Shown: piece by piece, positions 1 to 64,000 of the stretch
Position numbering within the stretch: position 1 is the stretch's first letter
How the letters are laid out: each line of letters opens with the position of its first letter
Assembly: GCA_023229865.1 (NCBI GenBank)
Contig: JALNYL010000005.1
Span: forward strand, 4,422 to 68,421
DNA: 64,000 nucleotides
From: Minisyncoccota bacterium
GTDB taxonomy: Bacteria > Patescibacteriota > Minisyncoccia > Phycocordibacterales > UBA1550
Reading direction: 5' to 3'
Made by a program: the position numbers and the translations under genes
The notes under the pieces: generated by a model
Databases searched by the model: none
Seen by the model: the letters and a program-made list of their open reading frames with translations, nothing else
Told to the model about the DNA's origin: nothing

Positions 1-63
1 GGGTACCCATTGCATATCCACACGATATTGATAGGGCTGAGGAAATTTTGAGAGGATTGCCAC

Positions 64-1386
64 GTGCAGGGAAATAACGGGATGAATGAAGAATTTTTAA
101 AAAATATTAAAGCCGCACATTTTGTCGGCATTGGGGGGATTGGCGTCTCGGCTGTGGCGCGTCTTATGCTTGCGCGCGGAGTGGTGGTGTCGGGTTCGGA
201 TCGTGGTGGCTCGCTCATTACAGAAAAGCTCGCGGCTCAAGGTGCTAAAGTTTTTGTGGGACACGAAGCGGCGCACGTGCCTCTCGTGTGCGATCTCGTA
301 GTGTATTCACCTGCGATCCCAAAAGATAATCCAGAGCTCGTGGTTGCGCGTGAGAAGGGGATACAAACTCTCTCGTATCCCGAGGCTCTCGGTATGATTT
401 CGCGCGGTATGCGCACTATTGCGGTCTCTGGCACGCACGGCAAGACGACAACCACAGGAATGCTTGCGGAGGTTTTTGTCGGTGCACACAAGGAGCCGAC
501 GGTCATCGTGGGGAGCCTCCTCAAGTCGGGCACCAATTTTATTGCGGGCACAAGCGACATTTTTATTGTGGAGGCATGTGAATATCAGCGCTCATTTTTA
601 AATCTTTCACCCGAAGTTTTGGTGATTACGAATATTGATAATGATCACCTCGATTACTACGGGACATTTGAGGGGATACAAAAAGCGTTTGCAGAGATGG
701 TAGAAAAAGTACCCGCACATGGAGCTATTGTGTGTGACCCTAATGACCCACGTGTCGCCCCCGTACTTCTCAAGGTAGTTGCTCGTGTTGTTGATTATAC
801 AAAAGAGAATCTCGGTGTAACACTCGCTGTTTCAGGGGAGCACAACATTAAAAATGCGAAAGCGGCACTTGCTGTCGCGCGATTCTTTGGGATTGATGAA
901 AAGGACGCGTCGGGACTCTTGGCGCAGTTTCAGGGTACGTGGCGTCGTATGGAGCACAAAGGAGACACGGAGAAGGGCGTGCCTGTTTATGATGACTATG
1001 CGCATCATCCGACGGAGATACAGGCGACCCTTCAGGGATTCCGTGCGAAGTTCCCTGACTCACGCATCCGCGTTGTTTTCCAACCACATCTCTACTCACG
1101 CACGAAACTTCTTCTTGATGATTTCGCAAAAAGTTTTAATGACGCAAATGAAGTAATCGTCGCGCCCATTTACGCTGCCCGTGAGGCAAATGATACTACG
1201 ATTAGTTCAGAGATTCTCGCGCAACGCATTATTGATGAGCAAAAGGTCGCCGGTCTTCGCGTCTGGGCGATGCTTGATTTTGAGACTATTGAAAAATATC
1301 TTCGTGAGACGGAAATGCCCAATGATGTCGTGGTCACGATGGGGGCGGGAGATATCTATAAAGTAGGGGAGAATATATTAGGCTAA
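64..1386 (+). CDS. murC: UDP-N-acetylmuramate--L-alanine ligase MurC
   Basis: 440-aa ORF; N-terminal HFVGIGGIGVS motif and GTHGKTTTT P-loop typical of Mur ligases; GTG at 64 or ATG at 82 possible start. Confidence 0.9.
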   Translation: MQGNNGMNEEFLKNIKAAHFVGIGGIGVSAVARLMLARGVVVSGSDRGGSLITEKLAAQGAKVFVGHEAAHVPLVCDLVVYSPAIPKDNPELVVAREKGIQTLSYPEALGMISRGMRTIAVSGTHGKTTTTGMLAEVFVGAHKEPTVIVGSLLKSGTNFIAGTSDIFIVEACEYQRSFLNLSPEVLVITNIDNDHLDYYGTFEGIQKAFAEMVEKVPAHGAIVCDPNDPRVAPVLLKVVARVVDYTKENLGVTLAVSGEHNIKNAKAALAVARFFGIDEKDASGLLAQFQGTWRRMEHKGDTEKGVPVYDDYAHHPTEIQATLQGFRAKFPDSRIRVVFQPHLYSRTKLLLDDFAKSFNDANEVIVAPIYAAREANDTTISSEILAQRIIDEQKVAGLRVWAMLDFETIEKYLRETEMPNDVVVTMGAGDIYKVGENILG

Positions 1387-1481
1387 CTGTTGGTCCCGTG
1401 CTATACTTTGTTTTTAGAAGTCTCTGACACCGATGCCCGCAACGGCCGGTGATTTTTTGTACAAATTGAAAGGAGGGAGAA

Positions 1482-1835
1482 ATGAAAAGCTCTCAAGAAC
1501 GAAATGTTGTCTTGGATTGGGATGAAGCACTTTTCCGAAAGTGTCATTCTGTTGAAGCGGAAATTCATTATAAAAATGCAGCCTACCAGGGGGTGGTTGC
1601 TTCGATCCGAAAATCTGCTTGTGCGGACAACGTCCTTGCGGTAAGACTTGTGTCGGTTGTCCAAACTCATGAGCTGCCTCTCAAAGATGAGGCAGTAGAA
1701 GATCGTGACTTCACACTGACAGAATGTTATCGTCCCCTTAGTCTTGTCGACGCTGAATATGATTGTTTGCATATCAACTGCAAGGAGGGCAGTGCGGACA
1801 TCTATTTCAAGCGACCCAAGAAGATATCTGAGTAA
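1482..1835 (+). CDS. hypothetical small Cys-rich protein
   Basis: 117-aa ORF with AGGAGG Shine-Dalgarno 6 nt upstream of ATG and a hairpin terminator immediately downstream; no recognisable family. Confidence 0.55.
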   Translation: MKSSQERNVVLDWDEALFRKCHSVEAEIHYKNAAYQGVVASIRKSACADNVLAVRLVSVVQTHELPLKDEAVEDRDFTLTECYRPLSLVDAEYDCLHINCKEGSADIYFKRPKKISE

Positions 1836-1838
1836 TTT

Positions 1839-1870
1839 GCCGGGCATACCAAGTGCCCGGTTTTCTTTTT
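1839..1870 (+). terminator. intrinsic terminator (ccgggca/tgcccgg stem + T-run)
   Basis: GC stem followed by ttttcttttt. Confidence 0.7.
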
Positions 1871-1903
1871 GCGACAGGTCTACAATTCTGCTAGTATGTC
1901 GAA

Positions 1904-2590
1904 ATGGCAACACTCTACATTATTGGCACCCCCATCGGGAATCTCGAGGATATCACCTTGCGCGCACTTCGTGTGCTTAAGGAAGTTGATTTGGTTTTGT
2001 GTGAGGATACGCGCGTGACGAAGCGCCTCCTTTCGAAATATGAGATTGATACACCGACGATGAGCTATCATGCTCAGTCGAAACTTGCGAAGGTTGATAA
2101 GATTTTGGAGCTCCTCACTGAGGGGAAAAACATCGCGCTCGTATCAGATGCGGGGACTCCGTGCATTTCAGATCCAGGAGTACTCCTTGTCTCGCAGGTG
2201 CGTGAAAAGTTTGGCGACGATGTTTCAATCGTGCCTATCCCCGGACCATCAGCGCTCATTACTGCACTTTCAGCGGCAGGGATCTCCGTGGCCGAGTTTA
2301 CGTTTCTTGGGTTCCTTCCACACAAGAAGGGGAGAGAGACGCTCTTTAAGGAAATCGCCGAATCAACGCGTGTGATGGCTTTTTATGAATCAACGCACCG
2401 CATCGAAAAGGCGCTCGAGTCACTTGAGAAATTTTGTGGGGCTGACCGTCACGTGATTGTCGCACGCGAGCTGACAAAAATTTATGAGGAGTTTGTACGA
2501 GGGACTGTCGCTGAGGTGCGTGCGCATTATGCCAAAAACCCCGACCGAGTGCGCGGGGAGTTTGTGGTGATAGTCCAGGGTAGAATATAG
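1904..2590 (+). CDS. rsmI: 16S rRNA (cytidine1402-2'-O)-methyltransferase RsmI (tetrapyrrole methylase fold)
   Basis: 228 aa; N-terminal LYIIGTPIGNLEDITLRALRVLKEVDLVLCEDTR motif characteristic of RsmI. Confidence 0.85.
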   Translation: MATLYIIGTPIGNLEDITLRALRVLKEVDLVLCEDTRVTKRLLSKYEIDTPTMSYHAQSKLAKVDKILELLTEGKNIALVSDAGTPCISDPGVLLVSQVREKFGDDVSIVPIPGPSALITALSAAGISVAEFTFLGFLPHKKGRETLFKEIAESTRVMAFYESTHRIEKALESLEKFCGADRHVIVARELTKIYEEFVRGTVAEVRAHYAKNPDRVRGEFVVIVQGRI

Positions 2591-2597
2591 AAAATTG

Positions 2598-2636
2598 AGC
2601 CCCGATTCGCCAAAGGCGAATCGGGGCTCAATTTTC
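2598..2636 (+). terminator. intrinsic terminator gagccccgattcgcc-aaa-ggcgaatcggggctc + T-run
   Basis: perfect 15-bp stem; same core (ccccgattcgcc/ggcgaatcgggg) recurs at 35689. Confidence 0.8.
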
Positions 2637-2667
2637 AACATTTGTTTTTTCGTGTATACTGTCGCAT

Positions 2668-2904
2668 ATGACAAAGCATACCGTTATTACTATTCTCAGT
2701 GTCGCTATCGTTGTGGTAGCTCTTGGTGGTTTCCCTGCATGGGCGCGCACCTCACTCATTGTGCTTGGGGGTGTGACGATCGCGGTCCTCTCATATCTTT
2801 CATCGGTAGTTTATTGCAGTAACTGCAAGAAGCTTATCGAAGATGCTGAGCAGGCGCTTCCATCTGCTTCAGAAGAATCAATAACGCCTCCTCGGGTACA
2901 ATAA
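2668..2904 (+). CDS. small membrane protein (2 TM helices), hypothetical
   Basis: 78-aa ORF, hydrophobic segments; immediately precedes next gene. Confidence 0.45.
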   Translation: MTKHTVITILSVAIVVVALGGFPAWARTSLIVLGGVTIAVLSYLSSVVYCSNCKKLIEDAEQALPSASEESITPPRVQ

Positions 2905-2906
2905 CA

Positions 2907-4166
2907 ATGCGAACAATACGCAAGAACAAACATTTTTTTATGGCGGGAGTGCTCGGAGTTGCAGCATTCTCCGTCTTCTATTTTTTTATACCAACGTTTT
3001 TTTCTGTTGGGTACAGTGTTGATGACCCTAAGGATGACAACAAAACCGCCTCATCTTCTGTAAAAGGTGATGCAAAGCCTGTTTCAAAAGAGCCCGAATT
3101 TGTTGTTACACACGTGAAGGTTCCCGAAGCGGTGAAGTCTATTTACATGACTGCTTGTGTGGCGTCGATGCCATCATTCCGCGACAAACTTGTGAAGATT
3201 GCCGACACGACCGAAGTAAACAGTATTATTATTGATGTGAAGGATTTTAGTGGGACGATCGCTTTTGTTGCAACAGACCCACTTACAAAAGATACCGTAG
3301 GCACAGGCTGTCGTGTAAAAGATTTGCGTGAGTTTATCGCAACGCTCCACGAGAAGGGGATTTATGTCATCGCGCGTATTACTGTTTTCCAGGACCCTTA
3401 CTACACGAAGGCACATCCAGAACTCGCGGTGCATAAAAAAAGTGATGGTACTGTTTGGAAAGATCGAAAGGGACTCTCGTTTGTTGATGTGAGCGCAAAA
3501 CCATTTTGGGATTACATCGTAGCTATTGGTAAAGAATCATATGCGCTCGGCTTTGATGAGCTCAACTTTGACTACATGCGTTTCCCTTCAGACGGCGACA
3601 TGAAGAACATTGAGTACTCATGGGGAAAGGGGATGGCAAAGGCTGAGGCCCTCGAGCATTTCTTTGCGTACCTCCACAATGCACTCAAAGACACGGGCGC
3701 AAAACTCTCTGTTGATTTGTTTGGCATGACCGCGACAAACACCGATGATTTGAATATTGGGCAGGTACTCGAGCGTGCGCTCCCATATTTTGATTACATT
3801 GCACCAATGGTGTACCCATCACATTACCCAACGGGATTTAATGGTTACAAGAATCCCAATGATCACGCGTACGATATTGTGCAGTTCTCAATGAAGAGAG
3901 CAGGGGATCGCGCTGAGGCAACAACGACAACCGTAGAACATTTTGGCGGGGTGCGCGTGGGGACATCTACGCCCGCGGTATACACAAAAGAAGTATACAG
4001 TCGCAACAAGCTTCGCCCATGGCTTCAAGACTTTGATTATGGCGGAGATTACGACGCAGCAAAAGTGCGCGCACAGATTCAAGCGACGTACGATGCAGAT
4101 ATGAATTCGTGGTTCCTCTGGGATCCAAAGAACTTGTACACAAAGGAGGCGCTTAAGGCGCAGTAG
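2907..4166 (+). CDS. membrane-anchored putative glycoside-hydrolase-like TIM-barrel protein (DUF4015/GHL-like)
   Basis: 419 aa; N-terminal TM anchor; family assignment from memory of similar conserved hypothetical proteins, not verified. Confidence 0.55.
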   Translation: MRTIRKNKHFFMAGVLGVAAFSVFYFFIPTFFSVGYSVDDPKDDNKTASSSVKGDAKPVSKEPEFVVTHVKVPEAVKSIYMTACVASMPSFRDKLVKIADTTEVNSIIIDVKDFSGTIAFVATDPLTKDTVGTGCRVKDLREFIATLHEKGIYVIARITVFQDPYYTKAHPELAVHKKSDGTVWKDRKGLSFVDVSAKPFWDYIVAIGKESYALGFDELNFDYMRFPSDGDMKNIEYSWGKGMAKAEALEHFFAYLHNALKDTGAKLSVDLFGMTATNTDDLNIGQVLERALPYFDYIAPMVYPSHYPTGFNGYKNPNDHAYDIVQFSMKRAGDRAEATTTTVEHFGGVRVGTSTPAVYTKEVYSRNKLRPWLQDFDYGGDYDAAKVRAQIQATYDADMNSWFLWDPKNLYTKEALKAQ

Positions 4167-4191
4167 GGAGGCGGTATAACAGTCTGCAAAA

Positions 4192-4236
4192 CAGGGGGCG
4201 CGGAGGGCAAAGCCCTCTGCGCCCCCTGTTTTTTTT
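4192..4236 (+). terminator. intrinsic terminator (17-bp GC stem + T8)
   Basis: cagggggcgcggagggc-aaa-gccctctgcgccccctg tttttttt. Confidence 0.85.
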
Positions 4237-4262
4237 GTGCGCTGCCTAGTATACTAATAGCA

Positions 4263-6224
4263 ATGTATCTCTACGATAAAAATCGCATCACGTATTTTGC
4301 GGAAACAGATCGTCGCAATAAGCGCGTACCTTTTGGTATTAAAGCAGATGACCGCACGCGTCACATGTACATCATCGGTAAGACGGGTATGGGTAAGTCG
4401 ACCCTTATTGAAAACATGGTGGTGCAGGATATCCAAAACGGGGAGGGTTTTGCATTCATTGATCCGCACGGTAAGTCTGCGGCGCTTCTCCTTGACTACA
4501 TTCCACCAGAGCGTTTGAAGGATGTGATTTATTTCGCGCCATTCGATGTGGAGAATCCTATCTCATTCAACGTGATGGAAGATGTTGGTGCGGATAAGCG
4601 TCACTTGGTTGCCAACGGTCTCATGAGTGCCTTCAAAAAGATTTGGGGACCAGAGACATGGTCGGCACGTATGGAGTACATCCTTATGAACGCGCTCCTC
4701 GCGCTCCTTGAATACCCTGAGTCAACACTCCTTGGTATCAGCCGTATGCTCACCGATAAAGACTATCGAAAGAAAGTTGTCGACAATGTAAAGGATCCAT
4801 CGGTAAAGGCTTATTGGATTGATGAGTTTGCAAAATACAGCGAGAACTATGCAAAGGAAGCGGTTCCAGGTATTCAAAATAAGCTCGGACAGTTTACATC
4901 GAACCCACTCATTCGTAACATCATCGGACAACCGAAGTCATCTTTTGATTTGCGCAAGATGATGGACGAGCGCAAGATTCTCATCGTGAACCTTTCAAAG
5001 GGGCAACTCGGAGAGGGTAACGCAAACCTTCTCGGAGGTATGATCATCACCAAGATTTATCTCGCCGCGATGTCACGCGCGGATTTGACGGAAGGGGAAC
5101 TCAAAAAACTTCCAAACTTTTACATGTATGTGGATGAGTTTCAATCATTTGCAAACGAATCGTTCGCTGACATTCTCTCAGAGGCACGTAAGTACAAACT
5201 CGCGCTTGTGGTCGCGCATCAGTACATCAAGCAGATGGATGAAAAAGTTGCCGATGCGGTTTTTGGTAACGTAGGTACACAAATAATGTTCCGTGTAGGC
5301 GCCCCCGATGCGGAGGTTCTCGAAAAAGAGTACGCCCCAGTCTTCGTCGCTGAAGATATGGTGAGTCTCGGCTTTACGCAGATTTATTTGAAGCTCATGA
5401 TTGATGGTGTTGCGTCACACCCATTTTCTGCGGTAACCCTTGGACCTATTGCCCCTCCTGCAAAATCACTTCGCGAAGAGGTGCTCCGTCTTTCTCGTGA
5501 ACAATATGGTCGTCCCCGCGCGGAAGTTGAAAAAGCAATTGCTGCTTGGTATGGAAGTGCTAGTGCTGTTCCGCCACCTCCTCCATCAATGGAAAAGGAC
5601 ACTCCCCGAGAAGGGACTGCTCCTCGTGCTGATTTTCCTCCTCGCCCTCCGCGCCAGGAAGCACCTTCAGCACCAAGACGCGACGGAAATGCGATGTTTG
5701 CACGCCCTGTACGTGCTGAAAAGCCCCCTGTAAAGCACGAAGAAGCCCCCCGTGCCCCAAAGCTCGAAAAGCCTTTTGCGAACGCGTTTAAGGAGATTTT
5801 GGCGGTTGAGCCAGTTAAGAAGGAAACCCCTGAGGCTATTAGTTTGGCGGACATCCCTCAGAAGCGAGAAGCGCGTACTGTTCCATCGCAACCAAAAGGG
5901 AAGGGCCCTTCAAATGAGGGGTTGAGTAGTCTTAAGGCGGCCCTCGCTGGCGTTCTTGCGGAGACCCCCGCAAAGGCGGAAGAAAAGAAGATTCCTGCTC
6001 CTCGGCCACAACCACAAGAGGTGCCTAAACCAGAATACAAACCTGCAGAACCAAAACCTCAGACACCAGCACCTGCTCCTCAGCAGAATATTTCTGTCGC
6101 GGCTGAAACGACTCCATCTCCCGCAGCATCGGCTCCTCTCCGTGAGCGAGACATTCCAGAAACTCCAAAGCCAAAAGAAGTTCCTGAAGATGTTCTTGCG
6201 GCACTTCTCCGCGACGATGACTAG
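4263..6224 (+). CDS. FtsK/HerA/TraD(VirD4)-superfamily P-loop ATPase with disordered Pro/Ala/Lys-rich C-terminal tail
   Basis: 653 aa; Walker A IIGKTGMGKST, FIDPHG motif, Walker B YMYVDEFQ; C-terminal ~200 aa low-complexity PAPRPQPQEVPKPE repeats. Confidence 0.8.
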   Translation: MYLYDKNRITYFAETDRRNKRVPFGIKADDRTRHMYIIGKTGMGKSTLIENMVVQDIQNGEGFAFIDPHGKSAALLLDYIPPERLKDVIYFAPFDVENPISFNVMEDVGADKRHLVANGLMSAFKKIWGPETWSARMEYILMNALLALLEYPESTLLGISRMLTDKDYRKKVVDNVKDPSVKAYWIDEFAKYSENYAKEAVPGIQNKLGQFTSNPLIRNIIGQPKSSFDLRKMMDERKILIVNLSKGQLGEGNANLLGGMIITKIYLAAMSRADLTEGELKKLPNFYMYVDEFQSFANESFADILSEARKYKLALVVAHQYIKQMDEKVADAVFGNVGTQIMFRVGAPDAEVLEKEYAPVFVAEDMVSLGFTQIYLKLMIDGVASHPFSAVTLGPIAPPAKSLREEVLRLSREQYGRPRAEVEKAIAAWYGSASAVPPPPPSMEKDTPREGTAPRADFPPRPPRQEAPSAPRRDGNAMFARPVRAEKPPVKHEEAPRAPKLEKPFANAFKEILAVEPVKKETPEAISLADIPQKREARTVPSQPKGKGPSNEGLSSLKAALAGVLAETPAKAEEKKIPAPRPQPQEVPKPEYKPAEPKPQTPAPAPQQNISVAAETTPSPAASAPLRERDIPETPKPKEVPEDVLAALLRDDD

Positions 6225-6226
6225 GC

Positions 6227-6385
6227 TAACACCCCTCCCCAATAACTCTTGCACAAAGAATTCAAAAATTTTATGCGAGACGATGAAAAAAACGAGAGGA
6301 ATATCGAGATACTTCGAACGTTTTTTTCGAAGTCGTAGCAAAAATTTTCGGATTATCGTGGATAGGTTATTGGGGAGGGGTGTTA
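6227..6385. repeat. 20-bp perfect inverted repeat (taacacccctccccaataac / gttattggggaggggtgtta) flanking a 119-bp segment with an internal hairpin
   Basis: arms at 6227-6246 and 6366-6385 are exact reverse complements; inner hairpin acttcgaa/ttcgaagt at 6311-6333. Confidence 0.9.
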
Positions 6386-7776
6386 AAACAACACTACTCA
6401 TACTGGTGTTGTTTTTTGCACAGACCGCATCTGCGCAGGTTTTTATAAATGAGATTGCATGGATGGGGACGAACGTATCATCCTCGAACGAATGGATAGA
6501 ACTTTCCAATAGTGGCACGGAACAAGTCTCTCTTGAGGGGTGGATTCTTTCGATTGAAGGGAAAAAAGATATCGCACTTGTGGGGAATATTTCTGCGGGC
6601 GGTTTTTATCTTGTTGAGCGCACAGACGATTCTACGGTGCCGACAGTTGCTGCAGATGTTGTTTCGTCGTTTGGCGCGGGGATCAACAACACGGGAGCAA
6701 TTATCTCTCTTAAAAATACAAGCGGAGCAATCGTTGATCGCGTGGATGGTTCACAGGGGTGGCTTATTGGAGGGAACCAAGCGGGGGATAACACCACAAA
6801 AGATACTGCACAAAAAGGATTGAGTGCTTGGATGACCGGCACACCAACTCCGCGCGGTGCAAATGTTGGTGCATCGTCTCAGACACAAACGACGGTGACG
6901 ACACAGGAAACACCACAAGTGGTAGCCGCCTCTCAGTCATCTGCATTTCCTGTTGAGCCGCAAATTTTTACTGATGCGGGACCTGCGGCTCTCATTGTAT
7001 CAACGGGCGCAACCGTGACATTTTTGGGTCGCGTGTGGGGCCTCAAAAAAGAACCGATTGAAAATGCGCGCATGGTGTGGGCGTTTGGTGATGGCGGAGT
7101 GGCGGAGGGCGCTTCTGTCTCACACGTTTTTTATTATCCAGGAGAATACACGGTAGTACTCGACGCTGCGTCAGGATTTTATGCAGCATCTGATCGTATT
7201 CGTGTAACTGCGATAACCCCTAATATTTTACTACGTACAGGAGGCGATAGCACTCGTTCGTTTGTCGCACTCGAAAATAAAGGCAACGATGAACTCGACC
7301 TTTCTCTGTGGCAAATCGAGTCCGCAGGTAAGAAATTTATTATCCCCAAAAATACTTTCGTTGGCGCAAAGAAAATTCTCACCCTCGCGTCTGAAGTTAC
7401 TAACCTTGTGACACCATCGGGGAGTGAAGTGCTCCTTAATTTCCCAAACGGCACGCGTGTCGGCGCTCAAGCGACCGCAGCCGCTCCTGTTCTCGCAACA
7501 AATACTTTCGCGCCAAAAATAAATTCTGTAGTTCCGCAAGCGCGCGAAAAAGTAGAAGGTGTCCACAGCCAGGAGGCCTCGGTAATCGGTGCTCTCTCTG
7601 ATTCGTCAGCACCTGGAAAAGAAGATGGTCTGTGGCTTTGGTATTCGAGCGCAGCGATTCTCGGGGCGCTGGCTCTTTTGGGGTTGCGAGCAGTGCAGGG
7701 GAGTGGAGAAAAAACAACGTTCACCGCTGACGATTTTGAAATCATTGAAGAAACTGATAACACCGAACCGCACTAG
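6283..7776 (+). CDS. secreted/cell-surface protein with two lamin-tail domains (LTD) and C-terminal TM anchor
   Basis: signal peptide (LLILVLFFAQTASA), FINEIAW...EWIELSN LTD signature twice, C-terminal hydrophobic helix; start uncertain (ATG 6283 or TTG 6370), ORF-track start 5956 rejected because it overlaps upstream gene. Confidence 0.75.
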   Translation: MKKTRGISRYFERFFRSRSKNFRIIVDRLLGRGVKTTLLILVLFFAQTASAQVFINEIAWMGTNVSSSNEWIELSNSGTEQVSLEGWILSIEGKKDIALVGNISAGGFYLVERTDDSTVPTVAADVVSSFGAGINNTGAIISLKNTSGAIVDRVDGSQGWLIGGNQAGDNTTKDTAQKGLSAWMTGTPTPRGANVGASSQTQTTVTTQETPQVVAASQSSAFPVEPQIFTDAGPAALIVSTGATVTFLGRVWGLKKEPIENARMVWAFGDGGVAEGASVSHVFYYPGEYTVVLDAASGFYAASDRIRVTAITPNILLRTGGDSTRSFVALENKGNDELDLSLWQIESAGKKFIIPKNTFVGAKKILTLASEVTNLVTPSGSEVLLNFPNGTRVGAQATAAAPVLATNTFAPKINSVVPQAREKVEGVHSQEASVIGALSDSSAPGKEDGLWLWYSSAAILGALALLGLRAVQGSGEKTTFTADDFEIIEETDNTEPH

Positions 7777-7838
7777 CATTTTTACACAAAACGTGGCATA
7801 ATCCTCACAGTTCTTTTTAATAACGAAGGGAGGTTGTG

Positions 7839-8465
7839 ATGAATGGAATAGTTCGCGGGACCCCGTTTCGCAATGATTCGGCCGACGAGTATGAGATCGA
7901 TGCAGCCTTCAGGTCTGCTGAACGAATTTGGGAAACTTTGCGAGACCTCAGAGAGGACATGAAGGATGTCCCTCTTTGGTATCGCTGTTGCGATCGTTTT
8001 GTCGAGCTTTATCTCGTCTTGCATCTCCGAAAAAAAATGCAAGGTTTGCTCGCTCTCCTCAAAACGAATCCGTTTACTACGGATCCGGAATTCCCGATTT
8101 TGGTCGGCGAATTTCTCTACAAGGCGGAGCGTTATGATGAGGCTGCGATGTGCTTCGGCAGATCCCTCGAAATCCTCAATGAGCCCAATCAGGATATCCG
8201 TATCCGGGCGCTCGTGGGGAAACTCGAAAGTCTCATTGCATATCAAGAACGTCTCTGGCTGTGTCGTAAGACCGATCCTCAAAAAGGAAAAGCCACAGAG
8301 ATTTTGTACGAGCTCGCGATGGAAGACTTGAAAGAGGTCTCCAAGCCTCTCCGTGGTGTTCTTGATGCTCGCCTCTCTCGGGCTTATTCTGACATGAATA
8401 TTCTCGAGATGAAAATCAAGGTTCGCAAGGAGTCCGAAATGCTCCGCAACATCAAGTTCTCCTAG
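7839..8465 (+). CDS. hypothetical helical (TPR-like) protein
   Basis: 208 aa; GAAGGGAGG SD upstream; hairpin terminator downstream; supersedes overlapping antisense ORF 7782..8591. Confidence 0.6.
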   Translation: MNGIVRGTPFRNDSADEYEIDAAFRSAERIWETLRDLREDMKDVPLWYRCCDRFVELYLVLHLRKKMQGLLALLKTNPFTTDPEFPILVGEFLYKAERYDEAAMCFGRSLEILNEPNQDIRIRALVGKLESLIAYQERLWLCRKTDPQKGKATEILYELAMEDLKEVSKPLRGVLDARLSRAYSDMNILEMKIKVRKESEMLRNIKFS

Positions 8466-8477
8466 AGTTTCACCTTC

Positions 8478-8509
8478 AAGCCGCTGGCACCCCCAGCGGC
8501 TTTTATTTT
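8478..8509 (+). terminator. intrinsic terminator aagccgctgg-caccccc-agcggctt + T-run
   Basis: seen directly. Confidence 0.8.
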
Positions 8510-8529
8510 GTTCTAAGTGGCTGTATACT

Positions 8530-9417
8530 GTGAAAACTATGAGCGAAACAGCAAAAAAGACTATTCTTGTGACAGGTGGTGCGGGGTTCATTGGGTCGCA
8601 CCTTATTGAAAAACTCGTACAAGATGAAGATAATATTGTTGTTTCTTTGGATAATTATTTTACGGGGTCTAAAGATAATCATATTGCTGGGGCGACATAC
8701 ATAGAAGGACACACAAAAGATATTGCGAAATTAATTGATTTTGCGCCGGACCTTGTTTTTCATCTTGGTGAATATTCTCGTGTGGAACAAAGCTTCGACG
8801 ATTTACAAATAGTTTGGGAGTCGAATAAAAATGGCACATTTGCGGTGCTTGAGTTTTGTCGAAAACACAACACAAAGATTGTTTATGCTGGTTCGAGTAC
8901 AAAGTTTGGTGATGGAGGTCTCGGGAGAGATCAGAGCCCTTACGCGTGGACAAAGGCAACAAACACCGAACTCGTTCGAAATTACGGGACCTGGTTCGGC
9001 ATCAAATATGCAATAACTTATTTTTATAACGTATATGGACCACGTGAAATTTCTACGGGTCCTTACGCAACCCTTATTGCGATTTTTAAAAATAAATTTA
9101 AGAACAATGAACCACTCACTATTGTTGCCCCAGGTACGCAGGTCCGCAACTTTACACACGTTGATGATATTGTGCGTGGGCTTATTTTGATCGGCGAAAA
9201 AGGGGAAGGTGATGACTATGGCCTTGGTGCTGAAGAGGGGTATAGTATTCTTAATATCGCTAAAATATTCGGCGGAGAGGTTGCAATGCTCCCTGAAAGA
9301 AAGGGGAACAGAATGGGGGCGCCTGTTGATTCCGCTCGTCCTAGAAATGAGCTTGGCTGGTGCGCAGAAAAGAGGATTGAGGATCACATCAAAGAATTTG
9401 TTAAAAACAATTCTTAA
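8530..9417 (+). CDS. NAD-dependent sugar epimerase/dehydratase family protein (UDP-sugar epimerase/decarboxylase-like)
   Basis: TGGAGFIGSH Rossmann motif, YxxxK-type SDR extended family; start GTG 8530 or ATG 8539. Confidence 0.8.
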   Translation: MKTMSETAKKTILVTGGAGFIGSHLIEKLVQDEDNIVVSLDNYFTGSKDNHIAGATYIEGHTKDIAKLIDFAPDLVFHLGEYSRVEQSFDDLQIVWESNKNGTFAVLEFCRKHNTKIVYAGSSTKFGDGGLGRDQSPYAWTKATNTELVRNYGTWFGIKYAITYFYNVYGPREISTGPYATLIAIFKNKFKNNEPLTIVAPGTQVRNFTHVDDIVRGLILIGEKGEGDDYGLGAEEGYSILNIAKIFGGEVAMLPERKGNRMGAPVDSARPRNELGWCAEKRIEDHIKEFVKNNS

Positions 9418-10657
9418 TTATCCCCCTAACCTCTTCGCTGTATTTTTTTTCTGAAAAATTTTCTTTTGCAAAAAGATGAGCCGCAGTTCTCATGTTTTGC
9501 CACTGTTCGATGTTGGTCTTTTTTAATGCGATGAATTCGTTCATGTACGATGCGTAGGTGTCAACGTCGTCTTTATTTGTGATACGCGCAAAGTCTGGAG
9601 ACAGATATTCGGTGTGTGCATTCCAAATGTGTGATCGATGGGAAATGATCGGATTCCCTGCGTGCATTGACTCAGCGATATTGAGGCCAAACGTTTCTCC
9701 GTCGTTTCTAAAATGTGCTAGGCAGTCCAGTGAGTAGTGGAATCCCCAAATGTCCAGTTCATTGCTGCTTGGTGGTATGAAATGTACATTTTTAATGCTC
9801 TCGTCGCGAACTATTTTTTCTAACAGGGGAGGGGGCGACATTATTATGTAATGTGCTTGCGGGTTCTCTTTTGAAATTTTCTGAAAAGCCCTGATTCCAA
9901 TGGGGTCAAAGATGCTATCTGCGTTTCTCCCGATCCTGCCAAACACGAAATCATCTTTGGAGATTCCAAATTCGTCTCTAATTTGTTGCCCGCGGTTCTT
10001 CTCGTTTTGGTGGTCAGACAAAACCTGTACAGGGATAAAAAGAGATCTGTTGCCCGATTGTTTCCCTGTGTATGCTTCAGCGTGTCGCTGTACTTCGTTC
10101 GAAATAAAAATATTCGCAACTATGTTTTTTTGCAGTGTAGGCGAACCAAAGATATTTATCATTATTATGGGAACACGAGAAATCGTGTTGATGGGGTACT
10201 GGGTATAACCACTGTCCGCAGTAGTGACAAGGTCAATATTGTGTTCCGTTATGACATTTTTTATATGAGGGTTCATCCCCTTGATATAAAAAGGATATGC
10301 CGATTCCTTCGCTGTGTAATCAAATTCTATACAGTGCACTCTTTTGTCGATATAGTTTATACGACTATTTGCTACATTTTTGTTCGAATATAAAAAAAAG
10401 ACATCATAGTCGTCGCAGAGGCTATTTGCTAGACTTTGGAGGTTTTTTTCGGTTCCGCCAAAACTCAACCCAGAAATATGATAGAGAAGTATCTTTTTTT
10501 TAAGGTTCAGTGTGTTTGACGTGCTTTTTTTGAGTTGGTATTCTCTTGCTTCTTTTATTGATGAGATATATTTAAAATATGCCTCGTATGAGCGTACGAC
10601 CCACTTTTTTGCAAAGAGAGGGAGTTTGGTTATTATTTTTTTAATTACGCCTCTCAT
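9401..10657 (-). CDS. glycosyltransferase family 1 (GT4-like)
   Basis: 418 aa; GT-B fold features (FGRIGRN..., HFIPPSS, E-x7-E-like C-terminal region); AT-rich. Confidence 0.75.
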   Translation of the reverse strand: MRGVIKKIITKLPLFAKKWVVRSYEAYFKYISSIKEAREYQLKKSTSNTLNLKKKILLYHISGLSFGGTEKNLQSLANSLCDDYDVFFLYSNKNVANSRINYIDKRVHCIEFDYTAKESAYPFYIKGMNPHIKNVITEHNIDLVTTADSGYTQYPINTISRVPIIMINIFGSPTLQKNIVANIFISNEVQRHAEAYTGKQSGNRSLFIPVQVLSDHQNEKNRGQQIRDEFGISKDDFVFGRIGRNADSIFDPIGIRAFQKISKENPQAHYIIMSPPPLLEKIVRDESIKNVHFIPPSSNELDIWGFHYSLDCLAHFRNDGETFGLNIAESMHAGNPIISHRSHIWNAHTEYLSPDFARITNKDDVDTYASYMNEFIALKKTNIEQWQNMRTAAHLFAKENFSEKKYSEEVRGIIKNCF

Positions 10658-10659
10658 GT

Positions 10660-11400
10660 TTATTTGAATTGTAAATATGTCGCCATTTTCTTTATCGCCC
10701 TTTCAATAACGTTGAAGAGCCAACTGAGCTTCCAGCCAAGATTTGTTACGCTCCCTGTCTTGTGGTTTGGTAGAACGTCTTGCTCGCCGACGCATACTCC
10801 AAAAATCCCGCTCGGATATCCTCCGATCTCAATATTGCAGAAAAATAATTGCCAGTTGGGAAGATTTTTAATCCACCAGTCTTTATTTCGCACGTGCCAC
10901 ATGTTCCAGCTTGTGTTTTTGTCGTACCGTTCATCGAAGAATAACGTTGAATTCGTGGGGAGGTTATTTACGTATGACAAAAACTCCTCTACGTAGTAAT
11001 TTTCAATATGATTCAAGACTGTTGCCGTTGTTATGAATACAGGAGCTTTGATATCTAGCTGTTGTAGCCCATCAATCATATCTGCATTAATAAAGGAGAC
11101 ATTCGTGTTTTCTTCGTTGATCCTTGTTGCTACTTTTGTGATGGCTGTTGACGGCTCTATCCCGATGGATTTTTTAAAGAATCGAGAACTTTTTCGCACG
11201 AGCCATCCGTTCCCAGAACCAATATCAATATGGGTTTCTGGTAGGGGATTGGACATTCTTATTGCGAGTTCAAAACCTAGCGTTTTAAATAGATTGCACT
11301 GATCGTACTTTTTGATGAGTTGAATGTTGTTTTCGTAACTGTTCGTCTCTTCAAGATATTCAGAGTTATGCTTTTCGTAGCTTTGTAAGTCTTTTTTCAT
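10660..11400 (-). CDS. class I SAM-dependent methyltransferase
   Basis: DIGSGNG motif I; 246 aa. Confidence 0.75.
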   Translation of the reverse strand: MKKDLQSYEKHNSEYLEETNSYENNIQLIKKYDQCNLFKTLGFELAIRMSNPLPETHIDIGSGNGWLVRKSSRFFKKSIGIEPSTAITKVATRINEENTNVSFINADMIDGLQQLDIKAPVFITTATVLNHIENYYVEEFLSYVNNLPTNSTLFFDERYDKNTSWNMWHVRNKDWWIKNLPNWQLFFCNIEIGGYPSGIFGVCVGEQDVLPNHKTGSVTNLGWKLSWLFNVIERAIKKMATYLQFK

Positions 11401-11405
11401 AAAAT

Positions 11406-12362
11406 TTATTGAATTATACTATTTTTTACCTTATTCTTTAAGTCGTTTAAGAAGAGTAGCCAGTCGGGGAATACCCTTGCTTCTGGTCCTCTGCCTACTT
11501 TTCTCACAAACATCTCTCTCAATTCTGGTATATCCCAAATATCGAGTGATTCAAAAAATACGATGTTTTTTTGCTCAAAAAGAGTGCTAATCTGTTGTAT
11601 GTAAAAATCATAATCCGCGTCTGTTCGAATGTCTTTAAAATTGGAAAGCGTAAATTCATCCTTGAGCAGTTCTTTGTTGCGTGCCACAGATTCTTTTGAG
11701 TGGCGGTATGTGGCGTTGATCCTTCTTGCGGAGCGGCTACCCTCGACTAGCTCGCTACAGCGGTACCAGGCTTGTTTCAGCTGATTTCTTTTTTGTGCAA
11801 TCTTTTGAAAGTGAAGCACGTACCCTGTTTCAAAGGAATGGTATGTTTTAAGCGTATGATCTCCCGGGGTTCGTTCTTCTGAGAGAAACTGCTTTTTGTA
11901 GGTGCTTGTTCCGTCGTCGGAAAAAATAAAATCTTTATAGATCGACCTATCGGTTGAATTAAAGCAAAGTTCTCCGTTGTCTTGCCTTATCAAAACCCAT
12001 GGCAAAAACAATGTCGCCCCTTTATCCATCGAGCTCACCGTTTCTTTGAGTTTTTTTGAAAACTCGCCCGAGAATGTTTCGTCAGCATCAAGAAAAACGA
12101 AATGGGTACCATTAGACCTTCGCCCCTCTTGTAAAAGGATGTTTCTGCGGAGCGACATATCAACATGACGCTCTGTCGTTTCGAAGGGGACGACGCGCAC
12201 CTTGGGGTATTCTTGCGCTATTTCAAGCAGGTCATCTGTTGAATGGTCGTCCAAAATGATTATTTCATCTGAAAAAAGAGAGAAATTCTTAAGAGAAAAT
12301 CGTAAGATCCAACCTTCGTTTTTTACGGGGACAAGAGTGATTATTTTCATATTATTGAACAT
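11406..12362 (-). CDS. glycosyltransferase family 2
   Basis: IILDDHSTDD and FLDADE (DXD) motifs. Confidence 0.8.
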   Translation of the reverse strand: MFNNMKIITLVPVKNEGWILRFSLKNFSLFSDEIIILDDHSTDDLLEIAQEYPKVRVVPFETTERHVDMSLRRNILLQEGRRSNGTHFVFLDADETFSGEFSKKLKETVSSMDKGATLFLPWVLIRQDNGELCFNSTDRSIYKDFIFSDDGTSTYKKQFLSEERTPGDHTLKTYHSFETGYVLHFQKIAQKRNQLKQAWYRCSELVEGSRSARRINATYRHSKESVARNKELLKDEFTLSNFKDIRTDADYDFYIQQISTLFEQKNIVFFESLDIWDIPELREMFVRKVGRGPEARVFPDWLLFLNDLKNKVKNSIIQ

Positions 12363-13047
12363 TACGTATGATGGTATCGTTCTCTTTTTTTTGTAGGTCG
12401 TTTTTTGAACCGCTTAATGTTTTTCCGTCGTTGTTGAAAACACCTGAAAGGGTCTTTGTCTTTATTATCCTCACGTTTTTTTGTGCCGCGCGCGACCACC
12501 AGTCAAAGTCACCAGAGATCTTGAACGATTCATTGAATTCCCCGACGATACTAAATGTCTCCTTGGTGAACATAAAATGCGGACCTGCGTACATACCAAC
12601 TTTGAAAAGTTCGCGATCGTACTCAGCCGGATCAACGACCTTTATCATTGCAAGGATCTTGATGCCCCATACATAGATATATCTTTTATAGATGTACGGG
12701 AAATAAGTCGCTTGGAATCCCTTGCTAAGATTCGCGCTTCCTTCGATGAATGCTTTCGTAAAACGCAGGTCATCCACAGCCCAGAAGGTGATGTATTCAT
12801 AGAGACTTTCTTTGGTGCCCCTGTTCCAACTTGCATAAAGAGTTTCTCTGGGGACGGTGATAATTTTAAAGTTGAGGCCGGAGTTTCCTACGAGCATCCT
12901 TTCTTGATTTGAAAAATCGTTTGCGACCAAAATGTGTTCAAATTGGATATTTTGTTTTGCTAATCCATGATGAACCTTCTGGGCGCTTTTAAGGAACGCT
13001 GGAAGGTGTGTTTCTGATTTATACAAAGACGTGACGATGGAGATCAT
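12352..13047 (-). CDS. glycosyltransferase family 2-like
   Basis: N-terminal ISIVTSLYK, WAVDD DXD-like motif; 231 aa. Confidence 0.6.
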   Translation of the reverse strand: MISIVTSLYKSETHLPAFLKSAQKVHHGLAKQNIQFEHILVANDFSNQERMLVGNSGLNFKIITVPRETLYASWNRGTKESLYEYITFWAVDDLRFTKAFIEGSANLSKGFQATYFPYIYKRYIYVWGIKILAMIKVVDPAEYDRELFKVGMYAGPHFMFTKETFSIVGEFNESFKISGDFDWWSRAAQKNVRIIKTKTLSGVFNNDGKTLSGSKNDLQKKENDTIIRNVQ

Positions 13048-13053
13048 GTTGAA

Positions 13054-14265
13054 TTAAATAAGTTTTTTGATTTCGTTAATCACTGCTTCGGTGCTTATGT
13101 TACTCACACAGGGGGCAGGGCTCCCTGTGGTAAGTCCATTTGCGCAGGCGTAGGCGTCGTTGAGGCAGTCCATGTTTTTTACTGAAACAACGATGTTCTT
13201 TTCCGTATCTTGGGACGGGTAAAATTCTTTGAAATGACCAAGTCCTAATGGGCAAATCACGGTTGCTCCCACGGCCTCGGCTAAATGCGTCGGGCCGCTG
13301 TCGTTCCCAATATAAAATTTTGCCAATCGTATTATGCCCGCAGTGGAAAAGATGTTCGTTTTTGCTGTTAGGTTAAAGATGTGATCCATCTTGCTTTTGT
13401 CGACATGTTGTAGGATTCCCTCCGCTAAGTTTTTTTCCATTGCGGAGCCACAAATAACGACATCGAAATTGTGTTCAACGAGATGCTCTGCAATTTTTGC
13501 AAATTTGTCGACTGGCCATTTTGAAACAGCTCTTCCTGCGCCAGGGAAGATGACGACAAATGCTCCTTGGGCAATCCCGTATTCGGACAGTATCTTTCGA
13601 GCGCCAGCAATGTCACTGTCTTTTGAGGGGAAGGTTGTTGAGTAGTCGTCAAATGTTTTTCCCGCTAATTCTTCAATAAGATGTTTGTGTCGATAAAATT
13701 CATTTGAAATAGTTGTAGGGGTGCGTATCAACTTTGTGTACGGGTCCAAGAGAAAAATCCGACCTAGTTTTTCAACTTCATATCCCGCAAAAGATATTTT
13801 TTCTGTAGCTTGTGTTGCTCTTACGATAAAGTCGCTGATTTTTCTTCTGTAATATATTGGATTTATTACGGTATCAAAATTCATTTGGTAAAATTTCTTA
13901 GACAGAGCAAATCTGTAGAAAATATTTTTCGAGAATTTTTTTGCGTCAAAGAGAATGACATTGTCGACATTTTCTCCTTTGTATCGGTTGGCAATTTCGT
14001 AGTTGATTTTATTATCAACGAGAAGAGATATTTCATAACCAGGAAAGACTTCTCGGTATTTTAGTAATGACGGGAGGAAAATAATGAAATCGCCCAGCCC
14101 TTCAAGCTTGATAAGAAGTAATTTTTTCTTGGTATTTTGGTCTCTTCTTGTGAAGGGCAAAGTGGCCATTATCAAATTATTTACCAGTGTTCGGAAAAGA
14201 TTTATTGCAGAGTTCATGTTGTTGCGAGTGGGGAAGTGGTTGTTGATTAAAGCAAAGTATATCAT
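13054..14265 (-). CDS. glycosyltransferase family 9 (ADP-heptose:LPS heptosyltransferase-like)
   Basis: KLEGLGDFIIFLPSL and GNDSGPTHLAEAVGATVI motifs typical of GT9; alternative start at 14217. Confidence 0.75.
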   Translation of the reverse strand: MIYFALINNHFPTRNNMNSAINLFRTLVNNLIMATLPFTRRDQNTKKKLLLIKLEGLGDFIIFLPSLLKYREVFPGYEISLLVDNKINYEIANRYKGENVDNVILFDAKKFSKNIFYRFALSKKFYQMNFDTVINPIYYRRKISDFIVRATQATEKISFAGYEVEKLGRIFLLDPYTKLIRTPTTISNEFYRHKHLIEELAGKTFDDYSTTFPSKDSDIAGARKILSEYGIAQGAFVVIFPGAGRAVSKWPVDKFAKIAEHLVEHNFDVVICGSAMEKNLAEGILQHVDKSKMDHIFNLTAKTNIFSTAGIIRLAKFYIGNDSGPTHLAEAVGATVICPLGLGHFKEFYPSQDTEKNIVVSVKNMDCLNDAYACANGLTTGSPAPCVSNISTEAVINEIKKLI

Positions 14266-14373
14266 TTCTTGTTGTGCGGGAACAACTTAATCCCGCAACG
14301 CCGCAGCCCTGTACAAGAGCGTTAATATGTAGTATATTTGCGGGAGTTGTACTTTACCAATGAGGAGAAAAAA

Positions 14374-16215
14374 ATGAATGCACCCCAGCAGAGAATTCGG
14401 GTTTTGTTGGTTGCTCGATATTACATCATTGAGCCCCTCGGAATCCTCCATTTGATAGGGCTTGCTGATTCGATTGGTTGTGAAGTTGATGTGGAGCTTG
14501 TCCCCGGGAATGACTTTTCTGCTCTTTACAAAAAGGTAGAAGAGTGGAAACCGGATTTTGTTGGTTTCCAAATTTGGACAGGGTGGCATCTCCAGATTTT
14601 TGCGGCTTGTGATCATGTCCGCAACATGGGGACAAAGGTGATTGTCGGTGGCCCTCACGTCACGTACTTCACCCACGAATGTGCCAAGCATGCTGATTTT
14701 GTTGTTCGCGGTGACGGTTTCCGTAATTTCAGGCGCATCTTGCAGGGAGAACTTCTCCCTGGTATACATTTTGACGTCGAACAGCTGGCGGAGTCGTTCC
14801 CTATGCCTAATCGCAGTATCGTGTACAACAAGTACCCCGCATTACGCAATAGCCCCATTCGTAGCATAATTACATCTGTTGGTTGTCCCTTTACGTGTAG
14901 TTATTGCTACGCACCAGAATGGAACAGGATGTATGGTGGTTTCAGACACCGACAACGTTCGGTGGATGACATCATTCGCGAAGGGGTTGAAATCAGTACC
15001 AAGTGGGGAGCGGAGATGGTCTACATTCAAGATGACATCTTTGGCTTTGATAAGGTTTGGCTTGCTGATTTTGCAAAACGATGGAAGGAAGAAGTTAACC
15101 TTCCGTTTCATTGCCAAATCCGATTGGAGCTTACTCGTCATACTGCCGGAGATGAGAGGTTGGACCTCTTCAAACAGGCGGGGTGTACTGGTATTACGCT
15201 TGCTATTGAGTCAGGTGATCCGTTTCTAAGGGAGCATGTTCTTCACCGCGAAATGTCAGACGAACTTATTCTTGAGGGGTGTGCGAAGATTCGCTCCCGA
15301 GGGATGACGCTTCGTACAGAGCAGATTCTTGCGGTCCCCTTTAGTAATCTGGATACAGATCTTTCGACTCTACACCTTAACAACCTTGTTGCACCAGAAA
15401 TGGCTTGGACTTCGATCTTGGTGCCATATAGTGGCACTGAATTGGGTGGAATTGCCAATGCCTTTGGTTATTACAAAGGAGAAAACGACGATATTAAGGA
15501 GGTGTTTTTCGACAGAAGTGTCATGCGACATTCAAAAACCGCAAAGGGTGTCGTGGAAAAAGTTGTCGGTGAAATGGTTAGAGTGAATAAAACCATGGAG
15601 AAGGCACAGCAATATCGGGGTTCCCCCTTGCAACGCCTCGAAGCACGAGAGGTAGCACCGTTTGTCTCGGAAGTTTTTATTCGTGATGGACAAGGCTCGT
15701 CTTTCCCGGTGCTCCCGTCTCGCCAAAAGCCGCTCTGCACCATTGAGTTTTTGAACGATGAGGAGAACGATCGATATTCCAATCAAATCGTCATTCTTCA
15801 AAGGCTCTTTATGTGGTTTGCCGCTGTCCCAGAAGCACGCGAACTCGCCAAGAGATATATATCACTTGAGCAGGAAGAGTGGACGTGGGTGCGCCTTGGC
15901 GAGGTCGTCATGGAGCACTTCAAACTGCTCGGAAAGGAGCAAGACGCAGAAAGGTGGATAAATGAACTCGTTCAGGCATTCAGCTGTGATTCTCGAGATG
16001 AATTGCCAAGCGTTGTGAAGGATAATCCACTCTACTTCGTTTTCTTTCCTTCGAGCGCTGATTTTGCTAAGCATGTTGTTGCACTAAATGTAATCAACAT
16101 GAAGGCAGAGCCAGGACGTCAGTTTGACGAGCTCGGTGGGGTGGCGCGTAGATGGTTGTTTGATACTGCTCTTTATAAAATTGTTCCCGCAACAAAACCA
16201 ATTGCTTGCGATTGA
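14374..16215 (+). CDS. B12-binding domain radical SAM protein (class B radical SAM, putative C-methyltransferase)
   Basis: N-terminal cobalamin-binding Rossmann-like region, then CPFTCSYC CxxxCxxC radical SAM cluster motif; GGAG SD upstream. Confidence 0.8.
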   Translation: MNAPQQRIRVLLVARYYIIEPLGILHLIGLADSIGCEVDVELVPGNDFSALYKKVEEWKPDFVGFQIWTGWHLQIFAACDHVRNMGTKVIVGGPHVTYFTHECAKHADFVVRGDGFRNFRRILQGELLPGIHFDVEQLAESFPMPNRSIVYNKYPALRNSPIRSIITSVGCPFTCSYCYAPEWNRMYGGFRHRQRSVDDIIREGVEISTKWGAEMVYIQDDIFGFDKVWLADFAKRWKEEVNLPFHCQIRLELTRHTAGDERLDLFKQAGCTGITLAIESGDPFLREHVLHREMSDELILEGCAKIRSRGMTLRTEQILAVPFSNLDTDLSTLHLNNLVAPEMAWTSILVPYSGTELGGIANAFGYYKGENDDIKEVFFDRSVMRHSKTAKGVVEKVVGEMVRVNKTMEKAQQYRGSPLQRLEAREVAPFVSEVFIRDGQGSSFPVLPSRQKPLCTIEFLNDEENDRYSNQIVILQRLFMWFAAVPEARELAKRYISLEQEEWTWVRLGEVVMEHFKLLGKEQDAERWINELVQAFSCDSRDELPSVVKDNPLYFVFFPSSADFAKHVVALNVINMKAEPGRQFDELGGVARRWLFDTALYKIVPATKPIACD

Positions 16216-16257
16216 TGTTATGGGGAAACGCCGCTGAGTTATTTCAGCGGCGTTTTT

Positions 16258-16992
16258 TTATTTGATTATTTTCCTTAATATAACTTCGATTTGAAGCTTG
16301 GGAGCAAAGACAAGGATTTTAAATAACCAATTATTGATCTTTTTGTTCGTTATTATGTGGATGTTTTTTCCGTCAGTGTAAAAATGTAATCCAAATTTCG
16401 AGGCAAGGTTTCGAAGGGATTGTTCTGAATAAAAGGCGACGTGCTGTCCATGGTGAAATCCATAATAACCCCAAGCGTCAGGGTCGGGGATCTCATTGGG
16501 GGGAATGAGTTTTGTTGAAAAAAGGATGGTATTGGATATGGATAATATCTTTTTAATTTCCTCTACAGGGGCAGGAAAGTGTTCAAAACATTCAAAACAT
16601 GTGACTGCTTTTATTTCTTCATTATGGTATTCAAGTCCAGTTGCGAAAATACCCTCGGTGTATTGGTCCATCCAGTAGAATTTTAGACCATAGTCGTTCA
16701 TGAGTCGCGCAAACAATCCGTACCCACCTGCATAGTCGAGAAATTTATCTTTCGCGCTAAACAAGGTATAAAAAATTACCAGGGTGATTCTCGACATGAG
16801 GATGTTTCTGCCGACATACCCCGTATCTGATTTGTTGATCGAATTTTTGTATGCTTCGTCGAGCCAGTAAGGAGTCTCTGTTTGTATGAAGTGACAGTTT
16901 TTGCAGTGAAAATAATCGACATCATACTTTTCGAGTACTCTTTTTGTGAAAATTTTTTCTACTTCTTTGCCGCAAATGTTACATGTTTTCAT
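16258..16992 (-). CDS. SAM-dependent methyltransferase with N-terminal zinc ribbon (sugar C-methyltransferase-like)
   Basis: CNICGK...HCKNCHF zinc ribbon followed by MTase-fold region (LDYAGGYG). Confidence 0.6.
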   Translation of the reverse strand: MKTCNICGKEVEKIFTKRVLEKYDVDYFHCKNCHFIQTETPYWLDEAYKNSINKSDTGYVGRNILMSRITLVIFYTLFSAKDKFLDYAGGYGLFARLMNDYGLKFYWMDQYTEGIFATGLEYHNEEIKAVTCFECFEHFPAPVEEIKKILSISNTILFSTKLIPPNEIPDPDAWGYYGFHHGQHVAFYSEQSLRNLASKFGLHFYTDGKNIHIITNKKINNWLFKILVFAPKLQIEVILRKIIK

Positions 16993-17545
16993 GATGGGGA
17001 ATCATTTTTATTAATTTTGCAGGATTTCCGCCTACAATTGCATAATCTGGAACATTTTGCGTCACAACACTACCAGCTGCAACCACACTGTGTTTGCCGA
17101 TGGTTACCCCACCAAGAACGATTGCTCGAGTGCCAATCCAGGCACCTTCTTTGATGTGTATTGGTTTTTCAGTGATGCTTGCGTGGCGTTCTTCATTGAA
17201 GAAATTATAATCATGCCCTCGTGCAAGTAAGCACACTCCATGTCCAAAAAAAACATAATCATCGATAGTGATTTTGCCAACATTATTCCCTGCGTTGATG
17301 AGTGTGTCAACCAAGGAGATATGCGAACCAAGATATATATTGTGGTGCCCGCTAAATACTCGGAATCCTTTTTCAATATACACCTGAGAACCTTTGTGGG
17401 GGATCATCTTGAAGTGTTGTCTTTCTGAGATGCGATCCCTCTTTCTTATGATGATTTCAGTGTAATCCATGCCGTAATACCAGCCCCTAACAAAACGTGC
17501 TACGGACTTGATTTGCTTTTTTATTTCGTTTAGATATGCTTTCAT
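16979..17545 (-). CDS. hexapeptide-repeat (left-handed beta-helix) sugar O-acetyltransferase
   Basis: AWIGTRAIVLGGVTIGKHSVVAAGSVV hexapeptide repeats. Confidence 0.8.
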   Translation of the reverse strand: MKAYLNEIKKQIKSVARFVRGWYYGMDYTEIIIRKRDRISERQHFKMIPHKGSQVYIEKGFRVFSGHHNIYLGSHISLVDTLINAGNNVGKITIDDYVFFGHGVCLLARGHDYNFFNEERHASITEKPIHIKEGAWIGTRAIVLGGVTIGKHSVVAAGSVVTQNVPDYAIVGGNPAKLIKMIPHHENM

Positions 17546-17551
17546 TTTTTT

Positions 17552-18514
17552 TTAAATTTTTAATTTTAATTTTCTGTAAATGAGTCTTGTGAATTTACGT
17601 AATTTTAGCATATCTAGTATTTGTATGAGGAGTATTCGATAGTTAAAATTATCAACAAATGTATCTTTGAGAAGTGCGTACTCAATTTCGATATTAGGCG
17701 TCATCTCTCGTGGGTGCTTGAGGTTCTCGACAGAAATGAATTCCGTGTGCATGTTGTTGAAGGGAGATGCGGAGATGCTGTGCGTCCCGCTAATTCCGAT
17801 GTTGCTTACCAAGTTTCTTGGGGGGATAATGCAGAGCATGTTATTCGCAAGGCAAGAAAAAAACCACTGAACATCCCACGTGTTGATGCGTTTACTGTAG
17901 CCGAATTCAAACGAGTCGTTATAAAATGACGACACGTTTTTACTGCTAAATATTTTCTGAAGGCGGTGTTGTTTTTTAAAATTAGGCCAACTCTTCATTT
18001 CTATATCATATTTACTCCAAGCTCTCCTCCAAGTGGCCCAGCCCCATATGTAGATTGGTCGCACAAAATAGTATTCGTCTTTGTTTGGATTGATTTTCAC
18101 GAGAGTTTTTTCTTGCACAAAATTGTCTCCTGATATCATCCCCACGTGTTCGTTATCCTGATATTTTTTTAACATCGTTTCGCAAAAAGCAAAAAAAGAA
18201 GGATGGGGAAGGCAGTCGTCCTCTAAAATGATCCCTTGTTCGACGTTTTCAAAAAACCAAGTAATCGAGGAGCTGACAGCATTTTTGCAGCCCAGGTTTT
18301 TTTTCTCGGAACAATGTTTTAACCTCGCATTCCCAGTCGATATTTTTCACGATGCTTTTTGTTTCAGCACAAAGGACCTGATCGCCCGGGACATTATCTC
18401 GGGGGCCATCTGACGCGATAAAAAGCTGCTTTGGTCTTGCTTTTCGAATTTCTTCAAAGACTTTTGCCGTAGTGTCTGGCCTGTTGAATATCAAGAGAAG
18501 GATGGGGGTATCCA
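17552..18514 (-). pseudogene. glycosyltransferase (nucleotide-diphospho-sugar transferase fold) disrupted by a +1 frameshift in a T6/A6 homopolymer
   Basis: ORFs 18249..18608 and 17552..18175 are one reading frame interrupted at plus-strand aaaaaa 18251-18256; removing one base gives continuous ...QLLDYLVFENVEQGIILEDDCLPHPSFF... Confidence 0.65.
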
Positions 18515-18591
18515 TAATATAATTAGTGTGTCCTTGAATTATAGCATTTTTTGAAGACCATGCCTTTTGTTTTGTGCTATTATTGATTTTG

Positions 18592-19509
18592 ATGATTTCT
18601 TTCAGCAAACTAGGGAATTATGGGAGGTTGGGGAACCAGCTTTTCCAATATGCTTTTCTGAGAACTCAAGCAGAAAGACTTGGGGTGAAATTTTATTGTC
18701 CGACATGGGAGGGGGATAGTATATTCAACTTAGGGGACGAAGGCGCGCGTTGCGCCGAATTTGTTCCACGTACATACTACGAAGATCATTCCAATGGTTA
18801 CAACCTTGATGCCACTCAAATCCAAGATGGTACTGATATTGCAGGTTTCTTTCAGTCTGATAAATATTTTAAAAAGGGGGATGTGCATCGCTGGTTTTCA
18901 TTTAATGAATCATTGTTTGTCGCCGTTAACAAAAAATATTCGGACATAAATTTTTCAGAAAGTACTGGATTGCACGTACGTCTCGGAGACTATACGACAC
19001 CCCAGCTTGTTTTCTATGTTCCAAGACCAGAATTTTATAAAAAAGCACTCGAGCTGGTTGATCACAAAAGAAGTATCCTGGTTTTTTCTGACGATGTTGT
19101 TTTTGCAAAAAAATACTTAAAGGGGATTCCCGGGAACTTCGTTTATATGGAGAAGAACAAGGGCTATGAGGATCTATACTTGATGTCTAAATGCAGAGAT
19201 GTGGTAATTTCCTCCTCGAGTTTCAGTTGGTGGGCGGCGTTCCTGAATACCTATTCAGATAAAAAGGTTGTCATGCCCGCTTCTTGGTTTTTACCAGGAG
19301 GGAAGACTGCTAATAATGATATATTTGTTGAGGGTTGGATTCGACTGAGGGCGCACCGGTTTTACGATTATTACTATATCAAGTATCTTCCTAATATAAT
19401 CAGGGTATACAGTGGAAGAATATCTAAAAGCATCGATCTATTAAGAAGGGATGGGGTTGTGTCCGCGATGAATGAAATTAAAAAATTTGTTCTCAAAAGA
19501 CAACGATAG
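18592..19509 (+). CDS. glycosyltransferase family 11 (alpha-1,2-fucosyltransferase)
   Basis: GRLGNQLFQYA and HVRLGDY motifs. Confidence 0.8.
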   Translation: MISFSKLGNYGRLGNQLFQYAFLRTQAERLGVKFYCPTWEGDSIFNLGDEGARCAEFVPRTYYEDHSNGYNLDATQIQDGTDIAGFFQSDKYFKKGDVHRWFSFNESLFVAVNKKYSDINFSESTGLHVRLGDYTTPQLVFYVPRPEFYKKALELVDHKRSILVFSDDVVFAKKYLKGIPGNFVYMEKNKGYEDLYLMSKCRDVVISSSSFSWWAAFLNTYSDKKVVMPASWFLPGGKTANNDIFVEGWIRLRAHRFYDYYYIKYLPNIIRVYSGRISKSIDLLRRDGVVSAMNEIKKFVLKRQR

Positions 19510-19518
19510 TCTAGTCTT

Positions 19519-20295
19519 TTATTTTTTAATGAACCAGAAGCAGCCACAAGCGTCGTTCTGCTTGTCTGATTCTTCTTTTGTTGCGTTCCTGATTATACCA
19601 ACCTCTCTGGCGTTGTCGGGAATCAAAGAAAACTCCTCTAGGTGAAGATCTGAAAAATATTTCATAATTTGAGCGTATGAATATTGTCGGTGAGCGTTAA
19701 AGATGATTTTTGGATCACCGCCGATAGGCACGACGAACAATAAGCTTCCGCCAGGAGCGAGTACTCTTTTGAGTTCTTGTATTGCTTTTAAATCTCCTTG
19801 CGGATCAACGGGGTCTCCGTATCGGCCTAGTCCTACATGTTCTACTGTGTGCATGCAAGAAAGTGACATTATTGAGTTGTCTTGAAACGGCATTGAAAGC
19901 AGGTCGCCACTTTTTGTCTCGAGATTGTCTAGTTTTATATCTGCGGGGCGGTAGTCATAAAATTTTATGGGAATAAAAGCAGAGATAAGCGTGCTGAACG
20001 GGAGAAACGAAGAGAAGTCAACATGATACTCTGGCTTTGTTTTTGCAAGAATTCTTGCTGCCCATGCCGGGTGGTAGGTATAGTGTGGTTCGATTTTTGT
20101 TACTGTTGTTCTGTCGAGTAGTTGAGGGGCCATCGAAGATATTTTGAGAGGGAATCGCCCGTCATTGTTTTTTGAAAATTTATACAGATCAAGAACAAAA
20201 TAAACAAAGTTAATCAGTTTTTTTATTTTGATATAGAAAAAAACCGAAAAAGGGATCGCGATAATGATTTTTTTTGTTCTATTACTTATGTTCAT
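19519..20295 (-). CDS. methyltransferase-like protein (DUF268-type, class I MTase fold)
   Basis: SCMHTVEHVGLGRYGD...LAPGGSLLFVVP; paralog of 22505..23254. Confidence 0.6.
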   Translation of the reverse strand: MNISNRTKKIIIAIPFSVFFYIKIKKLINFVYFVLDLYKFSKNNDGRFPLKISSMAPQLLDRTTVTKIEPHYTYHPAWAARILAKTKPEYHVDFSSFLPFSTLISAFIPIKFYDYRPADIKLDNLETKSGDLLSMPFQDNSIMSLSCMHTVEHVGLGRYGDPVDPQGDLKAIQELKRVLAPGGSLLFVVPIGGDPKIIFNAHRQYSYAQIMKYFSDLHLEEFSLIPDNAREVGIIRNATKEESDKQNDACGCFWFIKK

Positions 20296-21558
20296 TTATT
20301 TATTGATGACCTTGTAGTCTAATATCGATGCCATGACACCAAGATTTTGTCCGTTATAGGCTGCGGTTTTTGGATTATTGATATCTTGAATTTCGAAGCC
20401 GATGTATTGTCGTATGTCGAGTCTTTCAACAAAAACCTTGTCTACGGTTACGTCAAAATGGTAATGACCAACATTGAATAAAAATTTTGGTACAGACACA
20501 ATTACCTCGTAATCACCCTTCTTGAAATCGGATAATTTTTCCGCCTGATCAGAGATTGATGAAATAAGAACCACTTCCCCCTGATAAGAGAATTGCAAGG
20601 TGATGATTACTCCAGTAACGTCGTTATTCACCTCTAGGTTTAACTTTATCGAGAAGTCTTCGCTTATGGGGATGCGCGCTGCTGGAGTATTGTTTTTGTT
20701 GAGAATCGTTATTTTGGATACTTGTACGTCTTTCCCATGGTTGGTGTTAAATTCGCTGACAGCATTCAACCCCTTGGTGTCATTAAGGTAGTGGTCAACC
20801 ACCTTGTCTGTTGTGTCAAACATCACAATGTTTCCTTTTTCAAGAAGGATGCTTTTGTTGCAAAGTTGCTGTATCGCGTTTATATTGTGGCTCACAAAGA
20901 GAATTGTGCGACCCTTCTTTTCAGTGATATCCTGCATTTTCCCCATGCACTTTTTTTGAAATTCTGCGTCTCCAACAGCAAGCACTTCATCAACAATAAG
21001 AATATCTGGCTCCATGTGTGCTGCGACGGAAAACGCAAGTCGAACATACATACCAGAAGAGTAGTATTTTACGGGCGTATCCAAAAACTTTTCGATCTCT
21101 GCAAAGGCAACGATCTCGTCAAATTTACGCGCGATCTCACTTCGTTTCATTCCCAAAATTGCGCCGTTGAGAAAAATGTTTTCTCTGCCTGTTAATTCTG
21201 GATGAAATCCTGTCCCAACTTCAAGGAGTGATCCCACTGTCCCGCGAATCTTTATTTCTCCTGTTGTTGGTGGTGTAATTTGGGAAAGAATTTTAAGCAA
21301 GGTTGATTTTCCTGCGCCGTTTCTTCCAATAATACCGACAACTTCCCCTTTTTTAATAGTAAGATTGAGGTCTTTTAATGCCCAAAAGTCCTCCTGTTTT
21401 TCAAGTCCAGCGACTTGCTTGATTTTGTACTTCAAAAATTTGAAGGGGGCTTTGAGAACCCCTGCGAGAACGTCGCGCAATGCAACATACCGCCCACGTT
21501 CATGTGTGATTTTGTATTTTTTCCCAATGTTCTTTATTTCGATGATAGTGTCGGTCAT
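20296..21558 (-). CDS. wzt: polysaccharide ABC exporter ATP-binding protein Wzt with C-terminal glycan-binding extension
   Basis: GRNGAGKSTLLKIL Walker A, LSGG-like signature, Walker B ILIVDE; ~170-aa C-terminal beta-rich extension beyond the NBD. Confidence 0.9.
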   Translation of the reverse strand: MTDTIIEIKNIGKKYKITHERGRYVALRDVLAGVLKAPFKFLKYKIKQVAGLEKQEDFWALKDLNLTIKKGEVVGIIGRNGAGKSTLLKILSQITPPTTGEIKIRGTVGSLLEVGTGFHPELTGRENIFLNGAILGMKRSEIARKFDEIVAFAEIEKFLDTPVKYYSSGMYVRLAFSVAAHMEPDILIVDEVLAVGDAEFQKKCMGKMQDITEKKGRTILFVSHNINAIQQLCNKSILLEKGNIVMFDTTDKVVDHYLNDTKGLNAVSEFNTNHGKDVQVSKITILNKNNTPAARIPISEDFSIKLNLEVNNDVTGVIITLQFSYQGEVVLISSISDQAEKLSDFKKGDYEVIVSVPKFLFNVGHYHFDVTVDKVFVERLDIRQYIGFEIQDINNPKTAAYNGQNLGVMASILDYKVINK

Positions 21559-21564
21559 GTTGTG

Positions 21565-22428
21565 TTATATGGTGTCGGCGAAATGGCGCTCTGCCTTCTT
21601 GAAGTTTACAATACCAACAATAAGAATGATCGCACATACGATGAATGATATTGAGATGAGGAGCCAGTTGATGGGTGTGGTTCCAAGAAGTGCCGCGCGA
21701 GCGTTCTGGATTACCCCCGTCATGGGGTTGATTGCAAGTATCCATGAATACTTTTCGGCAACGCTTGCGGGGTAGATGACAGGGGTCACGAAAAGCAAGA
21801 TTTGAATAAAGAACGGTAAGACGTATCTAACGTCGCGATACTTTACATTGATTGCAGCGAGAATGAGTCCCCCTCCCACCGATATCATGAATGTGATGAC
21901 GAGAAGTAGGGGGAAGACGAGGATCCCAACAAGATTCGGCGTGTACCCATAATAGAGCATCATCCCGAAAAGAATCATCGCTGCGATAGTAAAGTCGACG
22001 AATTTTGTCATTACTGAAGAGAAGGGGAGAATAAGTCTCGGAAAGTAAACTTTGGTAACTATCGCTTGGTTGGCGATGAGTACATTACTGGTGTCAGCAA
22101 GAGATGATGAAAAAAACTGCCAAAATATCAAGCCGGTATAAACAAAGATTGGGTAGGGAACTCCGTTTGAAGGAACCTTAAGAAGAATACCGAAAAAGAT
22201 GCTAAAAATTACCATCGTGACGAACGGCTGGAATACTGCCCACATAATCCCAATGTATGTTTGTTTGTATCGAACCTTAATGTCTCTCCATGTAAAAAAA
22301 TAAAGAAGTTCACGATACTGCCACACCTCGCGCAGGTCGTCAAAGCTGAATACTTTTTTGGGCTTTATGATTGTTAGATTACTCATGTGGTACTTTGCAA
22401 TGGTAGCATTTTGCGAGCTTAATTTCAA
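21565..22428 (-). CDS. wzm: ABC-2 type polysaccharide exporter permease Wzm
   Basis: 287 aa, 6 predicted TM helices, ABC-2 family character. Confidence 0.85.
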   Translation of the reverse strand: MKLSSQNATIAKYHMSNLTIIKPKKVFSFDDLREVWQYRELLYFFTWRDIKVRYKQTYIGIMWAVFQPFVTMVIFSIFFGILLKVPSNGVPYPIFVYTGLIFWQFFSSSLADTSNVLIANQAIVTKVYFPRLILPFSSVMTKFVDFTIAAMILFGMMLYYGYTPNLVGILVFPLLLVITFMISVGGGLILAAINVKYRDVRYVLPFFIQILLFVTPVIYPASVAEKYSWILAINPMTGVIQNARAALLGTTPINWLLISISFIVCAIILIVGIVNFKKAERHFADTI

Positions 22429-22504
22429 AAGACCAAAATATAGGCCTATTTCACGGTGTTTTTCTTGATAACATTTGATTGCGTTGGTGTGTTATAATTC
22501 ACCT

Positions 22505-23254
22505 ATGTTCAATTTTTTACGCACCATAAAGAGGTATTTTTTTAGAGTAAGATCATACGCGCTTTTCCCATTCGTTGCGAGTAGTTTTTTTGCCTTTAAG
22601 GCAAAGGATAAGCAGCACAGATTCAGCACTTCGTTTTTCGATGTGTTCCCGTGTCTTTTTGAAAACATTCCTTACACAAGATTTGATACCCACTATATTT
22701 ATCACACGGGATGGGCTGCACGAAAGGTTGAGGAAATAGGAGCAAAGGAGCACGTTGATATTTCTTCCAGTTTGTATTTTTCTAGTATCGTGTCGGCTTT
22801 CAAACCGGTTCGCTTTTATGATTTTCGCCCTGCTAAATTGAATTTATCGAATTTAATTTCAAGTCCGGCAAATCTTTTGAACTTGCCATTTGAAACAAAC
22901 TCGATAGATTCTCTTTCTTGTATGCACACAGTAGAACACGTTGGGTTGGGGAGGTATGGAGACGATATTGAACCAGATGGGGACTTGCGCGCCGCGCAAG
23001 AATTGTCTCGTGTTGTCAGGTCTGGGGGAAGTTTGCTTTTTGTTGTTCCTGTTGGTAAACCAAGGATTCAGTTTAATGCCCATCGCGTGTATTCATATGA
23101 TATGGTCGTCACCATGTTCCCTGACCTTACTCTTAAGGAGTTCTCTCTCATCCCTGATGACGCCCTGGAAACTGGTATGATATACAATGCGACAAAAGAA
23201 ATCGCTGACGCACAGGTGTATGGATGTGGATGTTTTTTGTTTACCAAAAAGTAG
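22505..23254 (+). CDS. methyltransferase-like protein (DUF268-type), paralog of 19519..20295
   Basis: near-identical motif block SCMHTVEHVGLGRYGDDIEPDGDL...SGGSLLFVVP; TTG at 22475 alternative start. Confidence 0.6.
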   Translation: MFNFLRTIKRYFFRVRSYALFPFVASSFFAFKAKDKQHRFSTSFFDVFPCLFENIPYTRFDTHYIYHTGWAARKVEEIGAKEHVDISSSLYFSSIVSAFKPVRFYDFRPAKLNLSNLISSPANLLNLPFETNSIDSLSCMHTVEHVGLGRYGDDIEPDGDLRAAQELSRVVRSGGSLLFVVPVGKPRIQFNAHRVYSYDMVVTMFPDLTLKEFSLIPDDALETGMIYNATKEIADAQVYGCGCFLFTKK

Positions 23255-23260
23255 CTTCAT

Positions 23261-24115
23261 ATGATTATAATAAAATTACAAGGAGGTCTTGGAAATCAAC
23301 TTTTTCAGTATGCGCTCGGGAAGACAATCGAAAAAACATACAACAAAGAGGTTGCATACGACATCTCTTCGTTTGAAGGGGATAAAAAAGTGACTCCCCG
23401 GTCGTTTCTTCTGGATAAATTCAAGACTAAATTAAAAATAGCGAATAATGTCGAGATCCGTGAGGTAAAAGAATCACTTTTATATCTTGCAAAAAAGATT
23501 TTGAACAAATTCTTTTTTAAAAAATACCATATTGCTTATGAAGCAGATTTCTTGGATTCGATCAAAGATTCGGACTCCATGTATTTGGAGGGATATTGGC
23601 AGAGCGTTCGTTATGTAGAGCCGTGTATTATTGATTTGAGGGAGGAAATTGTCTTGGTTGATGGTTCGAATGAGCGGCTTGAGGGGGCGGTAGGGGGCGC
23701 CATGCAAGGTGAGTCAGTTGCGGTACATGTCCGAAGAGGGGACTATGTGACTGCGGGGACTGATCTAAGTGTTCTTGATATTTCGTATTATAAAATGGCA
23801 AAAGAATTTCTTTGTGAAAAGTTAAAGAACCCTCATTTTTATGTTTTTACCGATGATGCTATGTGGGTGAAGGAACAGTTTACTTTTTTACCCAAAGGAA
23901 ATACCACCTATGTTTCTGAGCTTGGATTGCGGGACTATGAGGAACTCATTTTGATGACAACGTGCAAAAATGCAGTCATTGCGAACTCGTCGTTCTCTTG
24001 GTGGGGAGCTATGTTGCGTAACGAAAAGGGGCTTACTCTCTGTCCAAAAGACTGGAAGAATGCATTTCTTAAAAACGATGAAAATCTGTGCCCAGATGAC
24101 TGGATCAGAATCTAG
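23261..24115 (+). CDS. glycosyltransferase family 11 (alpha-1,2-fucosyltransferase), second copy
   Basis: GGLGNQLFQYA and HVRRGDY motifs. Confidence 0.8.
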   Translation: MIIIKLQGGLGNQLFQYALGKTIEKTYNKEVAYDISSFEGDKKVTPRSFLLDKFKTKLKIANNVEIREVKESLLYLAKKILNKFFFKKYHIAYEADFLDSIKDSDSMYLEGYWQSVRYVEPCIIDLREEIVLVDGSNERLEGAVGGAMQGESVAVHVRRGDYVTAGTDLSVLDISYYKMAKEFLCEKLKNPHFYVFTDDAMWVKEQFTFLPKGNTTYVSELGLRDYEELILMTTCKNAVIANSSFSWWGAMLRNEKGLTLCPKDWKNAFLKNDENLCPDDWIRI

Positions 24116-24119
24116 TAGC

Positions 24120-24890
24120 TCATCCTTTAATGCTAAGGCGGACAAAACGCAAGAGTAGATATATGCAAAATGTCGGATGATAGAGGAGGTGAAGATTGAA
24201 TCCTTCTTGTGCAATTAAGGATAGCATCTCAAGTTGTTTTTTACGCGGGCGAGTGCGGAAATTGAGGCCAGAAGCTTCGTCGTACCCGTCGGTGAGAGTG
24301 CTGTTGTGGGGAGAATAGAACATGTGTGTTTTGAGTCCGATTTGAAAAAAGAAGATCCACTCTTCCGCCTGCTTGATGCGTGTCGAAAATCGCACGTTCG
24401 TAACGATTTTTGCGTTTATACAGTGCGTCGCATCACCTTCACCTTTTTTAGTAATGAGATAGTCCCATGCGTAAGAATATGTGGTGTCGGGCTTTGGAAA
24501 TTTTGTTGCTGACTTACCGCTTGCGTATGCGCGGTTTGTAACAAACCATGTTTCCTTTGGGTGTGCCAAGATAAGGTCGTGAAGTGTTGCGAGTGCGTCT
24601 GGGGTGAGGTAGTCGTCATCATCTAAAAAGATGACCCAGTCCGAATCCCTTACGGCAATATCAAGTGCTCGGTTGCGGGAGAAATTTACTCCTGAGTTTT
24701 CCTCGTTTTTCAAATAGGTGATACGACGGTCGGCGATATCTTGTTCAAGGGGTGCATAGCTTATGTCTTCAGGGGAGTCGTTGACGATGATCATTCTCCA
24801 TTCGGCATAGGTCTGCCCAAGAACCGACTCGATTGCGCGAGTAAGCTTGTCGGCGCGTTTGTGGGTAGGGGTGATGATGGTGAATCTCAT
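24120..24890 (-). CDS. glycosyltransferase family 2
   Basis: FTIITPTHKR..., FLDDDD DXD motif; start chosen at MRFTIITP. Confidence 0.75.
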   Translation of the reverse strand: MRFTIITPTHKRADKLTRAIESVLGQTYAEWRMIIVNDSPEDISYAPLEQDIADRRITYLKNEENSGVNFSRNRALDIAVRDSDWVIFLDDDDYLTPDALATLHDLILAHPKETWFVTNRAYASGKSATKFPKPDTTYSYAWDYLITKKGEGDATHCINAKIVTNVRFSTRIKQAEEWIFFFQIGLKTHMFYSPHNSTLTDGYDEASGLNFRTRPRKKQLEMLSLIAQEGFNLHLLYHPTFCIYLLLRFVRLSIKG

Positions 24891-24901
24891 GATTGGGAAG
24901 T

Positions 24902-25810
24902 TTATTTTTGGGGTAAGCAAAGGAGGTCGCACTGAGCTTTTTTGTTGTTGGAGAACTCAGAAAGAAAATCTTCCTTCGATACTACTTGCTTCATGTAATT
25001 TTCGACATCGTATAAATTGTAGCCAAGGTTCTGCAATAGGGAAATAATCTTATTGCCATGATCCCTTCCTTTTTCAAAATACAATTTACCAGAAAATTCC
25101 ATAACGATGACTGGTTTATGGATGGCGAGAACCTTTTGTATACCAGCTAGGACTTCGTATTCGTACCCCTCAACATCCATCTTGATCATATCGACACGCT
25201 GAAAGTCTTTCAATTCATCGTCGCCTCTTTTGATGTTGATGACAATCTCCTCGTTTTCTTTCCCGTGGGGTCCAACAATAGAAGAGCCACCGACATTGTT
25301 TGTTTCAACATAGAGAGTCTCTGTTTTTGGTGCTTCTCCAAGGGCTATGTTGCGTGCGTCAATGATGTCTTCAAAGTGGTTGATCCTTGCGCTGTCGAGG
25401 AGCTGGTTATAGACACGGGGGATTGGTTCGAATGAGGATACTTTCCCTTCAGTGCCCACGACTGAAGCTGCGAACATGGTATGTTGTCCAATGTTTGCCC
25501 CAATATCTACAAAGACATCTCCTTTTTTGAGATGCTGCGCAATAAGGTCAAGGATAAACGGTTCGTAGACTCCGTATAGATAGATATGCTTATCAATGAA
25601 CCCATTTTGGGGAGAAATGAACAAGGAAAAAGCATGCCCGTGATGAGACACGTCTACTGGTCGATATGTTGTAAAGCTTTTTAAGCGAACTGCATCAATG
25701 GTGTCCACAAGTTTGATGAATATTTTTTGCCAAAGACCAAGAACCACCACAAAAAGTGTTTTTGGTAAGATTTTTTTTAGTGTGTACTTGATTTTGCTTC
25801 TGTTGATCAT
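24902..25810 (-). CDS. FkbM-family methyltransferase
   Basis: VFVDIGANIGQHT motif, MTase_21-like. Confidence 0.7.
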   Translation of the reverse strand: MINRSKIKYTLKKILPKTLFVVVLGLWQKIFIKLVDTIDAVRLKSFTTYRPVDVSHHGHAFSLFISPQNGFIDKHIYLYGVYEPFILDLIAQHLKKGDVFVDIGANIGQHTMFAASVVGTEGKVSSFEPIPRVYNQLLDSARINHFEDIIDARNIALGEAPKTETLYVETNNVGGSSIVGPHGKENEEIVINIKRGDDELKDFQRVDMIKMDVEGYEYEVLAGIQKVLAIHKPVIVMEFSGKLYFEKGRDHGNKIISLLQNLGYNLYDVENYMKQVVSKEDFLSEFSNNKKAQCDLLCLPQK

Positions 25811-25814
25811 AGTT

Positions 25815-26513
25815 TTATATAAAACCTAAAAGTTTTTTTAAAAACTTTTTAATGCCAATTATTTCAACCATTTTTTTCCCAAAACTATAAAGGCCTATTT
25901 TTTTGAAGAATTTGTTAAGTGGATGACCCCATGAATAGTGCCAGAGATGAACTCCGAGGACTTCGGGTCCAAGGTTTTGTCCGTGGAATTCTTTGATGTG
26001 GTCGCTATCGAATGGGTAAAAAGTTTTTGGTGGGCAAACGACAATATTTGATTTGTCTGTGTAAGTTTCGAAAGCTTGCGAGAGGGCGCGGGGGATAGTG
26101 ATGAGTTCGCTAGGGTTCTCGTCATAGAACTTTTTACACGTTTCAACGAAGGGGTGATGTGCTGTGGTGCCAATCATGCCGGCGCTAATAATTCCAGGGG
26201 CCTCTTCTCCGAGGACACATGAGTGGCGCGTGAGTGGTCCCAGAGACTGAAGGAGGAGCATATCAGTATCAAGGTAGAAACCACCATGTTCGGTAAGGAT
26301 GTGGAGTCGCGCGTAATCTGCAACAAACGCCCACTTTTTTTCAGCATACATCCGTTTTGCAAAAGGGAAGTCGTTGATGGGGAAGTTGTCCTCGTTCCAT
26401 TCCTTGATTTCAAAATCTGGGCACATTTTTTTCCAGCTTTCAATACAATCAAGAATTTCGGGAGTTTTTGGATTATTGCCGAACCAACAATAATGGATGA
26501 TTTTTGGGATCAT
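25815..26513 (-). CDS. glycosyltransferase family 32-like (DXD-containing sugar transferase)
   Basis: IPKIIHYCWFG and YLDTDM motifs; start trimmed to avoid overlap with fcl. Confidence 0.7.
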   Translation of the reverse strand: MIPKIIHYCWFGNNPKTPEILDCIESWKKMCPDFEIKEWNEDNFPINDFPFAKRMYAEKKWAFVADYARLHILTEHGGFYLDTDMLLLQSLGPLTRHSCVLGEEAPGIISAGMIGTTAHHPFVETCKKFYDENPSELITIPRALSQAFETYTDKSNIVVCPPKTFYPFDSDHIKEFHGQNLGPEVLGVHLWHYSWGHPLNKFFKKIGLYSFGKKMVEIIGIKKFLKKLLGFI

Positions 26514-26556
26514 GATGTTCGTAAGTTTTAGTATACCATCAACACACTGAGATCCA

Positions 26557-27486
26557 TTATTTATAATTTTCTTTGAACCACTCGTATGTTGATATGATGC
26601 CTTCGTCGAGGGGTATGGTGTGCTTCCAACCAAGATTGTGAAGTTTTGACACATCAAGTAGTTTTCTTGGGGTGCCGTCGGGCTTGGTTGAATCCCAGAC
26701 TATCTCGCCTTCATAGCCGACCACCTCTTTAATCTTTTCCGCGAGCTCTTTAATGGTGACGTCTTCTCCTGTGCCGACGTTTACAATTTCAGAATCGTTG
26801 TAATTCTCTACAAGGAAGATGCTTGCTGCAGCAAGGTCGTCAACGTGAAGAAACTCGCGCATAGCGCTCCCTGTGCCCCAGAGGGTAATAGTAGGGCTCC
26901 CTGAAGCCTTGGCTTCGTGGAATTTACGAATCATTGCAGGCATAACGTGCGAATTTTCAAGGTCAAAATTGTCATTTGTGCCATAGAGGTTTGTTGGCAT
27001 GAGTGAAATAAAGTTAGTGCCATATTGTTCATTGTAAGATTGGCACATAATAATGCCTGCAATCTTTGCGATGGCGTAGGCTTTATTGGAAGGTTCGAGT
27101 GCGCTTGTGAGAAGGTACTCCTCTTTGATCGGCTGTGGACAAAGTTTTGGATAAATGCACGAGCTGCCGAGGAACAACAATTTCTTTATCTTGTTTTCAT
27201 AAGCGCTTTGAATAATGTTTGTTTGTATAACAAGGTTGTGATGGATGAAATCAGCGGGGTAGGTTTTGTTGGCCATAATCCCGCCCACTTTTGCAGCGGC
27301 GAGAAAAACATACTCAGGTTTTTCTTCCGCAAAGAAGTTAGTGACTGCTTGTTGATTGGTGAGATCAAGCTCTTTGTGTGTTTTTAGAACAAGATTGGTA
27401 AAACCCGCTTTTTCTAGCGCTCGTACAATAGCAGATCCTACGAGTCCACGATGTCCAGCGACAAAAATTTTTGAATTCTTTTCCAT
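26557..27486 (-). CDS. fcl: GDP-L-fucose synthase (GDP-4-keto-6-deoxymannose 3,5-epimerase/4-reductase)
   Basis: [14 protein letters not shown]..., YxxxK SDR; operonic with gmd. Confidence 0.9.
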
Positions 27487-27494
27487 GTTATAAA

Positions 27495-27947
27495 TTATTT
27501 AGATTTTGTAAAACCTGCCAAAACAAGAAACTTTTTCACATAAGGATGCCAGGTGTCGTCAATATGAGTATACCATTGATATTCTTCATTTTGTGTATCA
27601 AGAGCTACGGTGTCGCCATCGTCTTTAGAATTAGCGAGAAAGACAACGTTTATTGTATGTGTGGAGTCATCAAATGGACCGTCGGGGAACATCGTTTCGT
27701 CTACGCCAAGGATCTTTTCAATACTTATTTCAATTCCCAATTCCTCCTGCGCCTTTCTTTTTGCTGCATCTTCGAGCCCCTCACCCTTAAATATTCTTCC
27801 TCCTGGGAAAAACCATTGCCCCTGAGCGGGCTTGTTGTTTCGTTTTGCGAGTAAGAAGGAATTATCCCTCACGACAACAACATCGACGCAGACAATAGGG
27901 AGGACTGCGTGAATCTTTTGGTAGAGTTCGGTGGGGATGTGATTCAT
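27495..27947 (-). CDS. gmm: GDP-mannose mannosyl hydrolase-like Nudix protein
   Basis: Nudix box [25 protein letters not shown]; location between gmd and fcl. Confidence 0.75.
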
Positions 27948-27963
27948 TTAGGGGCGTCTAACT

Positions 27964-29046
27964 TTATTCGTAATGTTTTTCAATGGTAAATCCACCTTTG
28001 GTGAGGTGTAGATCTTTCTTTGCTTCTGCGAGGTCAGTCGCAACCATTTCTTTTACGAGACCTTCAAATTTAATCTCTGCCTCCCACCCAAGTTTTTTTC
28101 TCGCTTTTGATGGGTCTCCAAGGAGTGATTCAACTTCAGTCGGACGGAAATAGCGAGGGTCTACCTCAATAATTGTTTTCCCGGTAGTTTTGTCGATGCC
28201 GATTTCATTAACACCCTCTCCTTTCCACTCAAGCTCAATACCAAGCTCTTTGAAGACGGCGTCACAAAAAACGCGCACGGAATATTGTTCGCCCGTTGCA
28301 ATCACAAAATCTTCTGGGGTCTCCACTTGGAGCATGAGATACATTGCGTTCACGTAATCTTTTGCATGGCCCCAGTCGCGTTTCGCATTGAGATTACCAA
28401 GAAATAATTTCTCTTGGAGACCTAGAGAGATTCGTGCTGCTGCACGGGTGATCTTTTTAGTAACGAACGTTTCGCCACGACGAGGGGACTCATGGTTGAA
28501 GAGAATTCCTGACACTGCAAATATACCATAGGCTTCGCGATAGTTTTTGGTAATCCAATACGCATACACCTTTGCGGCGCCGTAGGGACTGCGTGGGTAA
28601 AAAGGAGTTTCCTCACTTTGGGGCGGAGGAGTTGCTCCAAACATTTCTGAGGTTGATGCTTGGTAGAATCTCGTTTTTTTCTCAAGGCCAAGGAGACGGA
28701 TTGCTTCAAGGATGCGGAGCGTGCCGAGCGCGTCTGAGTTACCCGTGTATTCAGGGACCTCAAAAGATACCTTCACGTGACTCTGTGCGGCGAGATTATA
28801 AATCTCGTCGGGTTGAACTTCTTTGATGATGCGAATGAGGTTGGTTGAGTCGGTGAGGTCTCCATAGTGAAGAAAGAGTCGTTTTCCTGACTCGTGCGGA
28901 TCTTGATAGATGTGATCGATTCTTCCTGTGTTAAAACTACTTGCGCGACGAATCAGCCCGTGGACCTCGTACCCCTTTTCAAGGAGGAGTTCTGCAAGGT
29001 ATGAACCATCTTGCCCGGTAATTCCTGTTATAAGTGCTTTTTTCAT
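27964..29046 (-). CDS. gmd: GDP-mannose 4,6-dehydratase
   Basis: [27 protein letters not shown]... canonical Gmd N-terminus. Confidence 0.95.
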
Positions 29047-29141
29047 ATAAAGGAATGTTACACTATTTTTACCTGATTTGGTAGCGTTTATTAGGGAAAT
29101 TGTGGTACGATAAAAACAAACAGAACTTCTTGGGGAATTCT

Positions 29142-30557
29142 ATGAAAGAACAATTAAATAATCACCATTATGCAGTAATACTTGCGGGGGGGTCGGGGAC
29201 AAGGCTCTGGCCTATTAGTCGTGAGCTCTACCCAAAGCAGCTCTTGGCCCTTACGGGGAACAAAACGCTTATTCAAGAGACTTTTTTGCGAGCAGAAAGT
29301 ATTGTTCCAAAAGAAAATATTTTTATCGTTACGAATAAACAGTTCACTACAGATATTCTTCTTCAGCTTAAGGAGTATGGTTTTGTGCGCGATCAGCTTA
29401 TTATCGAGCCATCACAAAAAAATACAGCCCCTGCAATCGCTCTCGCAGCTCAAGTTATTGAAAAGAAAGACAAAGATGCCTTAATGTTCGTCGCCCCTGC
29501 AGACCATCTGATTGTCGACGCGATGGGGTTTAAAAAAAGTGTGATCAATGCATTTGCGCGCGCAAAAGAGGGGAAACTTATAACGTTTGGGATTACTCCA
29601 GATAATCCAAGTACTGAATACGGTTATATTAAACCCAATAAGGACATTATCGACGGGGAAGCAACCTCAGTTGAATGCTTTGTTGAGAAGCCCCCATTAG
29701 AAATCGCTGAAAAATATATTAAAGAAGGGTATCTTTGGAATGCGGGTATTTTTGTGTGGGGAGTTAAGTCATTTAATGAAGAGCTCAAAAAATATTTGCC
29801 TGAGATTATTCATGCGATTTCTTTACGAGATAAAGATGAAGAGAAATTTGTTGAACATTTTTCGGTTATATCTCCTGTATCAATTGATGTTGGTCTTCTT
29901 GAGAGGAGTAGGGAAGTCGAAGTAATCAAAGTTAATTTTGGATGGAAAGATATTGGCTCCTGGAAGTCCTTGTATGAGCTTCTTGAAAAGGATGAGTGCG
30001 GAAATGTACTAAACGAGCATGCGCTTACTATCGATTGTGAAAATTCTTTAGTGTATGGCAACTCAAAAAGAGCCACCGTTGCAATAGGAATAACAGGGAT
30101 TGTCGTCGTGGACACTGAGGACGCGGTGCTCGTGGTTCGGAAAGAAGAAACGCATAAAATTAAACATGCATACGCTGAGCTCAAGGAGCGCAACAAGATG
30201 CAGTATAAAGAGCACAAGACCGTAATTCGTCCTTGGGGCTCGTACACCGTGCTTGAAGAAGGGCTTGGTTATAAGGTAAAAAAGATCGTCGTGAATCCGC
30301 ATGAAAAACTTAGCCTTCAGCTTCACCACAAGCGCTCAGAGCACTGGGTTGTAATACAGGGGACAGCAAAGGCGACTGTCGGCGAAAACGAGCTTCTTTA
30401 TGGTGCGCATCAGACCGTTGATATCCCTGTTGAAACAGTGCATCGTCTCGAAAATCCAACCAACGAAATCCTTGAGATTATAGAGGTACAGAGTGGTGTA
30501 TATTTGGGAGAGGATGATATTGTCCGCTATGATGATGTGTACGCGCGAAATGTTTAG
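29142..30557 (+). CDS. manC: mannose-1-phosphate guanylyltransferase / mannose-6-phosphate isomerase (bifunctional, C-terminal cupin)
   Basis: ILAGGSGTRLWP nucleotidyltransferase motif; C-terminal cupin (HHKRSEHWVV). Confidence 0.9.
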   Translation: MKEQLNNHHYAVILAGGSGTRLWPISRELYPKQLLALTGNKTLIQETFLRAESIVPKENIFIVTNKQFTTDILLQLKEYGFVRDQLIIEPSQKNTAPAIALAAQVIEKKDKDALMFVAPADHLIVDAMGFKKSVINAFARAKEGKLITFGITPDNPSTEYGYIKPNKDIIDGEATSVECFVEKPPLEIAEKYIKEGYLWNAGIFVWGVKSFNEELKKYLPEIIHAISLRDKDEEKFVEHFSVISPVSIDVGLLERSREVEVIKVNFGWKDIGSWKSLYELLEKDECGNVLNEHALTIDCENSLVYGNSKRATVAIGITGIVVVDTEDAVLVVRKEETHKIKHAYAELKERNKMQYKEHKTVIRPWGSYTVLEEGLGYKVKKIVVNPHEKLSLQLHHKRSEHWVVIQGTAKATVGENELLYGAHQTVDIPVETVHRLENPTNEILEIIEVQSGVYLGEDDIVRYDDVYARNV

Positions 30558-30577
30558 ACATTTCTAAATTTAACGGA

Positions 30578-31306
30578 ATGAAAAAACATTTCTTTTTTGA
30601 TATGGACGGCACCCTTACGCGCTCGCGCAGTGAGATAACTGATACTATGGTCGCGTGTCTTCGGGGGCTTATTGAAAATGGGGGAGATGTGATTGTTGTG
30701 TCGGGAGCCGTAAAAAGTCAGATTATTAAACAAATTGGCGAGATAGTAAAAGATGTTGTAATCTTGGCGCAAAATGGTAACCATGCCGAATCTTCATCAG
30801 GAGAGATTGTCTGGCGCAATGAGCTGACTGCAATTCAAAAAAATGAAACTCTGAAACTTGCTCGCAAGATGATCGGCCATGCGAATCTTGGAATTAGGGA
30901 TCCTGGTGATTTAGTTGAAGATAGAATGTGCCAGATTTCATATTCATTGATTGGACACAATGCTCCCCTTGAAGAGAAAGAGGCTATAGATTCTGAAAAA
31001 ATAATTCGTAAAGGCCTCCTTTGTTGCTTTGAGAAAGAAATTTCTCAATTGAATATTCTGGGAATCCAGGCACGTATTGGAGGAACGACGTGCATTGATT
31101 TCACCGCTCTCAATAAGGGGGATAATGTGAAGTGTTTTATTGAACGTATGGGGTGGGACCCTGAGGAGTGTATTTATATTGGAGACGCTTTGTTTGAGGG
31201 TGGAAATGATCATAGTGTGGTTGGGGTTGTTCCCACCTACTCTGTTGATTCACCTAGGGGGTGTGAAGATGTAATCCGTTCATTCATTAATGAACTGGGG
31301 GCGTAA
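30578..31306 (+). CDS. HAD-family phosphomannomutase-like phosphatase/mutase (eukaryotic PMM-type)
   Basis: FDMDGTLT HAD motif I; position after manC. Confidence 0.6.
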   Translation: MKKHFFFDMDGTLTRSRSEITDTMVACLRGLIENGGDVIVVSGAVKSQIIKQIGEIVKDVVILAQNGNHAESSSGEIVWRNELTAIQKNETLKLARKMIGHANLGIRDPGDLVEDRMCQISYSLIGHNAPLEEKEAIDSEKIIRKGLLCCFEKEISQLNILGIQARIGGTTCIDFTALNKGDNVKCFIERMGWDPEECIYIGDALFEGGNDHSVVGVVPTYSVDSPRGCEDVIRSFINELGA

Positions 31307-31342
31307 CGTCGGTAATTTAAATATGGTATACTTCTACACATT

Positions 31343-33310
31343 ATGAATATCCATAAATTTTTAGCGAATGCGGTGGTTTTGGCGGGGTTTGTGGCGATAC
31401 CATTCATTGCCTTCATTATTCTTGGACAAAGTACATTTTTCCCCTTTATCACAGGGAAGAACTTTGCCTTTCGTGTCATTGTTGAAATAATGCTTTCTGC
31501 GTGGGTTGTACTCGCGTTTATTGATCCCGCGTATCGTCCAAAGAAAAGCTATCTTCTTGGTGCTTTTGCGGCGCTCATTGGTATCATCACTCTCTCTGCG
31601 ATTTTTGGAGAAAATCCTGCAAAGAGTTTCTGGTCAAACTTTGAGCGTATGGAAGGCGTCGTGACATATTTCCATCTCTTTGCATACTTCATCGTCGCAT
31701 CCACCGTGCTTTCAGTGCGTGATTTATGGAAGCCATATCTCAATCTTCATCTAGGTGCTGGAGTTATTATGGCCATCTATGGTGTGCTCCAGTGGGCGGG
31801 ACAGGTCAAGGTTGTGCAAGATGGGATCCGTATCAACGGCACTCTCGGCAACGCAGAGTATCTAAGTACCTACGCGCTCTTCAATATTTTCCTTGCGCTC
31901 TATATGCTCGTGCGTGAAAATTTCGAAACGACATCGGGTAATGTGCGCGCTGCGATATATGCTGTCATCGTCGTTCTCCAGACATTTGTCCTCTATCACT
32001 CGGGGACACGTGGGGCTATGCTTGGACTTCTTGCGGGGGTAGGACTCACGACGCTCCTCATTGCTATTTTTGAGAAAGAACGCAAGACGATTCGCAATGT
32101 TGCCATTGGGGCCCTTGTCGCCCTCGGTCTCCTTGTTGGTGGTTTTATCGCTGCCCGTGATACGGCAATCGTGCAGGGGAGTCCTGTCCTCTCTCGTCTC
32201 GCTGCTATTTCTCCATCAGAGGGCACCGGTAAGGCGCGTCTTATGGTGTGGGGGATGGCGTACGAAGGATTTAAAGAGAAGCCTATCCTTGGTTGGGGTA
32301 TGGATAACTTTGGTTATGTTTTCAATAAGTACTATGATCCAAATATGTGGGGACAAGAGCAGTGGTTCGACCGCGCTCACAACGTCTTCTTTGATTGGTT
32401 GATCGCGGGTGGAATCCTCGGACTCCTTGCATACCTCTCACTTTTTGGAGGAGCTCTCTTTTATATTTGGCGACGACAGAGTGGGCTCTCTGTCGTCGAA
32501 AAAAGTGTACTGACAGGGCTTCTGGGGGGATACTTCTTTCAAAATCTTTTTGTATTCGATAATATCACAAGCCTCGTCTTGCTCGGAACAATCCTTGCGT
32601 ACGTCGAGAGTTTTGGAAAAACAGAAACGCTCCCTGTTGTGGAAAATAAAAAAATAAATAAGTCTGAGGACGCAGAAGATTTGACCTTCATGATTTCAGG
32701 TGGAGCTTTTATTCTCGCTATTGTTCTTATTTATATAGTGAACTACAAAGGCTTTATGCAGAACACGACACTCCTTCGTGCATTATCGGAAAGAACATCA
32801 GAGGGGATTGCCCATAACCTTAATCTTTTTAAAGAGGTGCTCGCGTATAACTCTTTCGGGACAGCTGAAGCGCGCGAGCAATTGGGGTCTATTGCGATGA
32901 ATGGTCTTGATCGCTCGAAGGAGATTACTGAGGTTCAGAAACAATTTATCATCCTTGCCAGTGATGAGCTTGAAAAGCAGGTTGCAGAAGTACCAGGAGA
33001 AGCGCGTCATCAGGTTTTTGCCGGGTCGTTCATTGCGCGCACGGGGGATATCGATAAAGCAATTGGATACCTAGAAAAGGCAGCAGAACTTTCTCCAACA
33101 AAACAGGCAATCCTCTTTGAGCTTGGTAATGTGTATTACAACAAGAAGGAGCCCATAAAGGCTGAGGAAACATTTAAGCGCGCGTATGAGCTCGCGCCAG
33201 AGTTTGCGACAGCAGAGAAGTACTATTTGCAGGTCCTCCTCTTAAACGGCAAACGCGCAGAAGCAGAGAAGCTCTTTAAGGAGCGTCCAATTCAGGGGGT
33301 CTCGTTATAA
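31343..33310 (+). CDS. O-antigen ligase/polymerase-family (Wzy_C) membrane protein with C-terminal TPR repeats
   Basis: ~12 TM helices, HNVFFDWLIAGGILGLL Wzy_C-like motif, C-terminal TPR-like repeats. Confidence 0.75.
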   Translation: MNIHKFLANAVVLAGFVAIPFIAFIILGQSTFFPFITGKNFAFRVIVEIMLSAWVVLAFIDPAYRPKKSYLLGAFAALIGIITLSAIFGENPAKSFWSNFERMEGVVTYFHLFAYFIVASTVLSVRDLWKPYLNLHLGAGVIMAIYGVLQWAGQVKVVQDGIRINGTLGNAEYLSTYALFNIFLALYMLVRENFETTSGNVRAAIYAVIVVLQTFVLYHSGTRGAMLGLLAGVGLTTLLIAIFEKERKTIRNVAIGALVALGLLVGGFIAARDTAIVQGSPVLSRLAAISPSEGTGKARLMVWGMAYEGFKEKPILGWGMDNFGYVFNKYYDPNMWGQEQWFDRAHNVFFDWLIAGGILGLLAYLSLFGGALFYIWRRQSGLSVVEKSVLTGLLGGYFFQNLFVFDNITSLVLLGTILAYVESFGKTETLPVVENKKINKSEDAEDLTFMISGGAFILAIVLIYIVNYKGFMQNTTLLRALSERTSEGIAHNLNLFKEVLAYNSFGTAEAREQLGSIAMNGLDRSKEITEVQKQFIILASDELEKQVAEVPGEARHQVFAGSFIARTGDIDKAIGYLEKAAELSPTKQAILFELGNVYYNKKEPIKAEETFKRAYELAPEFATAEKYYLQVLLLNGKRAEAEKLFKERPIQGVSL

Positions 33311-33313
33311 AGC

Positions 33314-33341
33314 TTGACTTTTTCACCAAATCTGCTATAGT
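33314..33341 (+). promoter_or_regulatory. near-consensus sigma70-type promoter TTGACT-N16-TATAGT
   Basis: TTGACT 33314-33319, 16-nt spacer, TATAGT 33336-33341; 3 nt after ligase stop. Confidence 0.45.
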
Positions 33342-33347
33342 GGCCTT

Positions 33348-33428
33348 ATGTGAGTGCGCGGGAGGAAACTCTTGTGCGATTCATCCAACGAAAGTCTACA
33401 AAAACCCCCGCGAAAGCGGGGCTTTTTG
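33348..33428 (+). ncRNA. candidate ~80-nt small RNA or leader (promoter to terminator unit, unclassified)
   Basis: predicted TSS ~7 nt after -10, ends at ccccgcgaaagcgggg + T-run; an upstream gcgcggg could alternatively pair with the terminator 5' arm. Confidence 0.3.
33405..33428 (+). terminator. intrinsic terminator ccccgcg-aaa-cgcgggg-like (ccccgcgaaagcgggg) + T-run
   Basis: identical hairpin recurs at 37178. Confidence 0.75.
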
Positions 33429-33615
33429 TTCTTGTTATTTCTCTGGCGTGCTCGTTAAAAATCTGTATACTATATTAGTAAGTTTCGTGTATTCCTCTGG
33501 CTAGCGACTGCACTCACATATTAGACATTTGTTGGAGCTCGCACTCGCTGGCCAAAAGAGTACAGGAAAAACAGTCTTAAAGTTAAAAGTCTTAAAGTCG
33601 AAAGCCGGAATACAG

Positions 33616-33653
33616 AAAAGAGCGGGATTGCCTTCGGCAATCCCGCTCTTTTC
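33616..33653. terminator. bidirectional terminator (17-bp stem, ttcg loop) preceded by aaagttaaaag motif
   Basis: gaaaagagcgggattgcc-ttcg-gcaatcccgctcttttc. Confidence 0.75.
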
Positions 33654-33707
33654 CCGGTAATTATAAATGCAACAAAGAAACGAAAAAAGTAATGTATAAT
33701 GTAAATT

Positions 33708-33944
33708 ATGACAGTATTACCTTATGTATTTATTGTGATAGGTTTTAGTTTAGTTATGTGGCATAAACCAATTGCGCAATGGTTGTATAATCAACATAGG
33801 TCATTGTTCAAAACGATATTTTCATGGTTGATCAATGTGGACGCACCGTGGTTTCGCAAGGCGTATGACCTTGCAATGTTAGGCATGGGCATCATGTTTT
33901 TTATTGTTGCGTACTTCACCTACTTCGGTCCTATTACTCGGTAG
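33708..33944 (+). CDS. possible small membrane protein
   Basis: 78-aa hydrophobic ORF after a tataat box; weak RBS. Confidence 0.3.
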   Translation: MTVLPYVFIVIGFSLVMWHKPIAQWLYNQHRSLFKTIFSWLINVDAPWFRKAYDLAMLGMGIMFFIVAYFTYFGPITR

Positions 33945-34069
33945 TAATAACATGAAAAAATATTACACAGATTGGAAAACTATAACAATAACTTTTGGAG
34001 TTGCACTTGAGAAAATGGAAAATGGTGACAGCCACTATTGTTTCGTAAATAGAGTGGTATAATTTTCTC

Positions 34070-34744
34070 ATGTCACGTAATGCTCGTGTCGATGTTGGTG
34101 GAGAAATATATCACGTAATCAATCGTGCGAATGGGCGATTTAAAATATTTGATGAAGACAAGGATTATAAACTATTTGAGCAACTTCTTCTTGAAACAAA
34201 AGAACTGAACGGGATGCGTATCCTTGCGTATGTAATCATGCCGAACCATTGGCATCTTGTATTGTATCCCAAAAACGACGGAGATCTTGGTGTGTTTATG
34301 CAACGACTAACCAATGCGCACACAAGAAAGGTTCATGCAAAGACTGGAACAAATGGTAACGGACACCTTTATCAAGGACGCTACAAATCATTTCTCGTTG
34401 ACTCAGAAAATTACCTTCTTTCTGTCATTAAATATGTTGAACGTAATCCGGTGCGAGCAAAGCTTGTCATCAGCTGCGAAGATTGGGAATGGGGGAGCGC
34501 CTATTTTCGCTTAGCTAGAAAGAGAAAAAATGTTGAACTAATTGATCTGCCCCCTATCAACTTACCGATTGATTACAAACAATGGATTAACGCGCCAGAA
34601 AAGCAAGACGAGGTGGATACTATTCGCATTTCAGTAAACAAAAGTGTACCATATGGTGGAGAGGGTTGGGTGGAGAAGATGGTTGTAAAACATAAACTTG
34701 AATCCACTCTGAAATCTCCTGGCCGACCCAAGAAACGAATATGA
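34070..34744 (+). CDS. REP-associated tyrosine transposase / IS200-like Y1 HUH transposase
   Basis: HVINRANGRFKIF, HuH motif NHWHLVL, catalytic YQGRYKSF, YVERNPVRAKLV; tataat promoter at 34055-34060. Confidence 0.85.
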   Translation: MSRNARVDVGGEIYHVINRANGRFKIFDEDKDYKLFEQLLLETKELNGMRILAYVIMPNHWHLVLYPKNDGDLGVFMQRLTNAHTRKVHAKTGTNGNGHLYQGRYKSFLVDSENYLLSVIKYVERNPVRAKLVISCEDWEWGSAYFRLARKRKNVELIDLPPINLPIDYKQWINAPEKQDEVDTIRISVNKSVPYGGEGWVEKMVVKHKLESTLKSPGRPKKRI

Positions 34745-34874
34745 GTACAACAATATTAGACCACACAAAACGCAAAACAATGGTGGCTGTCACCATTTCC
34801 ACAAGAAACGAATATGAGTACAACAATATTAGACCACACAAAACGCAAAACAATGGTGGCTGTCACCATTTCCA
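34729..34874 (+). repeat. perfect 73-bp tandem duplication (2 copies) including last 16 nt of transposase ORF and one hairpin each
   Basis: 34729-34801 identical to 34802-34874. Confidence 0.9.
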
Positions 34875-35211
34875 CGAAATTAAACTTCGGGTTCAGGGGC
34901 TTCGATATAACGGAGTAATTGCAACTACGACACCAGAAACTACTATGAAGTATGAGTGGTCAGTAGACAAGACAGGTAATATTAAGGAACTTGAACAAAA
35001 GGTTACAGTAGGGGAAACAGAGGTCGAGGCGCATTACAATGCGAAAAAGAATGTGACTGAAATTAAAAAGAAGTTGGAAGGCAAGAAATATGGGAACCAT
35101 AGAGATGGTGACGGTAACAAAATTGAAAAGAAAGAAATTTTGCCTGGAATGGTAATTCTTGATCTTGTTACTAAAAATAGGGAAATGGTAGTAAGTTATT
35201 AATCAAATTCT

Positions 35212-35664
35212 ATGACAAAGAATACATTGTTAATCATCATACTCAGTGCCTTGTTGCTTGTTAGCGTTGTAATATGGCTAGATTCTCTGCATGGTTATTG
35301 CCCTGGTGTGTACATGGATAGTTCCGGGGTAGAATATTGTACTAAGCGAATTTCTGATTATTTCCCAGAACCGCTAGTGTTGAGTATTTTAGCCCTCTCC
35401 CTTTCTTTACTACCCTTCTCCCTCCTTACCTACTGGACCAAAGAAGAAGTCTTTCGCGCGTGGTGGAATCCAGCGATTCGCTTCTGGATTCCCGCAATTG
35501 TCATTGTGACAATTTTCACCGCTTGGATGGACAGTGGAAGTGGGGCAATGGGGGTTGTTGACTTCTCTCCTGGTCTCCCCATTCTTGTTCTCCTTTATTC
35601 TCTCTTCGTTATTACCTCACTTGTAAAAATCATCCGAACGTACTTGAGAACGAGAGGGAAGTAG
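35212..35664 (+). CDS. hypothetical integral membrane protein
   Basis: 150 aa, 4 hydrophobic segments; terminator downstream. Confidence 0.55.
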   Translation: MTKNTLLIIILSALLLVSVVIWLDSLHGYCPGVYMDSSGVEYCTKRISDYFPEPLVLSILALSLSLLPFSLLTYWTKEEVFRAWWNPAIRFWIPAIVIVTIFTAWMDSGSGAMGVVDFSPGLPILVLLYSLFVITSLVKIIRTYLRTRGK

Positions 35665-35688
35665 GTGATTGAATGAAAACTTAAATAA

Positions 35689-35722
35689 TACCCCCCGATT
35701 CGCCTATGGCGAATCGGGGGGT
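35689..35722 (+). terminator. intrinsic terminator taccccccgattcgcc-tatg-gcgaatcggggggta
   Basis: same core as 2598 terminator. Confidence 0.8.
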
Positions 35723-35730
35723 ATTTCGCT

Positions 35731-36750
35731 ATGATGGGGGTATCTATGGCAATTCAGATTTTAGAAAATGTGGCACTGGCGCCAATGACGACTATGCGCG
35801 TGGGTGGGGATGCGCGGTTTTTTGCGCGCGTGGGGGGTATTGAGGAGCTCTCGGAGGCTGTACTCTGGGCGCAGCGGAAAGGATTGCCGATCTTCATCCT
35901 TGGTGGCGGAGCAAATACACTCGTCTCTCAAGATGGTTTTGTGGGACTCGTTATAAAAATAGAAATGAAAGGAATCTCATACGATGGCAATCGTGTGACC
36001 GTGGAGGCTGGTGAGTGGTGGGATGATGTCGTGTGCGATATTGTTGCACACGATTTGTGGGGAGTAGAAAATTTGTCGCTCATACCGGGTACTGTCGGCG
36101 GTGCTGTTGTCCAAAATATCGGTGCGTATGGTGCAGAGATTTGCAACACGATTTTTTCTGTAGAAGCACTTGATATCGAAAAAATGCAAATAAAAACTTT
36201 TTTGCAAGCAAAATGCGAATTTGGTTATCGAGAAAGTATTTTTAAGAAAAACAAAAATCTTGTCGTTCTTCGTGTCACACTTGAGCTCAAGAATGATGGA
36301 GTCCCCAACACTGAATATGAAGATGTAAAAAAATATTTTGAAAATAAAAATATTGAGGCGCCTTCGCTCCAAGAAATTCGTGAAGCAATCGTCGCGATAC
36401 GCACTGCAAAGATGCCTGCGCCTCCACTCGGCACCGCGGGGTCATTTTTCAAAAATCCTGTTGTCGATATGACGACCTACGAGACGCTAAAAAAGGAGTT
36501 TCCTGAAATAAAGGCCTATATGCAAGGCGATAATACCGTTAAGCTTTCAGCTGCGTGGCTTATTGATCATGTGGGTGGATGGCGTGGTTATAGAAAGGGG
36601 GATGCAGGAGTGCACGAAAAGCAAGCACTCATACTTGTAAACTATGGTAACGCGAGCGCAGAAGAAATGTTGTCACTCGCTCATGAAATAAAAAATAACA
36701 TCAAAGAAAAAACAAATGTGACGCTCGAAGAAGAGGTGGTGATGCTCTAA
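35731..36750 (+). CDS. murB: UDP-N-acetylenolpyruvoylglucosamine reductase MurB
   Basis: FAD-binding PCMH domain (MTTMRVGGDARFF, ILGGGANTL), MurB C-terminal domain. Confidence 0.9.
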   Translation: MMGVSMAIQILENVALAPMTTMRVGGDARFFARVGGIEELSEAVLWAQRKGLPIFILGGGANTLVSQDGFVGLVIKIEMKGISYDGNRVTVEAGEWWDDVVCDIVAHDLWGVENLSLIPGTVGGAVVQNIGAYGAEICNTIFSVEALDIEKMQIKTFLQAKCEFGYRESIFKKNKNLVVLRVTLELKNDGVPNTEYEDVKKYFENKNIEAPSLQEIREAIVAIRTAKMPAPPLGTAGSFFKNPVVDMTTYETLKKEFPEIKAYMQGDNTVKLSAAWLIDHVGGWRGYRKGDAGVHEKQALILVNYGNASAEEMLSLAHEIKNNIKEKTNVTLEEEVVML

Positions 36751-37018
36751 AAAATATTTTTTAAGAAATTATTTTTGTAACAGTAAAAATTATTATAAAG
36801 AGAAGAAAAAAGTTATCCACAGTTTAATTTCAAAATGCATTGTGTTTGATTTTTTTATGCGAGATAATAATAGTAGATCACAGTACAGAGTGATAAAGAA
36901 ATTTATTACGAAGATGATCCAGTGATTGTACGTGATGCGCATTAAAATAATTTTCGCGCGTTAGGTCGAACATCATTGTAGATATTAATTTTTGCATACA
37001 ATGTTTTAGGAGACAGAA

Positions 37019-37159
37019 ATGTTTTTCAAAACAGCACATAAAAAAATGGCAGCAAAGAAAAAGGCAGTTAAGAAGGTAGCAAAGAAGAAGGTAGCAAAGA
37101 AGGCTGTAAAGAAGGTGGCAAAGAAGGCCGCAAAGAAGAAGACTGCAAAGCGTGCATAA
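37019..37159 (+). CDS. lysine/alanine-rich histone H1-like small basic protein (46 aa), not in ORF track
   Basis: MFFKTAHKKMAAKKKAVKKVAKKKVAKKAVKKVAKKAAKKKTAKRA; AGGAG SD 7 nt upstream; strong terminator downstream. Confidence 0.6.
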   Translation: MFFKTAHKKMAAKKKAVKKVAKKKVAKKAVKKVAKKAAKKKTAKRA

Positions 37160-37175
37160 TACGCTTCGTCACAAA

Positions 37176-37206
37176 AAGCCCCGCGAAAGCGGGGCTTTTT
37201 GTTTTG
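37176..37206 (+). terminator. intrinsic terminator ccccgcgaaagcgggg + T-run
   Basis: identical hairpin to 33405. Confidence 0.85.
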
Positions 37207-37229
37207 GGCTTTTTGTTTTGACGCATTAC

Positions 37230-37400
37230 TTTGTTGCCCGCGAAGATTTCTTCCGCACTGTATTCTTATACACCTTGGTCGAAATCCTCGCGGGCGCCTC
37301 GTACTGCATTCAAAACGAAAAATCCCTGGAGGGGACTAAGGGCTTGGCCCCGTTTTGGGCGCCCAAAACGGGGCCTTTAGTCGAGGCGTTTTTTATGCTA
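37230..37400 (+). promoter_or_regulatory. multi-hairpin structured region in secA 5' leader (candidate cis-regulatory RNA)
   Basis: stems cccgcgaagatttc/gaaatcctcgcggg (37236-37294), ggccccgttttgg-gcgc-ccaaaacggggcc (37339-37368), outer cgcctcg/cgaggcg (37296-37379). Confidence 0.3.
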
Positions 37401-37410
37401 AAGTATCTAA

Positions 37411-39873
37411 ATGTCATTTCTAGAAACCATTTTTGGAGGTAGTGGGGTAGCGGGGAAATACGCGCCTCTCGTGAAGAAAATAAATAGCTTTGAGCCAGCC
37501 CTTCAGGCCCTCTCAGATGAAGCTCTTCGCGCAAAAACCGAAGAGTTTCGCGCGCGCCTCACTGCGGGCGAAACTTTAGAGGATATCCTTCCTGAGGCTT
37601 TTGCGACTGTGCGCGAAGCTTCGCGCCGTACGCTCGGCCAGCGTCATTATGATGTACAGCTCATGGGAGGTATCGCGCTTCACCAGGGCAAGATTGCTGA
37701 GATGATGACCGGAGAAGGTAAGACTCTCGTGGCGACACTTCCTGCATATCTCAATGCTCTCACCTCAAAAGGTGTGCACGTAGTTACGGTCAACGACTAC
37801 TTGTCACGCCGTGACGCCACATGGATGGGGCAGATTTATTCTTTCCTCGGACTTTCTACGGGCGTACTCAATCACGCCACTTCATATCTTTATGACCCAA
37901 ATCATCAGGAGCTCGACGGAGAGCGTGACGAGATTGGCTCATTCAAGGTTATCCATGAGTTTATGCGCCCTTGTTCAAAACAGGAAGCATACAATGCTGA
38001 TATTACGTACGGGACGAACAATGAGTTTGGTTTCGACTACCTCCGTGACAACGTCGCCTACAATCCTGCCGACCTCTGTCAGCGTGATTACAACTATGCG
38101 ATCGTGGATGAAATAGACTCTATCTTGATCGACGAGGCTCGTACTCCGCTCATTATTTCTGCGCCGTCAGGAGATGCAGAAAATTTGTATACGATTTTTG
38201 CTGGCATCGCTTCAAAACTCAAGGCCCCAGAACACTACACTGTGGATGAGAAAATGAAGGCTATTCAGCTTACTGATGAAGGTATCAACCGTGCCGAAGA
38301 GCTCTTGGGTGTTGAAAATATTTATACCGAGCGCGGCGTGAAGTATGTGCACCACCTCGAGACTGCGGTGCGCGCGCAGGCACTTTTTATCCGCGACAAG
38401 GAATACGTTGTTCAAAATGATGAGGTTGTTATCGTGGATGAATTCACGGGTCGCCTCCAGCCGGGACGTCGCTGGTCAGAAGGGCTCCATCAGGCGGTGG
38501 AAGCAAAGGAAGGGGTGAAGATTCAGCAAGAGTCACGCACCTTTGCATCTATTACATTCCAGAATTATTTCCGTCTCTATGGCAAGCTCGCAGGAATGAC
38601 GGGAACCGCAGAAACCTCAAGCGAGGAATTTTATAAAGTATACGGACTCGAAGTGACCCCGATCCCTACCAATCGTGGCGTGGCGCGTATCGACCGCACC
38701 GACCTCATCTATCAGACAGAGAATGGCAAGTTTAAAGCAATCGCGCGCAAAGTAAAGGAGCTCAATGCAAAAGGCCAGCCCGTACTTATCGGTACCGTAT
38801 CTATCGAAAAGAACGAACTCCTTTCGGAGTATTTGAAAAAAGAAAATGTTCCGCACGAAGTTTTGAACGCAAAGAATCACGAGCGTGAAGGTGAAATCAT
38901 TGCACAGGCCGGGAAGAGGGGGAGTGTTGTTATCGCAACCAACATGGCGGGTCGTGGTGTGGACATTAAGCTCGGTGGCAATCCCTCAACGCCAGAATCA
39001 ATGGATGAAATCAAATCCCTTGGTGGACTCTTTGTCCTCGGTACTGAGCGTCATGAGGCGCGTCGCATCGACAACCAGCTCCGTGGCCGTGCAGGCCGTC
39101 AGGGTGACCCAGGAGAGACACAGTTCTTTGTATCTATGGAGGACAGCCTTATGCGTGTCTTTGCTTCAGATGTAGTGAAGAATATGATGGGCAAGCTCGG
39201 TATTCCCGAAGATGAAGCTATTCAGAATAAAATAATTTCTCGCTCACTCGAAACAGCTCAGGAGAAAATTGAAGGATTCCACTTTGACTCACGCAAGCAC
39301 GTGCTTTCCTATGACGACGTGATGACCAAGCAACGTGAATACGTCTACGGTATGCGCCGTGGGGTACTCATGGGTGGCGTCGAGGAGGCGAAAGCTTATC
39401 TCGCGGGTATCATCGCTGAAGATCCAGCTCTCACAAAGGTAGTCGAAGAAAAAGTCGCACAGCTCGGCGAGGCTGAATTTTATCAGGCGGTAAAGCGTTT
39501 GATTCTTCAGGTCACCGATATGATGTGGATGGAGCACCTCGACTCGATGGAGTATTTGAAGTCATCAGTAAACCTCCGTGCGTACGGACAGCGTGATCCG
39601 CTCGTGGAATATAAAAAAGAAGGCCTCCGTCTTTTCCGTGAGATGAAAGAGTCAGTGCAGAATGAAATCCTCCGCCTCATGCCTGCTATTGGTGCTGGCG
39701 CCTTTGTAAAAGAAGAAGAAAAAGCTCGCGAAGTAGTGAAGAACGCTATTGAAATCGGTGGCGGGGAAGATGAGGTATCTACTGCGTCACCAATTCATTC
39801 AGACAAAACAGGACGTAACGAAATCTGTTCATGTGGGTCTGGCAAGAAGTACAAGAAGTGTTGCGGTAAATAA
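37411..39873 (+). CDS. secA: preprotein translocase ATPase SecA
   Basis: 820 aa; MTGEGKTLVATLPAYLNAL Walker A; C-terminal zinc finger CSCGSGKKYKKCCG. Confidence 0.95.
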   Translation: MSFLETIFGGSGVAGKYAPLVKKINSFEPALQALSDEALRAKTEEFRARLTAGETLEDILPEAFATVREASRRTLGQRHYDVQLMGGIALHQGKIAEMMTGEGKTLVATLPAYLNALTSKGVHVVTVNDYLSRRDATWMGQIYSFLGLSTGVLNHATSYLYDPNHQELDGERDEIGSFKVIHEFMRPCSKQEAYNADITYGTNNEFGFDYLRDNVAYNPADLCQRDYNYAIVDEIDSILIDEARTPLIISAPSGDAENLYTIFAGIASKLKAPEHYTVDEKMKAIQLTDEGINRAEELLGVENIYTERGVKYVHHLETAVRAQALFIRDKEYVVQNDEVVIVDEFTGRLQPGRRWSEGLHQAVEAKEGVKIQQESRTFASITFQNYFRLYGKLAGMTGTAETSSEEFYKVYGLEVTPIPTNRGVARIDRTDLIYQTENGKFKAIARKVKELNAKGQPVLIGTVSIEKNELLSEYLKKENVPHEVLNAKNHEREGEIIAQAGKRGSVVIATNMAGRGVDIKLGGNPSTPESMDEIKSLGGLFVLGTERHEARRIDNQLRGRAGRQGDPGETQFFVSMEDSLMRVFASDVVKNMMGKLGIPEDEAIQNKIISRSLETAQEKIEGFHFDSRKHVLSYDDVMTKQREYVYGMRRGVLMGGVEEAKAYLAGIIAEDPALTKVVEEKVAQLGEAEFYQAVKRLILQVTDMMWMEHLDSMEYLKSSVNLRAYGQRDPLVEYKKEGLRLFREMKESVQNEILRLMPAIGAGAFVKEEEKAREVVKNAIEIGGGEDEVSTASPIHSDKTGRNEICSCGSGKKYKKCCGK

Positions 39874-39874
39874 T

Positions 39875-40342
39875 ATGGAATATTTAAGCGGACACCAAGA
39901 AGAAGAGGCGGTGACGTGGATGAATGAAGCTGCTCGTGTTGCAAGAGGGGCGCTTTGTCTTGCGACAAAATGCGGAACGGTCATTGTGAAAGACGGTGCA
40001 ATAATCGGCGAAGGATACAATGGGCCACCTCTTGATAAGACCGAGGGAAGAATCTGTGGCGAGGAAATCGGACCAAGCACCTGCGTGCATTCAGAGTGGC
40101 GTGCTATTTTTGATGCACTCAGAAATAATCCTGAGAAAATAAAAGGATCAAAATTATATTTTGTGAGAGTGGATGAAGAGGGGGATACCAAGAGGTCTGG
40201 CAATCCGACCTGCACGGTGTGTAGCCGTATGGCGCTTGATGTCGGCATTGATAAATTCCTCCTGTGGCACAAAGAGGGAATAGGCGAGTATGGGACAGGG
40301 GAATACAATCGGTTGTCGTATGAGCACACCTCAGAGAAGTAG
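39875..40342 (+). CDS. cytidine/deoxycytidylate deaminase-family zinc enzyme
   Basis: HSEW (H-x-E) and PCxxC (PTCTVCSRM) zinc-binding motifs; ORF-track N-terminal extension overlapping secA rejected. Confidence 0.7.
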   Translation: MEYLSGHQEEEAVTWMNEAARVARGALCLATKCGTVIVKDGAIIGEGYNGPPLDKTEGRICGEEIGPSTCVHSEWRAIFDALRNNPEKIKGSKLYFVRVDEEGDTKRSGNPTCTVCSRMALDVGIDKFLLWHKEGIGEYGTGEYNRLSYEHTSEK

Positions 40343-40388
40343 AACCCACCTGTTTGTTTAAATTTTTTATGTTAAGATAAGTATCGTT

Positions 40389-41030
40389 ATGTTTAAAGAA
40401 CTCAAAGAACGATATGAGAAATACGCATCGGATCCAGTGTTCCGTTTCTCGACTCTCATCGCTGTTATTGCGCTTCCGATAAGCGTCATCGTCAATTATT
40501 ACGCTGGGATGTATGCAACACAGCGGGCAAGTAACTCGGTTACGGATATTATCTTGAGTAATATCCCTGTTTTTGATGTTGATGGAATTTTTATCTACGG
40601 CTCCTTTCTTTTGATTGTATTTATCCTATCCCTCCTCATTCTCCAGCCGAAGTATATTCCTTTTACCCTCCACAGCCTCACCCTGTTTATTCTGACTCGA
40701 GCACTCTTTATCTCACTTACCCATATTGGACCATTTCCATCGCAGACAGCTCTTGATCTTGGGGCAGTATCGAGTAAATTTATTTTTGGAGGAGATCTCT
40801 TTTTCTCGGGGCATACGGGAATCCCGTTTTTGATGGCACTTGTCTTTTGGCGCGAGCGCGTGCTCCGTTACGTTTTCATCATTTGGTCGATTGTGTTTGG
40901 AATCACGGTGCTTATGGGACACCTGCATTATTCAATCGATGTACTTTCGGCGTTCTTCATCACGTATGTGATTTTCCATGTATCAGAAAAGATATTTAAG
41001 AAAGAACGCAGACTGTCGCTTCGTGCATAA
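40389..41030 (+). CDS. PAP2-superfamily-like integral membrane protein (putative phosphatase)
   Basis: FSGHTG and HLHYSIDV motifs resembling PAP2 motifs 2/3; 5-6 TM helices. Confidence 0.5.
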   Translation: MFKELKERYEKYASDPVFRFSTLIAVIALPISVIVNYYAGMYATQRASNSVTDIILSNIPVFDVDGIFIYGSFLLIVFILSLLILQPKYIPFTLHSLTLFILTRALFISLTHIGPFPSQTALDLGAVSSKFIFGGDLFFSGHTGIPFLMALVFWRERVLRYVFIIWSIVFGITVLMGHLHYSIDVLSAFFITYVIFHVSEKIFKKERRLSLRA

Positions 41031-41042
41031 TTTATTTTTATT

Positions 41043-41279
41043 ATGATTTGGCAAGATTGGGTTTTTGGTCTCGGGGCAATCGCTTTTGCGGTGGCGCTCA
41101 TCCCGACCCTCTTAGGGAAGGAAAAGCCGTCACTCGGGACGAGTATTCCCACAGGGCTCATTTTGGTCTTGTACGCTTTTACACAGGCATCGCTATCTCT
41201 TTGGTTTGCCGCGGTAACAAGTGTCCTTGCAAGCGCCCTCTGGTTTACTCTGGCAGTGCAAAAGTATAAAATTAAATAA
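41043..41279 (+). CDS. small membrane protein (2 TM), hypothetical
   Basis: 78-aa hydrophobic ORF in operon context. Confidence 0.45.
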   Translation: MIWQDWVFGLGAIAFAVALIPTLLGKEKPSLGTSIPTGLILVLYAFTQASLSLWFAAVTSVLASALWFTLAVQKYKIK

Positions 41280-41291
41280 CCACAAAATATT

Positions 41292-41762
41292 ATGTCTAAA
41301 AAAGTTTTAACATTGTGTTTGCTTCATAATGACACGCAAGTTCTCCTAGGAATGAAAAAGCGTGGTTTTGGCGCTGGTCGCTGGAATGGCTTCGGGGGTA
41401 AGGTTGAGGCAGGGGAGACCATAGAGGAAGGGGCGCGCCGGGAGTTTCTCGAGGAGGCGGGGATAGAAGTGCCAGCCCTTGAAAAAGTGGGGCTTATGGA
41501 CTTTGAATTTGAGGGGAACCCAGAAATCCTCGAAGTGCATATCTTCCGCGCTCGTGAGCATGTGGGGGAACCGATGGAAAGCGAAGAAATGCTCCCGAAG
41601 TGGTTTTCTCTCGATGAAATCCCGTTTTCTGAGATGTGGCCAGACGATCCGCACTGGATGCCACTCTTTTTTGCGGGGAAAAAGTTCCAGGGAAAGATAC
41701 TTTTTGGGGCAGGGGACACTATTTTGGGGATGGACATCGGGGAGGTGTCCGAGCTCGCTTAG
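41292..41762 (+). CDS. Nudix hydrolase, MutT/8-oxo-dGTP diphosphatase-like
   Basis: Nudix box GGKVEAGETIEEGARREFLEEAGI. Confidence 0.8.
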   Translation: MSKKVLTLCLLHNDTQVLLGMKKRGFGAGRWNGFGGKVEAGETIEEGARREFLEEAGIEVPALEKVGLMDFEFEGNPEILEVHIFRAREHVGEPMESEEMLPKWFSLDEIPFSEMWPDDPHWMPLFFAGKKFQGKILFGAGDTILGMDIGEVSELA

Positions 41763-41971
41763 TCGACACATTGGACCCCATCTTTTGGTGGCAAGTCGCT
41801 TTTTTGACTGTAAAATACATAAACAAAGTTGTAAAGGGGTGTCAAAATTAAGCATTGTAAAATAAGGATATTTCGACAAATTTTCAGAAATTACTCGTTT
41901 GAAACGGGCTAAAATCATTGACTTTTGTGGGCTATTGTGATAGGATTGACCCATCGTCAGTAAGTTCAAAT

Positions 41972-41995
41972 GCACCTTTATATGGTGCTTTTTTC
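41972..41995 (+). terminator. short hairpin + T-run (possible terminator of a small transcript)
   Basis: gcacc-tttatat-ggtgc tttttt. Confidence 0.45.
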
Positions 41996-42080
41996 TTAAA
42001 CGAACTTTGGTCCACTCTTAATGTATGTGTGACCCGGGCGATACTGATACGAAGTTTTGCGGAGCTCATACCGCTACACT

Positions 42081-42608
42081 ATGAAAAACAAAACAATTCA
42101 GTTCGCGCACGGCTTGATGCTTATTCCGTTTCTTACGATGGGCTCACCGCTCGCGATGTTTAATACGAATCTTGCGCTTAAGGTGTCTGTCCAGGAGTCA
42201 GTAGCTCTTGAGAACGACTTGGACCTTCAGGCGGAAAAGATTGATGCGTACTTTGCTAAGCGCGATATGCCCCTCGAGGGGTATGGTGCGAAGCTTGCGC
42301 AAGCTGCCAAGGATAATGACCTTGACTGGCGTCTTTTGCCCGCTATTGCGATCAAGGAGTCAACGGGCGGTAAGTTTGCCTGTCACAGTAACCCATTTGG
42401 TTGGGGATCATGCAAAATCAAGTTTAAGAGCTTTGATGCTGCAATCGAGACTGTAGCAATGAACCTTGGTGGGAAGAATCCAAACACGGAGCGTTACTAT
42501 AAAGATAAAACGACCATCGAAAAGCTTCACCACTACAACAACTCTGTTGTTCCTACCTACACAAAAGAAATTTTTGAGTTTATGGAACTTATTGAGGAGG
42601 GGAAGTAG
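42081..42608 (+). CDS. hypothetical secreted protein
   Basis: N-terminal signal-like hydrophobic segment; 175 aa. Confidence 0.55.
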   Translation: MKNKTIQFAHGLMLIPFLTMGSPLAMFNTNLALKVSVQESVALENDLDLQAEKIDAYFAKRDMPLEGYGAKLAQAAKDNDLDWRLLPAIAIKESTGGKFACHSNPFGWGSCKIKFKSFDAAIETVAMNLGGKNPNTERYYKDKTTIEKLHHYNNSVVPTYTKEIFEFMELIEEGK

Positions 42609-42653
42609 GGAGGCAAGTTAAAGGTAGAAAGTTTTAAAGTTAAAAGAAGATAC

Positions 42654-42697
42654 CAAAATACAAGCCCCGCGAGCTTCGCTCGCGGGGCTTGTATTTT
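42654..42697. terminator. bidirectional terminator (long stem caaaatacaagccccgcgagc-ttcg-...) preceded by aaagttaaaag motif
   Basis: seen directly. Confidence 0.8.
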
Positions 42698-42759
42698 GGT
42701 GGGTGCGTGCTAGTATCGAAATTGGAAATTCTGATAGTTTATATACCAAGGAGAGAAAA

Positions 42760-43212
42760 ATGACGACAATGATAGGTGGCCTCCCCCGGGGGGACAAAGA
42801 ATTTTTGAATGCAGCTGAGCAGCGTACAGTTGAAAAGCTTTTGAATCTTGCATCTCAGATGATGCGAGTAAAAGAGCTCCTGAAGGACCTCCAAAGCTCA
42901 TATACGAGCCTTAAGCCGAGCGACGAACTCCTCCTCGAGTATTTGTTGCAGGAGGCGGAACTCGCGCGCTTAGTGAAGGAAGTCGACGAGACTATTAGCG
43001 ATCATGAAATTCAGTGCCATGATTGCGGAGAGATTCACAATCTGCATGAAGTAGCACTCGTCCACACCACTCCAGTCATTGTACTTCGGTGTCCGCACGG
43101 TACCTCCATGGAACAGCGGCCCCTCAAAACAGCCGAAATGAAAAGCCTCGAGCGTATCCTGCGCTTTGTGCGGGGTGATGCAAGAAAAATTTTCAACACG
43201 AAGGTTCCGTAG
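42760..43212 (+). CDS. hypothetical protein with CxxC...C zinc-ribbon-like motif
   Basis: AAGGAGAG SD upstream; CHDCGE...LRCPHG. Confidence 0.55.
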   Translation: MTTMIGGLPRGDKEFLNAAEQRTVEKLLNLASQMMRVKELLKDLQSSYTSLKPSDELLLEYLLQEAELARLVKEVDETISDHEIQCHDCGEIHNLHEVALVHTTPVIVLRCPHGTSMEQRPLKTAEMKSLERILRFVRGDARKIFNTKVP

Positions 43213-43224
43213 TATGTAAAAACA

Positions 43225-43250
43225 AAATCCGCCCAATGGGCGGATTTTTC
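43225..43250. terminator. bidirectional terminator aaaatccgccc-aatg-ggcggatttt
   Basis: between convergent genes. Confidence 0.8.
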
Positions 43251-43254
43251 TTTG

Positions 43255-43974
43255 TTACTTCTTGGTGCTCGTTGCTGTCGCGGCCTTTGCGGCTTTTTCA
43301 TGCTCGGCACGGAGTTTCTTGAGTTGTGGAATTATCTTCTCAAGATCTTCGGCGGTCTTGAATCCATAGTATGGTTCATCGCTAATAATGAGGGCAGGGA
43401 GCTTGTTTTGTACGCCGTGAATCGACTTCATGGTCTTTACTGCTGAGAGGTCGAGGTTGTAATCAAATGAATATACGCGGAACTCGGGGAACTCTTCGCG
43501 AAGCTTAGTGAGAACGTAACCTTCTTTTCGGCAATCTTCACACTCGCCGTCTTTGTTGGAATAGAAGTAAATAATCGTGAGGGGCTTGATGCCACATTTT
43601 TGCTCAACCTGCGCGGTCAAAAGGTAATCCTTGATCTGAAGCAATGAGTAATACTTTTTAAGGTTGGTCACCGCAGCGTCACTGTCGCCGAGGTTTTCTT
43701 CCATGTAGGAGAGCTTTGCGGCGAGGGAACTCAACTCTTCTGAGAATGCGGTCGAATGATCGATAGCCTTACAAGAAGATTCCTTGAGAAGGGCGAACTG
43801 TGTTTCTGAAGAAAGAATGTCTAAAGAAATCTTGCTCTCAACTGCCTTAATCTCAGCGATGCGATTTTCTGAAAAACGGTTACTAATGATGAGTGCGCCA
43901 AAAAATACCATCACGGTGATGACGAAGGCGAGAACATATTTTCTTGTTTCGATTTTTGCGCGAATGTTTTTCAT
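43255..43974 (-). CDS. membrane-anchored hypothetical protein with CxxC motif (possibly thioredoxin-like)
   Basis: N-terminal TM, coiled region, GECEDC motif. Confidence 0.5.
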   Translation of the reverse strand: MKNIRAKIETRKYVLAFVITVMVFFGALIISNRFSENRIAEIKAVESKISLDILSSETQFALLKESSCKAIDHSTAFSEELSSLAAKLSYMEENLGDSDAAVTNLKKYYSLLQIKDYLLTAQVEQKCGIKPLTIIYFYSNKDGECEDCRKEGYVLTKLREEFPEFRVYSFDYNLDLSAVKTMKSIHGVQNKLPALIISDEPYYGFKTAEDLEKIIPQLKKLRAEHEKAAKAATATSTKK

Positions 43975-43989
43975 ATTGAGTTTGGTGGT

Positions 43990-45228
43990 TTAGCGCCAGC
44001 TTGTCCCGCGAGAAAAGATGACATTGATAACGGCACGAATAAACCAGATTGGTGCCACAATACCATAAAGGAAGAGGAAATAGAAGATACCCGTGCTTGG
44101 ACGGAAACGTCCCTCAGCGAGCTTCACACCGTTCCAAATAATGACGAGCCCGAGCCCAAGGAACATATATGAGAGGATGGCCGCAAAGTCAGTATTGAAG
44201 AAGAAAGGATTTGCCTTGGGAAGCGCAAACATGAAACCAACAGTACTGATCTCCACGATTTTTTCGGCAACGACTTTAACCGCATGAAAGGCAACGAAGC
44301 CGAAATTGTAGAGGAAGACAAACACTCCAAAGAATGAGAGGGGGAGGGTAATCATGCCGAGGATGCCGTACTCGCGACGGAACATCATAAAGCGATAATC
44401 GAGCGTGTTCTTCATTGTGCCGTATGACCAGCGGAGGCGCTGGCGATAGAGCTTGTAGAGTGTGCTCGGTGTCGAGGTGTATACCTGCGCGGTGTGCACA
44501 TTGCGAATACGCATGTGGTTTGCTTGCATGCGAAGTGCGTATTCACCATCTTCGGTGTTGTGTGCTTTTTTGTAGAGGCCGATTTGCTTAAACACTTCGC
44601 TACGGAAAATAGAAAAAGGGCCCGGCGTCACATTGATCGCATCAAGAGGAGAGAGCATACGCTTGAGGAATGCGCCCATGTGGTACTCGGTCTTCTGCAT
44701 TTTTTGGAGAATCGTTTTTGGTTCGTGGACGACGAGCATTGGTGTCGCGGCCATCATCTTGGGGTCTTCGTTGAAGGCAGCGGCGATCTCGTGGAGTGCA
44801 TCCTTGTCGACGAATGAGTCAGCGTCGAGACAGCCGATGAGCTCGGCTTGCGAGTTTTCGATGCCGAAGTTTACTGCCGTGTGCTTGCCACCGTTTTCTT
44901 TGTGGAAAAGTTTTACTTGAGGATTATTTTTAAATTTTTGAACAATGCTCCAGGTGTTGTCGGTCGAGCCGTCGTCAATGATGAAAATTTCGAGTTTGTT
45001 TTTTGGATAGTTGAGTCGAAGGAGCGAGTCGACAGTTTTTGAAACTGTCTTTTCTTCGTTCCAGCAAGGGACAATGATCGTGGTGGAGGGGTAATAAGCG
45101 AGTTTCTCTTTTAGTTTTTCCGTGCTTAATTTTGCTCGTTCCTCAAAAAAGGTGATAAGGAAAAATACCTCGAGGTAAAGGGTGAGAAAGAGGAACACAT
45201 AGAGGATGCTGTTGAAAATTGTCTCCAC
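43990..45228 (-). CDS. membrane glycosyltransferase family 2, processive type (QxxRW; PgaC/NodC/cellulose-synthase-like)
   Basis: IVPCWNEE, DADS, QRLRW motifs with flanking TM helices; start ambiguous: GTG 45228 preferred, ATG 45345 would abut the divergent gene start. Confidence 0.75.
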   Translation of the reverse strand: METIFNSILYVFLFLTLYLEVFFLITFFEERAKLSTEKLKEKLAYYPSTTIIVPCWNEEKTVSKTVDSLLRLNYPKNKLEIFIIDDGSTDNTWSIVQKFKNNPQVKLFHKENGGKHTAVNFGIENSQAELIGCLDADSFVDKDALHEIAAAFNEDPKMMAATPMLVVHEPKTILQKMQKTEYHMGAFLKRMLSPLDAINVTPGPFSIFRSEVFKQIGLYKKAHNTEDGEYALRMQANHMRIRNVHTAQVYTSTPSTLYKLYRQRLRWSYGTMKNTLDYRFMMFRREYGILGMITLPLSFFGVFVFLYNFGFVAFHAVKVVAEKIVEISTVGFMFALPKANPFFFNTDFAAILSYMFLGLGLVIIWNGVKLAEGRFRPSTGIFYFLFLYGIVAPIWFIRAVINVIFSRGTSWR

Positions 45229-45347
45229 GATATTTGGAAAAAATGCCCGTACATAACGGGCGCTTGATTCCAAAACTATACCAAATTTTCGGCTCTTTCG
45301 CAATGGCCTCGCTTGGGGGACTTGTGTGGTATTATATTGGTACATAT

Positions 45348-46322
45348 ATGGCAAAAAAAATATTTATAACCAGACGTATTCCTGCAAAGGCCGAAGAAAT
45401 GTTGCGCGCGCAGGGGTATGAGGTGACGGTGAGTGAAAAAGACGGAGTACTAACACGCGATGAGCTCAAGGCAGTGCTCGTGGCCAGTGAGTACGATGCG
45501 GTCGCTTCACTTCTTACCGATACTCTGGATGCTGAGATAATCGCAGCGATGCCTGCGTCGGTAAAAATTATTGCCAACTATGCCGTAGGGTATAACAATA
45601 TCGACGTCGCTGCCGCGCAGGCAAAAGGAATCGTAGTGACCAACACTCCTGACGTACTCACCTCGACGGTCGCTGAGCATACGGTTGCGCTCATTCTCAC
45701 ACTTGCTTCGCGTGTTGCGGAAGGGGATCGATTTATTCGTGAGGGGAAATTTGTCGGCTGGGAGCCAATGCTTCTTTTGGGGACTGATATAAAAGGAAAG
45801 ACTTTAGGGCTCGTGGGTGCGGGACGTATTGGCTCAGAAGTTGCAAGTATCTTGCATAAAGGGTTTGGGATGGATGTTGTGTACTGTGATGTGAAGCAGA
45901 ACGAAACACTTGAGGCAGTGTGTGGGGCAAGATTTTGCGCGACTCACGAAGAGGTGATCAAGGGTGCGGACATTGTGAGCATCCACGTACCGCTCCTTCC
46001 TACGACGAAGCACCTTATCAACGCAGGACGTCTCGCGATGATGAAAAAGTCAGCACTCCTCATCAATACTTCACGTGGCCCCGTCGTCGACGAGCTCGCA
46101 CTTGTGGAGGCGCTCAAGAATGGCGTCATCCGCGGAGCAGCACTCGATGTGTTTGAATTTGAGCCAAAAGTTTCAGAAGGACTTCTATCGCTTCCTAATG
46201 TGGTCGTGAACCCACACCTCGCTTCTGCAACAGAAGAGACGCGCACCAAAATGGCGGAGATGGTCGCAACAAATATTATTGAAACACTTGAGGGACGCAC
46301 GGCGCCGAATGTGATAAAATAA
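45348..46322 (+). CDS. D-isomer-specific 2-hydroxyacid dehydrogenase (glyoxylate/hydroxypyruvate reductase-like)
   Basis: MAKKIFITRRIP start, GLVGAGRIGSEV NAD-binding motif. Confidence 0.85.
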   Translation: MAKKIFITRRIPAKAEEMLRAQGYEVTVSEKDGVLTRDELKAVLVASEYDAVASLLTDTLDAEIIAAMPASVKIIANYAVGYNNIDVAAAQAKGIVVTNTPDVLTSTVAEHTVALILTLASRVAEGDRFIREGKFVGWEPMLLLGTDIKGKTLGLVGAGRIGSEVASILHKGFGMDVVYCDVKQNETLEAVCGARFCATHEEVIKGADIVSIHVPLLPTTKHLINAGRLAMMKKSALLINTSRGPVVDELALVEALKNGVIRGAALDVFEFEPKVSEGLLSLPNVVVNPHLASATEETRTKMAEMVATNIIETLEGRTAPNVIK

Positions 46323-46326
46323 CAAT

Positions 46327-46668
46327 ATGAAGATTATTGCTACATGGGTTTTAGTTGCTCTCGTGATTCTCACGCTTCCTTCGTTTATTCCAGGGATTGA
46401 AATCACTTCATTTGGGACGGCGATGATCGTCGCGCTTTTCTTTGGTATTTTGAACGCCATCGTCCGTCCTATCATTTTGCTCATTGCGTTCCCGATTACG
46501 ATTCTTACGCTTGGCCTCTTTTCGTTTGTTGTCAACGCGGGACTCTTTTGGTCTATCGGCTCTTTCGTGAAAGGATTTTATGTTGATGGTTTTGTGCCAG
46601 CGCTCCTCGGCTCGCTCGTGATTTCAGTAACGACATTTATTGTCGACAAACTCCTTGGGGATAATTAA
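46327..46668 (+). CDS. small membrane protein, phage-holin-4_2-like family
   Basis: 113 aa, 3-4 TM helices. Confidence 0.55.
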   Translation: MKIIATWVLVALVILTLPSFIPGIEITSFGTAMIVALFFGILNAIVRPIILLIAFPITILTLGLFSFVVNAGLFWSIGSFVKGFYVDGFVPALLGSLVISVTTFIVDKLLGDN

Positions 46669-46670
46669 AT

Positions 46671-47291
46671 ATGTTTGAGCAATCTATCGACGTTTTTGTG
46701 CACCTCGTGCAGGGCCACCGTGTTTGGGGGTATGTAGTGCTTTTTATTGCCATGATGCTTGAAGGGGAGGTGCTTCTTATTGTCGCCGGGATGCTCGCTT
46801 CGCTTGAAGCGTTTGACGTGGGGGACGTGTTTTGGATCGCGCTTGTGGGGGTCGTCCTCGGAAACACAATGTATTACCAGGCGGGGGTGATGCTCAAGAA
46901 TGGTAAGGTTGCTACGCGGGTGATTCATTGGGCGGAGAAAGCAATCACATTTTTCTTGCCGGAGTTTCGTCAGAAGCCTTTTAAATCCATTTTTATTTCC
47001 AAGTTTATTTATGGCGCAAACCGTGCGACCGTGATTATGTCGGGGGTATTTCGTATTCCGTTCAAACTCTTTTTCAAAGCGGAATTTCTTGCGTCGATTT
47101 TTTGGGTCATTGTCTACATGAGTGTGGGGTACTTCTTTGGGTATGCGGCAATCAATGTTACGCACAATGCATCACGTTTTGTTTTGCTCGCTCTCGTTTT
47201 CGTGTTAGGATTCATCTTGATTCAAAGTCTGGTGACACATCGTTATGAACGCAACAAACACAAAAAACTCGAAGAGGATAATAACGCATAG
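46671..47291 (+). CDS. DedA-family (SNARE-associated) membrane protein
   Basis: VLFIAMMLEGEVLLIVAGMLA and GANRATVIMSG-type DedA features. Confidence 0.75.
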   Translation: MFEQSIDVFVHLVQGHRVWGYVVLFIAMMLEGEVLLIVAGMLASLEAFDVGDVFWIALVGVVLGNTMYYQAGVMLKNGKVATRVIHWAEKAITFFLPEFRQKPFKSIFISKFIYGANRATVIMSGVFRIPFKLFFKAEFLASIFWVIVYMSVGYFFGYAAINVTHNASRFVLLALVFVLGFILIQSLVTHRYERNKHKKLEEDNNA

Positions 47292-48162
47292 TGGGAATTT
47301 TCACACTGACGAAGTTTTTGCGTGCGCGGTGCTTTCACTCGTAAACGATGGCAATGTGGAGATCGTGCGCAGTCGCGACCCTGAGGTGTGGGCGACGGGG
47401 GATTATGTCGTGGATGTGGGTGGTGAGTATGATGTGGTTCGTGGGAGATATGACCATCACCAGCAGGGTGGTGCAGGGACGCGTGAAAATGGCATCCCAT
47501 ATTCTTCTATTGGAATAGTATGGAAAGAGTTTGGAGAGGCTTTGTGTGGAGACGCTCAGTCCGCGCAGCGCATTGATGAGAAACTCGTGCAGCCAGTAGA
47601 TATGGCGGATAATGGCGTTGATTCGTTTAATCTCACCGAGCAGAAAGTTTTTCCATATCTCTTGCATCACGTCGTCACCGCATTTCGTCCTACGTGGAAG
47701 GAAGAAGAAAATGGAACACTTTCGTTTGATGGGGGGTTTGCGCGTGCGGTCGAAATTGCAAAACAAGTTATCGTGCGCGAGATTACGCTTGCGAAGGATC
47801 AGCGCGAGGGGGAAAGAATTGTCGCGGACCTTTATGAAAAATCAGAAGACAAGCGCATCATCGTGATCGACGGGCAGTATCCTTGGGAGTGGATACTCAC
47901 ACAATTCCCTGAGCCTCTTTACATCGTAAAGCCTGATCATGAAAACGGTGGCAAGTGGAAAGTAAAAACAGTGCGCAATAGCGTCGATTCTTTTGAATCG
48001 CGAAAACTTTTGCCTGAATCATGGGCAGGGAAGCGTGATCAGGAATTTGTAGAAATAACGGGTGTTGCCGATGCCTTTTTCTGTCACAATAAGCGCTTCA
48101 TTGCCGGCGCTGGCTCAAAAGAGGGCGCGCTTGCGCTCGCAAAATTAGCCCTTGATGCGTAG
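47245..48162 (+). CDS. MYG1/UPF0160-family metal-dependent hydrolase
   Basis: THSGNFHTDEVFACAVL signature; overlaps dedA 3' end by 47 nt. Confidence 0.8.
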   Translation: MNATNTKNSKRIITHSGNFHTDEVFACAVLSLVNDGNVEIVRSRDPEVWATGDYVVDVGGEYDVVRGRYDHHQQGGAGTRENGIPYSSIGIVWKEFGEALCGDAQSAQRIDEKLVQPVDMADNGVDSFNLTEQKVFPYLLHHVVTAFRPTWKEEENGTLSFDGGFARAVEIAKQVIVREITLAKDQREGERIVADLYEKSEDKRIIVIDGQYPWEWILTQFPEPLYIVKPDHENGGKWKVKTVRNSVDSFESRKLLPESWAGKRDQEFVEITGVADAFFCHNKRFIAGAGSKEGALALAKLALDA

Positions 48163-48267
48163 TGTGTTTTTCTGCATACTTGCGGAAAATCCGGTTTCGT
48201 GTTACTTTTAGCGCTCAATATTACTTAACGTACACATTCGGCGTACACTTCTAATTTTAAAAATATT

Positions 48268-49251
48268 ATGGCTTTCGTTGATGAAATGACAATGCATATG
48301 AAGGCAGGTGACGGCGGAAACGGCGTTATGCGTCTTAAGCACGAGAAAGGCAAGGAATTTGCTGGGCCTTCTGGTGGTGACGGTGGTAAGGGTGGGGATG
48401 TGTACATCCACGCTGTTCGTGATGTGCATATTCTCCTCAAGTATCGTCACGAGAAGGATTTTGCCGCAGAGCGCGCAGGAGATGGTGGAAACGACAGTAT
48501 GCACGGCCGCAACGGCGATGACTTCGTTTTGGATTTGCCTATTGGCTCTATTGTGACCAATGTTGACTCAGGCGAAACCTACGAGCTTCTGCATGAAGAT
48601 CAGAAGATTCTCGTGCTTAAGGGTGGACGTGGTGGATTTGGTAATGAGCACTTCAAGACATCGACGAACCGTACGCCAAAGGAGCATGTGCCAGGGATGA
48701 AGGGGTTGGAGGCTGATTTTAAAGTCGAGCTTCAAATCGTTGCAGACCTCGGTCTTGTTGGGTTGCCAAACGCTGGCAAGTCATCTCTCTTGAACACACT
48801 TACGCGTGCGGGGGCGAAGACTGCGGACTATGCGTTTACTACACTTGAGCCAAACTTGGGAGAGTGTTATGGATTTATTATTGCAGACATCCCAGGTCTT
48901 ATCGAAGGTGCGTCAGAGGGTCGTGGACTCGGTCATAAGTTCCTCCGCCACGTGAAGCGTACACACGTACTCGCACATTTGGTATCACTCGAGAATGAGA
49001 ATCCTCTTGAGGTGTACAAGACCGTGCGCAAGGAGCTTGAAGCTTTCGATAAAGAGCTCGCGTCAAAGCACGAGATCATTGTCCTTACGAAGACTGATAT
49101 GGTAACTCCTGAGCGTGTGAAGGAAGTGGGAAAAGAAATGAAGAAGGCTTGCCCTGAATCGGAAATCTTCACTATCACTATCCTCGACGATGAAGGAATG
49201 AAGAAGTTCCAAGATGATCTTTTGAAACTATTGAAGGAAGCGGATAAATAA
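48268..49251 (+). CDS. obg: GTPase Obg
   Basis: Gly-rich Obg fold N-terminus and GLPNAGKSSLLN G1 motif. Confidence 0.95.
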   Translation: MAFVDEMTMHMKAGDGGNGVMRLKHEKGKEFAGPSGGDGGKGGDVYIHAVRDVHILLKYRHEKDFAAERAGDGGNDSMHGRNGDDFVLDLPIGSIVTNVDSGETYELLHEDQKILVLKGGRGGFGNEHFKTSTNRTPKEHVPGMKGLEADFKVELQIVADLGLVGLPNAGKSSLLNTLTRAGAKTADYAFTTLEPNLGECYGFIIADIPGLIEGASEGRGLGHKFLRHVKRTHVLAHLVSLENENPLEVYKTVRKELEAFDKELASKHEIIVLTKTDMVTPERVKEVGKEMKKACPESEIFTITILDDEGMKKFQDDLLKLLKEADK

Positions 49252-49265
49252 GGGGAATTTGGTAA

Positions 49266-49309
49266 AACAAAGGGTCGGGAACGCATTGCGTTCCCGACCC
49301 TTTGTTTTG
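49266..49309 (+). terminator. intrinsic terminator (19-bp stem)
   Basis: aacaaagggtcgggaacgca-ttgc-gttcccgaccctttgtt. Confidence 0.85.
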
Positions 49310-49353
49310 AGGGAGGATTATCGTCGTGATAATTTTATGCTACAATCTCCCTT

Positions 49354-50766
49354 ATGAGTTACAAACTTACCGTGGGGCTCGAGGTTCATGCCGAGCTCAA
49401 GACAAAAACAAAGATGTTCTGCAATTCGGCGAACGACCCCTTCAATTCTGAGCCGAATGTGAATATTTGTCCTGTGTGTATGGCGCACCCGGGGACCTTG
49501 CCCGTGATCAACAAGCAGGCGGTGCGTCACGTACTCCGCGTGGGGACAGCGCTCGGCTCTAACCTCGCTGATTTCACCGAGTTTGACCGCAAGAACTATT
49601 TTTACCCCGACATTCCAAAGGGCTATCAAATCAGCCAGTACAAATATCCACTCGTATCAAATGGCGTGCTTGCGGGGATTGCTATTGAACGTGTGCATCT
49701 CGAGGAAGACACCGCGAGCTCGTCGCATGAAGGAAGTGAGGGGAGTCTCGTCGACTACAATCGCGCAGGCGTACCCCTCATGGAGCTTGTAACGAAGCCC
49801 GTCATTCACAGCGCTGAAGACGCAGGGCGTTTTGCACGTGAGCTTCAGCTTCTCCTCCGCACACTCGGTGTGTCAGATGCAAACATGGAGAAAGGAGAGA
49901 TGCGCGTGGAAGCAAACATTTCAATATCAAAGACAGATAAGCTTGGTACGAAAGTGGAAGTGAAAAACTTGAACTCATTCCGCTCAGTAGAGCGCGCTAT
50001 CGCGTACGAGGTTGAGCGCATGACGCGTATCCTCGATGGTGGCGAAGGGGAGATCGTACAGGAGACACGTGGTTGGGACGAGGTTGCTCAGAAAACATTT
50101 TCACAGCGCAAGAAGGAGTCAGCACATGACTACCGCTATTTCCCTGATCCAGATTTACCAAAGCTCAAGATTTCAGAAATTCCTGAATTTTCAAATGAAG
50201 CTTTGAAGGCGACAATGCCTGAGCTTCCTTGGGAGAAGCGTGAGCGACTCGTGCGTGAGTATGGTGTGAAGCCAGAAAATGCGGAAGCGTTTACCGTAGA
50301 TAGCAAACTCGGCGGACTTTTTGAGGAGGCTGTTCTCGCAACAGACTCTGACCTCTCGGTGGTCACGCTTCTCGAAAACTACATTACGTCGGACCTCGTA
50401 GGACTTATGAAAGGGAGCGATTCTTTTGGTGGTATCACAGGCGCGACACTTGCCGAACTCGTGCTTATGATCAAGGCAGGTGACCTCTCATCACGTGGAG
50501 CAAAGGATACGCTCGCGATAATGTATGCCGAAGGTGGTGAGTCACGCGCAATCGCAGAGAAAAATAATTTCATCCAGAAGAACGATATTGAGGCACTCAA
50601 GAAAATTGTTGAGGAAGCAATCTCTGCAAACCCAACCGTTGTCGCTGACTACAAGTCTGGCAAGGTTGCACTCATTCAATTCTTCGTAGGGCAGGGGATG
50701 AAAGCATCAAAAGGATCAGGCAATCCTGCAATCCTCAAGCAACTCTTTGAAGAGGGATTGAAGTAA
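49354..50766 (+). CDS. gatB: Asp-tRNA(Asn)/Glu-tRNA(Gln) amidotransferase subunit B
   Basis: GLEVHAEL, NICPVC, RKNYFYPD GatB signatures. Confidence 0.95.
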   Translation: MSYKLTVGLEVHAELKTKTKMFCNSANDPFNSEPNVNICPVCMAHPGTLPVINKQAVRHVLRVGTALGSNLADFTEFDRKNYFYPDIPKGYQISQYKYPLVSNGVLAGIAIERVHLEEDTASSSHEGSEGSLVDYNRAGVPLMELVTKPVIHSAEDAGRFARELQLLLRTLGVSDANMEKGEMRVEANISISKTDKLGTKVEVKNLNSFRSVERAIAYEVERMTRILDGGEGEIVQETRGWDEVAQKTFSQRKKESAHDYRYFPDPDLPKLKISEIPEFSNEALKATMPELPWEKRERLVREYGVKPENAEAFTVDSKLGGLFEEAVLATDSDLSVVTLLENYITSDLVGLMKGSDSFGGITGATLAELVLMIKAGDLSSRGAKDTLAIMYAEGGESRAIAEKNNFIQKNDIEALKKIVEEAISANPTVVADYKSGKVALIQFFVGQGMKASKGSGNPAILKQLFEEGLK

Positions 50767-50773
50767 AAAATCA

Positions 50774-50801
50774 AAAAAGGCACGGTGTTCGTGCCTTTTT
50801 T
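50774..50801 (+). terminator. intrinsic terminator
   Basis: aaaaaaggcacg-gtgttc-gtgcctttttt. Confidence 0.85.
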
Positions 50802-50858
50802 GCTGTGTATGGTAAAATATCCAGATAGTTTTAATCATTTTAACAACAATAAATCAGC

Positions 50859-51908
50859 ATGAGAAAAGTACGAGTAGCTATTAACGGGTTTGGGCGCATT
50901 GGACGCGCGTTTTATAAGTTGGCACGCACACGTCCTGAGTTTGAGATTGTGGCAGTGAACGACCTTGGCGACCCTGAGAACATGGCATACCTCCTCAAGT
51001 ACGACACTGCGTACGGCAAGGCTGATTTTGAAGTGACCGTAGTTCCTCCTGCAGAAAGTGAGGAACCAGGATTCATTGTTGGTGGACACAAAGTTCTCCT
51101 CATTCAAGAAAAAGATGCAACCAAGCTCCCTTGGGCGAAGCACAATATTGATATCGTGGTGGAGTCGACAGGTTTCTTTACAAGCTATGAGAAATCAAAA
51201 GTACATCTCGACGCAGGTGCAAAGCGTGTGGTCATCACCGCTCCTGTAAAAGGAGAGGCAGTTGTTCCTGGCATCACTGGCGTGACGGTGCTTATGGGTA
51301 TCAATGAAGAGCTCCTCTCAACGTGTGATATCTCATCAAACGCATCATGTACAACCAATGCAGCATCACCACTCATCCACATTCTTCATGAGGCTATTGG
51401 TATTGAGAAAGCACTCCTCAACACGACACACGCATACACAGGGACGCAGAAGATCGTCGATGGTCCTGGAGGAAAGGATCTCCGTGGTGGACGTGCTGCT
51501 GCACAGAATATGATCCCTGGTTCAACAGGGGCAGCTATTGCGGTAACTGAGGCGGTGCCAGATCTCATTGGGAAGTTTGATGGTATTGCAATCCGCGTGC
51601 CGGTGATTGCGGGCTCAATCGCAGACATTACCTTCATCGCAAAGCGCAACACTTCAGCAGAAGAAGTGAACCAGATTCTCCGCGATGCTGCAAAGGACCC
51701 TCGCTGGGAAGGAGTCTTCACGGTAAGTGAGGAACCTATTGTATCTTCGGATATCGTGGGCGAGCTCTATGGAGCTATTGCTGACCTTGAGATGACACGC
51801 GTAGCTGATGGCAATCTTGTGAAGGTGCTCTCATGGTATGACAATGAAATGGGTTACACTAACACACTTGTAAAGCACGTAGCAAAGGTAGCAAGCCATC
51901 TAGAATAA
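50859..51908 (+). CDS. gap: glyceraldehyde-3-phosphate dehydrogenase, type I
   Basis: VAINGFGRIGR, SCTTN active site region. Confidence 0.95.
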   Translation: MRKVRVAINGFGRIGRAFYKLARTRPEFEIVAVNDLGDPENMAYLLKYDTAYGKADFEVTVVPPAESEEPGFIVGGHKVLLIQEKDATKLPWAKHNIDIVVESTGFFTSYEKSKVHLDAGAKRVVITAPVKGEAVVPGITGVTVLMGINEELLSTCDISSNASCTTNAASPLIHILHEAIGIEKALLNTTHAYTGTQKIVDGPGGKDLRGGRAAAQNMIPGSTGAAIAVTEAVPDLIGKFDGIAIRVPVIAGSIADITFIAKRNTSAEEVNQILRDAAKDPRWEGVFTVSEEPIVSSDIVGELYGAIADLEMTRVADGNLVKVLSWYDNEMGYTNTLVKHVAKVASHLE

Positions 51909-51913
51909 TATTT

Positions 51914-52354
51914 ATGAGGATTTTCATCGGCACCGATCACGCAGGGTTTGAACTCAAGGAAGCACTTGTACCTTTCTTGCGCGAGCTTGGACATGATGTA
52001 GAAGATATGGGCGCGCACACCTTTGAGGCGCTTGATGATTATCCTGATTTTATTCGTCCTGTTGCAGAAGCGGTTGCAAATGATTTGGAATCTCGCGGAA
52101 TCATCCTCGGTGGTTCGGGGCAAGGGGAGGCAATGTGTGCAAATCGGGTGAAAGGTATTCGCGCTGCAGTGTACTACGGTGGGCCGTTTGATATTGCTGT
52201 CCTTTCTCGCGAACACAACGACGCAAACATTCTTTCACTTGGGGCACGATTTGTGACAGAAGATGAAACAAGGGAAGTAGTGCGCGTGTGGCTCGAGACG
52301 GCGTTTAGTGGTGAGGAAAAGCACGCGCGAAGAATTGCGAAGCTTGATAAATAA
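51914..52354 (+). CDS. rpiB: ribose-5-phosphate isomerase B
   Basis: IGTDHAGFELK..., GGSGQGEAMCANR RpiB/LacAB signatures. Confidence 0.9.
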   Translation: MRIFIGTDHAGFELKEALVPFLRELGHDVEDMGAHTFEALDDYPDFIRPVAEAVANDLESRGIILGGSGQGEAMCANRVKGIRAAVYYGGPFDIAVLSREHNDANILSLGARFVTEDETREVVRVWLETAFSGEEKHARRIAKLDK

Positions 52355-52359
52355 AAACC

Positions 52360-53031
52360 ATGATTGAAATTATTCCCGCAATAATGCCACGTGACTACGA
52401 TGACCTCGATGAAAAGATGAGTCTTTTTGTGAACGTCGTGCCACTTGTCCAGCTCGATATTATGGATGGCAAATTTGTGCCTGCACGGACGTGGCCGTAT
52501 CCGCGCGACCCACACTTCGATGCCTTGATGACTGAAGAGGAGGGGATGCCGTCGTGGGAAGATATTAACTTTGAAGCGGACTTGATGATTAAAGATCCCG
52601 AGCTCTGGGTTGCAAAGTGGGTGATTGCAGGAGCAAGCCGCATCATTGTACACATCGAAGGGATGAGTGACTTCGAGACTATTCGTGCTGGGGTACCTGA
52701 GGGTTTGATCGAGCTCGGTCTTGCGATTAACACCACGACTTCACTCTCGGCAATCGAGCCATATCTCGATCGTATCGATTTCGTACAATGCATGGGGATT
52801 GCGCGCATTGGTTTCCAGGGGGAGCCATTTGATGAACGCGTACTCGACCATGTGCGCGCTATCCGCGCACTCCAACCCGAGATGCCTATTAGTATTGATG
52901 GCTCGGTAAACTTCGACACCGCGCGCGCCCTTGTGGATGCAGGAGCAACACGTCTCGTGTCGGGTTCGGCAATCCTTGAGGCAGATGACTTCGTCGGCGC
53001 TATTAACAAGTTTGAGAATTTGGTACAATAG
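52360..53031 (+). CDS. rpe: ribulose-phosphate 3-epimerase (divergent)
   Basis: DIMDGKFVP motif, TIM-barrel, pentose-phosphate operon context. Confidence 0.8.
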   Translation: MIEIIPAIMPRDYDDLDEKMSLFVNVVPLVQLDIMDGKFVPARTWPYPRDPHFDALMTEEEGMPSWEDINFEADLMIKDPELWVAKWVIAGASRIIVHIEGMSDFETIRAGVPEGLIELGLAINTTTSLSAIEPYLDRIDFVQCMGIARIGFQGEPFDERVLDHVRAIRALQPEMPISIDGSVNFDTARALVDAGATRLVSGSAILEADDFVGAINKFENLVQ

Positions 53032-53035
53032 CCCC

Positions 53036-53905
53036 ATGACACATCTCCACGACGAAAAAACAAAGTTCCTTGAAGAGAAAGCGATTGAGATTCGCAAGTC
53101 GATCATTGAGGCGCTCGTAGAAGCAAAATCAGGACACACCGCGGGGCCTCTCGGAATGACGGATATTTTTACCGCATTCTATTTTCATATTTTGAAACAG
53201 GATCCAAAGAATCCTACTTGGGAAGATCGTGACCGCGTCGTCCTTTCAAATGGACACATTTGTCCTGTACTCTATGCGACGATGGCTCACGCAGGATATT
53301 TCCCTGTGGAGGAGCTCAAAACACTCCGCAAATTCGGCTCACGCCTCCAAGGACATCCTCATCGTGAATATCTTCCCATGCTTGAGACAAGCTCGGGCCC
53401 ACTCGGGCAGGGGCTTTCACAGGCGGTCGGTATGGCGCTCGTTGATCGTCTTGATCGCGGACAGAATACCAATAGAACCGTGTACTGTTTCTTGGGGGAC
53501 GGTGAGCTCAATGAAGGACAGGTATGGGAAGCAGCAATGCTCGCAGGGAAGGAGAAGCTCCACAACCTTGTCGCAATCGTCGATCGCAATAATATTCAAA
53601 TCGACGGATACACAGAAAATGTGATGCCGCTCGAACCGCTCGCACTCAAGTGGGCATCGTTTGGTTGGCACGTGCTTGAGATCGACGGACACAATATGGC
53701 AGCCATCGTAGACGCCGTCGACGCAGCACGCGCAATTTTTGAAAAGCCGTCAGTGATCATTGCACACACAACCCCTGGTAAGGGGGTGGAGATGTTTGAG
53801 AATGACTACAAGTGGCACGGCAACCCCCCTAATAAAGAGCAGGGAGAGAATGCTCTTGCGGAGCTTCGCACACTTGGAGGGCAAATTGATAGTGAGCATC
53901 AATAA
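53036..53905 (+). CDS. transketolase, N-terminal (thiamine-PP-binding) subunit
   Basis: SGHTAGPLGM, GDGELNEGQVWEA TPP motif; ORF-track start 52931 trimmed to MTHLHDEK. Confidence 0.9.
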   Translation: MTHLHDEKTKFLEEKAIEIRKSIIEALVEAKSGHTAGPLGMTDIFTAFYFHILKQDPKNPTWEDRDRVVLSNGHICPVLYATMAHAGYFPVEELKTLRKFGSRLQGHPHREYLPMLETSSGPLGQGLSQAVGMALVDRLDRGQNTNRTVYCFLGDGELNEGQVWEAAMLAGKEKLHNLVAIVDRNNIQIDGYTENVMPLEPLALKWASFGWHVLEIDGHNMAAIVDAVDAARAIFEKPSVIIAHTTPGKGVEMFENDYKWHGNPPNKEQGENALAELRTLGGQIDSEHQ

Positions 53906-53906
53906 A

Positions 53907-54347
53907 ATGAACAATAAGAAGTCACAGCATTTTGTCTCAGTACTCGTGCTTTTTTTGACCAGAGTTGGTTTTGTTGTTTTGACCCCATTTTTAACCGCAA
54001 CATCTGTTTTTTTGTTTGGCACAGATTCAGTAATGGTTGAAGAATACTCACTCACTCTTCCCTTGATGTTTGAATTTTTTTCATTATTTGTCGCACTTCC
54101 ATTACTTTTAATACTCAGTTTTGTTAGGAAACCAAGGTTCTATGTGAGTACCTTTTTGGCAAATATTTTTGCAGCAACACCTTTTATTTTTGGTATTGCC
54201 TTGTTTGGAGGTTTTATGAAGTTCCCATACGTTACACAAATTTTTGCGCTTAAGGCAACTCTTTCCCCGGCAATAATCTCATTTATTTTTGGAGTTATTA
54301 TCAATTATCATTTCAAAAAAAAGCAAAATGAAGTAGAATCTAAATAA
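53907..54347 (+). CDS. hypothetical integral membrane protein inserted between transketolase subunit genes
   Basis: 146 aa, 4 TM helices; ATG one nt after tktN stop. Confidence 0.55.
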   Translation: MNNKKSQHFVSVLVLFLTRVGFVVLTPFLTATSVFLFGTDSVMVEEYSLTLPLMFEFFSLFVALPLLLILSFVRKPRFYVSTFLANIFAATPFIFGIALFGGFMKFPYVTQIFALKATLSPAIISFIFGVIINYHFKKKQNEVESK

Positions 54348-54348
54348 C

Positions 54349-55317
54349 ATGACCCCACTTAATCCAAAACTTTTTGATACTGACGTAGAGCAAGCTCCTA
54401 TTCGTGCTGGCTTTGGCGAGGGGCTCGTGCTTGCGGGACGTGCAGATGATCGCGTCGTCGCCATGTGTTGTGACCTCACGGAATCGACCAAGATGGATGC
54501 ATTTGCAAAAGAATTTCCAAAGCGATTTTTTGAAATGGGGATTATGGAGCAGTCATCGATTTCAGTTGCATCAGGGATGGCAGCGATGGGAAAGGTTCCT
54601 TTTGTCTCGTCATACGCGATGTTTTCTCCAGGACGTAGCTGGGAGCAGATTCGTACAACGGTTTGTTATAATGATCGTCCGGTAAAAATCGTTGGTTCGC
54701 ACGCGGGGATCTCTGTTGGGCCTGATGGAGGGACCCATCAAGCGATTGAGGATATCGCTATCACACGTGTTCTTCCTAATATGACCGTCATCGCTCCGTG
54801 TGACAGTATTGAAGCGCGCAAAGCAACTCTCGCAATGGCAAAAACAAATTCGCCAACCTATATTCGTCTCGCGCGCGAGAAGACACCTATCGTTACTACG
54901 GAAGAAACGCCATTTGAAATAGGGAAGGCACAAGAATTTTTCCGCACCGAAAGTCCCAAGGTTGGCATTATTGCATGTGGTGGACTCGTTTACAATGCGC
55001 TTGTGGCGGCAAAAGAGCTTCAGGCCGAGGGAGTTAACACTGTTGTGCTCAATATAGCAACGATCAAGCCACTTGATCGTGATGCGGTGATTGCACTTGC
55101 AAAAGAATGCAATGCTATCGTCTCTGTAGAGGAGCATCAGGTCGCAGGAGGTCTTGGCTCGGCTATTGCAGAAGTTCTCGCCGTAGAGCATCCAACAAAG
55201 ATGGCATTCATCGGTGTGCATGATAAGTTTGGCCAGTCAGGTACGCCAACAGAGCTCATTGAGCACTACGGTATGGGGATTAGTCATATCAAGGAGGCAG
55301 TTAAAAAACTTTTGTAA
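54349..55317 (+). CDS. transketolase, C-terminal (pyrimidine-binding) subunit
   Basis: FFEMGIMEQSSISVASGMAAMG..., classic split-tkt C subunit. Confidence 0.9.
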   Translation: MTPLNPKLFDTDVEQAPIRAGFGEGLVLAGRADDRVVAMCCDLTESTKMDAFAKEFPKRFFEMGIMEQSSISVASGMAAMGKVPFVSSYAMFSPGRSWEQIRTTVCYNDRPVKIVGSHAGISVGPDGGTHQAIEDIAITRVLPNMTVIAPCDSIEARKATLAMAKTNSPTYIRLAREKTPIVTTEETPFEIGKAQEFFRTESPKVGIIACGGLVYNALVAAKELQAEGVNTVVLNIATIKPLDRDAVIALAKECNAIVSVEEHQVAGGLGSAIAEVLAVEHPTKMAFIGVHDKFGQSGTPTELIEHYGMGISHIKEAVKKLL

Positions 55318-55329
55318 TGCGTGTAAACA

Positions 55330-55363
55330 AAAAGAACTTCCTTTCATAGGGAAGTTCTTTTTC
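55330..55363 (+). terminator. intrinsic terminator
   Basis: aaaagaacttccct-ttcata-gggaagttcttttt. Confidence 0.85.
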
Positions 55364-55434
55364 AGTAGGGGTTATCCACTGTTTGTTTCAAAAGTTCCTT
55401 GCGAAGCATGAGTGATTAAAAGTATACTGTTTGA

Positions 55435-55923
55435 ATGAACAATAAGAAAATAATTCTTATAGGTGTGGGAGGTATTATTGCTGCGCTTCTTTGTGTCCTC
55501 TTTTTTAATATGCAAAAGAGTGAGAATCTTTCCCCTCAGTCAGGGGAACAAACAACAATAAGTGCACAACCTGTAAAAACAGATTTTGGCATCAGTGTGC
55601 CAGCCGACTTTCCTGCCGATATTCCTACAGAGAAAGGAGCGAAGGTTGAACAGAGCTATAGTTTAAACTATGCTAACCAGAAGCAGCTCACCATTGTTTT
55701 CCTTTCTGCAAAAACGGTAAAAGAAAATTATAATCTCTATGCAGATTTTCTTAAAAAACAGAATTGGAGCGTTGCCAATACTTACGAAGGGATACCAGTT
55801 TCTTCTCTTTATGCTACAAAGGAAAACAATGACATTAATATAACTATTAGCGAAAACATCTCGACCCCAATGATTAAATCACAGGTAAGTATTAGTGTAT
55901 TAAAAAATGAAAAATCAAATTAA
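55435..55923 (+). CDS. hypothetical membrane-anchored protein
   Basis: N-terminal TM helix, 162 aa. Confidence 0.5.
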   Translation: MNNKKIILIGVGGIIAALLCVLFFNMQKSENLSPQSGEQTTISAQPVKTDFGISVPADFPADIPTEKGAKVEQSYSLNYANQKQLTIVFLSAKTVKENYNLYADFLKKQNWSVANTYEGIPVSSLYATKENNDINITISENISTPMIKSQVSISVLKNEKSN

Positions 55924-57694
55924 TTCAGAATCAAGGTTGAGGGTTTTTCTTATCCACTCTCTGTGGGCAAAGTTTGGTTTGGGTGTTTTAGTAATTGTAG
56001 CCATCTCCTCCTTTTTAAATATTTCTTTTGCGGGGACACAAACATTTACCAATGGTGCTGGTGGCTGGGTTGCAATTCCTACTGGAGTAACAACGGTAAC
56101 TTTTGTTGCTCAAGGAGGGAATGGTTATTCTACCGGAAGTGGAAATGCTGGCGGCGGTGGTGGTGGGGCATTTGCGAGAACTGCCTCAATCCCAGTTATT
56201 TATGTTGGCGGCGGTGGTGGTGGTGTTAACGGCGGAGCAGGGGGTTCAACATCTGGTACTGGTGCTGGGCTTGGTGGATTTTCTATTAGTCCAATACCCG
56301 TTTGGTCACAATATGGGGGTAATGGGACTGAGGGCGTTGGTGGAAATGGGTGGAGCTCTTGGGGGTTCATTGCTGGGGTTGGTGGGATTGGGGATAATTC
56401 GGGAACTATTGGCGCCAGCAATGTTGGCGGCGGTGGTGGAGCTAGTGGCTTTTCTGCTGCTGGGGGCAATGGTGGGGTCCTGGGCAATCCTTATGGAATT
56501 AAATTTGGCGGTGGCGGTGGCGGTGGTTATGGCGGTGGAGGAGGTGGTGTAGGAGTGTATAATCCTAGTGGAGTTAGTGGAGGGACCCCCGCTGGCGGCG
56601 GCGGCAGCTATGCTGCTCCAGGGATGTCAGTCCCTTCTCCTTCTGGAAGATCAATTCTTCTTTCAAATATTGGGAACCCTTCTCAAATCTATCTTGGGAC
56701 AGGCCTTGGGGGTCTTAGTGATAATGGAGTCCGTGCTCAAGGGGGAACCATTACGATTTCTTGGCCCGATCCGGGTACGGTGAATGTTTCTTCAAACGTT
56801 GCCTCCTCGTGGACAATCACTGGGCCTATGACCATTGCGGGGTCGGGGATTTCACAATCTGCTCCAGCGGCTCCAGGTTCGTATACTATTACTTGGGGGA
56901 GTGTTCCTGGATACATAACTCCAACATCGCAGAGTATTTCTCTTACTCCGGGAGGAACGATCTCTTTTAATGGAAATTATATAGCACCCAATACTGCCCC
57001 TGTTGCACCAATAATCTCAGGGCCTATTACTGTTGCCGAAAATACAACGCAAACATATTCATTTGTTGCCACTGATCCACAGGGCGACCAAGTGCGTTAT
57101 GGTGTTGATTGGAATATGGACGGGGTTGCAGAAGTATGGGTCCCAGCTGGAGTATCTTACGTAAACTCTGGAACCTCTCAATCAACAACCTACAGTTGGT
57201 CCACCACGGGGATAAAGACATTCCAAGTCCTTACTCAAGATGCCCCTGGCCTCAATTCTTCATGGGCAACATATACCATTACTGTCACGTGTTCAAACGG
57301 TACCAACAACCCTCCGACTTGTACTCAGTGTCCCGACAATGAGGCTTATCAAACTTCACACTGTGTTGCTTGCGGGGGAACTGGTTGTACCGGGGTCCCT
57401 GGAGGAAGTGTTTCTGACCCAACCGGAGGACTCATTTGTAATAATGGGGCACAATCTCCTGCTTACTGCGCGGACTGCCCCGTTGGAAAAACATTAGTAG
57501 GGGGTGTTTGTGTAGATAATTGTACGAATGGGGCAACGAATCCACCAACTTGCAATGCGTGTTCCTCTGGGTATGAACTTATTCTCGGCGTCTGTACCCT
57601 TATCCCTAGTTGCGACTCTGATAATATCTGTGAAGCAGGGGAAACTATGTCTAATTGCGCCCGTGATTGTAACCCGCAATTTCAGCAGTTCTAG
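55907..57694 (+). CDS. glycine-rich cell-surface protein with PKD/Ig-like middle region and C-terminal cysteine-rich repeats
   Basis: signal anchor, GGxGGG repeats over ~230 aa, then ~13 Cys in CxxC-rich C-terminal 110 aa. Confidence 0.7.
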   Translation: MKNQINSESRLRVFLIHSLWAKFGLGVLVIVAISSFLNISFAGTQTFTNGAGGWVAIPTGVTTVTFVAQGGNGYSTGSGNAGGGGGGAFARTASIPVIYVGGGGGGVNGGAGGSTSGTGAGLGGFSISPIPVWSQYGGNGTEGVGGNGWSSWGFIAGVGGIGDNSGTIGASNVGGGGGASGFSAAGGNGGVLGNPYGIKFGGGGGGGYGGGGGGVGVYNPSGVSGGTPAGGGGSYAAPGMSVPSPSGRSILLSNIGNPSQIYLGTGLGGLSDNGVRAQGGTITISWPDPGTVNVSSNVASSWTITGPMTIAGSGISQSAPAAPGSYTITWGSVPGYITPTSQSISLTPGGTISFNGNYIAPNTAPVAPIISGPITVAENTTQTYSFVATDPQGDQVRYGVDWNMDGVAEVWVPAGVSYVNSGTSQSTTYSWSTTGIKTFQVLTQDAPGLNSSWATYTITVTCSNGTNNPPTCTQCPDNEAYQTSHCVACGGTGCTGVPGGSVSDPTGGLICNNGAQSPAYCADCPVGKTLVGGVCVDNCTNGATNPPTCNACSSGYELILGVCTLIPSCDSDNICEAGETMSNCARDCNPQFQQF

Positions 57695-57751
57695 AAGATG
57701 CAACAAAAATACCGACTTTATTAAAGTCGGTATTTTTGTTGCATCTTCTAG
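57691..57751. repeat. perfect 61-bp palindrome (30-bp arms, 1-nt centre) between convergent genes; probable very stable bidirectional terminator
   Basis: ctagaagatgcaacaaaaataccgacttta-t-taaagtcggtatttttgttgcatcttctag; left arm includes the stop codon of the upstream gene. Confidence 0.9.
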
Positions 57752-57757
57752 TGTTTA

Positions 57758-58759
57758 TTAGTTGAGTTTTACCGCTTTGTAATCAGCTGGTGCCTCTGCG
57801 AGATATTTTTCAAGCTGCTCGCGCGGGAGGAGGCCTTCTTGTGCTCCCACGTACTGCACTACAGACATTGAGTTGATCGGTGCCCATGCGATAGCTTCAG
57901 ATGGGGTCTTCCCAAGAGCGAGTGCTGAGACGAATGCCGATGCAAATGAATCTCCGGCACCTGTGCGCTCGTACGGTGGCTTTGGGTCTGGGTAGATAGG
58001 CATGAACCAGTTGTCGACGCCGTCAAACACATATGCTCCCTTTGGTCCGTCGGTAATAACTACAATCTTTGGTCCGAGGGCTGCAATCATTTTTGCAAGA
58101 TCCTTGCGCTCAATCATTTCGTCCTTCAAAATTTGTCGCGCTTCTTCTACGTTACAGAAGAATACTTCAGTGTGTGCATAAAGATCCTTGAGTGCTTCTA
58201 CGCCGAGCTTGATTTGGAAACCGCCTGGCTGGAATGAAAGCTTGGTCTCAGGGTGCGCTGCGAGGTAGCGACTGATCTCATGATGATACTCGAGTGACTT
58301 CTCGTTGAGCGATGAGAGGTAGAGCCACTTTGGACCAACGTCACCAAGGGGAAGTGTGTAGGGGAAATCTTCATGCTTGATGAGGATAGTGCGCTCGCTG
58401 TCGTACCAGAGTACATAGTGATAGTTGGTTTTGATCCCGTCGTATTCCTTAATGTACTGTGTGCTTACTCCGTCGTTTTTGAGTGATGCGAGACACTTCT
58501 TCCCGTCGTCATCGTTACCGAGGTTGGTGATGAGTGCGCTTTTGAGGCCGAGGCGTGAAGCAGACACGCAGGCGTTCGCGCTGTTGCCTACGGCGTAGCA
58601 AACCTTCACAAAGTCAAAAGGAACTTTTGCGCCAAATGGCATACAGAGTTCACAAGCATTTGTGTCAACGCGACAGGTTGTGTGAGCGTGATCTTCTTTG
58701 AGGCGAATAAATGCATCGACGACCGTGTCGCCAATACCAACGAAATCTAATTGGTCCAT
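57758..58759 (-). CDS. PfkB-family carbohydrate kinase (ribokinase/fructokinase-like)
   Basis: GAGDSFASAFV motif 2 and N-terminal GIGDTVVD. Confidence 0.8.
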   Translation of the reverse strand: MDQLDFVGIGDTVVDAFIRLKEDHAHTTCRVDTNACELCMPFGAKVPFDFVKVCYAVGNSANACVSASRLGLKSALITNLGNDDDGKKCLASLKNDGVSTQYIKEYDGIKTNYHYVLWYDSERTILIKHEDFPYTLPLGDVGPKWLYLSSLNEKSLEYHHEISRYLAAHPETKLSFQPGGFQIKLGVEALKDLYAHTEVFFCNVEEARQILKDEMIERKDLAKMIAALGPKIVVITDGPKGAYVFDGVDNWFMPIYPDPKPPYERTGAGDSFASAFVSALALGKTPSEAIAWAPINSMSVVQYVGAQEGLLPREQLEKYLAEAPADYKAVKLN

Positions 58760-58859
58760 AAATTAATTATTTTCTCACTATTAATCCCTATATTCTATCA
58801 TACTAGAGCTTTTTTATGGTAGAATATCTTCATTAACAACAAAGAAATTAAGCGTTTTT

Positions 58860-59726
58860 ATGACATCAATTCCAACATTACGAGAGACGATTGCGCAGGC
58901 GGAAGCCAAGGGTGTTGCAGTGGGGCATTTTAATATTTCAGATATGGAGGGCTTCTGGGGGGTTATTAAGGGGGCAAAGGCAGCGGGGGTGCCCGTAATC
59001 ATCGGTGTCTCAGAGGGTGAGCGTGACTTCATTGGCATCAAGCAAGTCGTCGCAATCGTGAAGAGCGTACGTGATGAAGGATACCCTGTGTATTTGAATG
59101 CTGATCACACCTACACCTTTGAGCGCGTGAAGGAAGCTATAGATGCAGGATTTGATGCAGTCATCTTTGATGGAGCGAAGCTATCATTTGAAGAGAATGC
59201 GCGCGTTACGAAACAGTGTGTTGATTATGCACGCAGTGTGAATCCTGAAATTATTGTTGAAGCAGAACTCGGTTACATCGGTTCTGGCTCAAAAGTGCTT
59301 GATGAAGTGCCAGAAGGAGTATCTCTTGAAAATCTCACGACGGGGGAGGAGTCTGCACGTTTTGTACAAGAGACAGGAATTGATCTCTTTGCCCCGTCAG
59401 TGGGGAATATTCACGGTATGCTCCGCAATGCTCCTGAGCCACGTCTCAATATTGAGCGCATTAAGGAAGTTCGCCAGGCTGCGGGAGTGCCACTCGTGCT
59501 TCACGGAGGTTCAGGGACGAGCGATGAAGATTTCCAGGAGGCAATCAAGGCGGGGATTGGTATCATTCACATCAATACAGAAATCCGCGTTGCATACCAC
59601 GATGCAGTAAAGGCGTATTTGGCAGAGCACCCAGATGAGACTGCTCCATATAAATTTATGAAGCCAGCCGTTGATGCGGTGGCGGCGGTGGTGGAGAGGA
59701 GAATGAGATTGTTTAATATGATGTAG
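58860..59726 (+). CDS. fba: class II fructose-bisphosphate aldolase
   Basis: GVAVGHFNISDMEG..., LNADHT, HGGSGTSDE metal-binding motifs. Confidence 0.9.
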   Translation: MTSIPTLRETIAQAEAKGVAVGHFNISDMEGFWGVIKGAKAAGVPVIIGVSEGERDFIGIKQVVAIVKSVRDEGYPVYLNADHTYTFERVKEAIDAGFDAVIFDGAKLSFEENARVTKQCVDYARSVNPEIIVEAELGYIGSGSKVLDEVPEGVSLENLTTGEESARFVQETGIDLFAPSVGNIHGMLRNAPEPRLNIERIKEVRQAAGVPLVLHGGSGTSDEDFQEAIKAGIGIIHINTEIRVAYHDAVKAYLAEHPDETAPYKFMKPAVDAVAAVVERRMRLFNMM

Positions 59727-59777
59727 GCGTCGCTTTGCTCCAGTCAAAAGTTAAAAGTTAAACGTCGAAAGTGAATT

Positions 59778-59817
59778 CACGAAGGACGGTTTGCCTACGG
59801 CAAACCGTCCTTCGTTG
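59778..59817. terminator. bidirectional terminator (16-bp stem) preceded by aaagttaaaag motif
   Basis: cgaaggacggtttgcc-tac-ggcaaaccgtccttcg. Confidence 0.8.
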
Positions 59818-59908
59818 CTTGCAAATTGTTTATAAAAGCGTAGAACTAAATTACCTATCCGAATGCGAGATAGGGATGAAAGGGGCTGTGCCCCAGAAGG
59901 GTTTGAAA

Positions 59909-60388
59909 ATGTTGAAATTGTCAATTACACAAGGCCCCATAATTAACGGGGAAGATGTTGGTTTTGCTATTTCATTGAAACATATTAAGGAAATTTCAAA
60001 TTTCCTGTGCGAGTGGTATGAAGCAGTTCCTAGTGGAATTGCTAAACATATTGAGGTAATAAGAGTTGTTCCTTCGAATGGTAAACATAAATACGCGCGA
60101 GTGCTTATTGAGGTAATTCTCTCTGGGGATTCTTCGCGCGTTGGTGTTACAGGAATATCGGATGGCTTCATCTTGACTCCCTGGAAAAGTAGTATAGGCT
60201 ATTGTTTTTATTCATACGATTCATCTATGGATATTCTTGATGGTGATGCGAGGAGAGAAGTTGAAAAGGAGCTGAATGAGAGACTCGCGAGTGCTATCTG
60301 TCAGCAATTGGAAAGTCATCAAGCGCAGCACAAATATTTTGATTCTTTGTTCCGGCAGCTTGAAGGTGCAGAAAAATCGATTTTGTAG
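59909..60388 (+). CDS. hypothetical protein
   Basis: 159 aa; AAGGG 9 nt upstream; ORF-track start 59771 rejected (overlaps terminator hairpin). Confidence 0.5.
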   Translation: MLKLSITQGPIINGEDVGFAISLKHIKEISNFLCEWYEAVPSGIAKHIEVIRVVPSNGKHKYARVLIEVILSGDSSRVGVTGISDGFILTPWKSSIGYCFYSYDSSMDILDGDARREVEKELNERLASAICQQLESHQAQHKYFDSLFRQLEGAEKSIL

Positions 60389-60392
60389 CATT

Positions 60393-60426
60393 CCGCCCGC
60401 CGATTATTCGGCGGGTTTTGTTTTTG
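60393..60426 (+). terminator. intrinsic terminator cccgccg-attatt-cggcggg + T-run
   Basis: seen directly. Confidence 0.75.
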
Positions 60427-60430
60427 CCTC

Positions 60431-60457
60431 ATTTACATAGGGTAACCCTATGTAAAT
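60431..60457. promoter_or_regulatory. 27-bp perfect palindrome (13-bp arms) immediately upstream of rplY promoter; candidate dimeric-regulator operator
   Basis: atttacatagggt-a-accctatgtaaat; followed by ttgcct...tgtatact promoter-like elements. Confidence 0.5.
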
Positions 60458-60495
60458 TTGCCTTTTTCATCTTATTTATGTATACTAGCCCCACT

Positions 60496-61134
60496 ATGAC
60501 TATCACATTAAAAGGAGAAATTCGCGACCCAAAGACAAAGCTTTCGGCTATTCGCGCAGAAGGTTTTATTCCCGCTGTATTTTACGGACACAATCAGGAG
60601 GCAACTCCATGTGTTTTTGCTGCAAATGAGTTTGTAAAGGCTTGGAAAGCAGCAGGCGAGTCAACAGTGGTTGTTCTCGAGATGCCAAAGGGAAAGGTGA
60701 ACGCACTCATTACTGAGGTTCAGGTTGACCCAGTGAAGGGTATGCCAATTCACGCTGACTTCTATGTTATCGAAAAGGGACACGAGGTTACCGTAAAGGT
60801 TCCTGTTGAGTTTACTGGTGTGTCAGAGGCAGTGAAGACTCTTGGTGGTCAGCTCGTGAAGGTTATGCACGATCTCGAAGTGAAGGCACAGCCAGAAAAT
60901 CTCCCTCATAGTTTTACCGTAGATATCGCTCCTCTCGTTGCGCTTGATAGTCAGATTCTTGCAGAGAGCATTGTTCTTCCAAAGGGAGTTACCCTCGTAA
61001 CCCACGGAAACGAAGTTGTTGCAGCTATCGCCGTTGCAAAGGAGGAAGTAGAAACTCCCGTAATGGATCTCTCAGCTATTGAAGTAGAGAAGAAGGGCAA
61101 GAAGGAAGAGGAAGCAACAGAAGAAGCAAAATAA
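60496..61134 (+). CDS. rplY: 50S ribosomal protein L25 / general stress protein Ctc
   Basis: two-domain L25/Ctc, acidic Lys/Glu-rich tail. Confidence 0.9.
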   Translation: MTITLKGEIRDPKTKLSAIRAEGFIPAVFYGHNQEATPCVFAANEFVKAWKAAGESTVVVLEMPKGKVNALITEVQVDPVKGMPIHADFYVIEKGHEVTVKVPVEFTGVSEAVKTLGGQLVKVMHDLEVKAQPENLPHSFTVDIAPLVALDSQILAESIVLPKGVTLVTHGNEVVAAIAVAKEEVETPVMDLSAIEVEKKGKKEEEATEEAK

Positions 61135-61139
61135 ATCTC

Positions 61140-61190
61140 ATACAACAAAAAAGCCCGACGCGCGTGCGCATCGGGCTTTTTTGTTGTATG
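61140..61190. terminator. long bidirectional terminator (atacaacaaaaaagcccga...tcgggcttttttgttgtat)
   Basis: 19-bp outer stem incl. A/T tracts. Confidence 0.85.
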
Positions 61191-61250
61191 GAGTATTACA
61201 TGTTGCATGTTTGTCGCGCTCCTCATTTGACGATATAATATACATTACCT

Positions 61251-62627
61251 ATGCCAAAAAGCATTCTTGGAAAAATTGTTGTTATTGTGGTTTTTGCTGC
61301 GATTGCATTTGAGGGTTTTACTCTTATTGCAGGCGCGCAAACCTCGCCTTCGTGCAACCCCGAAGATGCTGCTTGTCGCGCGAAGCTTGAGGCCGAGCTT
61401 GCGGCTGTTGAAAAAGAGATTAATGTTCAAGCAGCGCTCGTCGAAAGTAAGCAACGTGAAGGGGTCTCTCTTGAACGTGACTTGGTGATTTTGTCCGCAC
61501 AGATTCAAAAAGCAAAACTTTCTATCAAGGCACAAAATCTTTCTATTGCGAAACTCACTGATGATATCGGTGTGAAGAATCGCACTATTACGAAATACTC
61601 AGCAAAAATCGACCTTGAGCGTGAGTCGCTCGCGGGGCTCATGCGTCGCACCAACGAGCTCGATACCTACTCAATCATTGAGGTCGCACTCTCCGACAAA
61701 GAGATGTCAGATTTTTTTAGCGATTTGGATAACTTTGAATATGTTGAAGACGCGATAGGGAAGTCTCTCGAAGAAGTTGGTGCAGCGAAGAAGGTGACCG
61801 AAGAGGCAAAGGCGACCCTTGAAGAAAAAAAGAATAAAGAAATCGACCTCCGTTACCAGAAGGAACTTGAGCAGAAATTCCTCTCTTCAAAAGAAAAGGA
61901 AAAAGCCCAAGTGCTCAAAGTCACTAAAGGACAAGAGGTTGCTTATCAAAAAGTTTTGAGAGATAAGCAAGCAAAGGCTGCGTCGATTCGCGCGGCGCTC
62001 TTCGCCCTCCGCGATACGGGAGAGATTCCGTTTGGCACCGCATACGATTATGCAAAGCTCGTGTCACAGAAGACAGGTGTGCGTCCTGCGTTTCTTCTCG
62101 CTATTTTTATGCAGGAGTCAGGGTTCGGGAAAAGTCAGGGCTCGTGTTACCTCAAAGATACTACAACAGGAGCAGGGGTGGGTAAAAATACAGGAACGCC
62201 ATTTGCGAATGTTATGAAACCAAACAGAGATATTGAGCCGTTTATTGATATCACGAGTCGTCTCGGAAGGGATCCGTTTAAAACAGCTGTTTCGTGCCCA
62301 CAGCAAGCAGGTTATGGTGGGGCAATGGGACCTGCGCAATTTATTCCTTCAACGTGGGTGCTTTTTGAAAATCGCCTCAAGAATGCCCTCGGGGTCACTT
62401 CTTCTGATCCGTGGCGGGCGCGTGACGCGTTTATGGCGGCAGGATTTCTCTTGAAAGACAATGGTGCGAAGGCAAATTCGTACAGTGCAGAGCGTAATGC
62501 TGCGTGTCGATATTTCTCAGGCTCTGTTTGTTCGAAGTCTTCTTGGGCAGCAACGTATGGTTCTCAGGTTATGAGCAAGGCGGAAACCATCCAAACCACC
62601 ATGATCGACCCTATTGAGAACCTATAA
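61251..62627 (+). CDS. secreted coiled-coil protein with C-terminal lytic-transglycosylase (SLT)-like domain
   Basis: signal peptide, ~250-aa heptad-rich region, FLLAIFMQESGF catalytic-Glu motif. Confidence 0.65.
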   Translation: MPKSILGKIVVIVVFAAIAFEGFTLIAGAQTSPSCNPEDAACRAKLEAELAAVEKEINVQAALVESKQREGVSLERDLVILSAQIQKAKLSIKAQNLSIAKLTDDIGVKNRTITKYSAKIDLERESLAGLMRRTNELDTYSIIEVALSDKEMSDFFSDLDNFEYVEDAIGKSLEEVGAAKKVTEEAKATLEEKKNKEIDLRYQKELEQKFLSSKEKEKAQVLKVTKGQEVAYQKVLRDKQAKAASIRAALFALRDTGEIPFGTAYDYAKLVSQKTGVRPAFLLAIFMQESGFGKSQGSCYLKDTTTGAGVGKNTGTPFANVMKPNRDIEPFIDITSRLGRDPFKTAVSCPQQAGYGGAMGPAQFIPSTWVLFENRLKNALGVTSSDPWRARDAFMAAGFLLKDNGAKANSYSAERNAACRYFSGSVCSKSSWAATYGSQVMSKAETIQTTMIDPIENL

Positions 62628-62683
62628 AAAGGGGGATGATTTTTGACTAAATCCTCAACATTTGTTATACTCCACGGGTAATT

Positions 62684-62706
62684 CTGCTGGGTTCCAGCAG
62701 TTTTTC
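62684..62706 (+). terminator. intrinsic terminator ctgctgg-gttc-cagcag + T5
   Basis: seen directly. Confidence 0.75.
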
Positions 62707-62733
62707 TTACCTATTTAAAGCTTAATTAATCAC

Positions 62734-64000
62734 ATGGAAATCAGAAATATCGCAATTATCGCTCACGTGGACCACGGCAAGACAACCTTGACCGACGCCT
62801 TGATGCGCCAGACAGGAATGACCAAGGAGGGCGTAACGATGGACTCAAACGCTCTTGAGCAGGAGCGCGGTATTACTATTTATGCAAAGAACACCTCTGT
62901 GTTCTACAAAGACACCAAGATTAACATTGTGGACACACCAGGTCACGCCGACTTCGGTTCTGAGGTGGAGCGCGTGCTTCGTTCTATCGACACCGTGCTT
63001 CTCCTTGTGGACGCACAGGAAGGTCCTATGCCACAGACACGTTTCGTGCTCAAGAAGTCACTCGAGCTCGGACTCAAGCCTATCGTTGTTTTGAACAAAA
63101 TCGACAAGCCAGCAGCGCGTCCTCAGGAGGTGCATGATGAAGTGTTTGAGCTTTTCTTTGAGCTCGGCGCAACAGATGAGCAGCTTGATTTTACAACCGT
63201 GTACGCTATTGGTCGTCAGGGTATTGCAAAGCGCACACTTGAAGAAGAGTCGACTGATCTCACACCACTCCTTGATGTAGTTTTGGAAAAGGTTCCTGCA
63301 GTGAAGGCTGATATTCATGCTCCTATGCTTATGCAGCCTTTCAACTTGGGTTACGATAACTTCCTTGGACGTCTCGCTATTGGACGTATTTACCAGGGTA
63401 CTATTCATGCAGGGGAGGCAATCATTATTAAAAATGTTGATGGCACTTCACGCAATGCGAAGATCACCAAGCTTTGTACTTTTGAAGGTACTGAGCGTAA
63501 GGAGGTAGAAGAAGCAGTTGCAGGTGATATCGTGATGGTGGCAGGACTTCCTGATGTGTACATCGGAGAAACACTTTGTGTAAATGCAGACCAGGAGCCA
63601 TTGCCTGCTATTAAGGTTGATGAGCCAACTATTTCCCTCAACTTCTTTGTGAACGACTCACCATTCGCAGGCCGCGAAGGTAAGTTTGTTACGATTCGTC
63701 AGATTCGTGAGCGTCTTGAGCGCGAGCTCGAGGTCAATGTGGGTCTCCGTGTAGACTTCTCAGCAAACGACTCATTCAAAGTATATGGTCGCGGAGAAAT
63801 GCACATCTCGATTCTTCTTGAACAAATGCGTCGTGAAGGATTTGAGCTCCAAGTGTCACAGCCTCAGGTTATTATCAAAGAGGAGAATGGCAAGAAGCTT
63901 GAGCCGTACGAGGAACTCATCATCGACGTTCCTTCAGAGCTTTCAGGTATCGTGATTGAAAAGCTCAACAAGCGTAAGGCTATGATGACCAACATGAAAG
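62734..64000 (+). CDS. typA: translational GTPase TypA/BipA (3' end outside window)
   Basis: [14 protein letters not shown]1, DTPGHADF G3, NKID G4; ORF runs off the window end. Confidence 0.9.

Follow-up and report, generated by a model that had tools for sequence, protein, structure and literature searches.

In Escherichia coli O8/O9a and in Klebsiella O3/O5/O7, a methyl-containing cap ends chain elongation and clears the polymer for export by a Wzt that bears a carbohydrate-binding domain (CBD). In Vibrio cholerae O1, the terminal perosamine of an ABC-transporter-dependent O antigen is methylated by RfbT/WbeT, a small, stand-alone and rulerless methyltransferase of FkbM type, and this methylation sets the serotype and is not known to be essential for export. 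WbdD and ORF6-O7, both large, combine a canonical GxGxG methyltransferase domain with a coiled-coil molecular ruler and, as a rule, with a kinase domain (PMC3482155; PMC11231755); the ruler is present in each terminator characterised in PMC11231755. Recognition of methyl caps by CBDs has precedent (PMC9445017; PMC11231755), and the CBD of Aquifex aeolicus binds a 3-O-methylated terminal sugar, its structure 8dky containing 3-O-methyl-mannose (PMC9445017). The S-layer glycan of Geobacillus stearothermophilus NRS 2004/3a, a Gram-positive cell without LPS, depends on tightly packed wzm-wzt-wsaE genes, wsaE including a methyltransferase; Wzt is the proposed reader of a 2-O-methyl cap, a Wzy_C-family transferase (WsaB) is the last ligase and TPR are found in WsfB (PMC2943079).

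The locus reported here is the export core of an ABC-transporter-dependent surface-glycan gene cluster of about 25 kb (~8.5-33.3 kb) from an ultra-small bacterium of the Paceibacterota (Patescibacteria). Within the window, that is, the whole stretch of 64,000 nucleotides analysed, the core consists of:

19519-20295, minus strand: DUF268 paralog A (258 aa; PF03269, 56.7 bits, cut-off 25)
20296-21558, minus strand: wzt, whole gene (420 aa; ABC_tran and Wzt_C)
20785-21558, minus strand: wzt NBD, residues 1-258 (PF00005, E = 1.9e-23)
20296-20784, minus strand: wzt C-terminal CBD, residues 259-420 plus stop codon (PF14524, Wzt_C)
21565-22428, minus strand: wzm, ABC-2 permease (PF01061, E = 3.5e-15; NF050109 galactan_ABC_perm, E = 2.5e-23)
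22429-22504, strandless: divergent intergenic region between wzm and DUF268-B (direct sequence reading)
22505-23254, plus strand: DUF268 paralog B (249 aa; PF03269, 54.9 bits, cut-off 25)

All gene positions given by the initial annotation were confirmed, with wzm and wzt lying between A and B. The wzm-wzt spacer is 6 nt and the wzt-A spacer 0 nt; since A has its ATG immediately after the stop codon of wzt, wzm, wzt and A form one tight operon, of which DUF268-A is the final gene. From sequence, the ATG at 22386 seems a likelier wzm start than 22428, giving a protein of 273 aa that matches its relatives. The ORF of paralog B spans 22475-23254 (plus strand), but its homologs begin at the ATG at 22505. 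The intergenic region contains TGTTATAAT, which ends 6 nt ahead of this ATG; scanned for promoters, the wider region gave site numbers no higher than those of shuffled sequence.

Wzt had been credited with some 170 aa beyond its NBD, interpreted as a carbohydrate-binding module. We found about 162 aa, the NBD ending near residue 258, and structure prediction bore out the interpretation. The AF2 model of residues 259-420 is a beta-sandwich (pLDDT 87.7), and ranks 1-17 of a Foldseek search against the PDB were exclusively Wzt CBDs, headed by the Aquifex CBD 8dky (E = 4e-9; TM 0.72/0.82) and followed by 5hno and 2r5o. Wzt_C (PF14524) scored 30.4 bits, precisely the Pfam cut-off, and full-length A. 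aeolicus Wzt (8dku/7k2t) was the best PDB sequence match to the whole protein (E = 5e-68), the alignment extending into the CBD. As modelled, the extension is a genuine Wzt-type CBD at fold level. In the NBD, identity to other Wzt proteins of Patescibacteria and Bacteroidota is 65-80%, whereas the CBD shares only 14-49% with the remaining Wzt CBDs compared, which is the pattern expected of a specificity-determining domain.

Around this core, the cluster contains the following:

8530-18610, strand not given: left half of the glycan cluster (Pfam and NCBIfam scans, translation)
18574-19509, plus strand: GT11_L, GT11 (alpha-1,2-fucosyltransferase family; PF01531, E = 1.4e-20)
23261-24115, plus strand: GT11_R, GT11-family glycosyltransferase (PF01531, E = 2.8e-32), 6 nt downstream of B
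24120-24932, minus strand: GT2 glycosyltransferase (PF00535, E = 2.2e-24)
24902-25810, minus strand: FkbM-family methyltransferase, RfbT-like (PF05050, E = 3.6e-22; TIGR01444, E = 1.1e-29)
25815-26657, minus strand: GT32-type (DXD, Gly_transf_sug) glycosyltransferase (PF04488, E = 5.8e-15), start probably internal
26557-31306, mixed strands: GDP-fucose and GDP-mannose supply block (translations; in part Pfam)
26557-27486, minus strand: fcl-like epimerase/reductase
27495-27947, minus strand: NUDIX (Pfam, E = 6.6e-21)
27964-29046, minus strand: gmd
29100-30557, plus strand: manC-like
30578-31306, plus strand: PMM-like HAD (Pfam PMM/Hydrolase_3)
31343-33310, plus strand: Wzy_C (O-antigen-ligase family) membrane protein with C-terminal TPR repeats (PF04932, E = 2.5e-20, and TPR)

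The nearby FkbM methyltransferase of the initial annotation is among them; the GT11 genes on the outer sides of both paralogs had been overlooked. GT11_L is convergent with DUF268-A, 9 nt separating their stop codons. The identities of gmd, fcl and manC come from their translations, which were used as BLAST queries. The left half comprises an epimerase, GT4, Methyltransf_25, GT2, GT2-like, GT9, a B12-binding radical SAM protein, Methyltransf_23, a hexapeptide acyltransferase and a disrupted GT-A gene read from its translation. Besides the DUF268 paralogs, the cluster has at least four methyltransferase candidates; the window ORFs scanned included no initiating phosphoglycosyl transferase. The G+C content, 0.48-0.50 over 1-8 kb, is lower between 10 and 36 kb, at 0.39-0.46. 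The Wzy_C-TPR protein, which belongs to a conserved Patescibacteria scaffold, SecA-MurB-Wzy_C-wzm-wzt, may act outside the cytoplasm as the ligase or O-oligosaccharyltransferase of the exported glycan.

With moderate confidence, we lean towards a pathway for a capped, ABC-transporter-dependent, fucose-containing and multiply methylated glycan, with DUF268-A as the better candidate for making the cap and B methylating in concert with GT11. At the cytoplasmic face, the GT2, GT4, GT9, GT11 and GT32 enzymes would assemble the polymer on a lipid carrier, after which its non-reducing end would be modified. The DUF268 proteins most likely O-methylate this lipid-linked glycan, DUF268-A as the cap-forming, chain-terminating methyltransferase and DUF268-B acting on the fucose, or fucosylated residue, installed by its partner GT11. 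Wzm-Wzt would export the chain and, given the genuine CBD and the examples of E. coli O8/O9a, Klebsiella O12 and Aquifex, would most likely need to recognise the terminal cap; the Wzy_C-TPR protein would then join the glycan to an acceptor.

The position of A makes it a plausible cap methyltransferase. Among 11 Patescibacteria Wzt homologs, selected solely by size of sequence record, the gene directly after wzt encodes a methyltransferase in five (FkbM twice, TylF, RMNT_CmcI and DUF268), representing four unrelated families, and A, abutting wzt in that same slot, is on this ground the better candidate. The role of B was approached through the neighbourhoods of DUF268 at 79 species loci (78 DUF268 genes), Wzt or GT11 being counted within 10 kb. 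GT11 was present in 55/79 loci and Wzt in 13/79; a co-directional GT11 gene follows within 150 bp of 26/78 DUF268 genes and within 2 kb of 47/78. Across bacteria, DUF268 accompanies mainly fucose-adding enzymes and less the transporter. B and its GT11 gene form such a two-gene unit, so that methylation of the GT11-installed fucose or fucosylated residue is its likeliest role. With lengths of 404-435 aa, all 13 genuine Wzt proteins located close to DUF268 carry the extension. In other genomes, the CBDs of Wzt proteins adjoining DUF268 share only 14-18% identity with the window CBD, so there is no "DUF268-type" CBD; CBD sequence did not co-vary with DUF268 adjacency among the Wzt proteins compared.

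A possible explanation that we consider rather unlikely is that the CBD reads a cap made by the FkbM protein (24902-25810) or another enzyme of the cluster, both DUF268 proteins decorating internal or side-chain sugars, for example fucose that the neighbouring GT11 enzymes attach, and their placement being incidental. The closest relative with context, L092 (Wzt 71% identical), points in this direction. Its operon is GT32-FkbM-GT2-wzm-wzt, the GT2 directly upstream of wzm being the ortholog of the window GT2, and its only DUF268 gene, the B ortholog (73% identical), stands beside GT11 and the Wzy_C ligase on the opposite strand to wzm-wzt. DUF268-A is absent from L092, where no gene lies between wzt and the left GT11 (59% identical to GT11_L). 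This, together with the far more frequent linkage of DUF268 to GT11 than to Wzt, shows that the bracketing of wzm-wzt by paralogs is not a conserved architecture. The GT11 linkage, the two sampled relatives with FkbM after wzt, the independence of CBD type from DUF268 and a weak match of the window FkbM to V. cholerae RfbT (PF05575, E = 3.7e-5) also favour the FkbM protein, which as a cap-methyltransferase candidate is equally good. Against it, A is translationally abutted to wzt, and DUF268 immediately follows wzt in P0191, L037, L052, L059 and L074, the last four with the order wzm-wzt-DUF268 and gaps of -18 to 22 nt. Moreover, a single gene of L057, overlapping the start of wzm-wzt, codes for an 849-aa GT2-DUF268-GT2 protein, and in the window the oppositely oriented B-GT11 pair parts FkbM from wzm.

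The preferred pathway takes DUF268 proteins to be methyltransferases. A and B share 125 of 240 residues (52%; E = 2e-87), well above chance, and are DUF268 (PF03269) proteins with a predicted class-I methyltransferase fold, in agreement with their description as inverted, paralogous genes of methyltransferase fold. The AF2 model of A (pLDDT 86.6) has the Rossmann beta1-alphaA-beta2 layout and a long N-terminal helix (residues 16-42), which may serve membrane association in DUF268 proteins. Its top PDB fold matches are all SAM methyltransferases, among them AtmM, RebM and NodS, which are sugar or natural-product O- and N-methyltransferases. We consider it improbable that DUF268 proteins are instead another kind of enzyme, or a glycan-assembly scaffold, built on a Rossmann fold and inactive as SAM-dependent methyltransferases. 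That would fit the absence of the glycine-rich GxGxG loop (the sequence at beta1 is HVD-[FI]-SS-x-L-x-FS, and Gly occupies the motif-I position in 0 of 53 aligned sequences), the TM-scores to methyltransferases of just ~0.45-0.5, the presence of SpnF, a cyclase with a methyltransferase fold, among the fold matches, and the failure of PDB searches, profile search included, to find a sequence homolog among solved structures, methyltransferases included. It is opposed by matches of both paralogs to Methyltransf_11, weaker than those to PF03269 but above cut-off and covering the post-motif-I half; by an invariant Asp (FYD) at the end of beta2, the ribose-binding position of class-I methyltransferases; by a mean column identity of 69-70%, many His, Tyr and Arg residues of active-site type also being invariant; and by the membership of PF03269 as a whole in the methyltransferase and Rossmann superfamily. 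With neither GxGxG loop nor kinase domain nor coiled-coil ruler, the paralogs are not the WbdD-like terminators that had been envisaged.

A and B are old paralogs, B being a conserved lineage ortholog. B orthologs across Patescibacteria are 64-82% identical, and the nearest relatives of A in other genomes reach up to 63%. The 17-member clade of B has 92% bootstrap and leaves A outside, while a deep split into A-type and B-type has only 15%; L038 and L049 each hold one copy from each group, and some B-clade genes lie among housekeeping genes. That the pair has no biological meaning, being an assembly artefact or the product of a recent local inverted duplication, as the inverted genes ~2.2 kb apart and their single inverted 103-nt DNA core match (71%) might suggest, is effectively refuted and extremely improbable in view of the A/B divergence (52% protein, roughly 57% nucleotide identity), the closer relatives elsewhere, the B clade, the paired copies in L038 and L049, and the unduplicated flanks, whose GT11 genes are 28% identical to each other. 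In itself the mirror-image layout is without function, having arisen by lineage-specific juxtaposition of the two old paralogs. The capped-glycan interpretation of the initial annotation survives in part: the true CBD, the class-I fold and the methyltransferase after wzt in 5/11 loci uphold it, WbdD-likeness and conserved bracketing have fallen away, and it is further weakened by the lack of CBD co-variation with DUF268 and by the equal standing of FkbM.

In comparison with the known systems, WzmWzt of A. aeolicus (7k2t, 8dku, 8dky, 6o14) has the same order of NBD, hinge and jelly-roll CBD. The two CBDs are only ~16-18% identical, a conserved Glu apparently takes the place of the Aquifex methyl-lid Trp362 in a part of the alignment that is of low confidence, and the sugars are probably fucose-based here and rhamnose or mannose there. 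The Patescibacterium host, unlike Aquifex, is not known to have an outer membrane or LPS. The CBD of E. coli O9a (2r5o) is a fold match of the window CBD; the DUF268 proteins, of ~250 aa, share none of the GxGxG, kinase and ruler features with WbdD or ORF6-O7. Likeness to V. cholerae RfbT is found in the neighbouring FkbM gene and not in the DUF268 paralogs. In the G. stearothermophilus S-layer pathway, the counterpart of the window wzm-wzt-DUF268-A and Wzy_C-TPR genes, the WsaE methyltransferase domain belongs to a family other than DUF268, although WsaE is resembled in architecture by the GT2-DUF268-GT2 fusion of L057; the polymer is a rhamnan, and, unlike there, the present analysis identified neither an S-layer protein nor an acceptor. 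Caenorhabditis DUF268 proteins, the founders of PF03269, share this family with A and B, the Pfam match being confined to positions 61-134 of the 176 in the profile. Unlike the bacterial proteins, the eukaryotic ones are predicted Golgi type-II membrane proteins, and no DUF268 member, bacterial or Caenorhabditis, has been characterised biochemically. In C. elegans, which makes 2-O-methyl-fucose, DUF268 genes occur in "glycogene clusters" that as a set include GT11 alpha-1,2-fucosyltransferase homologs (PMC7614267), a parallel to the bacterial DUF268-GT11 pairing.

The four genes that the initial annotation had read between positions 19519 and 23254 of the window were all present and placed as described, and the FkbM methyltransferase that it reported nearby exceeded both of its family cut-offs. 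The two methyltransferase-like paralogs flanking wzm-wzt belong to the DUF268 family (PF03269) and are referred to here as A and B, while GT11_L and GT11_R designate the GT11-family (alpha-1,2-fucosyltransferase family) genes located outside A and B, respectively. The genes are organized as follows (window positions):

18574-19509 (+): GT11_L, convergent with A
19519-20295 (-): DUF268 paralog A, 258 aa
20296-21558 (-): wzt, 420 aa
21565-22428 (-): wzm, ABC-2 permease (PF01061, E 3.5e-15)
22475-23254 (+): ORF of DUF268 paralog B, 249 aa from the ATG at 22505, a start shared with its homologs
23261-24115 (+): GT11_R, beginning 6 nt past B
24902-25810 (-): FkbM methyltransferase (PF05050, 79.7 bits, cut-off 22.7; TIGR01444, 103.7 bits, cut-off 37.7)

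Given that the wzt stop codon abuts the ATG of A and that wzm is separated from wzt by 6 nt, wzm-wzt-A constitutes one compact operon; B and its GT11 gene form a second tight unit. These operon calls rest on spacers of 0-9 nt; the promoter and terminator scan of the 18-26 kb region yielded sites not above those of shuffled sequence and was uninformative on transcription units. An extended -10-like sequence, TGTTATAAT (22489-22507), ends 6 nt upstream of the ATG of B, so that the transcript might have no leader or hardly any. The two GT11 proteins shared only 28% identity.

The NBD of Wzt is of the Wzt/TagH type (PF00005, E 1.9e-23), with Wzt, TarH and TagH as the best PDB matches. Its C-terminal extension (aa 259-420), for which a glycan-binding role had been proposed, scored 30.4 bits with Wzt_C (PF14524), equal to the Pfam cut-off, and the closest PDB sequence to the protein was full-length Aquifex aeolicus Wzt (E 5e-68), in an alignment reaching into this domain. 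AlphaFold2 predicted for aa 256-420 (51 homologs) a beta-sandwich consisting almost entirely of beta-strand (pLDDT 87.7, pTM 0.82). When this model was compared with the PDB by Foldseek, ranks 1-17 were without exception carbohydrate-binding domains (CBDs) of Wzt proteins. The top match was the 3-O-methyl-D-mannose-bound Aquifex structure 8dky (E 4e-9, TM 0.72/0.82); other matches were 6o14, those of Klebsiella/Raoultella O12 (5hno, 5hnp) and that of E. coli O9a (2r5o), and the first non-Wzt matches, which were lipid-binding beta-sandwiches, were about 100-fold weaker. The family match, the model confidence and the Foldseek ranking bear out the proposal: the extension is predicted to be neither disordered nor of a non-CBM fold, and it is almost certainly a genuine CBD. 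The window encodes a Wzm/Wzt exporter in which the CBD is authentic. With respect to 22 other Wzt proteins, identity was 54-80% in the NBD and 14-49% in the CBD; the far greater divergence of the latter fits the specificity-determining part of Wzt. In the profile alignment, Trp362 of the Aquifex methyl lid stands opposite a conserved Glu, in a segment of low confidence. It must be noted that the CBD family was sampled only together with the NBD, since a word-index search using the CBD by itself gave no matches and a metagenome scan with the Wzt alignment, which returned at least two short loci, matched on NBD patterns.

The DUF268 profile was matched by A with 56.7 bits and by B with 54.9 bits (cut-off 25), over profile positions 61-134 of 176 only, and both proteins also matched Methyltransf_11. 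At E<=1e-5 the family comprised 4774 clusters, with a mean column identity of 69-70% in the alignments made here, and CMHTVEHVGLGRYGD, within the SxxEHxGLGRYGD core motif, was invariant or nearly so; the family is large, and its degree of conservation is unusual. In the PDB, a single-sequence search at E<=1 revealed no WbdD (the large chain terminator of E. coli O9a) or usable methyltransferase homolog, with a marginal match to LahSB (E 0.55), and no solved structure was matched by the profile search. In the AlphaFold2 model of A (pLDDT 86.6), a long helix at the N-terminus (aa 16-42) precedes a Rossmann-type core with the secondary-structure order of class I SAM methyltransferases (seven-stranded Rossmann-like fold). 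Foldseek retrieved 559 PDB matches at E<=1e-3, of which the best 50 were methyltransferases except SpnF, a methyltransferase-fold cyclase. The best of them (E about 1e-7 to 1e-8, TM about 0.5) included AtmM, RebM and NodS, which are sugar or natural-product O- and N-methyltransferases.

As examined, the SAM site of the paralogs retains the fold and a predicted ribose-binding acid and is devoid of the canonical glycine loop. In place of the glycine-rich motif I (E/DxGxGxG) after beta1, DUF268 presents HVD[FI]SSxLxFS, with Gly in none of 53 sequences, and an hhalign comparison of its profile with two canonical methyltransferases of the window left motif I not alignable, the equivalence of the DUF268 loop to the SAM loop being based solely on predicted secondary structure. 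An acidic residue invariant in the family, D114 (FYD), terminates the predicted strand 110-114 (beta2) and by its position would be the ribose-contacting acid. DUF268 is probably an active glycan methyltransferase.

Regarding their origin, A and B shared 52% identity over 240 residues (E 2e-87) and about 57% at the DNA level, where the single inverted match covered 103 nt at 71%. Both have closer relatives elsewhere than each other (64-82% for B, up to 63% for A), and B falls within a 17-member clade with 92% bootstrap that leaves A outside. A recent inverted duplication is ruled out by these data, and the two genes are old paralogs with a methyltransferase fold; loci L038 and L049, from other genomes, likewise carry two DUF268 copies that fall on opposite sides of the tree. 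In the neighbor-joining topology, 9/9 wzt-linked DUF268 genes grouped with A. A clean division into wzt-linked "A-type" and GT11-linked "B-type" subfamilies was nevertheless discarded and is not claimed, because the deep split had a bootstrap of only 15% and the narrow B clade alone was robust.

The inverted arrangement of the paralogs around wzm-wzt, which the initial annotation had considered the expected architecture, is present in this genome and is not conserved. In the closest relative for which gene context was obtained (L092, whose Wzt is 71% identical to that of the window), Wzy_C, GT11 and DUF268 genes, all oriented leftward, are followed by rightward GT32, FkbM, GT2, wzm and wzt genes and by a last, leftward GT11. 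The DUF268 protein of this locus is the ortholog of B (73% identity, versus 52% to A) and its last GT11 that of GT11_L (59%), while a counterpart of A is absent from the locus. Compared with it, the genome of the window has gained A between wzt and GT11_L, and its B-GT11 pair has been relocated and now separates GT2 from wzm.

The neighbourhood of DUF268 was surveyed in 79 loci, on contigs taken at one genome per species from taxa that include Patescibacteria, Bacteroidota, Gammaproteobacteria, Geomonas, Leptospirales and Armatimonadales. A GT11 gene was located within 10 kb in 55/79 loci, and in 53/63 outside the narrow B clade. The downstream sequence was long enough for 78 DUF268 genes, of which 26 were directly followed by GT11 on the same strand at a distance of up to 150 bp (often overlapping) and 47 had it within 2 kb. 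In the B clade, the next gene downstream was usually a Wzy_C ligase. Four B-clade genes (L004, L006, L013 and L016, around position 10000) were instead found amid housekeeping genes, between a class-V aminotransferase, an Fe/Mn superoxide dismutase and ClpB; no glycan cluster is obvious around them, an unexpected setting for an enzyme that modifies glycans. A genuine Wzt was encoded in only 13 of the 79 loci and, being 404-435 aa long, all 13 carry the extension; the order wzm-wzt-DUF268, with gaps of -18 to 22 nt, was observed in L037, L052, L059 and L074. That the CBD type tracks the family of the neighbouring methyltransferase was not supported, as the CBDs of Wzt adjoining DUF268 in other genomes were only 14-18% identical to that of the window, in a comparison biased by the selection of the P-series Wzt homologs for overall similarity to the query.

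In Patescibacteria, the gene following wzt was recorded for eleven Wzt homologs chosen solely for their long contigs. It was a methyltransferase in five of them, belonging to four unrelated families (FkbM twice, TylF/Methyltransf_24, RMNT_CmcI and DUF268); in the remainder it had no Pfam hit (four cases, three of about 300 aa and one of 164 aa) or encoded a transketolase subunit (one) or a GT2 (one). Among the comparative data, the repeated filling of the same slot by non-homologous methyltransferases speaks most strongly for the capping idea, and it concerns A. These loci share the scaffold SecA-MurB-Wzy_C/TPR-wzm-wzt followed by variable genes (contexts L082-L091). A small HTH_17 gene lies one to three genes upstream of wzm in five loci (L083, L085, L087, L090 and the contig of P0191). 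A full-text literature search found no paper naming both Patescibacteria and Wzt.

The glycan cluster of the window spans about 8.5 to 33.3 kb, and the genes under study are central in a block of lower GC content (0.39-0.46 over 10-36 kb, compared to 0.48-0.50 over 1-8 kb and 0.41-0.50 farther right); glycan loci that are exchanged horizontally typically have such a lowered GC content. Wzt is identical to an NCBI protein from a "Candidatus Pacebacteria" MAG, and the best DUF268 and Wzt relatives belong to Patescibacteria, Paceibacterota and Gracilibacteria. Besides wzm-wzt, the paralogs and the two GT11 genes, the cluster encodes an epimerase, GT4, Methyltransf_25, GT2, GT2-like and GT9 proteins; a B12-binding radical-SAM enzyme, a Methyltransf_23 protein, a hexapeptide acyltransferase and a disrupted GT-A gene; and GT2, FkbM and GT32 proteins. 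Established as well are the genes for GDP-fucose/GDP-mannose supply (fcl-like, NUDIX, gmd, manC-like and PMM-like) and a Wzy_C-TPR membrane protein that is a ligase candidate. MurB and SecA are found to the right, this flank matching the patescibacterial scaffold, which is interrupted by an IS200-like Y1 transposase gene at 34070-34744 (+; PF01797, E 2.2e-15), which separates the Wzy_C-TPR gene from MurB. Among the window ORFs scanned, none encoded an initiating phosphoglycosyl transferase. Patescibacteria are not known to have an outer membrane or LPS and, therefore, a glycan linked to the wall, a lipid or a protein is a likelier product than the O antigen of an LPS.

Some further genes deserve mention. 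The 625-aa radical-SAM enzyme (14338-16215, +) weakly matched HpnJ, AprD4 and P- or C-methyltransferases, and it possibly acts on sugars as a C-methylase or dehydratase. The GT-A-type glycosyltransferase gene at 17552-18610 (-), with an ILEDDCLP stretch bearing the DxD motif, contains in-frame stop codons and is a pseudogene or the result of a sequencing or assembly error; two ORFs of 207 and 119 aa, neither with Pfam matches, are its fragments. The GT32 ORF (25815-26657, -), listed with a TTG start, overlaps the fcl-like gene (26557-27486, -) by about 100 nt, and translation more plausibly begins at the internal Met of the MIPKIIHYCWFG motif. Just left of the cluster are a TrwB/TraG-like coupling ATPase (4263-6224, +) and a surface protein with Lamin-tail and PKD domains (5956-7776, +).

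According to the mechanism that we propose, the glycan would be built up in the cytoplasm on a lipid carrier; its elongation would be halted by a modification at the chain end, probably the O-methylation of a terminal sugar, possibly fucose, and the CBD would recognise this cap; the chain would then be exported by Wzm-Wzt and presumably transferred to its acceptor by Wzy_C-TPR. The capped-polysaccharide interpretation of the initial annotation is supported in part, its observation being confirmed: the CBD is real, the paralogs have a methyltransferase fold and methyltransferases recur after wzt, but the paralogs are not of the WbdD type, and a simple one-to-one link between CBDs and DUF268 is not supported. 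We tentatively consider A, encoded directly after wzt, as a possible cap-forming enzyme, at less than even odds. The RfbT-like FkbM protein (24902-25810) is only slightly less likely to be the enzyme that makes the cap. Returning to A and its family, fucose is a conceivable acceptor, though the assignment is a cautious one.

In the literature, DUF268 returned mostly prefix matches (DUF2683, DUF2686), the relevant paper being one on C. elegans, in which DUF268 genes, whose founding members are nematode Golgi proteins, occur in glycogene clusters of a set that also includes GT11 homologs, and the fucose methyltransferase is still unidentified (PMC7614267). In this regard, the bacterial DUF268-GT11 pairing is a usable lead, and its occurrence over several phyla provides the first concrete functional hypothesis for the family, O-methylation of fucosylated glycans. 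In its widest form, which we rate as improbable as a whole, DUF268 proteins would be glycan (fucose) O-methyltransferases of bacteria and nematodes, acting with GT11 as an "add fucose, then methylate" module, and the second copy, in Patescibacteria recruited to the 3' end of wzm-wzt, would be a stand-alone terminator without a ruler whose methyl-sugar cap is read by the CBD of Wzt. If true, the worm genes would encode the long-sought 2-O-methyl-fucose methyltransferases. Additionally, this locus and its patescibacterial relatives are distinguished by a conserved Wzy_C-wzm-wzt(CBD) scaffold and by small methyltransferases of unrelated families repeatedly after wzt, and the results bear on how ultra-small episymbiotic bacteria build surface glycans, which probably mediate host contact.

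The export of capped glycans by CBD-bearing Wzt is well understood in a small number of Gram-negative models. The terminators of E. coli O9a and Klebsiella are large proteins with a coiled-coil ruler, which was present in each complex resolved (PMC11231755), whereas the DUF268 proteins of the window are small (249-258 aa), with a single long helix (aa 16-42) and neither a kinase domain nor an extended coiled coil. Therefore, they are not WbdD-type terminators, and the suggested likeness to WbdD, which also failed at the level of PDB homology, was abandoned. In Geobacillus stearothermophilus, WsaE caps the S-layer rhamnan by its N-terminal methyltransferase domain and polymerises it by two GT domains (PMC2943079). 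A similar polymerase-terminator architecture was found in a Patescibacteria MAG (L057, JAMCZE010000001.1, 9077-11626, +), where a single ORF of 849 aa combines GT2 (aa ~1-250), DUF268 (aa ~298-532) and GT2 (aa ~547-800) modules and its last 4 nt overlap the beginning of wzm-wzt. This fusion and the placement of DUF268 behind wzt lend indirect support to a role in capping the non-reducing end and thus in chain-length control. The locus of the window has three new elements: its candidate capping enzyme is drawn from a family not yet characterised, which lacks a ruler and has no glycine in motif I; its two paralogs are ancient and differ in their conserved partners; and its host is a Patescibacterium. 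Functionally, the locus is comparable to the pathways for capped, ABC-transporter-dependent glycans in E. coli O8/O9a, Klebsiella and Aquifex (PMC9445017, PMC3482155, PMC11231755) and the S-layer glycan pathway of Geobacillus (PMC2943079); its export logic is that of the textbook, and the link to DUF268 is new.

Follow-up and report, generated by a model that had tools for sequence, protein, structure and literature searches.

A gene for a Y1 HUH nuclease and the inverted repeats that bracket it probably make up an IS-like TIRtron of about 785 bp, lengthened to about 864 bp (34011-34874) by end duplications that mis-resolution of a nick would have produced. The locus lies in a 64-kb stretch of DNA, hereafter the window, from the metagenome-assembled genome (MAG) of an uncultured candidate-phyla-radiation (CPR)/Patescibacteria bacterium (Table 1). 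The genes flanking the element are those of a small membrane protein and murB. An Rfam search found no family in the window, and one of 33300-34100 with relaxed thresholds was likewise negative; the window holds no tRNA gene as a potential target. The PADLOC defence models gave zero matches, and a search of phage records returned a single weak match.

Table 1. Positions of the features of the element in the 64-kb window.
Feature	Position	Strand	Support or detail
Left-end "stutter", GAAAATG x2, outermost 7 nt re-copied	34011-34025	-	TRF period 7, 2.1 copies, 100%
Left terminal inverted repeat (left TIR), 47 nt	34020-34066		Inverted-repeat search; same distance to ATG in relatives
Imperfect palindrome of left TIR, AATGGTGACAGCCACTATT	34021-34039		
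Core of left TIR, GGTGACAGCCACT, window variant of relatives' GGGGACAGCCACC	34024-34036		
Extended -10 promoter-like element inside left TIR, TGGTATAAT	34055-34063	+	Direct reading
Y1 HUH nuclease/transposase gene, most likely TIRYT-type, 224 aa	34070-34744	+	Pfam, NCBIfam, alignment, PDB, AF2/Foldseek
Tandem unit 1: last 16 nt of ORF including stop codon, complete right TIR, 7-nt tail ATTTCCA	34729-34801	+	
Right TIR arm, copy 1	34752-34798	+	Hairpin 34779-34797; core 34782-34794
Tandem unit 2: exact copy of unit 1, likewise ending at core+7 (34874)	34802-34874	+	
Right TIR arm, copy 2	34825-34871	+	Hairpin 34852-34870; core 34855-34867

The 224-aa product matched Pfam Y1_Tnp (PF01797) with an E-value of 2e-15 (57.3 bits against a cutoff of 23), in agreement with an earlier sequence-only reading that had recognized an HUH/Y1 transposase. 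The HUH residues H60 and H62 (34247-34255) and the predicted catalytic tyrosine, Y122 (34433-34435), are invariant among the aligned relatives. The catalytic tyrosine had earlier been placed in YQGRY; the alignment puts it instead in KYVERNP, where Y122 corresponds to Y115 of E. coli TnpA-REP (4er8) and to Y132 of ISDra2 TnpA (2xm3 also matched). TnpA-REP was the top PDB match in both sequence and fold, followed by the TnpA proteins of ISDra2, IS200 and IS608, and the AF2 model of the protein matched 4er8 with a Foldseek E-value of 3e-7. The class-2 motif Y---NP is present as YVERNP. The NCBIfam model REP_Tyr_transpos (NF047646) scored 76.7 bits, just under its equivalog cutoff of 80, and the IS200 model (NF033573) scored 16 bits against a cutoff of 55. 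Sequence comparison supports a placement of the enzyme nearer to the RAYTs than to IS200. In CPR bacteria, such proteins form a very large clade of high conservation that counts thousands of members in databases.

The inverted flanking hairpins noted in the earlier reading are present, but the inverted flanks extend further than had been described, as 47-nt TIRs whose left and right arms are 79% complementary. TIRs are kept at both ends in about 50 relatives. Each TIR holds an imperfect 7-bp palindrome with the core GGTGGCTGTC(C/A)CC. In the window, the hairpin AATGGTGGCTGTCACCATT occurs in both right arms, and its reverse complement, with one mismatch, in the left TIR. The palindrome folds weakly (-3.8 to -5.7 kcal/mol), a T·C mismatch is conserved at 86% of ends and the stem is mostly invariant. 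Compensated variants of the hairpin (GGTG/CACC, GGGG/CCCC, AAA/TTT flanks) were matched by about as many uncompensated ones. The palindrome may be recognized as double-stranded DNA instead of as a folded single strand. The promoter-like element inside the left TIR is kept as TGGTATAAT or TGGTGTAAT in three relatives (L002, L005 and L008). Because 6 nt separate the end of this extended -10 element from the ATG and a Shine-Dalgarno sequence is not seen, the nuclease mRNA is probably leaderless or near-leaderless. A sigma-70 -35/-10 scan did not call the promoter, since the scan needs a -35 hexamer and only an extended -10 is found there.

Judged from motifs, length and TIR type, the enzyme most likely belongs to subclass 2.1 of the TnpA-Y1 proteins, and the locus is most likely a CPR member of the TIRYT/TIRtron class. 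TIRYTs are described as RAYT-like genes flanked by TIRs instead of REPs, the TIRs carrying GGGGWSAS (Di Nocera, De Gregorio & Rocco 2013, PMC3733652), and are equated with TnpA-Y1 subclass 2.1 (Quentin, Siguier, Chandler & Fichant 2018, PMC6006769). The likeness extends to a RAYT-like Y1 HUH protein that is about 220-240 aa long and extended at its C-terminus, to the Y---NP motif followed by a conserved serine (WGSA here), to long GGGGWSAS-bearing TIRs that bracket the gene, and to a small number of copies with TIRs that are at times solo, dimeric or clustered. The TIRs of relatives carry GGGGACAG, which fits GGGGWSAS at 8/8 positions, and the left TIR of the window carries GGTGACAG, which fits at 7/8. 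Distant cultured plasmid relatives have a GGGGWSAS-type motif as GGGGACAG and GGGGTCAG; the TIR of a P. aeruginosa plasmid relative is a perfect 32-nt repeat, AAAGGGGACAG..., and that of an R. rubrum plasmid relative reads GGGGTCAGACCCC. The HUH motif is NHWH here, where the published table lists NHVH or NH[YF]H, and the CPR/Patescibacteria host falls outside those surveys. The TIRYT C-terminus is assigned an HTH-like domain (Bac_DnaA_C, HTH_23, HTH_28); the C-terminal extension here, about 85 aa long, conserved, helical and ending in an AT-hook-like SPGRPKK tail, gave no Pfam domain (HTH, Bac_DnaA_C) at E <= 0.1 and was modelled with a pLDDT of 50-70.

At the right end, TRF and a repeat finder both returned the perfect 73-bp tandem duplication that had been noticed from the sequence, including the final 16 nt of the ORF; the two units are 100% identical and share one further base, the C at 34875, where the flanking DNA starts. 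The element terminus and nick site would be the T at 34801, at which the tail ATTTCCA of unit 1 ends, and the junction between the units reads ...CCATTTCCA|CAAGAAACG.... This terminus, at core+7, agrees with the divergence point of the otherwise identical elements L002 and L003 and with the commonest tail length at junctions in relatives. Since the copies are perfect, the duplication is probably recent, as the earlier suggestion of very recent activity had it. The left end has a duplication of the same kind, which that reading had missed; its minus-strand sequence in the outward direction is CCATTTTC|CATTTTC.

Support for the 73-bp duplication was sought in read-derived contigs, namely the k=31 Logan (de Bruijn) contigs of SRR18595301. 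Two of them match the window exactly, one ending at 34758, after the first 30 nt of the unit, and the other starting at 34846, where the final 30 nt of the repeated sequence begin. The contigs thus break 30 nt inside the unit boundaries, as for a tandem repeat, and therefore the reads must contain k-mers of the unit-to-unit junction. The copy number that the de Bruijn graph allows is two or more, and the duplication is unlikely to be an assembly artefact. Ends of this type break short-read assemblies and yield spurious chimeric ORFs, such as that at 34741-35202.

Re-copying of ends was surveyed in 43 related elements with 77 gene-adjacent ends. Direct re-copies of the element's own tip were found at one or more ends of 32 of the 43 elements, left and right ends being hit equally. 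The 6-nt tail tag is repeated outward at 40 of the 77 ends, compared with 4.6% of random positions in the same loci (P ~1e-32), and an additional copy of the core is present at 18 of the 77. Additional copies within 150 nt always have the orientation of the adjacent end, and re-copies lie on the outward side of ends in 70/252 cases versus 18/252 on the inward side. The outer endpoint of the re-copies is fixed about 7 nt outside the core (tail of 6-9 nt with a mode of 7 at simple junctions, and 7 in the window), or about 4 nt past the 3' foot of the palindrome. Their starts are variable, from 6 to more than 80 nt upstream (0-57 nt upstream of the core at simple junctions), and in some cases lie within the ORF, at a distance of over 50 nt. 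Among 12 perfect tandem duplications, junction microhomology was 0 nt in six, 1 nt in four and 3 nt in one, and the 24 nt of the twelfth represent a third partial copy; no microhomology above chance was found in this set. The duplications of the relatives are real and inherited: an identical left-end duplication occurs in three independent assemblies (L005, L006 and L007) and an identical four-copy right-end array in two (L008 and L011). The last 3-4 nt inside the endpoint differ from copy to copy, also in the same genome (L100 versus L120), and no dinucleotide is conserved there. Therefore, the cut would need to be set by distance and not by sequence, unlike the guide-paired cleavage of IS608. 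A model of cleavage at a second site was rejected; the 4-6 nt before the unit starts are unlike the nucleotides before the fixed endpoint and have no consensus. A mechanism involving the lagging-strand template found no support, as the stutters showed no bias to the G-rich strand by GC skew (20/52 versus 18/39, P = 0.52) in what is, with short contigs, a weak test.

The whole unit is mobile in relatives. The comparison of loci suggested by the earlier reading showed a different gene context in each relative examined (ftsZ/ftsA, dnaJ/acyltransferase, RHS toxin/tyrS). Two related elements, L002 and L003, share 785 identical nt, up to a divergence point exactly 7 nt past the right core; the presence of identical whole elements in different flanking DNA therefore indicates self-mobility. 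Two or more copies are found in some MAGs (MFTH01 and JBAQCU01), and distant relatives of the element are carried by plasmids. The element of the window is probably mobile as well; no empty site or target duplication was found for its locus, and exact look-ups of the flanking proteins gave contigs of the same organism only. A scan of genome contigs detected, among the matches listed, at least 37 solo TIRs and at least 6 gene-less left-end/right-end doublets in the CPR genomes sampled; the same motif is dispersed in at least 8 blocks in one alphaproteobacterial MAG and at least 7 in a gammaproteobacterial MAG. Some scan matches were discarded as coding coincidences (a conserved Ilumatobacteraceae gene, an MVAVPI membrane protein and a pilin-like N-terminus).

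The mechanism that we propose is modelled on the TnpA of IS200/IS605 elements (IS608, ISDra2), which has the same Y1 HUH fold and cleaves single-stranded DNA at a defined spacing from an imperfect hairpin near the element end. As TnpA-REP and IS608 suggest by analogy, the enzyme would bind the folded palindrome on single-stranded DNA and cut the same strand at a fixed distance outside it, about 7 nt past the core and about 4 nt past the 3' foot of the stem, so that the fixed endpoint of the re-copies would be its cleavage site. Because the ends are inverted repeats, palindrome and tail are read outward on opposite strands; the cut strand would be the plus strand at the right end and the minus strand at the left. 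After the cut, the element tip would carry a 3'-OH and the flank would be linked to the tyrosine. We infer that the tip is then joined to, or resynthesized from, a variable upstream point for which homology would not be needed, and that the stretch from this point to the terminus is thereby doubled, giving the 73-bp duplication on the right and the 7-nt one on the left. IS200/IS605 elements differ in having both hairpins on one strand and no inverted-repeat ends, in contrast to the 47-nt inverted repeats here; their TnpA proteins have about 130-155 aa and a Y---Q motif, versus 224 aa and YVERNP, and they recognize cleavage sites through pairing to a guide tetranucleotide. For HUH Rep proteins (pC194, M13), the nick site is a classic hot spot of illegitimate recombination, in which one end of the rearrangement is fixed at the nick and the other varies, with little or no homology. 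The tip re-copies share this geometry; the Rep proteins, however, are plasmid or phage replication initiators and their rearrangements are mostly deletions, whereas those described here are local tandem duplications at transposon ends.

Other origins of the locus were weighed against this one. With TnpA-REP as the best sequence and structural match and the NCBIfam RAYT model just below its cutoff, a classic REP/RAYT system (REPtron) could be envisaged, in which a domesticated single-copy RAYT is flanked by hairpins from an abundant, genome-wide REP/REPIN population and the extra right hairpin is a second REP. Inverted short palindromes also flank the TnpA-REP gene, the HUH motifs align and action on folded single-stranded DNA is presumed; moreover, the motif is dispersed in other genomes as solo copies and inverted doublets, among the matches listed. 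We consider this origin unlikely, however. TnpA-REP has 165 aa and no long C-terminal extension, its REPs are GTAG-tagged and number hundreds per genome (REP/REPIN typically >100), and the RAYT gene itself is considered not to move, whereas identical whole elements in different flanks point here to self-mobility. The GTAG tag is absent 5' of the stem, whose 5' side is AAAC or AAAG. Beyond the three gene-adjacent copies, the hairpin was not found in the 64-kb window at <=3 mismatches (0.03 expected by chance), and no dispersed copies were found in 3 x 20 kb around the loci of relatives. The flanks are 47-nt promoter-bearing TIRs rather than REP/BIME units, which is the distinction drawn between TIRYTs and RAYTs in the literature. 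Because the second right-end copy includes 16 nt of the ORF and matches the first at 100% in register, it is a local tandem duplication rather than an independent REP. The REP-associated transposase of the sequence-only reading is thus RAYT-like (4er8 as best match, Y---NP) but lacks the GTAG tag and the dispersed hairpins, in the window and in 60 kb of relatives; its REP/REPIN idea holds at the level of the family, in the solo TIRs and doublets of other CPR and proteobacterial genomes, but not for the window. A domesticated host gene, with ends serving as promoter and terminator and duplications as neutral scars, would suit the protein identity of 66-77% at constant length across many CPR lineages, the usual single copy per contig, the TGGTATAAT in the left TIR and the terminator-like GTTT that follows each palindrome on the inward-reading strand. 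Relatives without synteny, identical copies in different flanks, the multi-copy MAGs, the gene-less doublets and solo TIRs, and the plasmid-borne distant relatives make it quite improbable.

The duplications could also be produced without the nuclease, if the palindrome or a tightly bound protein provoked replication slippage or template switching. Polymerases stall at hairpins and bound proteins, units of 6-10 nt resemble slippage products, and expansion is easy once two copies exist, as in the arrays of L016, L100 and L182. The first step, however, needs direct repeats, yet microhomology is 0-1 nt in 10 of the 12 perfect duplications. Nor are the boundaries arranged around the hairpin: one is fixed about 4 nt past its 3' foot and the other is variable, and the pattern is confined to the outward side of ends. 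We therefore give this explanation little weight, and the replication slippage at the hairpin invoked in the earlier reading fits the data poorly. As the window comes from a MAG and assemblers can mis-count perfect short tandem repeats, the 73-bp duplication might be thought to stem from assembly; such repeats are more often collapsed than created by assemblers, the k=31 contig breaks demand junction k-mers in the reads, and equivalent duplications occur in independent assemblies of relatives, which leaves this origin barely credible.

Among the groups of Y1 HUH proteins, the TIRYTs (subclass 2.1) are to our knowledge second in size, with no member yet studied biochemically. They are reportedly equivalent to RAYT Group 1 of Bertels et al. 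2017. TIRYTs may move themselves, may move their TIRs or may have another role. Nested re-copying of tips with a fixed outer endpoint was not found described in the available portions of PMC3733652 and PMC6006769. Tentatively, and with considerable doubt, the re-copies could be the product of an undescribed TIRYT reaction, in which repeated cleavage at a defined distance and homology-independent joining or re-priming add ends to the element. If so, the reaction would be a de novo route to arrays and clusters of TIR/REP-like units, seeding solo copies and inverted doublets, and the cleavage site of an entire uncharacterized enzyme class would have been pinpointed from sequence footprints. The footprint, a fixed endpoint 7 nt outside the core with junctions that lack microhomology, predicts the cut site. 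The locus also suggests how clusters of end repeats beside RAYT-like genes might form.

The 224-aa transposase gene of the window lies between inverted ends, the symmetry of which (47-nt arms) far exceeds the length of the hairpins. The element is placed between a small membrane-protein gene on one side and unknown ORFs upstream of murB on the other. No further copies of the right-end palindrome with up to three mismatches were found in the 64-kb window (0.03 expected by chance).

Features of the element and of the non-coding gap at 33311-33707 (window coordinates)
Feature	Position	Strand	Place	Basis or remark
Y1 HUH transposase ORF, 224 aa	34070-34744	+		ORF call; Pfam Y1_Tnp, E 2e-15
73-bp tandem repeat, 100% identical	34729-34801 = 34802-34874		right end	Tandem Repeats Finder (TRF) and repeat finder agree
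Palindrome AATGGTGGCTGTCACCATT	34779-34797 and 34852-34870		right end	
Reverse complement of AATGGTGGCTGTCACCATT, one mismatch	34021-34039		left end	
Inverted arms, 47 nt, 79% complementary	34020-34066 vs 34752-34798 (also 34825-34871)		both ends	repeat finder
TGGTATAAT	34055-34063		within left arm	6 nt between its end and ATG
7-nt tandem duplication, GAAAATG x2	34011-34025		outer edge of left end	TRF
Promoter-like site, TTGACT-17-TATAGT	33314-33342		non-coding gap	
Terminator-like hairpin AAAACCCCCGCGAAAGCGGGGCTTTTTGTT	about 33393-33425		non-coding gap	
Short tandem repeats AGTCTTAA	33573-33604		non-coding gap	
Perfect 18-bp hairpin	33615-33653		non-coding gap	

The sequence-only reading described a perfect 73-bp duplication of the right end that includes the final 16 nt of the ORF. 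This duplication is real, as two repeat finders and the contig breaks of a second assembly agree, and its identity continues for one more base (C at 34875). The transposase protein is unaffected, because those 16 nt lie inside the first unit. Two Logan contigs (k = 31) of SRR18595301, which represent an independent assembly method and are not counted as an independent sample, are identical to the window at 33515-34758 and 34846-36207. The former breaks off 30 nt into the unit and the latter opens with the final 30 nt of the repeated stretch. Breaks at the unit edges mean that two paths enter the unit and two leave it in the graph, i.e. that the reads contain unit-to-unit junction k-mers; this de Bruijn pattern fits any copy number with such junctions.

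Read inward (34021-34045, plus strand; 34779-34797 and 34852-34870, minus strand), each palindrome is followed by GTTT(T/C), and a terminator scan flagged both right-end copies on the minus strand. The ends may shield the transposase gene against transcription reading in from outside. The inner right end (reverse complement of TGGTCTAATAT) looks like a weak inward-facing -10. A 153-aa ORF (34741-35202) opens at an ATG overlapping the transposase stop (ATGA, 34741-34744) and runs across both right-end copies into the downstream DNA. A gene caller would probably report it as a chimeric protein with an N-terminus derived from the terminal repeat and the duplication; a start at the ATG at 34948 (MKYEW..., 84 aa), the product of which had no Pfam hit, is more plausible. 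Past the Wzy_C/TPR gene, a non-coding gap of about 400 nt (33311-33707) may encode one or two small RNAs. No Rfam family scored above noise in this gap.

The best match of the 39-member family profile was E. coli TnpA-REP (4er8), followed by ISDra2 TnpA, and Foldseek ranked these two in the same order for an AlphaFold model (pLDDT 75.7). Y122 (KYVERNP) is invariant in the family and aligns with the catalytic Y115 of 4er8 and Y132 of ISDra2, suggesting that it is the catalytic tyrosine. An earlier assignment to YQGRY was wrong; the corresponding E. coli residues are WQPRF. The window protein scored 76.7 bits with the NCBIfam RAYT equivalog model (cutoff 80) and 16 bits with the IS200 model (cutoff 55). 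Its last 85 residues form a conserved helical stretch that ends in SPGRPKK and had no Pfam match.

RAYT-like genes with long terminal inverted repeats (TIRs) instead of REPs have been described as TIRYTs or TIRtrons, and GGGGWSAS is common to many of these TIRs (PMC3733652). Quentin et al. (PMC6006769) equate TIRYTs with their TnpA-Y1 subclass 2.1, the proteins of which have a median of 238 aa and combine a C-terminal extension with a Y---NP motif, without REPs; it corresponds to group 1 of Bertels. The window element likewise combines a RAYT-like gene, long TIRs, Y---NP (YVERNP) and a C-terminal extension. The left-end motif is GGGGACAG in the family and GGTGACAG in the window. Distant cultured plasmid relatives (27-29% identity) carry the same GGGGWSAS motif in their TIRs, with a perfect 32-nt TIR starting AAAGGGGACAG in the P. 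aeruginosa element and TTAAAAGGGGTCAGACCCC in that of R. rubrum. Since arrangement, subclass traits and GGGGWSAS-type TIRs match the published class, we classify the element from its sequence as a TIRYT/TIRtron, a known but uncharacterised kind. The initial identification of a RAYT-like HUH transposase therefore stands, while its label as a classic REP-associated RAYT was set aside, the flanks being long TIRs with the GGGGWSAS-type motif. Membership in IS200/IS605 was also set aside, as the published TIRYT arrangement matches instead.

The protein database contained 2947 relatives at E <= 1e-5. The best 120 of these fell within 210-243 aa, nearly every one at 222-228 aa, and were 66-77% identical. 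Where names were given, they were Pace-, Kaiser-, Yonath- and Nomurabacteria and other Parcubacteria; a 'Candidatus Pacebacteria' MAG is the annotated source of the window's own protein. Each relative fetched has its own, different genomic context: one element separates ftsZ from ftsA, another follows dnaJ and an acyltransferase gene, and a third is preceded by an RHS toxin gene and followed by tyrS. Both ends are conserved in all relatives: (A)ATGGGGACAGCCACCATTGTTT...TGGTATAAT on the left is repeated in inverted orientation on the right. L002 and L003 (L-numbers denote fetched loci of relatives or of end-sequence matches) share an identical stretch of 785 nt, which runs from the left core, a short conserved sequence within each palindrome, to 7 nt past the right core, and diverge completely beyond. 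The whole unit is therefore mobile in relatives, recently so in these two, with its right terminus at core+7. L002 also carries an RVT_1 reverse-transcriptase gene (6316-7374, 352 aa) about 2.6 kb upstream of the element, beside ftsZ; this gene may be a retron or group II intron-like element. In a clade about 50% identical to the window protein (L060, L063, L064, L067, L068, L071, L073, L078-L080, L082), the right TIR overlaps the gene end and places the stop codon TGA inside the palindrome loop (...aatggtggcTGAcccc), so that the final residues are encoded by the TIR. One Minisyncoccia contig (L134; JBAQCU010000039.1, 1-3460) holds two TIRYT genes at most 3.4 kb apart, both with duplicated right ends, and a solo right end (L144) lies on another contig of this MAG. 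As these loci indicate, the genomes of some CPR bacteria carry the element in several copies.

For dispersed copies, the genomes' contigs were scanned with ATGGTGGCTGTCMCCATT, coding coincidences were removed, and the matches listed were counted. Among them, the end sequence occurred in many CPR MAGs and also in unrelated phyla, and inverted minus/plus doublets, 35-60 nt apart and too close for a gene, were frequent. The matches listed for the CPR genomes sampled included at least 21 gene-adjacent end arrays, at least 37 solo arrays and at least 6 gene-less doublets. The latter two show that in some genomes the family does leave REP- or MITE-like derivatives behind, in line with what Di Nocera et al. 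(PMC3733652) reported for TIR families. In this organism, no dispersed end copies were found within the 64-kb window. Matches in Actinomycetota/Ilumatobacteraceae (L092, L106, L109, L114, L121, L138, L149, L158, L165) were treated as coincidence, unrelated to the element. There, the 18-mer ATGGTGGCTGTCACCATT lies inside a conserved protein-coding gene, its flanks show coding-like conservation, and a second degenerate copy is found about 260 nt away on the opposite strand.

The duplication in the window is one case of a family-wide pattern. Alignment on the core revealed nested direct re-copies of the tip outward of both ends in many relatives (e.g. L016, L017, L022, L063, L067, L071, L073 and L080). 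L008 has four copies of the right end, and in L002, L005 and L024 the duplicated piece comprises the left end plus the opening 20-32 nt of the ORF. Across 43 gene-carrying elements with 77 ends, the 6-nt tag after the core was found again within 120 nt outward at 40 ends, compared with 4.6% at random positions in the same loci (P ~1e-32), and an additional core at 18 ends; 32 of the elements were affected. Left and right ends were re-copied equally, and extra copies within 150 nt always had the orientation of the adjacent end. The arrays are inherited and not assembly noise, because one left-end duplication is common to L005, L006 and L007 (three assemblies, different sources) and the 4-copy right-end array to L008 and L011. 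The left end of the distant P. aeruginosa element, too, is accompanied by a second, degenerate copy 65 nt upstream.

The outer endpoint of the re-copies is fixed, since the piece between the core and the next unit is nearly constant at simple junctions (6-9 nt, mode 7; ATTTCCA, 7 nt, in the window), and it is the same point as the terminus defined by L002 and L003. The inner endpoint is variable, as a unit may begin within the 3' arm, as far as 57 nt upstream of the core, or at any point between. The junctions lack homology: microhomology in 12 perfect tandem duplications was 0 nt in six, 1 nt in four and 3 nt in one, and the twelfth (24 nt) was a third partial copy. Replication slippage at the hairpin, which the sequence-only reading had offered beside recent activity, accounts in its classical form for the later growth of arrays but poorly for their origin, and is to be dropped as the source of the duplications. 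We infer instead that the re-copies arise by joining or re-priming of a 3'-OH tip, and that the fixed endpoint may be the cut site of the Y1 enzyme. The enzyme would nick the strand on which the palindrome and its tail read outward; occasional joining of the tip to a site a short way upstream, or re-priming from there, would then duplicate everything between that site and the terminus. The hairpin-plus-distance cleavage of IS608, ISDra2 and TnpA-REP is the model for this cut. Illegitimate recombination with the same geometry is known to have hot spots at the nick sites of HUH Rep proteins in pC194 and M13. The nucleotides at the endpoint vary without conservation, so the cut would have to be set by distance. 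The weakness of the palindrome, with a T·C mismatch in most cases, may count against the proposed mechanism, as may two negative results: the re-copies showed no GC-skew strand bias, and nothing at the junctions pointed to a second specific cleavage site. Tip re-copying with a fixed endpoint predicts the cut site of the enzyme, and it may explain the rise of end-repeat clusters.

Follow-up and report, generated by a model that had tools for sequence, protein, structure and literature searches.

Closest Described Systems

The modules of the protein analysed here have their nearest described counterparts in phage fibres, archaeal peptidases, Cys-rich extracellular proteins and sortase-anchored adhesins. 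The solved example of Pfam family PF21722 (Gly_rich_2) is the fibre protein gp24 of cyanophage Pam3 (7yfw/7ypx), whose TNF-like plus Gly-rich tip is related to gp38 of phage S16 and to the ALK ectodomain (PMC9608196). PDB entry 4xed comes from an archaeal M14-like peptidase (Thermoplasmatales) and represents its PKD domain. Pfam PF13948 (DUF4215), or 'Myxococcus cysteine-rich repeat', groups short extracellular Cys-rich repeats that start with C-x-N/D-G. Large extracellular Cys-rich proteins are already on record in the Candidate Phyla Radiation, and those of the Peregrinibacteria are rich in Cys, start with a signal peptide, weakly resemble the Myxococcus repeat and have been proposed to act in attachment (PMC4736985). 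In host-attached Paceibacterales, the genes for exported PKD/Ig-like proteins rank with those of highest expression (PMC10936435). In Gram-positive adhesins of the MSCRAMM type, anchored by sortase, the signal peptide is followed by a variable binding region and an Ig-like or CnaB-like stalk.

The locus described here has features of each. It resembles the Peregrinibacteria proteins in the properties listed above and in coming from a lineage of small-genome, symbiont-type bacteria, but those proteins are far larger (~1,655 aa on average), belong to another phylum-level group, and their report makes no mention of a Gly head, a partner gene or a C-terminal tail (PMC4736985).

Organization of the Gene and Its Product

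A single ORF at positions 55907..57694 (+) of the window, the 64-kb stretch of DNA analysed, encodes an exported protein of 595 aa and is a real gene of a Patescibacteria-type bacterium with a tiny genome. Its product consists, in order, of a signal peptide, a 248-aa Gly domain, a beta-sandwich, a PKD domain, three 28-aa repeats, a four-Cys knot and a tail ending in Phe. The features of the locus, including the partner gene, are the following.

55435..55923 (+): partner gene, 162 aa, N-terminal membrane anchor followed by ~115 aa of extracytoplasmic domain
55907..56032 (+): signal peptide, residues 1-42, placed by hydropathy and by the junction in homologues
56033..56776 (+): Gly-rich head domain, residues 43-290, bounded by the beta-strand motifs TQTFTNGAGGWVAIPTGVTTVTF and GGTITISW
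56777..56986 (+): beta-sandwich of the 'SSWTITGP' subtype, residues 291-360, AlphaFold2 pLDDT 96-98
56990..57286 (+): PKD-type Ig domain, residues 362-460, from the 4xed match, AlphaFold2 and Foldseek
57290..57604 (+): Cys-rich stalk, residues 462-566, three 28-aa units with a 22-aa two-Cys insert behind unit 1
57611..57670 (+): four-Cys knot, residues 569-588, CDSDNICEAGETMSNCARDC
57671..57691 (+): C-terminal tail NPQFQQF, residues 589-595, ending in Phe and with no preceding membrane segment

The original prediction is supported in part: the protein is exported, modular and rich in beta structure, it contains a PKD domain, and its C-terminal part is probably rich in disulfides. The ~13 cysteines in ~110 aa counted at that stage are in fact 18 cysteines spread over residues 462-588, residues 1-461 being free of Cys; under even placement, the chance of all 18 falling in this C-terminal end is ~0.225^18, or ~2e-12.

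The nearest genome loci belong to MAGs of Paceibacterota, Kaiserbacteria, Nomurabacteria, Minisyncoccia and 'Saccharibacteria'. At E<=1e-3, 3280 representatives have at least one module in common with the protein, in differing orders. P0001, whose gene lies on a 784-kb contig, has a Kelch/CARDB head in front of a half that matches residues 361-595 (PKD domain, Cys repeats, knot and tail) with 58% identity (E=7e-94), and other cassette members have beta-propeller or Gly_rich_2 heads.

Signal Peptide and Glycine-Rich Head

Residues 13-43 are hydrophobic, with Kyte-Doolittle means of ~2. A cleavable signal peptide is likelier than the signal anchor first proposed, because a common S-[FSL]-A | G-T-Q-T-F junction follows the hydrophobic core directly in relatives; from the homologues' ..A|GTQTF, cleavage probably occurs after ..NISFA. 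Translation from an alternative start, the TTG of codon 11, would likewise yield a signal peptide.

The head holds 89 Gly in its 248 residues (36%, against ~10% in the remaining protein), including six runs of at least four. The initial description of this region as GGxGGG repeats does not hold for its DNA, in which Tandem Repeats Finder detects two weak micro-arrays only (23 and 44 nt, scores 32-46) and no perfect tandem exceeds (GGCGGT)3, of 18 nt. With no real tandem array present, the suggested hotspot for length variation finds no support. The four Gly codons are in about equal use. The motif ggcggcggtggtgg singled out earlier is indeed present in three copies (56150, 56207, 56426), but these are dispersed and not tandem. 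The region shares 51-55% identity with the Gly domains of P0010 and P0012, non-Gly positions included, among them the private motif of this subfamily, SGRSIxLSxIGxPxQIYLG. It is a conserved domain and not a GGxGGG tandem repeat. No relatives of it were found in metagenomes by alignment scan or with the degenerate pattern SGRSIxLSxIGxPxQIYL.

The domain resembles Gly_rich_2 in its Gly content (~36-39% in a terminal domain of ~200-250 aa), in its opening strands QTFT..G.[FW]..P.GVT.V, with the N-terminal strand signature of the family (QTFTSSGTFTVPAGVTSV..GGGG), and in a closing strand that ends in W. Over the first 33 columns, hhalign aligns the subfamily to 35 annotated Gly_rich_2 domains with a probability of 95.3% (E=2.2e-8); the alignment to six sister domains only is weaker (30%). 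The protein and its two close relatives differ from the family in scoring over these 33 columns only. Neither residues 43-290 nor the full protein give an hmmscan match to Gly_rich_2 at E<=10 (the gathering cut-off is 24.3 bits), and the profile of the 35 domains scores the Gly domain at -27 bits, inside the range of 500 shuffles. The same profile gives 89 bits to P0003, one of the sister proteins of the cassette, of like signal peptide-Gly-sandwich layout, that are true members of the family. These sister domains match the receptor-binding tip of the Pam3 fibre (7yfw, E=0.006; phrog_863, E=1e-9).

Gly_rich_2-type domains are frequent at phage fibre tips (PMC9608196), and P0010 and P0012 have weak PHROG matches to virion proteins elsewhere in their sequences, as would be the case if the gene were a chromosomally captured remnant of a phage receptor-binding (tail-fibre) protein. 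We reject this origin as highly improbable: the protein has no PHROG match, its PKD-Cys-tail half has no relative in 2.9 million viral contigs, and it is a cellular, Sec-exported protein, with a signal peptide, rather than part of a virion. Its gene stands among housekeeping neighbours (transketolase, PfkB kinase, aldolase and L25), a setting similar to that of P0011.

AlphaFold2 leaves the Gly core (residues ~102-247) at pLDDT 31-50, with low-confidence strands at both ends (pLDDT 50-67); Foldseek with this low-confidence part finds no match. An intrinsically disordered low-complexity spacer or variable coat would agree with these values, with the lack of Pfam, PDB and PHROG matches of the segment and with bias-corrected profile scores equal to those of shuffled sequences. 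We nevertheless regard disorder as the less likely alternative, for the model rested on an alignment with two close homologues only, while many invariant non-Gly residues are shared with P0010 and P0012 at fixed spacing. The match of the opening strands to Gly_rich_2, the position of the segment where sister proteins hold a true Gly_rich_2 domain and a DNA that is not a slippery repeat speak in the same direction. We infer a folded binding head.

Beta-Sandwich and PKD Domains

Residues 291-360 form a second beta-sandwich, which separates the Gly region from the PKD domain. It is covered by no Pfam family and has weak Foldseek matches only, to CnaB-like and to carboxypeptidase transthyretin-like domains (E>=2.4e-3). 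Modules of this wider type number 239 in 54 of the 161 collected proteins. Copies of the 'SSWTITGP' subtype from different cassettes are 62-89% identical, and the subtype occurs together with the partner gene.

The PKD/Ig-like segments proposed in the original prediction are confirmed by a match of residues 362-460 to 4xed in sequence (E=2.3e-9) and by an AlphaFold2 model (pLDDT >90) that Foldseek aligns to the same structure (E=6.5e-8, TM 0.79, rmsd 2.8). The fold is thus shared with the archaeal peptidase domain, and the PKD subtype occurs in Thermoplasmatota genomes. The protein context differs, the archaeal homologues being devoid of the Cys repeat and having hydrophobic tails in place of the Phe tail. 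Pfam PKD_4 is covered over positions 1-85 of 85, though at E=0.17 and 12.4 bits, below the 27-bit cut-off for PKD membership (PF18911/PF00801). This sub-threshold hit is the only one obtained when the whole protein and its isolated segments are compared to Pfam, NCBIfam and PHROGs.

Cysteine-Rich Stalk and Terminal Knot

The cysteines of the stalk follow a regular C-x9-C-x2-C-x10-C pattern in a 28-aa unit present in three copies, followed by the four-Cys knot. The consensus, built from 36 units in relatives, reads C-[TN]-N-G-A-x-N-P-P-x-C-x-x-C-x-x-G-x-x-L-V-x-G-x-C-V-x-N. AlphaFold2 predicts one beta-hairpin per unit (pLDDT 68-87), and the cysteines presumably pair in disulfides. In an alignment of 11 sequences the Cys columns hardly vary; because they are kept in homologues, P0001 among them, the expectation of a conserved Cys pattern holds. 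The knot motif C-x5-C-x2-GE-x4-C-x3-C precedes the tail in P0001, P0008, P0009, P0027, P0031, P0035, P0039, P0050, P0055, P0081, P0083 and others.

The kinship to EGF, furin or GCC2_GCC3 modules suggested earlier finds no echo in Pfam, which has no match for residues 461-595, even isolated, at E<=10. A profile of the 28-aa repeat against the PDB hits only the EGF-like hairpin of Pfs28, insignificantly (E=0.46 over 15 residues). Among the top 50 Foldseek matches of the C-terminal model, in which the PKD domain dominates, none covers the Cys part. The Cys-rich 135 aa alone retrieve from a word-indexed protein database only P0014, a truncated public call of the same protein.

By motif reading, the terminal knot, as CxxxxCxxGExxxxCxxDC, seems to resemble the start of DUF4215, and the short Cys-rich repeats share with this family an opening C-x-N/D-G. 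The protein and most of its relatives do not match the family. P0018, which has up to ~22 tandem copies of the 28-aa four-Cys repeat, matches DUF4215 with E=1.6e-15 over 9 stretches; the 7-9 units of P0047 and P0092 give no match. The unit, with its N-P-P turn and G-x-x-L-V-x-G-x-C hairpin, would be a distinct repeat that current models do not describe. On these sequence grounds we assign the Cys repeat to a family spread across Patescibacteria and not to EGF or furin modules. The view that such Cys-rich modules are uncommon may hold for bacteria generally; it does not for the Patescibacteria lineage, where relatives reach ~22 copies and where, as Cys-rich exported proteins have already been described in the Candidate Phyla Radiation, they are therefore not unusual (PMC4736985). 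Taken alone, and as first described, the large protein is a common representative of a class known from the literature.

C-Terminal Tail

The C-terminal tail is one of two unexpected observations at this locus, the partner gene being the other. A terminus of the form [FYWVIL]-x-[EQK]-[FIL]-COOH is found in 43 of 160 homologues, against 0.5 expected by composition, and in most Patescibacteria genome loci; none of the 43 has a hydrophobic C-terminal stretch. With pLDDT 44-67, the tail is probably flexible. LPXTG/sortase, PEP-CTERM and MYXO-CTERM-like signals are absent, NCBIfam giving no match on the protein or on nine relatives, and neither end of the mature protein has a membrane segment, a lipobox or a known sorting domain.

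The tail was considered as the C-terminal beta-signal of outer-membrane proteins. This candidate was rejected: despite the terminal Phe, the conserved positions are an aromatic residue at -4 and Glu/Gln at -2, where the beta-signal has aromatic or hydrophobic residues at -3, -5 and so on, and the preceding domains are Cys knots or Ig-like modules, not a barrel. In the form [FY]-x-[EQ]-F-COOH, the tail may be recognised across the lineage as a terminal signal, whether for retention, for processing or for quality control.

Upstream Partner Gene

The partner gene overlaps the start codon of the gene of the large protein and has its stop 17 nt inside that gene. The encoded membrane-anchored protein has no relatives in Pfam, NCBIfam or PDB and belongs to no named family. 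Eight related modular proteins have a homologue of it (E=1e-42 to 1e-94 against a four-member profile) encoded directly upstream, stop and start again overlapping, which makes nine cassettes in all. The partner appears to track the 'SSWTITGP' beta-sandwich, being adjacent in 9 of 10 cases with the subtype and in 0 of 18 without it (Fisher p=1.4e-6, from few, non-independent samples, one MAG contributing two of the cassettes and L010 being almost identical to L013). The exception is P0005, in which the subtype is present and the adjacent partner absent. No co-variation between the identity of the module and that of the partner was seen (r=-0.14).

Recognition of the C-terminal tail by the partner was also considered and is countered by P0006, which has the partner yet ends with ..GVET, by P0001, which has the tail and no partner, and by ~16 tail-bearing genome loci without partner.

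Proposed Function

Our favoured reading, held with some reserve, is that of a Sec-exported binding protein associated with the cell envelope of a Patescibacteria-type bacterium and built from interchangeable modules; an adhesin role is plausible. After removal of the signal peptide, the mature protein would begin with the Gly-rich head, most likely its ligand-binding end, possibly for a host cell. Behind the head would come the 'SSWTITGP' sandwich, the PKD domain, a rigid rod of disulfide-stapled 28-aa repeats, the Cys knot and the free Phe tail. Translation of the gene is probably coupled to that of the small membrane-anchored protein, which would dock to the beta-sandwich module or assist its assembly. 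Such docking could keep the large protein at the surface with neither a sortase signal nor a membrane segment.

The layout recalls MSCRAMM adhesins in its signal peptide, its variable binding region and, through the weak Foldseek matches, its Ig-/CnaB-like stalk. Since the protein lacks LPXTG, a hydrophobic C-terminal segment and a basic tail, any anchoring must differ from theirs. The same lack of membrane segment, LPXTG, lipobox and known sorting domain at either mature end, together with the predicted flexibility of the tail, would suit a protein that is freely secreted in soluble form, to bind or scavenge or to carry a toxin, and in which tail and knot serve folding or stability only. This is rather unlikely in our view, given a membrane-anchored partner that is conserved and translationally coupled, a terminal tail strongly conserved over otherwise unrelated final domains, and a stalk-like Ig and Cys-repeat architecture typical for surface proteins. 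A structural component of the envelope without specific ligand, S-layer-associated or forming a wall-spanning rod, could also account for the repetitive rigid modules, the conserved terminus and the abundance of relatives in the lineage, but appears improbable: the modular protein occurs only once in the window, and the N-terminal heads vary strongly between cassettes, so that diversifying recognition fits better than a lattice protein.

For the envelope-associated binding protein that we favour, the small membrane protein may be what holds the large one on the cell. A bolder proposal takes the ~160-aa anchored protein as an undescribed Patescibacteria tether that docks the 'SSWTITGP' sandwich, with the tail as a separate terminal signal; this proposal is speculative and, in our view, rather unlikely. 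If the tether reading is true, varied heads (Gly-rich, beta-propeller, Cys-rich) would be displayed with neither sortase nor membrane anchors.

Significance

Little is known about how ultra-small, host-dependent Patescibacteria attach to their hosts, and annotation is lacking for most of the proteins that they export. The locus provides three testable handles: the 28-aa four-Cys repeat, missed by current domain libraries; the terminal tail common to many exported proteins of the lineage; and the conserved pair of genes that sets a small membrane protein beside proteins whose heads are exchangeable. Should the small protein act as tether or assembly factor, it would explain how adhesins are displayed without classical anchoring machinery and would serve as a marker for the adhesin repertoire in any Patescibacteria genome.

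Modular organization of a partly overlooked exported protein

The intact ORF 55907..57694 (+) codes for a 595-residue protein that was subdivided by composition and homology into the following segments.

residues 1-42, hydrophobic N-terminus
residues 43-290, glycine-rich region (89 Gly in 248 residues)
residues 291-360, beta-sandwich
residues 362-460, PKD domain
residues 462-566, Cys stalk: three units of a 28-residue four-Cys repeat plus a two-Cys insert
residues 569-588, four-Cys knot
residues 589-595, tail NPQFQQF

The N-terminus had been described as a signal anchor. Relatives sharing this front end keep the pattern ..S-x-A|G-T-Q-T-F directly after their hydrophobic cores, from which we infer a cleavable Sec signal peptide. 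The sole public gene call for the sequence, P0014, covers only the last 200 residues (57092-57694), the first of them being Val396 within the PKD domain; the annotation pipeline evidently overlooked the glycine-rich front. All modules have homology in one frame, which shows the long ORF to be the real gene. It is surrounded by housekeeping genes coding for GatB, GAPDH, ribulose-phosphate epimerase, a split transketolase, a PfkB kinase, a class II aldolase, L25 and an SLT-type transglycosylase, with SecA more distant, and Rfam detects no RNA in the window. The transketolase halves (N-terminal, 52931-53905 (+); C-terminal, 54349-55317 (+)) are separated by a hydrophobic 195-residue ORF without Pfam match (53760-54347) that overlaps the end of the first half.

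When 1.84 billion representative proteins were scanned in full, 3280 matched at E<=1e-3 (892 of them at E<=1e-10, 71 at E<=1e-30), but no database homologue matches end to end (highest coverage 39%). The 161 proteins collected hold 349 copies of the PKD subtype (105 proteins), 239 of the beta-sandwich (54 proteins) and 51 of the Cys repeat (13 proteins), while knot plus tail is detectable in 11; the architecture is one module shuffle among many. Almost all loci encoding the nearest PKD-Cys-tail relatives belong to Patescibacteria MAGs (Paceibacterota, Kaiserbacteria, Nomurabacteria, Zambryskiibacteria, Minisyncoccia, "Saccharibacteria"), and Thermoplasmatota archaea are the source of remoter, PKD-only matches. 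The best partial homologue, P0001, is encoded on a 784-kb contig.

The glycine-rich region

The original prediction saw this region as a coding repeat prone to length variation. The region is no tandem repeat: two weak micro-arrays were picked up by Tandem Repeats Finder, perfect tandems extend to 18 nt at most, all four Gly codons occur about equally often, and the 14-mer singled out initially occurs in three dispersed copies. Homologues P0010 and P0012 carry the same type of domain (51-55% identity), with many invariant non-Gly positions and the common motif SGRSIxLSxIGxPxQIYLG. They are its only close relatives, and there the domain forms the C-terminal end, behind a membrane anchor, the conserved segment "AWTAPTxxPPTGNVSAPINTG..DQTKAG" and an Ig-like domain; its position is terminal in both arrangements.

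Sister proteins P0003, P0006, P0008, P0009 and P0011, which share the signal peptide-Gly-sandwich layout, have a true Pfam Gly_rich_2 domain. The target matches this family over the first 33 columns only (hhalign 95%, E=2e-8), its whole Gly domain scoring at the level of shuffled sequences, and no PDB relative of the domain was found. AlphaFold2 gives pLDDT <50 for the Gly core, from an alignment with only two close homologues. We read the region as divergent from, but related to, the Gly_rich_2 head, with a putative fold; that it is a disordered spacer is a live alternative. The sister Gly_rich_2 profile touches the receptor-binding fiber tip of cyanophage Pam3 (7yfw, E=0.006), in which such a domain, a TNF-like sandwich bearing extended glycine motifs in a lattice, recognizes the host (PMC9608196), and also a PHROG annotated "tail fiber assembly". 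A phage origin of the target is unlikely, considering its signal peptide, its chromosomal setting and the lack of any match in PHROG or relative in 2.9 million viral contigs.

Stalk and terminal tail

The beta-sandwich is predicted with pLDDT 96-98 by AlphaFold2; no Pfam model covers it and Foldseek yields only weak CnaB-like and transthyretin-like matches. Residues 362-460 score below the Pfam PKD threshold, their identity being given by sequence and by fold similarity to PDB 4xed.

All 18 cysteines lie within residues 462-588. Their pattern is conserved, P0001 sharing 58% identity over residues 361-595 and the Cys columns being nearly invariant in an 11-sequence alignment, but the suggested kinship to EGF or furin-like modules was not borne out by any match to EGF, furin or GCC2_GCC3. 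The repeat unit, C-[TN]-N-G-A-x-N-P-P-x-C-x-x-C-x-x-G-x-x-L-V-x-G-x-C-V-x-N, is modeled by AlphaFold2 as one beta-hairpin with moderate confidence and reaches about 22 copies in homologue P0018, through which comes its sole, indirect library link, to DUF4215 ("Myxococcus cysteine-rich repeat"). Since large exported Cys-rich proteins with the same weak similarity were noted earlier in CPR Peregrinibacteria, with a proposed role in attachment (PMC4736985), the protein class is already known; the 28-residue repeat is unmodeled.

The tail (57671-57691) comes after final domains of three unrelated types: Cys knot, InlB-B-repeat-like and Ig-like. Phe is the last residue in 44 of 160 homologues, and 43 of the 160 end in [FYWVIL]-x-[EQK]-[FIL]-COOH, against 0.5 expected from composition. 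Among the genome-locus ORFs (L003-L037) it terminates most of those from Patescibacteria, whereas archaeal PKD homologues end differently. None of the tail-bearing homologues among the 160 has a C-terminal hydrophobic segment. The tail fits neither known sorting signals nor the register of the outer-membrane beta-signal, and we found no library model or literature description of it. Free secretion of the protein is possible.

Unlike the target, a second exported protein with lamin-tail and PKD domains, at 5956-7776 (+), has a classical hydrophobic anchor at its C-terminus (..LWLWYSSAAILGALALLGLRAV..); the start listed for its ORF probably lies too far upstream. It adjoins a 653-residue protein (4263-6224 (+)) with matches to TrwB/VirD4-type coupling proteins and HerA-like ATPases, possibly a component of machinery for DNA uptake or a conjugation-like process.

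A small membrane protein co-occurring with the beta-sandwich

55435..55923 (+), 162-residue protein with an N-terminal membrane anchor, overlapping the target start by 17 nt

No named relatives of this partner were found. Clear homologues of it precede eight target-related proteins in other genomes and metagenomes, with the overlap position kept: one at a genome locus of Ca. Nomurabacteria GW2011_GWC2_42_20, two at loci of a single Minisyncoccia MAG, and five adjoining P0008, P0011, P0009, P0003 and P0006. The heads of partner-linked proteins differ (target-type Gly, Gly_rich_2, beta-propeller repeats or a Cys-containing domain), their common feature being the "SSWTITGP" beta-sandwich subtype. 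The partner is present for 9 of 10 proteins with this module, P0005 being the exception, versus 0 of 18 without it (Fisher p=1.4e-6, the samples not being independent); it tracks neither head nor tail. Sequence identity among cassettes is 62-89% for the module and 50-77% for the partner ectodomain, all else being variable. The P0011 locus (L057) shares with 55435-62627 an aldolase (class I in L057, class II here), L25, the SLT_2 transglycosylase, the partner and a Gly-headed modular protein, in rearranged order. This resemblance suggests that P0011, with its true Gly_rich_2 head, is a positional counterpart of the target. P0001 and P0002, which lack "SSWTITGP", instead have different small membrane-anchored proteins ahead of them, with no relation to the partner family (L001 5163-5996, 277 residues; L059 2471-3004, 177 residues), the L059 gene also overlapping the start codon.

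The best-supported reading is that of an exported binding protein whose exchangeable head sits on a stalk built from Ig-like and disulfide-stapled modules; the small membrane protein would either hold this protein at the envelope non-covalently or help in its assembly. A purely structural role is also possible. The binding-protein reading agrees with reports that, in Paceibacterales attached to methanogens, genes for signal-peptide proteins having PKD and Ig-like domains rank among those most expressed (PMC10936435). The initial observation was real, although misdescribed in detail, and its interpretation partly right; what merits pursuit lies outside it, in the partner gene, the tail motif and the unmodeled 28-residue repeat.
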